Source: Candidatus Poseidoniaceae archaeon
GTDB lineage: Archaea > Thermoplasmatota > Poseidoniia > Poseidoniales > Poseidoniaceae
DNA length: 32,000 bases
Assembly: GCA_943789275.1 (NCBI GenBank)
Contig: CALSTM010000003.1
Location: 300,001-332,000 of the forward strand
Direction: 5' to 3'
Shown here: positions 1-32,000 of the stretch, in pieces
Layout of the letters: every line of letters begins with the position of its first letter
Numbering within the stretch: position 1 is the first letter of the stretch
Notes under the pieces: generated by a model
What the model was told of the DNA's origin: nothing
Databases searched by the model: none
The model's input: the letters and a program-made list of their open reading frames with translations, nothing else
Translations under genes and position numbers: made by a program

Positions 1-352
1 AATCTCCGACTTCAAGTGCTTCTTTGTGGATGCGTTCCGCCTCATCTCTGCGCGCTCTTCGGCTTGCTAACTCACCTGCTTTCAATTCTGGAGATTCACC
101 ATCAAAGATGTACACCGGCCGGATTCCGAGGTTGAGGAGAGTCGCTGTGCGGTTGAGGAAACCCATCAAGTGAGAAACAACTTTTCCATTATCGGCTTTG
201 AGTGGACCCCCATCTCCCTGTGGAGAACGGTCCCTCATGGTTGTAAGAAATTGGAACGCTGTGAGAAACGCATCGATGCCGACTCTCTGACCAGAAAGGC
301 TTGCTAGGTCAATGTTTTCCGCAGTTGCAAGGTCCTTCAGATTGCAGCCCAT
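1..352 (-). CDS. fen: Flap endonuclease 1 (FEN-1), N-terminal part; the gene runs off the left edge
   Basis: Manual minus-strand translation from the ATG at 352: MGCNLKDLATAENIDLASLSGQRVGIDAFLTAFQFLTTMRDRSPQGDGGPLKADNGKVVSHLMGFLNRTATLLNLGIRPVYIFDGESPELKAGELASRRARRDEAERIHKEALEVGD. This matches the XPG-N signature of archaeal/eukaryotic FEN-1 (..SHL.G.f.Rt..Ll..GI.PVYvFDG.pP.lK). It is absent from the ORF track because it is edge-truncated. Confidence 0.85.
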   Translation of the reverse strand, partial: MGCNLKDLATAENIDLASLSGQRVGIDAFLTAFQFLTTMRDRSPQGDGGPLKADNGKVVSHLMGFLNRTATLLNLGIRPVYIFDGESPELKAGELASRRARRDEAERIHKEALEVGD

Positions 353-379
353 GGTGTGAACATAAGTTGACAGTATGTG

Positions 380-389
380 TATATTGGCA
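380..389. promoter_or_regulatory. AT-rich TATA-like element (TGTATATT) in the 75-nt divergent fen / methyltransferase spacer
   Basis: This is the only AT-rich box between the fen ATG (352, minus) and the ATG at 428 (plus). It lies about 30-40 nt from both start codons, consistent with archaeal TATA spacing and short or leaderless mRNAs. Confidence 0.3.
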
Positions 390-427
390 TCCGAACCCGT
401 CAAGAAGTCGAGGCGCAAGCGCTCACC

Positions 428-1567
428 ATGGCGAGCCATGTTGCAAGTTTACGCGGCTGGCATACTGCGTTAGCACGCGCCGAGATTGCCTCGCTTCTTC
501 CGAGCGCAGTTGTAAACCGACTGCCAGCGCGTCGTTTGGTGCTGCTCGATGGAGACGTTTCACCCGAACATATGCTTGAGGCTGTGAACTGCTCGAGCGG
601 TTGCCAAGCTCTGCTGACCCATGCCGTCCTTTGGTCGAATGAGCAGCCCATCGATTCACTGCTTGAACAAATGAGCGATTACATTCAAACGCATACTCGC
701 ACAGGTTCGGTAGCAGTTCGTTCATGGAAACATGAAGGGAAAATGGAAGGCGTCAGTGCTCGTGAATTGATGAGGAAAATCGGTGGCATGTTGTCTGAGC
801 AAGGCTATCAGATTGACCTTGAGCAACCCGACCATCGCCTTGGTATGGTGCTGGATGCAAAAGCAGGAATCATTGCATGTGGGTGGATGATTGGCACTGG
901 CGATGAATCCGACGGCATTTCGGCTCGACGAGCGACGGACCGCCCGTTTTTCAAGCCGGTGAGCCTCGACCCCAGGCTCGCTCGTTTGGCAGTGAATCTT
1001 GCTTCAGGCCCCTTGCAAAAGGGTGTTACCCTTGATTTGATGACCGGTACCGGCGGTTTTGTTCTTGAAGCAGCGGTCTCGGGAAGAGAGGCCTACGGTA
1101 TTGACCTTGATGCAGAAATGATTGAAGGAGCACAAAGAAATCTGGATTGGGCTGAACAGGCAAACCGAGCATCTTTGCTGTTGGGTGATGCAACGCGTCT
1201 TTTGGACGTGCTGCCAGCAGATGCCATTCATCGCATCAGTGGTTTTGTTCTTGACCCACCTTACGGTCGAAACTCACAAGGAACGCTTGAACCAACGGCT
1301 TTGATTCGCGCCGTTCTGGAAAGTTCTCATTCGGTGGCTGGGGAAAATGCACATTTTGTCTTGATTGTGCCTATTCACCCGTTTGGAGAACATGCCGAAG
1401 AGGCCTTGTCTGAAGATGCTGCAGTCGAACTGTTGCACGGGCAATGGGATGAGTTGCAAGCATGCTTTGAGCAAACCGGTTGGAGGCTGCTGGGTCGATG
1501 GGTTGAACACGTTCATGCCAGCCTAGGGCGGCTTATTCTTCATGCAGCAATTGTTCCTCGAGATTGA
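428..1567 (+). CDS. THUMP-domain tRNA (guanine-N2)-methyltransferase, Trm-G10/Trm11 family
   Basis: SAM-binding block LDLMTGTGGFVLEAAVSGREAYGIDLD and catalytic VLDPPYG (the D/N-PPY motif of N2-G/N6-A methyltransferases). The N-terminus MASHVASLRGWHTALARAEIASLL resembles the start of archaeal Trm-G10 proteins. The ORF track begins at 377, but ATG 428 is preferred because the TATA-like box lies inside the 377-427 extension. Confidence 0.7.
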   Translation: MASHVASLRGWHTALARAEIASLLPSAVVNRLPARRLVLLDGDVSPEHMLEAVNCSSGCQALLTHAVLWSNEQPIDSLLEQMSDYIQTHTRTGSVAVRSWKHEGKMEGVSARELMRKIGGMLSEQGYQIDLEQPDHRLGMVLDAKAGIIACGWMIGTGDESDGISARRATDRPFFKPVSLDPRLARLAVNLASGPLQKGVTLDLMTGTGGFVLEAAVSGREAYGIDLDAEMIEGAQRNLDWAEQANRASLLLGDATRLLDVLPADAIHRISGFVLDPPYGRNSQGTLEPTALIRAVLESSHSVAGENAHFVLIVPIHPFGEHAEEALSEDAAVELLHGQWDELQACFEQTGWRLLGRWVEHVHASLGRLILHAAIVPRD

Positions 1568-1979
1568 GCAAAACAATCGAATCTTCTTCGGTTGGTTCAG
1601 GGAACTGGGCTCGGTGAGGACATCCTTCGTCAAGAATGGCCTCATCGTTATGGTTGAGAACATTCGGATAGGTTCTGCACCCTTTAGGTCGGACTTCGTA
1701 AACTGAACACATCCCCTCAGCATTGACATCGGATGATGAAGTCAGCAGGAAGACACAGGCGCGAGTATTTTCATCGTTCAGTAGCGTGAGAATGCCGTTG
1801 TTTTTCCATGTAAAATCTTCAACCGCCATTCCGGTACGCCGAGACAGCAACGAAGCCTCCGCCTTCGTGAGAGGCATGGTCGTCTCCCGACAACAAGCCG
1901 AACAACCCGTCGGAATGCATGGGAGTGAGCGGGCCATATCCGTGCTAAACCATCCGCCTTCTTCAAGAAGGGGGGGCAT
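1533..1979 (-). CDS. YkgJ/UPF0153-family putative Zn/Fe-chelating protein (CxxCxxCC)
   Basis: Contains CIPTGCSACC, then later ACVFL...GMCSVYEVRPKGCRTYP, the typical YkgJ pattern (C.fl...C.iYe.RP..Cr.yP). The start is uncertain (ATG 1979 or ATG 1937). The 197-aa ORF-track version runs antisense through the tRNA and is too long. Confidence 0.6.
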   Translation of the reverse strand: MPPLLEEGGWFSTDMARSLPCIPTGCSACCRETTMPLTKAEASLLSRRTGMAVEDFTWKNNGILTLLNDENTRACVFLLTSSSDVNAEGMCSVYEVRPKGCRTYPNVLNHNDEAILDEGCPHRAQFPEPTEEDSIVLLNLEEQLLHEE

Positions 1980-1992
1980 CTGGGCAGGACAA

Positions 1993-2066
1993 GGGCGATT
2001 AGGGTAGCCTGGATATCCTGACGGGCTTCGAACCCGTCGACGCGGGTTCGAATCCTGCATCGCCCA
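1993..2066 (+). tRNA. tRNA-Arg (anticodon UCG), no encoded CCA
   Basis: Hand-folded cloverleaf. Acceptor stem GGGCGAU/AUCGCCC; anticodon stem ACGGG/CCCGU with loop CUUCGAA (anticodon UCG); T-arm GCGGG-UUCGAAU-CCUGC; discriminator A. G10 and G26 are present. The D-stem has one weak pair. Confidence 0.85.
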
Positions 2067-2074
2067 CTTCTCAG

Positions 2075-2097
2075 TGGCCCTTTTGGGGCCATTTTTT
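2075..2097 (+). terminator. Hairpin plus T6 immediately after the tRNA
   Basis: TGGCCC-TTTTG-GGGCCA followed by TTTTTT (2092-2097). Confidence 0.5.
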
Positions 2098-2175
2098 AGC
2101 GGCAAATCAACCTCCTTCAAGTTCAAGAGGAACTGCTAAGAGCACCGGGCATACACCTGCAATTGAGGGAATAAA

Positions 2176-2937
2176 ATGAAACTTCGACTTCATCAGTTCC
2201 TCTCAAAAACAGGCGATTTCACCTCAAAAGCAGATGTCAAGCAAGCGATTTGGGACGGTGATGTCACCGTTAATGGGTCGGTGGTCAAGAACATCGCCTT
2301 CGAATTCAATCCTGCTAAGCGCATTGTCGAGTTCCAGGGGCGAATATTGAAACTTCCCATAACAGATTTTTATTTCCTTCTCAATAAACCACAGGGATAC
2401 ATTTGCTCTCGCCTTAATTCCCAAGAGCGTGAACTCAACAAGACTTCTGTCTATGAATTGTTTCGTGATGCGGTAGAGCCGAAAGTGTTCGAATCTCTTG
2501 TCACCGTTGGACGTCTTGATGAAGATACAACCGGTTTCCTTCTTGTGACAACGGATGGAAAAATGGTTCATGCCATCACTGATCCAAATCGACACATCAA
2601 GAAAACGTACCGTGTAGAGACCGAACATCCAATCTCTCGTCAAGATATTGATGCAATACGAGAGGGCGTTGAAGTGTCAGTTGTAGAATTTGGAACGCTT
2701 GAAGAGTTCCGTACCCGTGGCGCCCACGTCTATTTGGAAAACGAACGTTGTGCGATTCTCACCATCGATGAAGGGAAGAAACGACAGATACGCCGCATGT
2801 TCACAACACTGGGAAATCAGGTCCAGCATCTTCACCGTTTGTCAACCGAGGGAATGGTGCTTTCCGATTTCAATTTAGAATCCGGTGAATTTTGCGCAGT
2901 CACTCGCGAGGACATCAATCGGGCTCTGTTTTCTTGA
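2176..2937 (+). CDS. S4-domain pseudouridine synthase, RsuA/RluB family
   Basis: S4-like N-terminus (MKLRLHQFLSKTG...) and catalytic motif VGRLDEDTTGFLLVTTDG (GRLD..T.GLLL.TnDG), followed by KKTYRV and GKKRQIRRM. A GAGGGA SD-like sequence lies upstream of the ATG. Confidence 0.8.
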   Translation: MKLRLHQFLSKTGDFTSKADVKQAIWDGDVTVNGSVVKNIAFEFNPAKRIVEFQGRILKLPITDFYFLLNKPQGYICSRLNSQERELNKTSVYELFRDAVEPKVFESLVTVGRLDEDTTGFLLVTTDGKMVHAITDPNRHIKKTYRVETEHPISRQDIDAIREGVEVSVVEFGTLEEFRTRGAHVYLENERCAILTIDEGKKRQIRRMFTTLGNQVQHLHRLSTEGMVLSDFNLESGEFCAVTREDINRALFS

Positions 2938-4309
2938 CGGCAGCAGCGTTCTTTACTCGCCATTTTTGAACCGCGCCGTAAGTAAGGCTGCGCCAGAGCC
3001 ATTCTGCTGGCCCGAAGGAGTAACGGTTGAGCCACCAAGGGCTCAGCACCAATTGAAAGATCCAGATGGCCAGCACAATCACATAGAGTTCCCATCGTTC
3101 AAACACGCCAATGAGTCCAAACCCAGCACCGGTAAACACAATCAGACAAATCAGGGAGTGGAGTAAATAGTTCGTCAGTGCCATTCGCCCTACTGCTGCA
3201 AGACGTTTTTTGATTCCCGTCCAAACCTCGACTTGACAAAACAACATGATCAGTCCAAGCCATCCCATCGACATCGCGACCCGTCCAAGTTGATATGTTC
3301 CTTGGAAATACCCTGATATGACAATCGCATCGAAATCGGAATCTATCGCTCGGAACAATTCGTAACCGTTGACTGCCAAGCCAAAGGCAAACCCTCCTAT
3401 GGCAAGCTGCAGGTACTTTTTGCTGGAATGTTGTGCAGAGAGAACGCCAAGCCGGTACAACCCCATGCCTAACAACATCATACCAACGCAATCCCAAAGC
3501 ATGAATACGGGCGTAAAGAACAACAAACTGTCGATTACTTTTTCTCCACTGTAACTGGCAATTTCAAAGTACGACCCTCTTCGCGTGTCCAATTCTTGTT
3601 CCATTGCCGATTCGTTGAACGTGAACTGGTTCTCTGAATCGGTCCACAATGCAGCAAGTTCTCGCTCTTCAGCCGAATATTCACCGGCCGGATTTGCGTC
3701 AATAGTGGCGGCAACATCTCTGCCTTCTTCAACAAGAAATCCAGAGGCGGCAAATAAGATCGAAGTAAAGACCAAAACAGTGGCTGAAAGAATCAGCAGT
3801 GTCTTTGGCCGGGCATTACGTAAAGGATAGAGCAGCGCTCCTGCCATGGCATAGAGAATGAGAATATCTCCCGTCCAAAGCAAGACAAAAGAATCGAACA
3901 TTCCAAACAACAGCAGAAAAAAGGTTCTCTTATAGTGCAGCCATGCACCCTTTTCACGACCAGACCGGGTGCCAAAACCAGTGGTGAACATGACGATTCC
4001 CGCTCCGAACAGCAAGGAGAATAACCCGCGCATCGAACCTTCAAAAAACAGGTTCATGATGCCCCAAACAGCATAATTCAACTCCGGGTTCTTTCCAAGT
4101 CCAACCAGTGGATGAAAATATCCCGCTGAAGCCATGCCAAAACCGAGGATGTTGAGGAGAAGTACCCCGAGTAAAGCAACTCCACGCAGAATGTCCAACG
4201 ACTCGATACGGGCGGAAGTGACTACCGGAGCATCAGCGCTCACCGTACTCTCCATGACGGTTGCACGAGGGATGAAAGGATAAGGATTCAGCAGGATTAT
4301 CGTATCCAT
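2915..4309 (-). CDS. DUF418/YeiB-like polytopic membrane protein
   Basis: Has RIESLDILRGVALLGVLLLNI near the N-terminus and the C-terminal GPAEWLWRSLTYG motif, both hallmarks of DUF418/YeiB, plus many hydrophobic segments. The ORF-track start 4333 is a GTG that overlaps the upstream TPR gene. ATG 4309 lies 8 nt after the TPR stop and is preferred. Confidence 0.7.
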   Translation of the reverse strand: MDTIILLNPYPFIPRATVMESTVSADAPVVTSARIESLDILRGVALLGVLLLNILGFGMASAGYFHPLVGLGKNPELNYAVWGIMNLFFEGSMRGLFSLLFGAGIVMFTTGFGTRSGREKGAWLHYKRTFFLLLFGMFDSFVLLWTGDILILYAMAGALLYPLRNARPKTLLILSATVLVFTSILFAASGFLVEEGRDVAATIDANPAGEYSAEERELAALWTDSENQFTFNESAMEQELDTRRGSYFEIASYSGEKVIDSLLFFTPVFMLWDCVGMMLLGMGLYRLGVLSAQHSSKKYLQLAIGGFAFGLAVNGYELFRAIDSDFDAIVISGYFQGTYQLGRVAMSMGWLGLIMLFCQVEVWTGIKKRLAAVGRMALTNYLLHSLICLIVFTGAGFGLIGVFERWELYVIVLAIWIFQLVLSPWWLNRYSFGPAEWLWRSLTYGAVQKWRVKNAAAVKKTEPD

Positions 4310-4316
4310 TAACCGA

Positions 4317-5789
4317 TTAGAAACCGTTTTCACGCAGCCATCCAGTCACCGGGAGATTGTTTGAACGCAGCATGTTGGCAGCATCCTTCAACAGGTTTTG
4401 ACGAAGAGGGATATTTTGCCGTTGTTCCGCAATTGCTGCCAATTGTACCAGAGCGTCTGATGCACCTTCATGGTCGTTCACGGTCTTAGCCGTGCGTAAA
4501 CTTCGCTCAAATTGGTCTTGAGCATTATCTAAATTATTGCGATAGAGGTTTGTGTTGCCGATGTTGAACAAGGCAATTGCCTCACCCTGGCGGTCACCAA
4601 GTTGCTTCATGATTGTTAGAGAGTCGGTGAAGTATTGTTCGGCTTCTTCGAAACGGTCTTGCTCTTCATAAAACACGCCAAGCATGTTCAGTGTATCGGA
4701 TTGCCCACGTAAGTCCGAAAGTTTTCTTTTCATATTCAAAGCCATCTTGTACAGACGTTCAGCTTCAATCAAGTCACCTCTTTGTTTTGCTTGCGAAGCG
4801 AGTTGTACGTGCGAATACGCTTCGCCACGCCGGTCGCCAATTTCTCTCTTGATGGCGATGCTTTGGCTGGTTAGGCGCTGCGCATCGCTTGGATTTCCAA
4901 GGTGTTCAGCGATGGTGGCGAGGTTCGATAGGATGATCGCTTCTCCCTCCAAATCCTTTTGTTTTCTCTTGATAATAAGTCCTTGGCGATAATGCAATTG
5001 TGCGGCTTCGTACTCTTTTTTGGTTTCCAAAATATTTCCTAAACCGATTAAAGCGATGGCAATTCCGTTTTCATCGCTGTATTCTTCTTTGATGTTCAGT
5101 GCTTCGGTGAACAATTGTTGCGCTTGGTCGTATTCGTTCCCCACAAGCGCAAGATTGGCCATAGCCAAAATGACATCAGCCTCGCCGTTTGGTTCATGAA
5201 TTTCGTTCTTCATGCCTCGTGCATTTCTGAAATCGGAATAGGCTTGAGCAAGATCACCTTGGTTGAGTGCGACGTATCCAATGTTGATGAGTGCGTCCGC
5301 CTCACCGCTTCTGTTTCGTTCCGAACGGAATGTCTCGAGCGCTCGTTCATAGTAATCCATAGCCGCCTGAAAACGACCCGTAAGCCGTGCAGCGTTCCCG
5401 AGTTTAAGGTCCGTAGAACCCTGTATCTGAACGCCTTGAGATACCAACTCGTCGCTTGATTTGAGAAGGTTTTTGACGTTCGCCATCTGTTGCTGAGAAG
5501 GATTTGAGGATTGGATGTTCCCAACAAATCCGATTTGTTCCAAAGCGAGGACCATCGCTTTAGCAAGGTCTTCAGGACTGTTCTGAACAATCGTCTGCGA
5601 GGTGAGGTTACCCATGATGACGCTGTCCACAATTTTCTGTTGTGTGTACACCTGAGCACCGGAGGTGTGTTGTGTTTGGGTGCCGACTGGAACCCATTCA
5701 GAACCGGTCCATTCCGATTTTCCATCCGGGCTTCGTTGTGGCTCCACCATGAAGGGAAGACGGGGTAGTACAGTATCTAAGTATTGCAT
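4317..5789 (-). CDS. TPR-repeat protein: about eight tandem 40-aa TPR units plus a ~150-aa N-terminal region with no recognisable motif
   Basis: Back-to-back 40-aa units such as EADALINIGYVALNQGDLAQAYSDFRNARGMKNEIHEPNG, EAIILSNLATIAEHLGNPSDAQRLTSQSIAIKREIGDRRG and EAIALFNIGNTNLYRNNLDNAQDQFERSLRTAKTVNDHEG (TPR_10/12-like). No NTPase motif and no signal peptide were seen. Confidence 0.8.
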   Translation of the reverse strand: MQYLDTVLPRLPFMVEPQRSPDGKSEWTGSEWVPVGTQTQHTSGAQVYTQQKIVDSVIMGNLTSQTIVQNSPEDLAKAMVLALEQIGFVGNIQSSNPSQQQMANVKNLLKSSDELVSQGVQIQGSTDLKLGNAARLTGRFQAAMDYYERALETFRSERNRSGEADALINIGYVALNQGDLAQAYSDFRNARGMKNEIHEPNGEADVILAMANLALVGNEYDQAQQLFTEALNIKEEYSDENGIAIALIGLGNILETKKEYEAAQLHYRQGLIIKRKQKDLEGEAIILSNLATIAEHLGNPSDAQRLTSQSIAIKREIGDRRGEAYSHVQLASQAKQRGDLIEAERLYKMALNMKRKLSDLRGQSDTLNMLGVFYEEQDRFEEAEQYFTDSLTIMKQLGDRQGEAIALFNIGNTNLYRNNLDNAQDQFERSLRTAKTVNDHEGASDALVQLAAIAEQRQNIPLRQNLLKDAANMLRSNNLPVTGWLRENGF

Positions 5790-5871
5790 CAGCGGGTAAT
5801 TCTTCGGGCTTTAGCGTGATACTGTTAAATGATACATCTGTGGCTGTAAGCGTGAACAGGGAGGCATCAAT

Positions 5872-7593
5872 GTGGTAAAAATCGCGATTTATGTGGATAC
5901 TTCCGGTTCAATGAATGAACGGATAAACGGGGAGATGGACGATAATTTTGCAAACGTCCGACCATCGATGTTTCGCAGTTTTATGCGGGCTGTTGGACTG
6001 GGCGGCAAAGTCAAAAAAAGTCGCGTTGCACAAGCCATGTGGGAAAACCTCGTTCCAACATTCAAAGACCACCAAACGAAGGTATCGACCATCAACAGCC
6101 GTGGACGTTCCAAGGTTCTGGCTCCGCTGGAATTTAGAAGCCATGCTGACTTGATGAAAATCGAGTTCCCAAACCCTTACGGAGGAACGTATCTTTGGGA
6201 ATTCTTAGTCGAAGAAGCCAGGGAACTCAGCAAAGACAGTGTGGACTGGTTGTTCTTCCTCATCAGCGACGGCATGGACATGAGCTCATCACCTCCCTTC
6301 AACGGCATCGATGGTTTTCAACCGTGTATAGAAGCAATCAAGGAAATCGGCATCGATGTCGAATTCCACATTATTGGGCTTGGTCTTCCCAGCGATTCAG
6401 TGAACGTCTTCCGTCAGGTCAGCGGTGCGAGCGGTGGTTCATTCGTGAACATCGAGGAAGCCGGCGATGATGTTGAACAAGCCATCGAAGAAGTCGGCGG
6501 AGCAGTCGAAGAATCCTTGAATCCAATCGCTCGTATGGCAAGCCGCCAACGTCGTCAACAGGAATACCTTGAATCGAGGCAGGAAGGCGATCTTGATATA
6601 ACGACAGAAACAACGCCCGTGTCTTCGTCCTATTCTGGATATACCTACGGTGAGACGGTCATCGAAGACACGAACCCCGAACAACTTTCTCAGTGGCAAA
6701 CCGACTTGGTGCGAATCCGCGGTGATGAGAAAATAGAGAACATACAAGCCTACGAAAATTGGGTTTCAATGCGCTCAACGCCGTTGTTTTCAGATACTCC
6801 GGGCATTCCAGTGGACTCCTGGGCGCTTTCTGCTGAAGATGTTTCCTTGATTGCAAGTATGAAAATCGACAATTTATTCACTTTCCTTTCACAGATACGT
6901 CGCTCTGACGTACCTATTGAGAACCGTCGAATCATTATTCGTGGCGAAAACATCCCCGATACATTGCTCGACACCCTTGCCAATTCCGGTGCACGAGTTG
7001 TGATTTACCCTGAGGAATTACCCCCTCCGCCTCCACCTGAGTTGGGCGATGAAAAATGGGAGCGCAACGAGTACGACTTCAACGACAACCCAACGCGCGG
7101 ATGGGAGATATACCCGCATCTAGGCCGCAGTAAGGCGCGCAGTGCGGTGGTAATTGACCCGCCGCTCTATCCTGAATACGTGGAAAAAATCACTCAAGCG
7201 TTCAGTCGGACCAACCTTGTGAACGATTTGCAAAGTAAAATCGGCCCAATTCAGCGCGCATACGCAGAAGCAGCGTTCAAACCCTCATGGCGTCATTTGA
7301 ACACGAATTGGGTTCCAGATGACTGGCCGTCGCTCCTTTCACACGACTCAAAGACCATCGGCGAAGCATTTTGTGAATCGTTACGGGTAACCTACATTCA
7401 AACCGTTCACGAATGGTTGTTCTCTCACGGTTCACGCCCGAAGTTCATTCTCGTTCGATTGTCCAATGAATCCAAGTCACTCGGCCTGCACAAGCACCCT
7501 TGTTACCTCGAATTCCAATCGCTGCTTGCGGATATGTTCCACTATCAGGGAACGGACCTTCGAATCAAGAAGCCTCGCGTCGAATACTGGTGA
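5872..7593 (+). CDS. von Willebrand factor A (vWA) domain protein with a large uncharacterised C-terminal region
   Basis: MIDAS-like residues are present: VDTSGSM (DxSxS) at aa 8-14, then GGTYLW (Thr) and LISDGMD (Asp). GTG start with a GGGAGG SD-like sequence 8 nt upstream. No signal peptide. The roughly 350 C-terminal residues contain a poly-Pro run (LPPPPPPE) and no motif I recognise. Confidence 0.6.
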   Translation: MVKIAIYVDTSGSMNERINGEMDDNFANVRPSMFRSFMRAVGLGGKVKKSRVAQAMWENLVPTFKDHQTKVSTINSRGRSKVLAPLEFRSHADLMKIEFPNPYGGTYLWEFLVEEARELSKDSVDWLFFLISDGMDMSSSPPFNGIDGFQPCIEAIKEIGIDVEFHIIGLGLPSDSVNVFRQVSGASGGSFVNIEEAGDDVEQAIEEVGGAVEESLNPIARMASRQRRQQEYLESRQEGDLDITTETTPVSSSYSGYTYGETVIEDTNPEQLSQWQTDLVRIRGDEKIENIQAYENWVSMRSTPLFSDTPGIPVDSWALSAEDVSLIASMKIDNLFTFLSQIRRSDVPIENRRIIIRGENIPDTLLDTLANSGARVVIYPEELPPPPPPELGDEKWERNEYDFNDNPTRGWEIYPHLGRSKARSAVVIDPPLYPEYVEKITQAFSRTNLVNDLQSKIGPIQRAYAEAAFKPSWRHLNTNWVPDDWPSLLSHDSKTIGEAFCESLRVTYIQTVHEWLFSHGSRPKFILVRLSNESKSLGLHKHPCYLEFQSLLADMFHYQGTDLRIKKPRVEYW

Positions 7594-7662
7594 GGTTTCA
7601 CCTCAGAGTCGAACTTTACTGGGGGTTGGGAAATCGAACGTAAACGGTTAGGGATTCTCTTC

Positions 7663-7887
7663 ATGGTCCTGTCCTGCATACCTTACGCGGCGCTTTTTGC
7701 AGTACCGTTCACACCTCTCAGTACTTCAGAGAGCGCGATTGCCGTTACAGTGCTGATTGTTTCAGGCGAGACACTGTTTGCTGTTGGCGGATTAATTGCC
7801 GGCCGGAGTCTGTTGGAAAGTTTCCGTAGAAAGATGATTCCAAGCCGTTTTCGTAAGAACAAATCCTCGACGGATTCCGAGGAATGA
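7663..7887 (+). CDS. Small predicted membrane protein (two hydrophobic segments, basic tail)
   Basis: 74 aa with hydrophobic stretches CIPYAALFAVPF and AVTVLIVSGETLFAVGGLIAG, followed by the basic tail RRKMIPSRFRKNK. It fills the gap between the vWA gene and the adhesin. No homology was recognised. Confidence 0.35.
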   Translation: MVLSCIPYAALFAVPFTPLSTSESAIAVTVLIVSGETLFAVGGLIAGRSLLESFRRKMIPSRFRKNKSSTDSEE

Positions 7888-7939
7888 AACACACCGATGA
7901 AGCAAGGTATCAAAAGTTATGCATTTTTGGGTAGAAATA

Positions 7940-10696
7940 ATGAACAAGCAATGGACTCTTATCCTTCTTGGTGTTCTTCTGTTTTCGATTCCATCTCATG
8001 CGGTAGAATCAAGGGAAACTTCGCCTGTTGAACAGTTTGGAGAAGTGTTCCTTGAAGTCGTCATTGCCGATTCTTCCGATGACCTTGACGACCCTCGAGA
8101 TCTTGAATTTCACCCTGGTCGAGCGAATGAACTTTGGGTCGCGAACCGAGCTACTGATAGCATAACCATCGTTCACGATACCGGGCTCGAAACACAATAC
8201 TCAGAGAACCGCCGTGATTCCCACAGAAACCACTTTCTCGAAGAAGTGAGTGCGATTTCCTTCGGTTCCTATCATCCTGAATTTGATTGGCAATGGGGCT
8301 CTGCTCAAGAGACTCGTAACACCTACTGCGGCCAAGGTTCACCGAACAACTTCATGGGTCCCACACTTTGGCCTTCGTCGTTGTCTCACTTCGCCATGGA
8401 ACATCAATCCGATGGATTACTCGGCAGCCACATCGACATGAATCATGAATCTCCATACGGCGTTGGTATTGCTCACGATTCGGACAATGCTTACTGGTAC
8501 AACGATGGCTACTACGGTGAGTTGGTGTACTACGACTTCCAAGAAGATCATGATACCGGGATGGATGACCACTCGGATGCTATAGTCCGACGCTATGCAG
8601 ATGTCCAACTCACGCATGCATTTGGTATTCCAGGGCACATGATTCTGGACAAAGATTCTGGAATCCTCTACATCGCAGACGCCGGTGCAAACCGAGTTCT
8701 TTGGGTCAATACCGATGACACAACCACTTCATCACTGGACATTATGGGTGAATCCTCTCGTCTTGAACCTCTTGCTGAGTATTCGGATATGACCGGTATT
8801 GAATGGGGCGTTCTTGACACTGGACTCAATCGGCCAAGCGGTATCGCTCTTGACGGTGATCAATTGTTTGTTTCTACCAACGGTGACGGAAAAATCACCG
8901 CTTACGAATTAAATACAGACGGCAAAGGTGGCGTTCAAGCCGATTCGATTCAAACAACGGCCTCTTCCATTATGGGTCTTGAAATAGGCCCGGATGGTCT
9001 TCTGTATTACGTCGATAACGGCCAAGATGAAGTTGTTCTGATTCAACCAGATACCGATGCAGATTCCGATGGAGTCGGCGATTCGATTGACAACTGTCCT
9101 TTCGTGGCCAATGCAGCACAAGCAAATTATGACGGCGATGCAATGGGTGACGTTTGCGATAATGATACGGATAACGACACTGTACTGAACGACGTCGATG
9201 CTTGCCAATTCGGCAACATGTCGTGGATCTCAACGCTTGCAACCGACCATGACATGGACGGTTGTGCGGATTTGACCGAAGACGATGACGACGACAACGA
9301 CATGGTCAACGACGACATGGACCGATGTCCTAAGGGAGAACTTGCGTGGATTGCTACAACCGCTACAGACTACGATTCCGACGGATGTCAAGACAGTTCC
9401 GAAGACCTTGATGACGACGATGACCGCATCTGCGACGGTATGCAATCCGACGGAATCTGGGCGTGTACACCTTCAACGACCGGTGTTGATGAATGCCCAA
9501 TGAGTGCTCCATCGTTCTCTTCGATTCAATCGAACGATGCTGACCAAGACGGTTGCGAAGACCTTACTGAAGATACCGATGATGACAACGATGGCTTCTC
9601 TGATGGCGGTGATGATTGTCCACAAACCTACGGTCTAAGTTCCGTTGGTGGCCCACTGGGATGCGAAGACTACGACGGTGACGGTTATGCTGATTCCGTA
9701 GACGAGTATCCAACCGAAGCAACGCAATGGTCTGATACCGATGGCGATGGCTTTGGTGACCAAGCCGATGGCATAGACGGTGATGCTTGCCCGTCAACCG
9801 TTGGGACCTCTTCGATGGACCGTAAGGGCTGTCTTGATTCCGACAAAGACGGTTGGTCTGACCCAGATACGGGTTGGACTTCGGAGGATGGAGCCGATGC
9901 TATGCCAACAGTGAGCAGTCAACACGTGGATGCTGATGGCGATGGCTTTGGAGACGCATTGACTGGTTTCCAAGGCGATGAATGCCCGGGAGTTTCAGGC
10001 ACTTCATCCGAAGATCGTTTCGGATGTTTCGATGCTGACGGTGACGGTTGGTCGGACGCTGGCGATGCCTTTGTCGACGATGCGAGCCAACATGCTGACG
10101 ACGACGCAGACGGATACGGCGACGCCCCTGGTGGCAACGCTGCAGATGATTGCCCTGGTTTGTTTGGCCTTTCCTCTGAAACTCGGCTCGGCTGCCCCGA
10201 CGCTGATGGCGACGGTTGGGATGATTACCTCGACCAATTCCCTGAAGATGTTCTGCTTTGGTCGGATGCTGACGGTGATGGATACGCTGACCAAGCCGGT
10301 ACAGAATTCTCGGATGATTGTCTTGAAGTCTCTGGCACTTCGACGCTTGACCGAAGGGGTTGCCTCGACAGTGATGCCGATGGTTGGTCGGACCAATCAG
10401 ATGCTTATCCAATGGATTCTACTCGATACTTAGCCAGCGATTCGACTTCGTTTTCCACTCCTCTGGTTGCCGTTTCATTGGTGATTGTTACGTTGTTACT
10501 TGTTGGCCTGTTTGCCATGAATCGACGTCGTTCTCCGATTGCTCAACCACTTCCTCTCCCTGTTCAGCCGCTGCAAGCAATCAATGCACCCGTCGAAACG
10601 CCGGCAGCACCCCCGCTTCCTCCAGAAGGCCTTCCGGCCGGTTGGACCATGGAACAATGGACTTGGTACGGCGCAGATTACCTGAAGAACCGTTGA
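7940..10696 (+). CDS. Large secreted, membrane-anchored surface protein: NHL-type beta-propeller, thrombospondin type-3-like Ca-binding repeats, C-terminal TM and a Pro-rich cytoplasmic tail
   Basis: Signal peptide MNKQWTLILLGVLLFSIPSHA. NHL-like blades (GILYIADAGANRVLWV; PSGIALDGDQLFVSTNGDGKITAYEL; GPDGLLYYVDNGQDEVVLI). A TSP3 motif (DTDADSDGVGDSIDNCPFVANAAQANYDGDAMGDVCDND). Multiple D-rich repeats. TM segment TPLVAVSLVIVTLLLVGLFA followed by MNRRRS. The ORF-track start 7919 adds 7 aa before the signal peptide. Confidence 0.8.
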   Translation: MNKQWTLILLGVLLFSIPSHAVESRETSPVEQFGEVFLEVVIADSSDDLDDPRDLEFHPGRANELWVANRATDSITIVHDTGLETQYSENRRDSHRNHFLEEVSAISFGSYHPEFDWQWGSAQETRNTYCGQGSPNNFMGPTLWPSSLSHFAMEHQSDGLLGSHIDMNHESPYGVGIAHDSDNAYWYNDGYYGELVYYDFQEDHDTGMDDHSDAIVRRYADVQLTHAFGIPGHMILDKDSGILYIADAGANRVLWVNTDDTTTSSLDIMGESSRLEPLAEYSDMTGIEWGVLDTGLNRPSGIALDGDQLFVSTNGDGKITAYELNTDGKGGVQADSIQTTASSIMGLEIGPDGLLYYVDNGQDEVVLIQPDTDADSDGVGDSIDNCPFVANAAQANYDGDAMGDVCDNDTDNDTVLNDVDACQFGNMSWISTLATDHDMDGCADLTEDDDDDNDMVNDDMDRCPKGELAWIATTATDYDSDGCQDSSEDLDDDDDRICDGMQSDGIWACTPSTTGVDECPMSAPSFSSIQSNDADQDGCEDLTEDTDDDNDGFSDGGDDCPQTYGLSSVGGPLGCEDYDGDGYADSVDEYPTEATQWSDTDGDGFGDQADGIDGDACPSTVGTSSMDRKGCLDSDKDGWSDPDTGWTSEDGADAMPTVSSQHVDADGDGFGDALTGFQGDECPGVSGTSSEDRFGCFDADGDGWSDAGDAFVDDASQHADDDADGYGDAPGGNAADDCPGLFGLSSETRLGCPDADGDGWDDYLDQFPEDVLLWSDADGDGYADQAGTEFSDDCLEVSGTSTLDRRGCLDSDADGWSDQSDAYPMDSTRYLASDSTSFSTPLVAVSLVIVTLLLVGLFAMNRRRSPIAQPLPLPVQPLQAINAPVETPAAPPLPPEGLPAGWTMEQWTWYGADYLKNR
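9575..10426 (+). repeat. Five tandem ~56-65-aa (about 170-195 nt) acidic repeats inside the adhesin gene
   Basis: Repeat consensus is D.DGDGfgD......D.CP...G.Ss.dR.GC.D.D.DGWsD. Examples: WSDTDGDGFGDQADGIDGDACPSTVGTSSMDRKGCLDSDKDGWSD; HVDADGDGFGDALTGFQGDECPGVSGTSSEDRFGCFDADGDGWSD; WSDADGDGYADQAGTEFSDDCLEVSGTSTLDRRGCLDSDADGWSD. Confidence 0.7.
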
Positions 10697-10721
10697 GTAT
10701 TGATACGTGAGAGGTTTTCTG

Positions 10722-11174
10722 ATGCCTGAAATTTTTCCTTCGGTAACGGGGAGAAATCTCAATAAAAAAACGCTCACTATTCCAGATGATTACAACAGCG
10801 AACCGCTTCTTGTTATTGCTGCGTTCGAACAATGGCAACAGCGTGTCGTGGATGAAGTAATTTCCGCCTTTGAAGCAAACAATCTTGGGCAAAACCATAC
10901 CATCATTGAGATTCCAGTGATTCAACGGTCGACGCGGTTTCGTCAAATTCGGCTTGACGCCATCATGCGGGCCGTTATCCGGGACCGTGACATACGTCAA
11001 AGGACGGTTACCGTCTACCTTGACAAGAAGGCATTTCGTGACAGCTTAGAGATTCCAAACGATTCTGCAGTCCACTGGTTCTTGGTTGACCATGCCAGTA
11101 AGAAAATACGTATGCGTGGGATAAACGTGCCCTCTTCCGAAGAATTGCGCCAACTCGTTTCCCTTTCTTCGTGA
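10722..11174 (+). CDS. Hypothetical protein; possibly ATP10-like/thioredoxin-fold (from memory only)
   Basis: The layout FPSVTGRNLNKKTLTIPDDY..PLLVIAAFEQW......IIEIPVIQ....R.....LEIPNDSAVHWFLVDHASKKIRMRGINVPSSEELRQLV resembles what I remember of the ATP10 family (FP.l.g..L.g... / yLVD..gkIRWag.G.a..eE...L). It lacks redox cysteines. ATG 10722 is preferred over GTG 10707. Confidence 0.4.
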   Translation: MPEIFPSVTGRNLNKKTLTIPDDYNSEPLLVIAAFEQWQQRVVDEVISAFEANNLGQNHTIIEIPVIQRSTRFRQIRLDAIMRAVIRDRDIRQRTVTVYLDKKAFRDSLEIPNDSAVHWFLVDHASKKIRMRGINVPSSEELRQLVSLSS

Positions 11175-11293
11175 TGGACAGAACTTCAATCCGATAGCCC
11201 ACGGTTCGAGCATTTCACCTGTATCGAATGCTCCCCGGGCCTTTCTTTTCACATGGCCGATGGATTCATGTGTATGTTCAATCACCTTTGGTC

Positions 11294-11770
11294 ATGCAAC
11301 GGGTTTTTTCGTTGATTTGCGTCTTGTTTTTTCTTGCAGGCTGCCTTGGCGCTTCCTCAACCGGCTGCGGTGAAGGCTACGAAGAAATGCATGCTGGCGA
11401 CTATTCGATTGATTCCATCACTCTTGATGCTACGACAAATCAACTCAGTGTAGTGGTTAAGAATGAAGAAGGGGCATCAGGTTTCATTCGAGAGAATGAA
11501 TCGTTAGAGCAAGAACAAACCATTTGGATAGCTTTGCATATTCAGCATAATGGCCAGACCACTTCCATTCGAGGTGAAGATTCTGAACATTCTTGGACCG
11601 TAACTGGAGATTCAAGTAACGGTGATTCATGGATCAGTACGGTGACATTCACGAGCCCAGATGGATTTTGCGATTCAGGTTGCGAGGAAATCAGATTTTC
11701 CGCGGGTTATTACGATGGAGTATTCTATCACGACGGAACGTGCGAGAGTTCTCCATGGTTTGCGGTCTAG
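11294..11770 (+). CDS. Putative secreted/lipobox protein
   Basis: MQRVFSLICVLFFLAGCLGASS has a hydrophobic leader ending in the lipobox-like LAGC. The mature part has paired Cys residues. No homology was recognised. The ORF-track start 11228 adds 22 aa upstream of the leader. Confidence 0.5.
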   Translation: MQRVFSLICVLFFLAGCLGASSTGCGEGYEEMHAGDYSIDSITLDATTNQLSVVVKNEEGASGFIRENESLEQEQTIWIALHIQHNGQTTSIRGEDSEHSWTVTGDSSNGDSWISTVTFTSPDGFCDSGCEEIRFSAGYYDGVFYHDGTCESSPWFAV

Positions 11771-12004
11771 GTTCCACTTACCCCTTTCTCGATTTCAATC
11801 AAGTCTACTCGAATCGTGAATGAAAAAAAATTTCCACGAGGGCTCCCCTTGCACACGTCCGTATCTACGTCGGTACCCATGTACATGTATACGAACATAA
11901 GGGGGTCCCATGTATATGATTACAGAATACAAACAGATCGCCACCTCATTCCGATAAAACTGCTTTTTGCTGTAACTTTGCAATAACTTCATTTGCGTAC
12001 TGGA

Positions 12005-13095
12005 ATGCCTCAATCTATGACGAACCGTATTCTCGGGTTGGACGGAATCCGAGCTTACGCAGTAATCACCGTGGTAATTCTTCACTTACAATTGGTTATC
12101 CATTGGTATTACGAATCTTCTCCGTTATACAGTCTAGTGTGGCACGGAGTAGAGATTTTCTTTGTGCTATCTGGGTTTTTAATTACCCATCTTCTGGTTA
12201 AAGAGAGGAGTCAATTCGGGAACATAAACCTGAAAAAATTCTGGGTTCGCAGAGCACTTCGGATATTCCCTTTGTTCTATTTGTTCATTTTAAGCGTTAT
12301 ATTAATCGGGTTTTTCTACGATACAAATACATCTCTAAAGCAAACTTTGATATCGGCAATTTATGGATTTAATTTCGTTTCACGTAGCGAATACAACATT
12401 ATGTTGGGACACACATGGTCACTTGCTGTAGAGGAGCATTTCTATCTGATATGGCCGCCAATACTTATTTTGATGTTGAAAAAAAATGTATCTTTGCAGA
12501 AAATTTTGGTCATACTTGTTCTAAGTTTCGTAGCATTAGAACTAATAAACAATCACCTAATGTACGAGACTGAAATCGGCTCTGAATATTTTGTTGAGAG
12601 GTGGACTACGAGTGCGTCTGTTTACTTGCTTGCAGGTTGTATAGGTGGCATTTTTATTCACGCCGAAATATGGAAAAATACTTTTGGAACTCTGAAACTA
12701 AACTCCTTACTTACAACGCTATTCCTTTTCGGTTTTTTTGTTGATTTCTGGTTTTTCGCCATCCAATTATTGTAAGGGATTTTCGAATAATTGGTATTAT
12801 ATCGGGAATTTTATGGGTTGTTGCCAACCAAAAATCACTCCTCGTCAAAATTATGGAATGGGCTCCGATAAGATACATTGGACAGGTGTCTTATGGAATC
12901 TACATTTGGCAAGGATTCTATTTAGCAACTGGGCCATCAAGGGCAAAAGGTCAGGAATGGCCTTTGTCCGATCCTCTGCTTAGCGTTATATTTCTCGTTA
13001 TCACCGTCCCAATTTCATATCACCTTTATGAAAAAATATTTTTGAACATGAAGAAGAAGTTTCAGAGAGTTCCAATGGTAAATGAAAGTGAATAA
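12005..13095 (+). pseudogene. Acyltransferase family 3 (OafA/YrhL-like O-acyltransferase) interrupted by a frameshift near 12733-12756
   Basis: The N-terminal part (frame 2) carries ILGLDGIRAYAVITVVILH, WHGVEIFFVLSGFLI and HTWSLAVEEHFYLIWP. The C-terminal part (frame 1, open from 12745) reads ...IIGIISGILWVVANQKSLLVKIMEWAPIRYIGQVSYGIYIWQGF, the conserved family-3 C-terminal block. The two frames overlap at T7 (12733-12739) and T5 (12752-12756) homopolymers. Sampled 60-nt lines give about 28-40% GC. Confidence 0.7.
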
Positions 13096-13190
13096 GGTAC
13101 CTATACAAGGGTTAGTAGTTTGAGCCCTTCCATTCAGTTCATGCATACTAATGGGTTTGCAGTGGGCCATATTGAACCGTACCGTTGTAT

Positions 13191-13997
13191 TCATCTGAAC
13201 GGTGGGCTCCAAATGCCTTCTTTACGGGCATGATCCAAGAGGTGCCAATACAACGTCGTGACCTCCTTTTTCGAATCTGTAACCGTCCGGTCAACGTCCT
13301 TCACATCCATCGATGGCGGGGCTTTCTTCCAACTCCATCGAGCCAACAACGAGAGCGGGAACAAGGAAAGTGCTGGCCCGTTCATCGGCAGGGAGAGGCT
13401 CGTTTTCCACGGCCGGGAAACAAGATTCGATTCTTGAAGCGCTTGAGCAACATCATTCCAGGAGTTCCCTTTACCGGCTTTTCGTTTCACCAACCAAGAA
13501 GGGTTGATTGAGGAATCAACCGCGTATCCTTGTTCGGCAAGAACGGGAGCCATCCATGGAGCCATATAGCCACCTGGTGCTCGAAACCACGGGCGAAAGG
13601 CATCACCAGCTTTCTTTTGTAGAATCTGCGTTGATTGTTGCAGAGCCAGTGAAAAGCCATCTCTATCTTCGGGCCAGGCAGACCAAGATCTGTGATTCAA
13701 ACCGTGGCAACCGACCGTTAACCGTTCGGGGTGTGACTTCAACAGTTGAGCAAACCACTGACAAAACTCTTCGCTCATGAACAAATCGGCAATCACAAAC
13801 AAAGTAACTGGGTGCGTATTTTTCTTCAACCACTTCTCAAATCCATTCATGCCAATTTGGAACGTTTCTGAAAGTTGTTTGTTGAGTTCCGTCTGCTCGA
13901 TGTGTGCTTGGTCGTGCTGGCTGCGCGTAGGATGGCCTGAAAAGCGAGGCACATGGCGCTCATCGTCGAAATCCACGGTGAGCCATGTGGCCTTCAA
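13191..13997 (-). CDS. Polysaccharide deacetylase (NodB/CE4-like)
   Basis: NodB-type motifs appear in order: LTVDFDDE (TFDD-like), VTLFVIADL, GCHGLNH (His pair) and FRAPGGY (RxPxG). The start overlaps the upstream GNAT stop by 4 nt. Confidence 0.65.
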   Translation of the reverse strand: MKATWLTVDFDDERHVPRFSGHPTRSQHDQAHIEQTELNKQLSETFQIGMNGFEKWLKKNTHPVTLFVIADLFMSEEFCQWFAQLLKSHPERLTVGCHGLNHRSWSAWPEDRDGFSLALQQSTQILQKKAGDAFRPWFRAPGGYMAPWMAPVLAEQGYAVDSSINPSWLVKRKAGKGNSWNDVAQALQESNLVSRPWKTSLSLPMNGPALSLFPLSLLARWSWKKAPPSMDVKDVDRTVTDSKKEVTTLYWHLLDHARKEGIWSPPFR

Positions 13998-14575
13998 GCC
14001 GCGTCACCTCGAGGCAAATCGAGGATGTGCAAGCGATGTGGGACGGTACGTTGGCCAATTTCGATGCCAATGAATTGCTCAATAATTTCTCCACCCCACT
14101 CTTCACAAATGCGGTTGGCAGTAGCCAGTCCAGGTTCGTTATGCGGGTGGACGGTTATTTCGATGCGATGGAATTCCTGGTTCTCTCGCGCTTTGTTTTC
14201 CAACCACTGGAGAATTTTGCGTGTTGCCTCAAGCGCAATACCTTGACGTTGGAACGATGAACGAACCCAGTATCCAAGGTTGTAAGAGGATTGCAGCAAT
14301 TGTAATTCATCGCCGAGTCCGATGAGCCCTACAAAGGCCCCTTTTTCTTCGGAACGAATCCACCAGAAATGCAGTCGGTCAACATCCGCTTGGTTTTCTA
14401 CATCGAACAGCATGTCGCTGAGTTGCCCTTGCACATTGAACTCAGCATCAAGCCAGGGGAGAGCAGTTTGAGCCGCTTCAGGGTCCTCATTGTAGGCTTC
14501 TAAGAGCAACGGTAGGATGGATTTACTGACGGGTATGAGTCTCATATCTGAGCGAAACTCGAGTTCAGGCGTCAT
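13994..14575 (-). CDS. GNAT N-acetyltransferase, RimJ/RimL-like
   Basis: NLGYWVRSSFQRQGIALEATRKILQWL (the Q/R-x-x-G-x-A acetyl-CoA motif) and RIEITVHPHNEPGLATANRI, typical of the RimJ/L subgroup. Confidence 0.8.
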   Translation of the reverse strand: MTPELEFRSDMRLIPVSKSILPLLLEAYNEDPEAAQTALPWLDAEFNVQGQLSDMLFDVENQADVDRLHFWWIRSEEKGAFVGLIGLGDELQLLQSSYNLGYWVRSSFQRQGIALEATRKILQWLENKARENQEFHRIEITVHPHNEPGLATANRICEEWGGEIIEQFIGIEIGQRTVPHRLHILDLPRGDAA

Positions 14576-14585
14576 GGCAAACCCT

Positions 14586-15827
14586 CTAGGACAGTTGTGC
14601 GACTGCAGCCGCTACATGTTCATTGTTCGGGTGAACATGCTTCGCCATAGCAAGCGTCCACTGCAGGTGTTCTTCACGATTCAACGCTCGCATAGCCGAA
14701 CCGATGTGGAGCAACATCTCAAAGTTCAAATCAAGATGTGGTCCAAGTGCATCGAGCGTTTCAGCGGCTTTTGGATATTGGCCGGTTTTAATTGCTTCAA
14801 GAACGGCCACCACTTCGCCGTAGACTTCATGTGCGCCCCATGCTTCTTGAGCAGGCCAAGGCCAAAACCTGGTGGAGGGTTGCGCCGAAGTCTCGGGTTG
14901 TGGTTCGGGTTCAACCACTGGAACCGTAGGCGTTTCTGCGGATTGGGATACAACCGGGAGTTCAGGTGTTTGGGTAGCCTCAACCGGTGATTCAACTGCA
15001 GCGCTTACGAGAGGGATATCGGGTGTCGCCGGCGTTGAAGTCGAAGCCAAATTGGGCAATTGTGGAGTGGTTGCATGAGGTGCTTCTGCAGCCGAAACAG
15101 AATCGCTTGGAGCAGAACTTGCTTGAGCGAGGTTGTCGAAGTTCGGAAGCTCTGGAGTCGACGTTTTTTCTGGAGTTTTGGGTCCAACAGAGCCCAGTAA
15201 ATCTTCATCCTTCTCAATTTTGACGGATGGAGAATAGAGGTTACCAAGTCCGGAAGGTACCGGTTCAGGAACTTCATCCAGAGGATCTTGCTCTCCAAGG
15301 TCAAAGACAACCGGGTTGGCAGGAGCGTCAGAGGCACTCAGTTCGACTTCTTCCGGTGCTTCAAAATCGACGGTTTGAGCCAATTCTGGCGTGCTACCGC
15401 TGATGAATTGGAACGAATCCTCACCCTCTGGGTTGCTGGTTTCGTATTGGTCAATATCAACCGCAACATCATCCAAAGACAGCACGGCCTCGACCGCAAC
15501 ATCATCCTCCATTGCCTCGTTATCTTCGAGCAGGGTGCTCATCAAGTCTGAACCGGATGTCGTGGGGGTGGCCATCGGTTGGTCACGGGGTGCTAAATTG
15601 ATGGAATAGTAACATTGAGCACAATTCTCAGCACCGTCTTCGTTAACAAATTCGCAGTAGGGGCAGACATTCCCCTCTTTGGACTTGTCTTCTTTTCGAC
15701 GCCGAAACAGACTGCTCACCAAATGCTCGTCCTTCAATTTGGGTTTAAGGAATGGGGTTTCTCGACCTGTGAATACTTCGTTGTTGAAGGCATATACTGA
15801 TGGAGTAGGGGGGCCTCCATGTGCCAT
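14586..15827 (-). CDS. Zinc-ribbon protein with a long acidic/Pro-Thr-rich linker and a helical C-terminal domain
   Basis: CPYCEFVNEDGAENCAQC (CxxC-x10-CxxC). A roughly 250-aa low-complexity region follows, with recurring TPELP-like motifs (STPELPNF, TTPQLPNL, TPDIPLV, QTPELPVV). The C-terminus is TPR-like helical (YPKAAETLDALGPHLDLNFEMLLHIGSAMRAL). ATG 15827 is preferred over TTG 15860. Confidence 0.55.
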   Translation of the reverse strand: MAHGGPPTPSVYAFNNEVFTGRETPFLKPKLKDEHLVSSLFRRRKEDKSKEGNVCPYCEFVNEDGAENCAQCYYSINLAPRDQPMATPTTSGSDLMSTLLEDNEAMEDDVAVEAVLSLDDVAVDIDQYETSNPEGEDSFQFISGSTPELAQTVDFEAPEEVELSASDAPANPVVFDLGEQDPLDEVPEPVPSGLGNLYSPSVKIEKDEDLLGSVGPKTPEKTSTPELPNFDNLAQASSAPSDSVSAAEAPHATTPQLPNLASTSTPATPDIPLVSAAVESPVEATQTPELPVVSQSAETPTVPVVEPEPQPETSAQPSTRFWPWPAQEAWGAHEVYGEVVAVLEAIKTGQYPKAAETLDALGPHLDLNFEMLLHIGSAMRALNREEHLQWTLAMAKHVHPNNEHVAAAVAQLS

Positions 15828-17841
15828 GGAGGAGCGAGGTAAAGTCCGTCGGATGAACAACAGCTCTTCTCAAAAGAAGTTGGACAAGGAGCTTGCTGAA
15901 GAAATGCCGCTCAAGTGGCAACGAGGTCAAGACCACTTCTCTCGCTTTACCAAGTTAATTCGTCGAGAACTCGATGATGAAACGGCGATGGTCGAAGAGC
16001 GATGGAAAAAGTGGAGTAAACAACGCTTGTTGGCAGCAGGCCTTGCTTTGTTTGACCTAACAGGTCGGACTCAGGGGCGCTTCTTTGGCGATCCAATCCT
16101 CGTTTTCGAGAACAAATCGAAGTCGAGGTTGCCGATTCACCGGTTTGGGCATGGCGACATTGTCTTGTTATCTCGCGCTCGTCCGTGGGGCGAAAAGGTC
16201 GTCGAAGGAATTGTTCTGGACCGTGGCCCCACGCGCATTCGAATTGTAGTCTCTGACAAACCGAGCGATATCAAAAAAGGTACGTGGCGACTTGACCGAG
16301 GAGCCAATCGAGTCGCTCATGACCGTATGCATGAGGCATTGACAACGTTCCATTCGATGGAAAGCGACAGCGGAACGGTGTTGCGGGATGTTTTGCTTGG
16401 TTCCCTCCATGACATTTCAGCATCGGCCCAACGCCCACCTGAAATCCGCGGTCAAAAGCGCCACGGACCTCTTGGCATCGGAAAAATGCAACTCAATGAA
16501 TCTCAGCGTTCTGCAGTGGAGGCTGCAATTGAGCAACGCCTCACACTCATCCAAGGACCTCCAGGGACGGGTAAAACGCACACCGCCATTCGCCTGCTTG
16601 CAGCGTTTGTTCGCATGGGTCGAGGCCCCATACTGGCAACGGCCGAGTCAAATGTGGCTGTCGATAATTTACTCGAAGGCCTGCTTGAATTGAACATCAA
16701 CGCTGTCCGAATAGGTCGGCCAGTGAAGGTTCGAGAACACCTCCGAGACGCAACGCTTGATGCGCAAATCGAAAACCATCCACTTCAAGAAGAATTGCGA
16801 TTTATTCGTGAACAAAACGACGATTTACGCCGTTCACTTTCCAGTCTCAAAGGTAAGGAAAAAGGCATGGCACACAGGGACGTCAACCGTAATTTCAAAG
16901 AAATTCGACAACTCGAAGGAAACATGATTTCGGCAGTTCTCGACGGTGCAGAAGTCATTTGCGCAACCACCATCGGTGTAGGTCACAGCCTGCTGGGCGA
17001 ACGACGGTTCCCCGTCGTACTCATGGACGAAGCAACCCAGGCCAGTGAGCCGAGTGCTTTGGTTCCGATTACTCGTGGATGTCGTCAACTGGTTTTGGTT
17101 GGAGATCACAAGCAATTGCCCCCGACCGTCATCAGCAAGGTTGCCGAAGACGGAGGGCTCGGACGTTCGTTGTTTGAACGACTCATCGAATGCGGCTTGG
17201 AGGCTCACATGCTCACCACGCAATATCGCATGCATCCAACCATTCGGGAATACCCGAGTGCGCGATTCTACGAAGGTCGCCTTGACGATGGGTGCAGTTC
17301 CGAGGAACGCCCACCTGCTGCAGGTTTTTTGTGGCCTGATTGGGACCATCCGGTCGCCTTTGTCCCGGTTGCCGGGTACGAAATCGTCGATGAGGAAAGC
17401 AGCAGCAAATCAAATCTCGATGAAGCGGGTAAAGTCCTCTCCATTGTCAATGACTTGCTTGCAGCAGGAGATTTAACGCCCTCTGATATTGGAGTTATCA
17501 CTCCATACAACGGTCAAGTGCGGTTGCTCGTTGATTTGTTCGAACAGGCTGGCGGGCGAGAAACAGGAGCGCCGTATGAAGGCCTTGAAATCAAGAGTGT
17601 TGACGGATATCAAGGTCGAGAAAAAGAAATCATTGTGTTTTCAGCAGTTCGTGCCAACGATGCGGGTGAGATTGGATTCCTGAAAGACCGCAGACGGCTG
17701 AACGTGGCGCTAACGCGTGCCAAGCGAGGGCTTATCGTTCTTGGAAACGCCAAAACTCTGCGCCAAGACGGCACATGGCGAGCATGGTTGGATTGGGCCG
17801 AAGAACGCAACTTGTTTGCCTGGCACGTCACTCACGGGTGA
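15826..17841 (+). CDS. Upf1/IGHMBP2-like superfamily 1B helicase (AAA_11/AAA_12)
   Basis: All SF1B motifs are present: GPPGTGKT (I), VLMDEATQ (II), LVLVGDHKQLPP (III), TTQYRMHP (IV), VDGYQGREKEIIVFS (V), LNVALTRAKRGLIVLG (VI). The N-terminal beta-barrel-like region is collinear with IGHMBP2. The start is uncertain (15826 or 15853); the ORF-track start 15679 overlaps the divergent gene and is unlikely. Confidence 0.85.
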   Translation: MEERGKVRRMNNSSSQKKLDKELAEEMPLKWQRGQDHFSRFTKLIRRELDDETAMVEERWKKWSKQRLLAAGLALFDLTGRTQGRFFGDPILVFENKSKSRLPIHRFGHGDIVLLSRARPWGEKVVEGIVLDRGPTRIRIVVSDKPSDIKKGTWRLDRGANRVAHDRMHEALTTFHSMESDSGTVLRDVLLGSLHDISASAQRPPEIRGQKRHGPLGIGKMQLNESQRSAVEAAIEQRLTLIQGPPGTGKTHTAIRLLAAFVRMGRGPILATAESNVAVDNLLEGLLELNINAVRIGRPVKVREHLRDATLDAQIENHPLQEELRFIREQNDDLRRSLSSLKGKEKGMAHRDVNRNFKEIRQLEGNMISAVLDGAEVICATTIGVGHSLLGERRFPVVLMDEATQASEPSALVPITRGCRQLVLVGDHKQLPPTVISKVAEDGGLGRSLFERLIECGLEAHMLTTQYRMHPTIREYPSARFYEGRLDDGCSSEERPPAAGFLWPDWDHPVAFVPVAGYEIVDEESSSKSNLDEAGKVLSIVNDLLAAGDLTPSDIGVITPYNGQVRLLVDLFEQAGGRETGAPYEGLEIKSVDGYQGREKEIIVFSAVRANDAGEIGFLKDRRRLNVALTRAKRGLIVLGNAKTLRQDGTWRAWLDWAEERNLFAWHVTHG

Positions 17842-17886
17842 ATTGTAAAGCCAACACTTGACAAAGGGCACCGGTTACCGTTCAAC

Positions 17887-18453
17887 ATGGCAGACAGCCC
17901 AGTCAGCGTCCATCAAGGCAGTGGCACGCTCGCTCAAGCAGTTCTTTCCTCGGCGCCTGAAGGCATGCTTATCGCTCCGGCTTGGAAACGTTCAGCCGCT
18001 TACATGCTCGATGTTGTTCTTTTGACATTGGTTCTCCACTTCCTCACTGGTCAGCAACTTCTCTACTACCTCATGTCTTACTCATTGGTGACTGAAGGGG
18101 CCATTTATCTTGCAGCATTCGCTCTCAATTGGGTGCTGTTTTTCAGTGCTCATTATCTGTATTTCAAGTACACCGGGCGAACCTTTGGGCGTTCCTTTGC
18201 ACAACGCGGATTTCGAATTGCCATCGTTCACGATAACGGCACCTTGCTTGAGGGGCACCACTGGGGGCCACGGGCGTTTGGAAAGCTCATCTATTTGCTT
18301 CCTGTCGTGGGAGTTTTGTGGTTTGGAATGCGAGATTTCCTTCGAGGCCGTTCGAAAGAGGCCGAATACCGGACCTCTTTGGATGTTCGAAACCATACCG
18401 TTGCAGCAGTCGACTGGTCTCTCCCCTCTGAGACCCGTCTTCGACTACGTTAA
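17887..18453 (+). CDS. RDD-family membrane protein
   Basis: PAWKRSAAYMLDVVLLTLV (the R...D of the RDD domain), hydrophobic helices, GRTFGRSFAQRGFRIAIV (G.t.Gk...gl.vv) and a later conserved Arg. Confidence 0.55.
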   Translation: MADSPVSVHQGSGTLAQAVLSSAPEGMLIAPAWKRSAAYMLDVVLLTLVLHFLTGQQLLYYLMSYSLVTEGAIYLAAFALNWVLFFSAHYLYFKYTGRTFGRSFAQRGFRIAIVHDNGTLLEGHHWGPRAFGKLIYLLPVVGVLWFGMRDFLRGRSKEAEYRTSLDVRNHTVAAVDWSLPSETRLRLR

Positions 18454-18506
18454 GGGAGCAAGCCTTGCATTGATTTGAAGTAGGACTTTGTAGAGAGACC
18501 TCTACG

Positions 18507-19595
18507 GTGGCCCACATGAGCGACGACCATTCAGTTCGGACAGCATCTCTTGAAGCACGTTTGTCCTCGGTTGAAATGGACATTGACGACGACGACGAGG
18601 ATGTCGTATTGGTCTCCGTTGATATGACCAATGAGGCAGCAATACCTCTTGGTGGCCTTGACATTCACATCATCACAAGCAACGGTCAAAAAGTGGAATC
18701 GCAGTCTGGCATCTCCTCTTTAGGGCCAGGCCTCACACGTAATTTCACGTTTGAGTTCCCGCTGGAAAACGGCACGTGGTCATTCAGCGTTTCTGGCGGT
18801 GGCCAATCGCTTTCACTCGGACCTTACGAAGCAGGGTTTACCTTTGTTGCAGAACAAGGCCGTGCTTTTGGTAACTCCATTGGCTCAAGCCTTTTCAGCG
18901 GTGCTTTCAATACGCATTTGGATTCGTTTGGAAACGTCGATGAGCGTGAGATTATCGATCCCAGCCAGATGGTTATGACCTCGTACACCGGGGAAAATGC
19001 GGCAGGCGGTTCGACCAAAATCATCGTCGACGACGCTCAAGACAGCACGGATGAAGAAGACGCACCTCGAATTCCTCCTTGGCAACAAAACAAACCCGAA
19101 GCATCGGCTGCACCCCCCTCAAGTGACCTTCTCCTCCAAGCAGCAGCAGCAACTCCTGCGGCACCAACCCCTCCAACTGCCCCAGCAACAGGTGACCTCC
19201 TCCTTCAAGCAGCAGAGATTCACAGCCCTCCACCCCTCGAGCTTGAAACGGTTCAAGAAGAGCCGGAAGCCGAATCGGTTCAGCCGATGACGGCCTCCAC
19301 GCCCCCGACCTTGCCACCAGGTCCTTCAGGCCCACCTTCTGGTCCGCCATCCGGCCCTCCAAGCGGCCCACCTTCCGGCCCTCCAAGCGGCCCACCTTCC
19401 GGCCCACCAAGCGGCCCACCGTCCGGTCCACCGTCCGGTCCGCCATCCGGCCCTCCAAGCGGCCCACCTTCCGGTCCACCATCCGGTCCGCCATCCGGCC
19501 TCCAAGCGGCCCACCCGGTCCACCGTCCGGTCCACCGTCCGGTCCACCGTCCGGTCCGCCATCCGGTCCTCCAAGCGGTCCACCTGCTGAATTGA
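18507..19595 (+). CDS. Hypothetical protein with a C-terminal (GPPS)n repeat; the frame breaks inside the repeat and the likely true end is 19621
   Basis: The N-terminal ~190 aa has no motif I recognise. A Pro/Ala-rich region is followed by GPPS repeats. After about 19500 the annotated frame reads LQAAHPVHRPVHRPV, whereas frame 2 continues GPPSGPPS...GPPAELKPSRPEGL and stops at 19619-19621. Confidence 0.55.
   Translation: MAHMSDDHSVRTASLEARLSSVEMDIDDDDEDVVLVSVDMTNEAAIPLGGLDIHIITSNGQKVESQSGISSLGPGLTRNFTFEFPLENGTWSFSVSGGGQSLSLGPYEAGFTFVAEQGRAFGNSIGSSLFSGAFNTHLDSFGNVDEREIIDPSQMVMTSYTGENAAGGSTKIIVDDAQDSTDEEDAPRIPPWQQNKPEASAAPPSSDLLLQAAAATPAAPTPPTAPATGDLLLQAAEIHSPPPLELETVQEEPEAESVQPMTASTPPTLPPGPSGPPSGPPSGPPSGPPSGPPSGPPSGPPSGPPSGPPSGPPSGPPSGPPSGPPSGPPSGLQAAHPVHRPVHRPVHRPVRHPVLQAVHLLN
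19320..19588 (+). repeat. 12-nt tandem repeat GGN CCN CCN WSN encoding (Gly-Pro-Pro-Ser), about 22 units by my count
   Basis: Read directly from the sequence, for example ggccctccaagc ggcccaccttcc ggtccaccgtcc ggtccgccatcc. Units differ mainly at synonymous positions. One unit lacks a C (19499-19501, GGCC-TCC instead of GGCCCTCC) and one lacks the Ser codon. Confidence 0.85.
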
Positions 19596-19630
19596 AACCC
19601 TCTCGACCTGAAGGCTTGTGAAGTGAGCTT

Positions 19631-19903
19631 ATGGGTGACGGATTCGCAATGGAATTGTGCGGGAATAAGGCTGCATGGCAGATTGTCCCCGAAGGGATCA
19701 CCTCAATCAATCTTGAACGGGTAGGGCAGATTATACAAGAATCGGGATATTCGGTTGGAATCCAAAATCGGCTGTGTTGGACGTTCTCAGGGCCGTGCGA
19801 CCTTACTTTGTATCCAAGCGGAAAACTTCTGGTCAAAACAGAAGATAAGGAATTAGCGACTCTTGTGGCAGAACAGCACATCTCCACATGGGCGCATGCA
19901 TGA
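19631..19903 (+). CDS. Small hypothetical protein (90 aa), possibly a TBP-like/RNase HIII-N-like half-domain
   Basis: CDLTLYPSGKLLVKTEDKELATLV resembles the strand-turn-strand-helix motif (..lY.SGKll.qG..a..) of TBP-fold domains. It is tightly packed between the repeat protein and the yrdC-like gene. The assignment is weak. Confidence 0.4.
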   Translation: MGDGFAMELCGNKAAWQIVPEGITSINLERVGQIIQESGYSVGIQNRLCWTFSGPCDLTLYPSGKLLVKTEDKELATLVAEQHISTWAHA

Positions 19904-19913
19904 GGTGAGTGAA

Positions 19914-20522
19914 ATGGGCGAGATACCCATCCCCATCATCGATATTCTCCGGACGAACGGCGTTGTAGCCTATCCGACTTCGACCCTTCCAGGGTTAGCG
20001 ACTTTACCGACTTCCGAAGCACTTGACCGCCTTTTTGCTCTCAAACAGCGTCGTTCGGACCAACCGGTTAGCCTTGGTGTTGCGTCGCTTGAACAAGCTG
20101 AGTTGCTTGTCGAAGTTCCCGCTTTCGCTTATCGCTTACTCGAAGGCTTTGACCGGGGTGCATTGACGCTCATTCTTGATGCCCATGCTCCGCTCGATGC
20201 TCGATTGGGTGGAAGTCGTGTGGCGGTACGGGTGTTTGCGCACCCGACTGCCATTGCTTTAGCAGAAACCGTTGGTCCCGTAACAGCTACCAGTGCAAAC
20301 GTGGCCGGCATAGCACCATTGGATGAAGCATATGCTGCTGGAAGGGAACTTGGTCTCCAATCCTCAGCGATATTACCCGGTAAATGCCCAGGGGGCAACG
20401 GTAGCACTTTGGTATCCGTCGTCAAATCGCCGGAAAAGCCGTCTGGTTTTTCGGTAAGCATTATGAGAGAGGGCGTAATACCTACAAATGACGTGGACGC
20501 ATGGATGTCGAAGAATCACTGA
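19914..20522 (+). CDS. tsaC: L-threonylcarbamoyladenylate synthase, YrdC/TsaC type (no Sua5 C-terminal domain)
   Basis: GVVAYPTSTLPGLA (PTdT.yGL), LKQRRSDQPVSL (K.R...kP), GALTLIL, VAVRVFAHP and TATSANVAG (SAN.sG). ATG 19914 is preferred because the earlier ORF-track start overlaps the previous ORF. Confidence 0.8.
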   Translation: MGEIPIPIIDILRTNGVVAYPTSTLPGLATLPTSEALDRLFALKQRRSDQPVSLGVASLEQAELLVEVPAFAYRLLEGFDRGALTLILDAHAPLDARLGGSRVAVRVFAHPTAIALAETVGPVTATSANVAGIAPLDEAYAAGRELGLQSSAILPGKCPGGNGSTLVSVVKSPEKPSGFSVSIMREGVIPTNDVDAWMSKNH

Positions 20523-21514
20523 AGTATTGGCGAGATGCTGGGCATGTTGCGCGCCGTACATTGGAAGCGATGAAACTCGAATTGCAACCGGGTAAGACCT
20601 ACCATGAGGTGATTGAGTCTGCAGAACGTTTCATCCACAGGCACGGTGGGAAGCCTGCTTTCCCAGCAACAATCCACTCGAACGACCTCGCTGCCCATTT
20701 CACGACCAATCATTTGGTTCAAGGGCCCGAAGGTTGGGAGGGCGACATGGTTTTGGAAAAGGGTGACTGCATCAAAATCGATTACGGCGTTCACATCAAA
20801 GGCCACATTGGCGATAATGCACTCACGTTCGAAGTTGGCAACACCAACAATCACACGGAACAAATCAAAGCGGCAAAAGAAGCTCGTGATGCTGCCATCG
20901 AAGTCATGCACCCGGGTACGCCTTGGTACAAGGTCGGTGCAGCAGCAGCCCAGCCGTCCATTGATGCAGGCTTCCAACCCATTCGAAACTTGTGCGGACA
21001 TCAACTCAAACCTTGGGAATTGCACGCCGGCGTTTCGATTCCTTCGTATGCCTGCGGACCTGATAACCGTGGCTTCAAAGGCGTTGTTGAGGAAGGCAGC
21101 GTCTATGCCGTGGAACCGTTCAACACAACCGGGAAATCCGGCCTTATCGAGAACATTGGCTCTCCGAGTTCGTCCAATATCTATCGCGTCACCGGACTTA
21201 CAACCTCACGCAAGGCGCGAGCCAAAGGCCAACTGAAACCACTCGGAGCCCAGCTTGCCCGCAACCTCGAAGAACGGTACTCGACACTACCGTTTGCTGA
21301 ACGCTGGGCGTATCCGATGCTCGAGAAGCCTTTCCCTGATGCTGATGAAGCCAGTTTACAGAGCAAATGGAACGCCCTTGTGAAGAAACTCATCAGTATT
21401 CGATTCTTGGAAACCTACCATGCCCTACGCTGCATGGATGGTGGGAACATTTGCCAATTTGAACACACGGTTTACATCACCGATGGCGGCCCCGAGATTC
21501 TCACAGTTGAGTGA
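20501..21514 (+). CDS. map: Methionine aminopeptidase, type 2 (archaeal/eukaryotic type)
   Basis: FPATIHSNDLAAHFT, IKIDYGVHIKGHIGDNALT, NLCGHQLKPWELHAG, YAVEPFNTTG and an inserted helical subdomain before FEHTVYIT. These give the metal ligands and layout of MetAP2. Confidence 0.9.
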   Translation: MDVEESLKYWRDAGHVARRTLEAMKLELQPGKTYHEVIESAERFIHRHGGKPAFPATIHSNDLAAHFTTNHLVQGPEGWEGDMVLEKGDCIKIDYGVHIKGHIGDNALTFEVGNTNNHTEQIKAAKEARDAAIEVMHPGTPWYKVGAAAAQPSIDAGFQPIRNLCGHQLKPWELHAGVSIPSYACGPDNRGFKGVVEEGSVYAVEPFNTTGKSGLIENIGSPSSSNIYRVTGLTTSRKARAKGQLKPLGAQLARNLEERYSTLPFAERWAYPMLEKPFPDADEASLQSKWNALVKKLISIRFLETYHALRCMDGGNICQFEHTVYITDGGPEILTVE

Positions 21515-21855
21515 TCTTGAGTCTTGAAGAACTGCAAATCGGCGTTTTTTCTTTGAAAACCAATATAAACCGTAAATGCGTGGACTGAACTGAACAGGGC
21601 TGCTGAAGTTCTTGTTGAGTGCATCCCATCCCCTCCGCATTACTCTCACCCTGTTCACCTTTACTCTCCACAGCCTTGCGGCTGAAAAATAACATTTTGG
21701 CGATTTTTGCAAAAACCCACTTTTGGCGCGCAGTTCGCGCTTACAAAACCAATGCTCTACTCGCTTCGGCACGATTTTCTGAATGCCAACCTCGAAACAA
21801 AATGCCGTATTTTTGGCTGTTTCGAGCGATTCTGTGAAGATTAAGGGGAGCAGGG

Positions 21856-21863
21856 TTAAATAT
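21856..21863 (+). promoter_or_regulatory. TATA box (TTAAATAT) for the pilin-like gene, with a GGAGGA SD at 21902-21907
   Basis: TTAAATAT lies 59 nt upstream of ATG 21915. The expected transcription start is near 21887, and GGAGGA sits 8 nt before the ATG. Confidence 0.45.
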
Positions 21864-21914
21864 CACGGAGTGAGTGGGCATTCTACCCCCGATTTCGGGA
21901 AGGAGGACAAAAAT

Positions 21915-22421
21915 ATGAAAAACGAAAATAGAAACGAAGAAGCTGTTAGCCCAGTTATCGCTACCATTCTAATGGTTGCAATTACTGTGGTCCTTGCTGG
22001 TGTACTGTACGTCTGGGCTAGTTCCCTGGCTGAAGGAAACACTGGCGACTCTGCGGTCTTTTATGACTTTACAGCAGATGGAGCAATCGAAGGGCAACCT
22101 TCCACCGCCACTGACGACAGCCTCGTTCGTATGACCATGAACCAAGGACAAGCAATTAACTGGGCAGCAGTCTCAGTTTCGGTCTCCATCAACGATGGCG
22201 CACCAATTACTTGTGACAAGGACAGCGGCGACCGTGAATGTGTCTACGTTGACTTTGGATCTGACACCAGCGACCAAGAATGGGGCGTTGGCGAAGGAAT
22301 TACCATCAGCGAGCAAAACACACAGCTTTGCGATGGATCCGAACCTTGTAAAGTCGACATTACCATTACCGACACTCAAGCCGGTAAGACCATCGACACA
22401 TCAAGCGCAATCTCTTCGTGA
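21915..22421 (+). CDS. Archaeal type IV pilin-like protein (class III signal peptide, Pilin_N/DUF1628-type)
   Basis: MKNENRNEEAVSPVIATILMVAITVVLAGVLYVWASS has a charged leader followed by the canonical (G/A)VSPVI..ILMVAITV..A hydrophobic segment cleaved by the prepilin peptidase. The mature domain is Ser/Thr/Asp-rich with 4 Cys. The ORF-track start 21783 is an upstream read-through. Confidence 0.8.
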   Translation: MKNENRNEEAVSPVIATILMVAITVVLAGVLYVWASSLAEGNTGDSAVFYDFTADGAIEGQPSTATDDSLVRMTMNQGQAINWAAVSVSVSINDGAPITCDKDSGDRECVYVDFGSDTSDQEWGVGEGITISEQNTQLCDGSEPCKVDITITDTQAGKTIDTSSAISS

Positions 22422-22460
22422 TTTCTTTACAGAAATTAAGTAGATACATTGTATAAATCA

Positions 22461-22529
22461 CGTGCTTCAATGAAGCACGAGAGCCGCCCCTCTGCAGACT
22501 TCGGCCTGCAGGGGGGCCTTTTTTTTTTT
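22461..22529 (+). terminator. Two consecutive hairpins followed by T11; also abuts the stop of the convergent GT2 gene
   Basis: CGTGCTTC-AAT-GAAGCACG (22461-22479), then CCCCTCTGCAG...CTGCAGGGGGG (22487-22516), followed by the T-run at 22519-22529. Confidence 0.6.
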
Positions 22530-23748
22530 AATTCAAATCTGAGTCAGAGAGTGCAATGCGCGTATCGCTGTGCTGTTCCCACATGTGAAGCGACTTTCCT
22601 CTTAGAGAGTATAAGTGCCCAATCATCAAATGCTCCATTCCGGAAAACACACTTCCAACGGCTTCCAAACCAGGTACGCGAATACCTTGTCTGTTGAGTA
22701 ACCAAGCCACTAAGCATGTCAATTCAACACAGGCAAGACTTCCGTGCAATGCTGCGAGTGTTCCATTCGGCATTCCTGCCACAGTAATGATGCCCCACCG
22801 AAGTACGGCGGCCATCCCAGCTCCAAACAGCATCAATGGAGCAATCAAGTGAAAATGAGCCTCTCGGCGTAATATGCTTGCAAATGTTCCAAGACGCTTG
22901 TCAAACCAAGACTTTCGGTGACTCATAAGAAGCCGTTGAAGCCCTTGTCCACGGCGAATTTTTTGTCGGCGTTGCCCTTCCGGAGTGGTAGGTGCCATAT
23001 CTTCAAAGTGAACGTTTGAGTCGTACAGGCTTCTGAAACCATTGAGCCTTACTCCAGTGGCAATCTGAGCATCGTCTGCGTTTGACTGCGTATTGAGCTG
23101 ACTCGAATTGAATGATGTACGTTTCCACATCATGCATGACCCTTCAAGGAAAGGCGTTGAATCACGAGCAGATTCCCCTTCTCGTAGCAATTCAAACATC
23201 GTTCTGTGTGAACGTTCGCTGGAAAGGCCCCCATGCCGGAGGGCACGAGCACCAACCGCCCCGATGCTCGGGTCTGCAAACCACCCTTGCAGCCGCTTCA
23301 GTGCATCAGGGGGGAGCAATGCATCAGCATCCGTCATGCAAATGCAACCGCTAAAATCGTCCTTCTCAAGCCTTACAATTGCTTGGCGAACGGCCTCTGT
23401 TTTACCTAACCTTTCCTTCATCGTGAGGAGAGTAAAATCATCGAAGGCCTTAGGGTGCGATTGAATCCATGCATTGACTTTGCTTACCGTTTCATCGGTT
23501 GAAGCCGAATCAATGACGAGAAGTGAACACCGAAGGTTTTGTTGAGCAAGGTTGTCAAGTTTCTTTTCGATAATCAGCCCCTCATTCCAGACAGGAAGCA
23601 ACACCGTCACGGCCGGTAAGTCTGCATTGTTCACAGGATATTCGATTCCCTGCTTACGCCATTTCCCAACCGAGAGCCGGTGGACCAGAAACGGTGCAAA
23701 GGCTGCCAGCCCAAGGCCAACTTCAACCAAGGCAGGAATCCACACCAT
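22528..23748 (-). CDS. Glycosyltransferase family 2 with a C-terminal membrane domain (processive-type features)
   Basis: VTVLLPVWNEGLIIEKKL, LLVIDSASTDET and MTDADALLPPDAL (DxD), plus EGQRRQKIRRGQG, which resembles the Q(R/Q)xRW region. Hydrophobic helices occur at both ends. Confidence 0.8.
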   Translation of the reverse strand: MVWIPALVEVGLGLAAFAPFLVHRLSVGKWRKQGIEYPVNNADLPAVTVLLPVWNEGLIIEKKLDNLAQQNLRCSLLVIDSASTDETVSKVNAWIQSHPKAFDDFTLLTMKERLGKTEAVRQAIVRLEKDDFSGCICMTDADALLPPDALKRLQGWFADPSIGAVGARALRHGGLSSERSHRTMFELLREGESARDSTPFLEGSCMMWKRTSFNSSQLNTQSNADDAQIATGVRLNGFRSLYDSNVHFEDMAPTTPEGQRRQKIRRGQGLQRLLMSHRKSWFDKRLGTFASILRREAHFHLIAPLMLFGAGMAAVLRWGIITVAGMPNGTLAALHGSLACVELTCLVAWLLNRQGIRVPGLEAVGSVFSGMEHLMIGHLYSLRGKSLHMWEQHSDTRIALSDSDLN

Positions 23749-23765
23749 GGATGTTTCAATCCCCC

Positions 23766-23788
23766 TCTCCCCTTGAGGTCTCCCCTTG
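23766..23788. promoter_or_regulatory. Perfect 10-nt direct repeat TCTCCCCTTG x2 (13-nt register) in the divergent GT2/GT4 spacer
   Basis: The copies lie at 23766-23775 and 23779-23788, read directly. There is no obvious TATA box in this GC-rich 105-nt spacer. Confidence 0.25.
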
Positions 23789-23853
23789 CAAAGTCCATCG
23801 AAAGGCCACTTTTACCCCGTAACCTCTTCATCCAATGGCGTTGAGGGCATCCT

Positions 23854-24834
23854 ATGCCAAAGGTGCTTCACATTGGACCGTGTGAGTCGCCAGGAGGCAT
23901 GGCGAACGTGATGCGTATCCTTGCTGAACATCCGCCGGAAGGTTGGGATGCCGAACTTCTCTCGTCGCATGTTGAAGGTTCGCCTTGGGCCAAATGGCGA
24001 GCGTATCGCCGCGCACGAGCGACCCTCGCCCAAATGCTCCGTGACGACACCCGCCGACCCGACATTGTTCATCTTCATACTGCAGCAGATTGGTCGTGGT
24101 GGCGCAAACGTCGATTTGCTCAGATGGCGCATAAAGCAGGTGTTCCGAACATTGTCCACATCCATTCTGGGCAATTCGATACGTGGCTTGGAGGTCCTGA
24201 ATCCCGCCGCTGTAAGCGATTTAGACATACAATCAATGAACTAGGTGCGACGGTTGTTGCCCTCAGCGACTCTTGGAAGGAACAATTCACGAAGTTGATC
24301 GGACCTACTACAGCGATTTCGAACCCTATTGATATTAATCTTAGCCCAAGTAATGTTTCGAGAGACAGGGACCATTTGCTCCTTTTAGGTCGTAATGATC
24401 CGGTGAAAAACCACACGAGGGCCATCGAAATCGCAACCAAGTTGCACCTTCAACGTCCAAATCTAATGCTGTCCATGACTGGAGTTGAAAAATCAACAAT
24501 ACCGTTTGTCAAAGCGCTTGGTTGGGTCAGCGAAGAACGTAAGCTCCATCTTCTCCAAACCGCAAGCCTGCTGCTTTTACCATCATCTCATGAAGGCCAA
24601 CCAATGGTCGCTTTGGAAGCGAATGCCTGTGGTTTGCCAGTTGTGGCCTCAGACCATTTGTCCTCCTTACCCCCGTCGACGTTTTTTGCGGGACCTGAAA
24701 TTGAGGACTGGGTTTCGACCATCAACGATCTTCTTGAGCACCCTCCGTCTATCAAGTCACAAGATCCATCAGCTCATCTTGAATCAGTTCAAGAGTCATG
24801 GAAGACCTGTTATTCTGTTGTACTTGTTGAGTGA
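23854..24834 (+). CDS. Glycosyltransferase family 4 (GT-B, Glycos_transf_1)
   Basis: LLLPSSHEGQPMVALEANACGLPVVASD is the E-x7-E retaining GT4 signature. The N-terminus MPKVLHIGPCESPGGMANV is typical of the Glyco_trans_4 N-domain. Confidence 0.8.
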   Translation: MPKVLHIGPCESPGGMANVMRILAEHPPEGWDAELLSSHVEGSPWAKWRAYRRARATLAQMLRDDTRRPDIVHLHTAADWSWWRKRRFAQMAHKAGVPNIVHIHSGQFDTWLGGPESRRCKRFRHTINELGATVVALSDSWKEQFTKLIGPTTAISNPIDINLSPSNVSRDRDHLLLLGRNDPVKNHTRAIEIATKLHLQRPNLMLSMTGVEKSTIPFVKALGWVSEERKLHLLQTASLLLLPSSHEGQPMVALEANACGLPVVASDHLSSLPPSTFFAGPEIEDWVSTINDLLEHPPSIKSQDPSAHLESVQESWKTCYSVVLVE

Positions 24835-25922
24835 AGGACCAGCTCAAGTGAGTCGACACCCTTGCCCCATGAACAATGGTTTTCCGCATAAGTGCGCGCA
24901 GAATGGCAGGATTTTTCCGCCTCAATCTCGGTTAAGGTGCTCAACCACTCAATCGCTCTTTCATGAAAATCTTCAATGGCAGACAGACGAAACCAATCTT
25001 CACTGGTATATTCTAATCGATGCCCGGCATGATCAATGCCGTACACCATCAGTCCAGATGCAAGGTACTCACTTCGTTTGAGGGGGCTTGCTATGGACCA
25101 AACGGGAGTTTCGGGCATCGGGAGCAAGCCAATATGATGTGATTCTAAGAGTGTTGAAATCTTCGTAATGGGTTGGCTTGGTAAGATTGTGATTGAATCT
25201 TCGTTTGCAGCAATTCGGCTGAGAGCCTCGAAGGCATCACCCTTTCCGACGAGGGTTAATTGCACCTGAATACCATGATTAAGCAATTTCCGAATCAGCA
25301 TTGGAAGGGCTAAAACGCCTCTATGTTTGTCTAATCGACCATGGTAGATCATTTTCCATGTGCCATCGAAGGTCTTGTTTTTGGAAGAAAAAAGTTCGAG
25401 ATTTACGCCGGCTGGAACTGCATCGATCAAATTGCTATTGACTGAACATCGCCGTTGTACGAACTCTTTGTGAGCTGTAGACACCACCACCCCACGTTGA
25501 ATGATGCCTCGGTTCACGAGGTTCCACGCTTTACGCCAAACCCTCCATTGGAGTTTACCAAGTAATGAGGCATCAGCAGGCGGTGAACGGTCCATCAAAA
25601 TCATCTTGTGACTCTGTTTTGTCAGTTCACCAGCAACGCCTGGAGCAAGTGGCCAATCGACAATAACCGCATCAAAGGTTTGGTTTTGGTTTTCCTGAAA
25701 CCAACGGGACGCGTTTCGGGCAAGGGAGGCACCTTTTCGCCCAGGAAGAGAAGATTGATCTAAGGCAATGTGATTCCATGGTAATTGAGCATGTGCTTCG
25801 GTTACATCGCCATTGAGGATAGTAAGTTCGTGACCCCGTTTGATTAAACCATTGGCTAACGCATTCGTTGTGGTGGAACAAAAGTCCGCCCACCTTCGTA
25901 CGGTTATCCATGCTATATTCAC
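24810..25922 (-). CDS. Glycosyltransferase family 4, WbuB/WcaI-like
   Basis: MNIAWITVRRW start, YHGRLDKHRGVLAL, and IGLLPMPETPVWSIASPLKRSEYLASGLMVYG, resembling the ..vsP.K..EYlAaGkPv. block of WbuB/WcaI-type enzymes. The start overlaps the epimerase stop by 4 nt, suggesting an operon. Confidence 0.7.
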   Translation of the reverse strand: MNIAWITVRRWADFCSTTTNALANGLIKRGHELTILNGDVTEAHAQLPWNHIALDQSSLPGRKGASLARNASRWFQENQNQTFDAVIVDWPLAPGVAGELTKQSHKMILMDRSPPADASLLGKLQWRVWRKAWNLVNRGIIQRGVVVSTAHKEFVQRRCSVNSNLIDAVPAGVNLELFSSKNKTFDGTWKMIYHGRLDKHRGVLALPMLIRKLLNHGIQVQLTLVGKGDAFEALSRIAANEDSITILPSQPITKISTLLESHHIGLLPMPETPVWSIASPLKRSEYLASGLMVYGIDHAGHRLEYTSEDWFRLSAIEDFHERAIEWLSTLTEIEAEKSCHSARTYAENHCSWGKGVDSLELVLHSTSTTE

Positions 25923-26887
25923 GTAGAATCGCTCCTCTTTTGGTGTTCAATAAGTGCACTGAGTCCTTCCTCTAAGCCAACTTGAGGTTGCCATTCAATG
26001 ATCGACTGTAATCTCAAACTTGATCCAACGGAGTGCATGATGTCGCCCGGTCTTGCAACGGAATAGTTCGGCTCTATGCTTGGCAATTCGTGGCATGTAA
26101 CCAAATGATGATTGATTGCTTCGAAGATATCGAGCACGCTTGTTTGGGTTTGCGTTGCTACGTTTGCAACAGGAAACGAAAACGGTTTAGAAAGGCTGGC
26201 AAGCTTAACAATCGCATGTGTGAGATCTTCAACATGAATGAAATCTCGAGTCTGCATTCCATCGCCAAAGATTGTGGGGCGTTGACGTTGAATCAGGTGG
26301 CCAATGAACAATGGAATCAACGAAGAATAACCAGATGAAACCGACTGACCCGGTCCATAGACATTGAAAAATCGCAAGGCAATCGCATTCAAACCTTGGT
26401 TGCGAGCGGTTGTTATATCCTTTTCATTGATGATTTTACTCTCTCCATAAGGCGACAGTGATTCCAGTGCATTCGCCTCAATAATGGGCAAAACCCCTTG
26501 CTCACCATAGACTGCTGCGCTTGAAGCGAAAATCGCATGAGCTAGACCGAGTCGTTGAGCAGCAGCAAGAACATTCTGAGTTCCTCCAACATTGATGTCC
26601 ATTGTTTTGTCAGGGTTTTCAATCGATTCTGAAACTGAGACAACCGCCGCAAGGTGAACCACTGCATCACAGCCCTCCATCGCGAGGCCAACCGCTTGCT
26701 CATCTCTAACATCACCGATGTGAACAATGCACCTAGATGCTAGGAATGGGTCATCCTCCTCAATTGGTGCGCAATCCAAGATGCTTACATCCCAACCCTG
26801 TTCAACGAAACGGCGAGCACAATGGCGTCCAATGAAACCCGCACCACCCGTGATGAGGACCTTGGCCATGGTTCGTGGTCGGTGCAC
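25919..26887 (-). CDS. NAD-dependent sugar-nucleotide epimerase (extended SDR, UDP-Glc/GlcNAc 4-epimerase-like)
   Basis: VLITGGAGFIGRH (Rossmann GxxGxxG), SSAAVYG, SPYGESK (YxxxK catalytic pair), LRFFNVYGPGQ and FGDGMQTRDFIHVEDL. Confidence 0.85.
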   Translation of the reverse strand: MHRPRTMAKVLITGGAGFIGRHCARRFVEQGWDVSILDCAPIEEDDPFLASRCIVHIGDVRDEQAVGLAMEGCDAVVHLAAVVSVSESIENPDKTMDINVGGTQNVLAAAQRLGLAHAIFASSAAVYGEQGVLPIIEANALESLSPYGESKIINEKDITTARNQGLNAIALRFFNVYGPGQSVSSGYSSLIPLFIGHLIQRQRPTIFGDGMQTRDFIHVEDLTHAIVKLASLSKPFSFPVANVATQTQTSVLDIFEAINHHLVTCHELPSIEPNYSVARPGDIMHSVGSSLRLQSIIEWQPQVGLEEGLSALIEHQKRSDST

Positions 26888-26950
26888 CTATACCTTATGC
26901 TTTGTAGCGGAATCCACCAATTAAAGGATGATAATAAAAAGAAGAGGCTT

Positions 26951-28333
26951 ATGTACGAACGAGGAGAGACTGCCATGCTCATCAGTGCGATACAAAGATG
27001 GCGAATCCGTCGACTCTACAACGCTGGTGAATGGAAAAACGCCCATGATTTAGCTGAAAAGGAATTAGGCAGAAAAAATCATCATTTCGCAACCGATATC
27101 ATTGTTCGTTCCATGTACAATCTATCTCGGTGGGAAGAGGTGATTGCCTTTGCAAAAAAACATCCTGAAGCGGATACAAACGGGTATGTGTACAAATCTC
27201 ATCAAAGAGTTTCCGAAAGAATTGAAGCAGCAGAGGGGTTGCCAAAGCCGATTTCCACTCAAGTGTGGAATGAAGTCGACCTACTCGAAAATTGGGTTCA
27301 AGAGGGGTCGCGGTTGTGGCTTAAGCATCCCTGGGGATGGGTACATTGGGACATGCCAAACGGATTTGAGTTGAGCAAGACACATCCCGCTTTGTTGCAT
27401 CTCGCCTTGGAAGTTCTGTTGTCGCCTTGGGTAAAGAAAACCAAGAAATGGAACGTTGAGAGAAGGCAACCAGGAAAGCATCACTCACTCTCTTATTCCG
27501 GAGGTATCGATTCTACTGCAGCCCTACTTTTGATGCCAGATGATACAATACTTGCATACCATGAACGAAATTTCACCTCGATGCTTAATCATTCATTGCC
27601 ACATTCGACGTTTGCAGCGATTCAAGAACGTACGAATCGAAAAGTGCTCTGCATTCCCTCAAATCATGAAAAAATACGAACTCATCACAAGTTGCAAACT
27701 GGTTTTTCGACGGCAAATGCTTCAGCAGTACATCTGATTTTACTTGCCGATTACCTCGACCTTTCCTCCATTGCTTTTGGAACACCAATTGACAACACCT
27801 GGTTGGAGAAAGGTGCAAAATACCGACATTTCCCTTCTTCATTCTACTGGACCTATTGGAGTGAGAAGTTCAAATTAGCAGGGTTGACTTATCTGTTACC
27901 AATGAACCATATTTCTGAAGCGGGAGCCCTCTCGGTCTGTAAGCAAAGCAAGCTTAGTGATGTTGTGAACTCGTGTTTGCGAGGCTATGACGGGCGTTGG
28001 TGCGGTCGATGTTGGAAATGTTTCCACAAAAACGGCCCTCTCGGGAGAGATTTTGACCCGTACAGCAAAGAGGTGACAACCTTCCTCAATGCCCCACATC
28101 TACGTACTGCACAACACGCATTGTGGGCGTTGAAGGTGCAGGACTTGGAACATTTGGCACCCCACCTCAAGCCTCACATTGCCAAGAACTTGGATTGGTG
28201 GACACAGGCTTATCCTGCAGGATTAGAATTAGTCGATGAGCCATTGCGTAGTCATATCCGTTCGCGTACCGAAAACTATCTCGAATGGATGGAAGAACCA
28301 TTTACCCTCGAGACAATCGATTTGGATGTCTAG
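26951..28333 (+). CDS. PP-loop ATP pyrophosphatase with a QueC-like zinc motif, paralog A (helical/TPR-like N-terminal extension)
   Basis: SGGIDS PP-loop at 27497-27514 (LSYSGGIDSTAALLLMP). Tetra-Cys motif SCLRGYDGRWCGRCWKC at 27974-28021, i.e. C-x8-C-x2-C-x2-C. It is collinear with the protein at 29707-31002. The start is uncertain (26951, 26975 or 26897); the ORF-track start 26822 overlaps the divergent epimerase. Confidence 0.6.
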   Translation: MYERGETAMLISAIQRWRIRRLYNAGEWKNAHDLAEKELGRKNHHFATDIIVRSMYNLSRWEEVIAFAKKHPEADTNGYVYKSHQRVSERIEAAEGLPKPISTQVWNEVDLLENWVQEGSRLWLKHPWGWVHWDMPNGFELSKTHPALLHLALEVLLSPWVKKTKKWNVERRQPGKHHSLSYSGGIDSTAALLLMPDDTILAYHERNFTSMLNHSLPHSTFAAIQERTNRKVLCIPSNHEKIRTHHKLQTGFSTANASAVHLILLADYLDLSSIAFGTPIDNTWLEKGAKYRHFPSSFYWTYWSEKFKLAGLTYLLPMNHISEAGALSVCKQSKLSDVVNSCLRGYDGRWCGRCWKCFHKNGPLGRDFDPYSKEVTTFLNAPHLRTAQHALWALKVQDLEHLAPHLKPHIAKNLDWWTQAYPAGLELVDEPLRSHIRSRTENYLEWMEEPFTLETIDLDV

Positions 28334-28406
28334 CCCGGTTGATAATGAAAAGAAATAGGCAGACTCATTTGCCAAACCTCAAGAAGTTGAGCGCAGAGGG
28401 ATTGCC

Positions 28407-29738
28407 ATGGATGATGAGACCACACCGGCTGAATCATCTGCTGCTGAGGGCGTAATTTCTACCCATCAGGCCTATGATTCGTTGAAAAAAAAGCATTCGA
28501 GAAGCCAGCGTGAAGTACGACGGCTAAGGGCTTCCGTTTCGTTCCAATTAGGTCTACACATCACAACCGCAGCCCGACAAATTTGGCGTTTGCCCTTTCT
28601 TCCCATCTCACTTCCACTGCTTGCTGTGAAACTGGGATTGCAACGATTAGGCCATCGTCCAATTGAAGATTCTCTTTCTATTGAACAGTCCGTTCATATC
28701 GAGCGTGAACATTGCATTGTACTGTTTCCTACCAACGGCGTTGGTTTTGGACACTTTACCAGAATGTATGCCGTCGCTCGAGCGTTACGAAAAGCAGATC
28801 CATCGCTCGAAATCGTTTTTTTTACCCCAATGCCTACTTTACACATTCTGTACAGCGAAGAATTTCCAACTTACCATTTGGCAGGACGGTATAAGCATGC
28901 AAACATGAGTGCGACTCAATGGAACGGGTTGGTTGAGGACATGCTTCACATGGTGTTTGACATGCACCGACCAAAATGGTTCATGTTTGATGGTGCTTTT
29001 CCTTACCGTGGTATGTTGAATGCCATTGCTTCACAACCTCACATGGACAAGTGGTGGATGCGTCGTGGATCACTGAAGAAGAACAAATCAATTCCAGTGG
29101 ATAGCCAATCCTTTTTTGACGGAGTTATTGTACCAAGTGAAGGCGAAGAAACTGAAGCCGAGGAGGGGGTTCATGTTGTCGCTCCAATCAAAGCGATTGA
29201 ATTCGATGAAGCATGGGATCGAACTTTTGCTCGCTCCCGACTTTCAATTCCTGACGATGGAAAGGCGGTCTATGTTCAACTCGGAGCTGGAAGAATTAAT
29301 GACATCGAAGGGCTTCTTGACAAAGTGCTTCATTCATTGTTTGACCATCCCGAGGTGTATGTCGTTTTAGGAGAATCAATGTTGGGTGAACGCCTGAATT
29401 TCACCCATGAGCGTTTGCGGGTGGTTCGAGATTATCCGAATGCGTTGTATGCCCTTGCTTTCGATGCATCTGTCCAGGCGGGTGGTTACAATTCATATCA
29501 AGAAATGCGGATGTTTGGTATACCCACGCTTTTCATCCCCAATATGGACACAGGTATGGACGATCAAGTTGCTCGTTGTAAGATTGCAGAAGAAGAGGGC
29601 TGGGGAACGGTATATTTGCCAGTAGAGGGGAGTATTGAGGACAAAATCACTGAACTTCTCAAGATGACTGCGATTCCAATTCCGAGTCAGAACGGCGCCC
29701 ATTCAATCATGGATTTGCTGGATATTGGTTCGACATGA
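28407..29738 (+). CDS. GT-B fold glycosyltransferase, MurG/PseG (GT28)-like, with a ~95-aa N-terminal extension
   Basis: CIVLFPTNGVGFGHFTRMYAVARALRK (the G.GH..R motif of MurG/PseG-type enzymes) and C-terminal QAGGYNSYQEMRMFGIPTLFIPN (..G..t..E....g.P.i.iP). The N-terminus has a basic segment followed by a hydrophobic one (LPFLPISLPLLAVKLGL). Confidence 0.5.
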   Translation: MDDETTPAESSAAEGVISTHQAYDSLKKKHSRSQREVRRLRASVSFQLGLHITTAARQIWRLPFLPISLPLLAVKLGLQRLGHRPIEDSLSIEQSVHIEREHCIVLFPTNGVGFGHFTRMYAVARALRKADPSLEIVFFTPMPTLHILYSEEFPTYHLAGRYKHANMSATQWNGLVEDMLHMVFDMHRPKWFMFDGAFPYRGMLNAIASQPHMDKWWMRRGSLKKNKSIPVDSQSFFDGVIVPSEGEETEAEEGVHVVAPIKAIEFDEAWDRTFARSRLSIPDDGKAVYVQLGAGRINDIEGLLDKVLHSLFDHPEVYVVLGESMLGERLNFTHERLRVVRDYPNALYALAFDASVQAGGYNSYQEMRMFGIPTLFIPNMDTGMDDQVARCKIAEEEGWGTVYLPVEGSIEDKITELLKMTAIPIPSQNGAHSIMDLLDIGST

Positions 29739-31002
29739 ATGTGTCAAATCTGTTCTTTGCATGAATTGCCGCATCCGTTTCTAGCCACGGCGCCATGGTG
29801 TGTGAAGTGATTTCAGGCCAGAAACGTTCTTCCATTGGCCTCAAAAATTGTTCCAACTTTGATTTTGTTGTCAAGCGATGCTGTTCAGGCATTAGTTCAA
29901 ATGCGGCAGGGTAAAATGTCTCAAGAAAAGCGAGGTTGCGCTGATTTCCCTCTAAGCGTTGTAAAACTATTTGTGAAGTGCTTCCAGTGCTTTTTCCGAG
30001 AGCCCACGCCAGTACATTTTCATGACTTACAGGGTATGATTGCATTTTCTTTTGAACTTCAGGAATGCCTAGACCTTGAAGTAAATATGCATCATTAATC
30101 TCCTTTCCTTTTATTCTTGCTTCAAGCATATTTTTTCGGAAGCATTTCCAACAATTTTCACACGCTTCGGGCCACTCTCCTCGAATACATGATCTGGTAA
30201 ATGGGTGAAAAGAGGAATTTAACACGATGGTACTTGTACCAACCTCACTTACCCCTGAAACTGGTAAATAGAGCGGTAAACCAGCGGCTAGAAACATCCG
30301 CCCCCAAAACCGATAGTGGTGAGATGATGCATAGTCCCTCGCCTTCTCATGTCCAATTCGATATGCAGATTCCATGACTGTTCCAAACGCAATGGAATCA
30401 ATATTATGACTGGATGCAAGTGCGATAATAGGAATCGAAGGAACAAGGTCAGTTGGAAATCCAAGAGGTTGCCGAACATACTCGACATCACACTCGAGGG
30501 CATGGACCTCAAATCCACACTTTTTGGCATGTTTGATGGTCGCGTAAGCCGCAGATTTGTTATACATAGAAACTTTCTTTTTCAATGGCCGGTCCATGAA
30601 TACGGACAATGTATTTTCTGGCATCACTAGGAGACTCGCAGTTGAGTCTGCTCCACCAGAAAAAGCAAGTGCTGGCCGAGCATTCGGAGATGGGATATAT
30701 GATTTATATCCGATTTCATCAAAAACAACATTATATTTTGAAATCTTGGCGCAAGACTCAGCAAATCGAGTACTCACATTCCAAGGAATAGTGACTGAAT
30801 CTTCAACAAAGGGATGGCACACTAACAAAGCTATAAGAGCAAGATGATCGGGGTGGATTTGTTCAATTGTGACTCCTCTGGGCAACTCATTCGAGAACTT
30901 CCTGCCAATCATTGAGATCTTATCGGTGTATTTGCCATCATTTTTATCTAAGGTAAATGTCCAATGCAGGGTGCTGCGTATTCCAACCACATCCACCTTC
31001 AT
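29707..31002 (-). CDS. PP-loop ATP pyrophosphatase with a QueC-like zinc motif, paralog B
   Basis: SGGADS PP-loop at 30643-30660 (LAFSGGADSTASLLVMP). Tetra-Cys motif SCIRGEWPEACENCWKC at 30142-30189 (C-x8-C-x2-C-x2-C). Shared blocks with paralog A: HPDHLALIALLVCHPFV/HPALLHLALEVLLSPWV, DSIAFGT/SSIAFGT, AAGLPLYLPV/LAGLTYLLPM, FYPAAFELMPE/AYPAGLELVDE. Confidence 0.6.
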   Translation of the reverse strand: MKVDVVGIRSTLHWTFTLDKNDGKYTDKISMIGRKFSNELPRGVTIEQIHPDHLALIALLVCHPFVEDSVTIPWNVSTRFAESCAKISKYNVVFDEIGYKSYIPSPNARPALAFSGGADSTASLLVMPENTLSVFMDRPLKKKVSMYNKSAAYATIKHAKKCGFEVHALECDVEYVRQPLGFPTDLVPSIPIIALASSHNIDSIAFGTVMESAYRIGHEKARDYASSHHYRFWGRMFLAAGLPLYLPVSGVSEVGTSTIVLNSSFHPFTRSCIRGEWPEACENCWKCFRKNMLEARIKGKEINDAYLLQGLGIPEVQKKMQSYPVSHENVLAWALGKSTGSTSQIVLQRLEGNQRNLAFLETFYPAAFELMPEQHRLTTKSKLEQFLRPMEERFWPEITSHTMAPWLETDAAIHAKNRFDTFMSNQYPANP

Positions 31003-31087
31003 GGTAATGCCATTTTGTCCTTAGATATAGTGGTTAAGTCTTGAATTTCTCTGTAAACATCATATGCTATGGCATTTAGCAATAAGC

Positions 31088-32000
31088 ATGCCTCATATGA
31101 TTCATATCGTTGTTGGCGCTCGACCTAATCAGATGAAGGCTGCGCCAATTCTGAGAGCGCTCCGAGAGCACCCAGATTTCGAACCAATACTCGTCGATAC
31201 AGGACAGCATTACGACCATGAAATGGCAGGTGTTTTTATGCAACAATTCGGCATGGGCGAGCCGGATTATTCTCTTGAAGTTGGGAGTGGTACTCATGGT
31301 GCCCAAACTGCAAAAATTCTCGAGAAATACGAATCATTATTACTAGAAAAGCGACCTACTGCGACTATTGTTATTGGTGACATCAACAGTACAGTTGCTT
31401 GTGCTCTTGCAGCATCAAAAATAGGAATCCCAGTCATTCACCTTGAAGCAGGATTACGAAGCAAAGATCGAGGCATGCCAGAAGAATTGAATCGAATTGT
31501 GACTGACCATCTCTCGGATTTACTCTGGACTCCGTCTCCTGACGGAGATAAAAACCTTCTAAAATCTGGTATTGAAGGCTCTAAAATTGTCCGAGTAGGC
31601 AACATTATGATTGATACTTTAGTCGCAATGAAGCCTGAAATTGAACAATCTCCTTTCACCAACAACATCCCCTTTCAAAACAACACATTTGCTATAGTCA
31701 CTTTACACCGGCCGAGCAATGTCGATGTTGAAGTAACGCTTACTAAATTACTGGATGAATTATTGATTGTATCGGAGACTATGGATCTTATTTGGCCGCT
31801 TCATCCACGTACAAGATCAAGAATTGAATCACTGGGGAGAATGAATGAACTCCTCGATAGCGCCTCGATTCATATCATGGGCCCTCTTGGATATATTGAT
31901 TTCATGAATGGAATCATGCATTCTGCATGTGTCATCACTGATAGCGGTGGCATCCAAGAAGAGACGACCTGGCTTGGCGTGCCATGCATCACATTACGAC
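31088..32000 (+). CDS. wecB: UDP-N-acetylglucosamine 2-epimerase (non-hydrolysing, WecB-type); the 3' end is beyond the window
   Basis: Manual translation: M(PHM)IHIVVGARPNQMKAAPILRAL...DTGQHYD...VIGDINSTVACALAASKIGIPVIHLEAGLRSKDRGMPEELNRIVTDHLSDLL...VTLHRPSNVD...WPLHPRTR...VITDSGGIQEETTWLGVPCITLR. All canonical WecB blocks are present. It is absent from the ORF track because it is edge-truncated. Confidence 0.85.
   Translation, partial: MPHMIHIVVGARPNQMKAAPILRALREHPDFEPILVDTGQHYDHEMAGVFMQQFGMGEPDYSLEVGSGTHGAQTAKILEKYESLLLEKRPTATIVIGDINSTVACALAASKIGIPVIHLEAGLRSKDRGMPEELNRIVTDHLSDLLWTPSPDGDKNLLKSGIEGSKIVRVGNIMIDTLVAMKPEIEQSPFTNNIPFQNNTFAIVTLHRPSNVDVEVTLTKLLDELLIVSETMDLIWPLHPRTRSRIESLGRMNELLDSASIHIMGPLGYIDFMNGIMHSACVITDSGGIQEETTWLGVPCITLR

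Follow-up and report, generated by a model that had tools for sequence, protein, structure and literature searches.

We propose that the glycan island of a Poseidoniales (Marine Group II) archaeon, lying in a window of 32,000 nucleotides (the whole stretch of DNA analysed), is best explained as a glycan-tailoring module built around an enzyme of the DUF6395 family and a dedicated PseG/MurG-like GT-B protein. The island holds two DUF6395 paralogs, A and B (Table 1), which have the motif and fold of PP-loop ATP-pyrophosphatases together with a four-cysteine cluster spaced and placed like the zinc site of QueC. In archaea and bacteria alike, DUF6395 genes are associated with the GT-B gene and with polysaccharide genes. 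The pair of enzyme and GT-B protein, found from archaea to relatives of Bacillus, probably carries out the chemical modification of a sugar.

Table 1. Genes and motifs of the glycan island, with positions in the window
Feature	Position	Strand	Remarks
GT2	22528-23748	-	PDB 6YV7 match, 9e-36
GT4	23854-24834	+	Pfam scan
GT4-like	24810-25922	-	Pfam scan
SDR nucleotide-sugar epimerase/dehydratase, GalE-like	25919..26887	-	Pfam Epimerase 1e-53
Paralog A, DUF6395 PP-loop protein	26975..28333	+	452 aa; ORF, PF19932 match
PP-loop SGGIDS of A	aa 175-180, nt 27497-27514	+	
Putative Zn site of A, C-x8-C-x2-C-x2-C CLRGYDGRWCGRCWKC	aa 334-349, nt 27974-28021	+	
GT-B-fold partner protein	28407..29738	+	443 aa; AF2 model + Foldseek
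Paralog B, DUF6395 PP-loop protein	29707..31002	-	431 aa; ORF, PF19932 match
Cys cluster of B, C-x8-C-x2-C-x2-C CIRGEWPEACENCWKC	aa 272-287, nt 30142-30189	-	
PP-loop SGGADS of B	aa 115-120, nt 30643-30660	-	
WecB, non-hydrolysing UDP-GlcNAc 2-epimerase	31088 (about)..32000	+	Epimerase_2 4e-83

Both paralogs match Pfam PF19932 (DUF6395), A with 68.6 bits (cutoff 25) and B with 136.6 bits. As they are already catalogued there, the family is uncharacterised rather than unseen, which corrects the initial annotation, where it figured as a candidate undescribed module; we found no paper on DUF6395 and no account of its function. A and B share 27% identity over ~360 residues (E 2e-34), a resemblance beyond chance, and they are true paralogs with intact PP-loops, as that annotation had supposed. 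It had also described SGGxDS loops followed 157-159 residues downstream by equally spaced Cys clusters, and these are present in both proteins, with 159 residues in A and 157 in B from the first Ser of the loop to the first Cys. A 33-sequence alignment (A2) covering both subfamilies shows no variation at the S, G, D and S of the loop or at the four Cys; once bacterial members are added (44 sequences), this still holds for three Cys, with conservation of 90% or more at the fourth. Both proteins also share an N-terminal HPxxLxL region that is conserved and, at the C-terminus, a helical domain of ~140 aa, and A carries an N-terminal extension of ~125 aa that is missing from B. The reading frame of B exists as annotated, as does the end of A; the start given for A, 26951, is an in-frame ATG (another in-frame start lies at 26822), but 26975 is likelier because the nearest homologs are 452 aa long and begin MLISAI. 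Searches retrieved 428 homologs for A and 646 for B, whose subfamily is the one also found adjoining the GT-B gene in bacteria.

The neighbours named in the initial annotation (WecB, the SDR epimerase and the GT2/GT4 genes) were all recovered by Pfam and NCBIfam scans. The wecB gene, divergent from B, continues past the window end and its product scores 264 bits against TIGR00236 (cutoff 210), while the product of the SDR gene, divergent from A, has GalE, LegB and TviC as top NCBIfam matches, each under its cutoff. The MurG/PseG-like GT-B gene reported between A and B is confirmed by a fold model and by weak NCBIfam matches to PseG, MJ1255 and MurG: the AF2 model (pLDDT 77) finds GT1-type GT-B transferases in Foldseek (E ~1e-11), and Pfam gave no match for this protein. 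Its N-terminal helices (aa 19-81) precede the GT-B core, in which the loop G-x-G-x-G-H-x-x-R reads GVGFGHFTR (aa 111-119, nt 28737-28763). The GT-B fold and the N-terminal Gly-rich G-x-G-H-x-x-R loop are shared with PseG/SpsG, MurG (GT28) and the MJ1255 family; the partner nevertheless falls far under all their equivalog cutoffs, and the archaeal protein differs by an N-terminal helical extension of ~80 aa. Among its 1447 homologs some are labelled SpsG or MurG by JGI, and a Halobacillus homolog matches Glyco_tran_28_C. The partner may be either a transferase or a hydrolase. Its gene and that of B are convergent, with 3' ends overlapping by 32 bp.

The conserved core of these loci is a single DUF6395 gene with the GT-B gene, found in archaea, Paenibacillus, Halobacillus and on a Priestia plasmid. 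Of 35 well-flanked DUF6395 genes, 30 have a homolog of the GT-B gene less than 5 kb away. The initial annotation had asked whether the paralog pair with GT-B is conserved: the linkage to GT-B is, whereas the layout of A, GT-B gene and second copy is a Poseidoniales elaboration. In Paenibacillus the two genes are convergent and overlapping as in the window, and the Priestia megaterium plasmid carries, all on one strand, a dehydrogenase, two GT-B genes and DUF6395. The GT-B gene is absent beside some distant bacterial members (Nonomuraea and loci L071, L074, L077 and L078), and the Nonomuraea DUF6395 gene lies outside a glycan context. A nucleotide-sugar 6-dehydrogenase (TIGR03026) is encoded within 5 kb of 14 of the 35 well-flanked DUF6395 genes, in some cases adjacent, a raw count to be weighed against the general frequency of dehydrogenases in polysaccharide loci. 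KpsMT-like ABC exporters are frequent neighbours too, and two related loci (L100 and L003) contain heparinase II/III-type lyase genes. On related contigs DUF6395 is itself fused to polymerases of glycosaminoglycan type, in one case a homolog of the E. coli K4 chondroitin polymerase (PDB 2Z86, E 2e-138) and in another a homolog of the Pasteurella heparosan synthase (8VH7, 7e-49) and KfiA (5Z8B, 2e-16). Genes for ABC exporters and dehydrogenases lie alongside these fusions, a layout that resembles bacterial group-2 capsule loci; the DUF6395 genes of the window, in contrast, stand alone, and no polymerase was identified there.

The PP-loop and Cys cluster of A and B resemble those of QueC (PF06508; PDB 3BL5, 2PG3), in which the cluster likewise lies ~160-180 residues beyond an SGGxDS loop. 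E. coli QueC TCYNGFKGDGCGHCAAC reads C-x8-C-x2-C-x2-C, so the zinc-site spacing given in the initial annotation is correct. A weak Pfam QueC match aligns B residues 268-290 with model positions 179-202, and among 44 family members QueC is the sole PP-loop Pfam family matched repeatedly (21 of 44, best E 0.0014; ATP_bind_3 by 1 of 44). In hhalign the family PP-loop aligns with ArgG, NadE and TilS, and the Cys region falls on QueC residues 183-217 only. Compared with a QueC profile of 10 sequences, the family profile is colinear from PP-loop to Cys cluster over 176 columns (P 1.3e-4, probability 53%), which supports a mapping of both elements on QueC. The best PDB matches of the AF2 model of B (pLDDT 93.7, pTM 0.92) are TilS, MnmA and LarE at the top, with YcfA, argininosuccinate synthase and GMP synthase. 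With that hhalign probability, and with QueC outside the Foldseek top 50, the resemblance is remote.

We tentatively propose, as a possibility that falls short of being probable, that A and B would use ATP to adenylate and then amidate the carboxylate of a uronic acid. ATP would be bound at the SGGxDS loop of each DUF6395 enzyme, which would adenylate the carboxylate with release of PPi; the likeliest target is C6 in a hexuronic or HexNAc-uronic acid on a UDP-sugar or nascent chain. Attack on the acyl-adenylate by ammonia or another amine would give an amide (uronamide or aminoacyl-uronate), and the Cys4 site would be structural, shaping the substrate pocket. At the membrane, the GT-B partner would install or accept the sugar in question. 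In the Poseidoniales archaeon A is an added second, diverged copy, and the two enzymes would have different substrate specificities or act jointly. The chemistry, from acyl-adenylate to amide, is that of QueC, NadE and AsnB-type enzymes, and A and B probably share with QueC the use of free ammonia. AsnB homologs carry an N-terminal glutaminase domain. The AsnB-type amidotransferases WbpS, WbqG and PGN_1234 convert a uronic acid to a uronamide through an ATP-dependent adenylate (PMC7468200), the reaction proposed here; unlike these asparagine-synthetase homologs, A and B match no Asn_synthase or glutaminase domain in Pfam. The neighbourhoods scanned showed no glutaminase partner, in line with enzymes that, like QueC, take up ammonia or an amine directly. 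The amidation of a sugar carboxylate suggested by the initial annotation draws indirect support from the 6-dehydrogenases of related loci and from the chondroitin- and heparosan-synthase fusions, and the lyase genes and KpsMT-like exporters likewise speak for a link to uronates. Its more specific idea of a ManNAc-uronate remains unproven at the window locus, which has WecB without a uronate-forming dehydrogenase within reach: none was found in the window or in two 93%-identical relatives (~10 kb of flank per side). In the surveyed set WecB and a dehydrogenase were never found together within 5 kb, which would be unexpected if UDP-ManNAcA served everywhere as substrate.

Since the window has WecB and no dehydrogenase, an amidine reaction like that of WbuX, or some other ligation, is possible. 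An enzyme of the first kind would adenylate the N-acetyl carbonyl of a HexNAc (e.g. ManNAc from WecB), ammonia replacing the oxygen to give an acetamidino sugar, and an N-acetylhexosamine is plausibly common to both locus types: WecB is encoded in the window, in Poseidoniaceae relatives and by a Bacillus MAG, and the dehydrogenases of the other type are closest to UDP-ManNAc/UDP-GlcNAc dehydrogenases. The NASAT enzymes that perform this reaction (WbuX, WbpG, LfnA, PseA; TIGR03573; PDB 8WEX) are likewise PP-loop ATP pyrophosphatases of polysaccharide clusters with a zinc tetracysteine site (PMC10607449), so the initial annotation was mistaken if taken to deny them such a site, and correct that their pattern, CxxC...CxxC, differs from that of A and B in arrangement and position. 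TIGR03573 gave no match at E up to 1, 8WEX is outside the Foldseek top 50 for B, and a HisH/HisF-like WbuY/WbuZ glutaminase/cyclase partner was found neither among the window ORFs nor in the neighbour survey, the partner here being the GT-B protein; we regard this reading as rather unlikely. Also unlikely, though less so, is a ligation of another kind that depends on adenylation and involves the GT-B partner, such as transfer of a non-sugar acid or amino acid onto an amino sugar, or modification of the chain terminus or lipid-linked primer in a pathway that relies on an ABC transporter. The GT-B gene, rather than any precursor gene, is the one most tightly linked to DUF6395, ABC exporters and TPR proteins recur nearby, and in Halobacillus the GT-B homolog carries a fused SAM methyltransferase, resembling chain-capping enzymes. 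Loci of Paenibacillus also encode a NodB-type deacetylase together with two AMP-binding ligases, but these are limited to one clade, and PP-loop enzymes have no specific precedent in such roles.

Insertion of sulfur in the manner of LarE, TtuA or MnmA, with an Fe-S cluster at the four Cys and a thiocarboxylate or thio-sugar as product, is very improbable. Four Cys could ligate such a cluster, and LarE with [4Fe-4S] (PDB 8CNZ) ranks near the top in Foldseek, as does MnmA/TrmU, but the spacing is that of the QueC zinc site, unlike known Fe-S PP-loop motifs, no sulfur-relay or cysteine desulfurase genes were seen among the neighbours scanned, and we know of no comparable thio-glycan. That A and B are genuine enzymes of the QueC pathway (preQ0/7-deazapurine) or QueC-like defence proteins (QatC/Dpd) is effectively refuted, despite the PP-loop, the identical Cys spacing and the weak Pfam matches. 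As QueC orthologs they were rejected at 12.5 bits (cutoff 22) over the Cys motif alone; they lie under every family threshold, NCBIfam QueC and PADLOC gave no match, and, as the initial annotation had stated, they are about twice as long as QueC with extra conserved N- and C-terminal regions common to both. Nor do queuosine genes accompany them, again as claimed: a Pfam scan of window ORFs turned up no que, folE, tgt or dpd gene, and the context is consistently polysaccharide synthesis.

A and B, the two DUF6395 paralogs of the window, carry a PP-loop motif and fold together with a QueC-type Cys site, and are coupled in the genome to a GT-B-fold protein and to polysaccharide synthesis; on these sequence features we rate the DUF6395 enzymes as putative PP-loop glycan-tailoring enzymes. 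The initial annotation placed the start of A at 26951, but 26975 is likelier, as the closest homologs are 452 aa long and begin MLISAI, and with this start the overlap with the divergent SDR gene disappears. The paralogy proposed there is real (27% identity over about 360 residues, E 2e-34). Both proteins have an N-terminal HPxxLxL region and a C-terminal helical domain, A has a further N-terminal extension of 125 residues, and the PP-loop is separated from the first Cys by 159 residues in A and 157 in B. A 33-sequence alignment covering both subfamilies shows no variation in the PP-loop residues or in any of the four Cys; when bacterial and fused members are included (44 diverse homologs), SGGxDS is invariant or nearly so, and three of the Cys are kept in every sequence, the fourth in at least 90%. 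A chance motif was rejected as the origin of the PP-loop/Cys pattern.

Coordinates of the DUF6395 genes, their partners and other features in the window and in related loci (L numbers, other contigs)
Feature	Sequence	Position	Strand	Remarks
A	window	26975-28333	+	SGGIDS aa 175-180; CLRGYDGRWCGRCWKC aa 334-349
GT-B partner	window	28407-29738	+	without Pfam family
B	window	29707-31002	-	431 aa; SGGADS aa 115-120; CIRGEWPEACENCWKC aa 272-287
GT2-DUF6395 fusion P0256	L100	2148-5459
GT2-DUF6395 fusion P0250	L001	603-4220
GT2-DUF6395 fusion	L018	10727-14404
GT2-DUF6395 fusion	L039	11651-15280
GT2-DUF6395 fusion	L041	5218-8823
Alginate-lyase/heparinase II-III protein	L100	10913-13150
Heparinase II-III protein	L003	498-2837		beyond WecB
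PaaK-like ligases and NodB-type deacetylase	L056 (Paenibacillus sp. P8)	4328-7460, 9082-9867
SAM methyltransferase/GT-B fusion	L057 (Halobacillus litoralis)	7541-9880
Plasmid module	NZ_CP109861.1 (L101/L102)	59289-60781 joined to 1-4453		Priestia megaterium, 61 kb
Split ORFs	L002	8811-9906, 14167-15138
Split ORF	L003	13754-14723
tRNA-Arg (TCG)	window	1993-2067
ORF	window	5872-7593		no significant Pfam match
Thrombospondin type 3 repeat ORF	window	7919-10696		925 aa
ORF	window	10707-11174		no significant Pfam match
ORF	window	11228-11770		no significant Pfam match
Acyl_transf_3 gene	window	11993-12775
ORF	window	18507-19595	+	no Pfam match
ORF	window	19021-19887	-

Both proteins belong to Pfam PF19932 (DUF6395), A scoring 68.6 bits and B 136.6 bits where the cutoff is 25. 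For B, only the Cys motif and C-terminal helical domain (residues 233-392, window 29827-30306) are matched, and the PP-loop half has no match to any Pfam model, so that domain-based annotation would miss the likely ATP-pyrophosphatase nature of the family. NCBIfam gave no match for A or B, and PDB sequence searches with B and two family profiles returned only sub-threshold PP-loop and Zn-motif fragments. The AlphaFold model of B (pLDDT 93.7, pTM 0.92) finds as its best Foldseek matches in the PDB TilS, TrmU/MnmA, LarE, YcfA, argininosuccinate synthase and GMP synthase, PP-loop matches with a probability of up to 1.0 and a best E of only 2.8e-3; model, Foldseek and hhalign place a Rossmann-like alpha/beta/alpha nucleotide-binding fold in B. 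A and B are thus PP-loop superfamily members with a QueC-type Cys knuckle.

The QueC Cys spacing given in the initial annotation is correct, as E. coli QueC has TCYNGFKGDGCGHCAAC, the same C-x8-C-x2-C-x2-C found in A and B. The DUF6395 profile aligns by hhalign with a 10-sequence QueC alignment (E. coli and viral QueCs) over 176 columns, colinear from SGGxDS to the Cys cluster (P 1.3e-4, probability 53%). Against single E. coli proteins, ArgG (P 2e-5), NadE and TilS align at the PP-loop only, over 15-31 columns, and QueC at the Cys motif only (QueC residues 183-217). When all 44 aligned sequences were scanned against Pfam (E up to 1), 21 matched QueC (best E 0.0014) and one matched ATP_bind_3, a generic PP-loop family; no sequence matched any other PP-loop family. 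The Pfam QueC model (PF06508) scores B at 12.5 bits (E 0.1), below its cutoff of 22, and does not match A; the NCBIfam QueC model matches neither, QueC is absent from the Foldseek top 50 for the B model, and A and B are twice the length of QueC. They are remote QueC relatives, not orthologs. A true QueC function is effectively excluded, both by these sub-threshold scores and by the gene neighbourhood: queD, queE, folE and tgt, in keeping with the earlier reading, and also dpd were not found among the window ORFs scanned or the annotated related loci. A QatC-type or QueC-like defence protein is likewise effectively excluded, with no PADLOC model matching A or B at E up to 0.1.

The middle gene has weak NCBIfam matches to PseG, MJ1255 and MurG, which for PseG (TIGR03590; 14.1 bits, cutoff 153.6) and MurG (TIGR01133; 10.8 bits, cutoff 250.3) fall below equivalog level, and some of its 1447 homologs are labelled SpsG or MurG by JGI. 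A PDB profile search gave no match for it. In the AF2 model (pLDDT 77) N-terminal helices precede a GT-B core, with a GVGFGHFTR loop at residues 111-119, and a Foldseek search of the PDB gave 371 matches with E of 1e-3 or lower, led by GT1-type GT-B transferases (E about 1e-11); model and search agree on a two-Rossmann-domain GT-B fold. The homolog in Halobacillus (H. litoralis) matches Glyco_tran_28_C and has a SAM methyltransferase domain fused to its N-terminus; the surrounding cluster also holds an ABC exporter, GT4 genes and a dehydrogenase.

Related loci were searched with DUF6395 and GT-B profiles and with seed sequences for the other neighbours, and features were counted in the 5 kb to either side of those 35 DUF6395 genes whose flanks reach that length in both directions. 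A strong GT-B homolog accompanies 30 of the 35, an SDR epimerase 20, a second DUF6395 copy 16, a nucleotide-sugar 6-dehydrogenase 14 (40%), WecB 11 and an ABC exporter ATPase 11; a dehydrogenase or WecB is found near 25 of the 35, and within this set the two never occur together. The B-type and GT-B genes are convergent, their 3′ ends overlapping by 32 bp in the window (29707-29738) and by 17 bp in Paenibacillus sp. P8 (L056:11172-11188), and the same layout recurs in Cohnella, other Paenibacillus species and many archaeal loci. Co-transcription is impossible for convergent genes, yet the layout is conserved. A-type genes have the GT-B gene after them, followed in most loci with enough downstream sequence by a second DUF6395 gene, B-type or GT2-fused. 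This pattern identifies DUF6395 plus GT-B as the core. Of the neighbourhood singled out for a conservation check in the initial annotation, the DUF6395/GT-B linkage spans archaea and bacteria, and the flanking A/B pair is a Poseidoniales elaboration. The Priestia megaterium plasmid has a dehydrogenase, two GT-B paralogs and DUF6395, in this order and all in the same orientation, with spore coat protein genes, a pyruvyl transferase and GalU nearby. The PLSDB gene table lacks one of the two GT-B copies, which runs across the record origin. Only the Paenibacillus/Cohnella loci have two AMP-binding (PaaK-like) ligases, one of them TPR-fused, and, directly upstream of DUF6395, a NodB-type polysaccharide deacetylase.

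The neighbours also provide clues to the substrate. The locus dehydrogenases pass TIGR03026; below threshold, they match UDP-ManNAc dehydrogenase and TviB better than UDP-glucose dehydrogenases. Loci with the short form (360 aa) have a dehydrogenase adjacent or close by, together with ABC genes of the Wzm/Wzt type and a gene for a multi-GT2-domain protein of 1547 aa. Across 13 B-type and bacterial loci the commonest neighbours are GT1/GT4 (12 proteins), SDR epimerase (8), 6-dehydrogenase (7), ABC ATPase (7), ABC-2 permease (6), GT2 (5) and TPR (5), with no glutaminase or AsnB family among them. Furthermore, many family members are GT2-domain fusions, and those on Poseidoniales-type metagenome contigs are 1100-1200 aa long, GT2 occupying the N-terminal part and DUF6395 the C-terminal part. 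Two of the five tabulated fusions, P0256 and P0250, were compared with the PDB: the N-terminal 540 residues of P0256 are strongly homologous to E. coli K4 chondroitin polymerase (E 2.4e-138), and the N-terminal part of P0250 matches Pasteurella heparosan synthase (E 6.9e-49) and KfiA (E 1.6e-16), which suggests that marine archaea make glycosaminoglycan-like polymers. Besides the fusion, the P0256 locus encodes another DUF6395 protein, a GT-B homolog, an ABC exporter, a 6-dehydrogenase and an alginate-lyase/heparinase II-III protein; a heparinase II-III protein is also present in L003, but not in L002, the two 93%-identical relatives of the window locus. Together, the dehydrogenases, exporters, polymerase fusions and lyases tie DUF6395 to uronic-acid-containing, glycosaminoglycan-like polymers. 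No wecC-type dehydrogenase was found in the window or its two closest relatives, all three with WecB, and in a Bacillus MAG DUF6395 occurs with WecB and GT4 genes. WecB may provide the ManNAc of a linkage unit; alternatively, what the loci have in common may be a HexNAc.

We propose, tentatively, a model for DUF6395 in which a carboxylate, most likely the C6 of a uronate, would be adenylated at the expense of ATP and would then react with ammonia or an amine to yield an amide. This would be the amide-forming chemistry of QueC, NadE and the AsnB-type uronamide enzymes WbpS and WbqG (PMC7468200). This reading, by which DUF6395 would be a new family of ammonia- or amine-dependent uronate-amidating enzymes, seems to us possible at somewhat less than even chances. 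It is the modest version of a bolder one: we think it very improbable that DUF6395 is a QueC-derived class performing the full two-step chemistry on a sugar, from uronate through uronamide to 6-nitrile; the substrate would then be the glycosaminoglycan-like polymers of the chondroitin- and heparosan-synthase homologs in planktonic archaea, the paired copies (A with B, or fusion with stand-alone protein) would split the two ATP-dependent steps, and a nitrile-bearing glycan would be unprecedented. AsnB is an asparagine synthetase with an N-terminal glutaminase domain; asparagine-synthetase and glutaminase Pfam domains are absent from A, B and 44 homologs, and DUF6395 aligns with E. coli AsnB at an hhalign probability of 1.3%, on which grounds an AsnB-type enzyme is rejected.

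The NASAT/WbuX reaction, which converts an acetamido to an acetamidino group, is an alternative of lower probability, suggested by the dehydrogenase-less window and relatives, the WecB loci and a possible HexNAc common denominator. Against it, DUF6395 has no HMM similarity to NASATs, TIGR03573 (NASAT/WbuX) matching neither A nor B at E up to 1. The initial annotation, which denied WbuX-type enzymes this Cys signature, needs correcting in that NASATs are PP-loop enzymes with a Zn tetracysteine motif, CxxC-Xn-[GN]xCxxC (PMC10607449), a pattern that differs from the C-x8-C-x2-C-x2-C of A and B, and with no HMM match WbuX-family membership is rejected. Another ligation tied to the GT-B partner is possible, and a LarE-like sulfur insertion improbable. 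If amidation or capping of uronate carboxylates is correct, it would be a third independent solution beside AsnB-type WbpS and the ATP-grasp ligases, and would take negative charges off the polymer.

DUF6395 is already catalogued in Pfam and is uncharacterised. We found it in no paper, and literature searches on PP-loop uronic acid amidotransferases, on AglU/threonine and QueC-like glycosyltransferases, and on amide-linked GlcA ligases and Poseidoniales uronic acids returned nothing relevant to the family; to our knowledge its PP-loop/QueC-like nature, GT-B partner, spread over two domains of life and glycosaminoglycan-type polymerase fusions have not been described, nor did the searches recover any such description. 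A full HMMER scan gives 775 clusters at 50% identity, a family with a confident predicted fold and uncharacterised function, part of which lies in surface-glycan islands of Poseidoniales, uncultured organisms that are among the most abundant archaea of the surface ocean. The window itself is archaeal, as shown by an archaeal pilin gene and by homologs from Poseidoniales, Poseidoniaceae and Poseidonia. With one genome per species, 78 DUF6395 loci were found, the majority in Poseidoniales and others in Paenibacillus, Cohnella, Halobacillus litoralis, Helicobacter valdiviensis, Bacillus, Lysinibacillus, Bacillota and MAGs of Deltaproteobacteria, Gammaproteobacteria, Myxococcales, Acidimicrobiia and Chloroflexi. 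Homologs also occur on the Priestia megaterium plasmid and in Nonomuraea, the latter with no glycan context or functional clue found. As the enzyme and transferase pair is shared with cultivable Bacillota (Paenibacillus, Halobacillus, the P. megaterium plasmid), its function is testable. Four short contigs with A-type or fused genes (L021, L028, L042 and L046) were assigned on binning to Verrucomicrobiales, Opitutia, Gammaproteobacteria and Enterobacteriaceae. These genes share 35-44% identity with the A-subfamily query; the identities are within the range of Poseidoniales-labelled contigs, and the four are probably mis-binned archaeal DNA.

Elsewhere in the window, the ORF with thrombospondin type 3 repeats probably encodes a surface protein. 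GC content dips to 0.38 at 12001-13000, over the Acyl_transf_3 gene, and peaks at 0.59 at 19001-20000, where two long ORFs on opposite strands overlap. The glycan island is some 20 kb away from the sole tRNA, which thus does not mark its edge. The WecB and SDR reading frames of the window are unbroken, WecB running past the window end. WecB in L002, and the SDR epimerase in both L002 and L003, are broken up into two or three ORFs; the breaks do not look like pseudogenes but like the frameshift errors that long-read assemblies contain.
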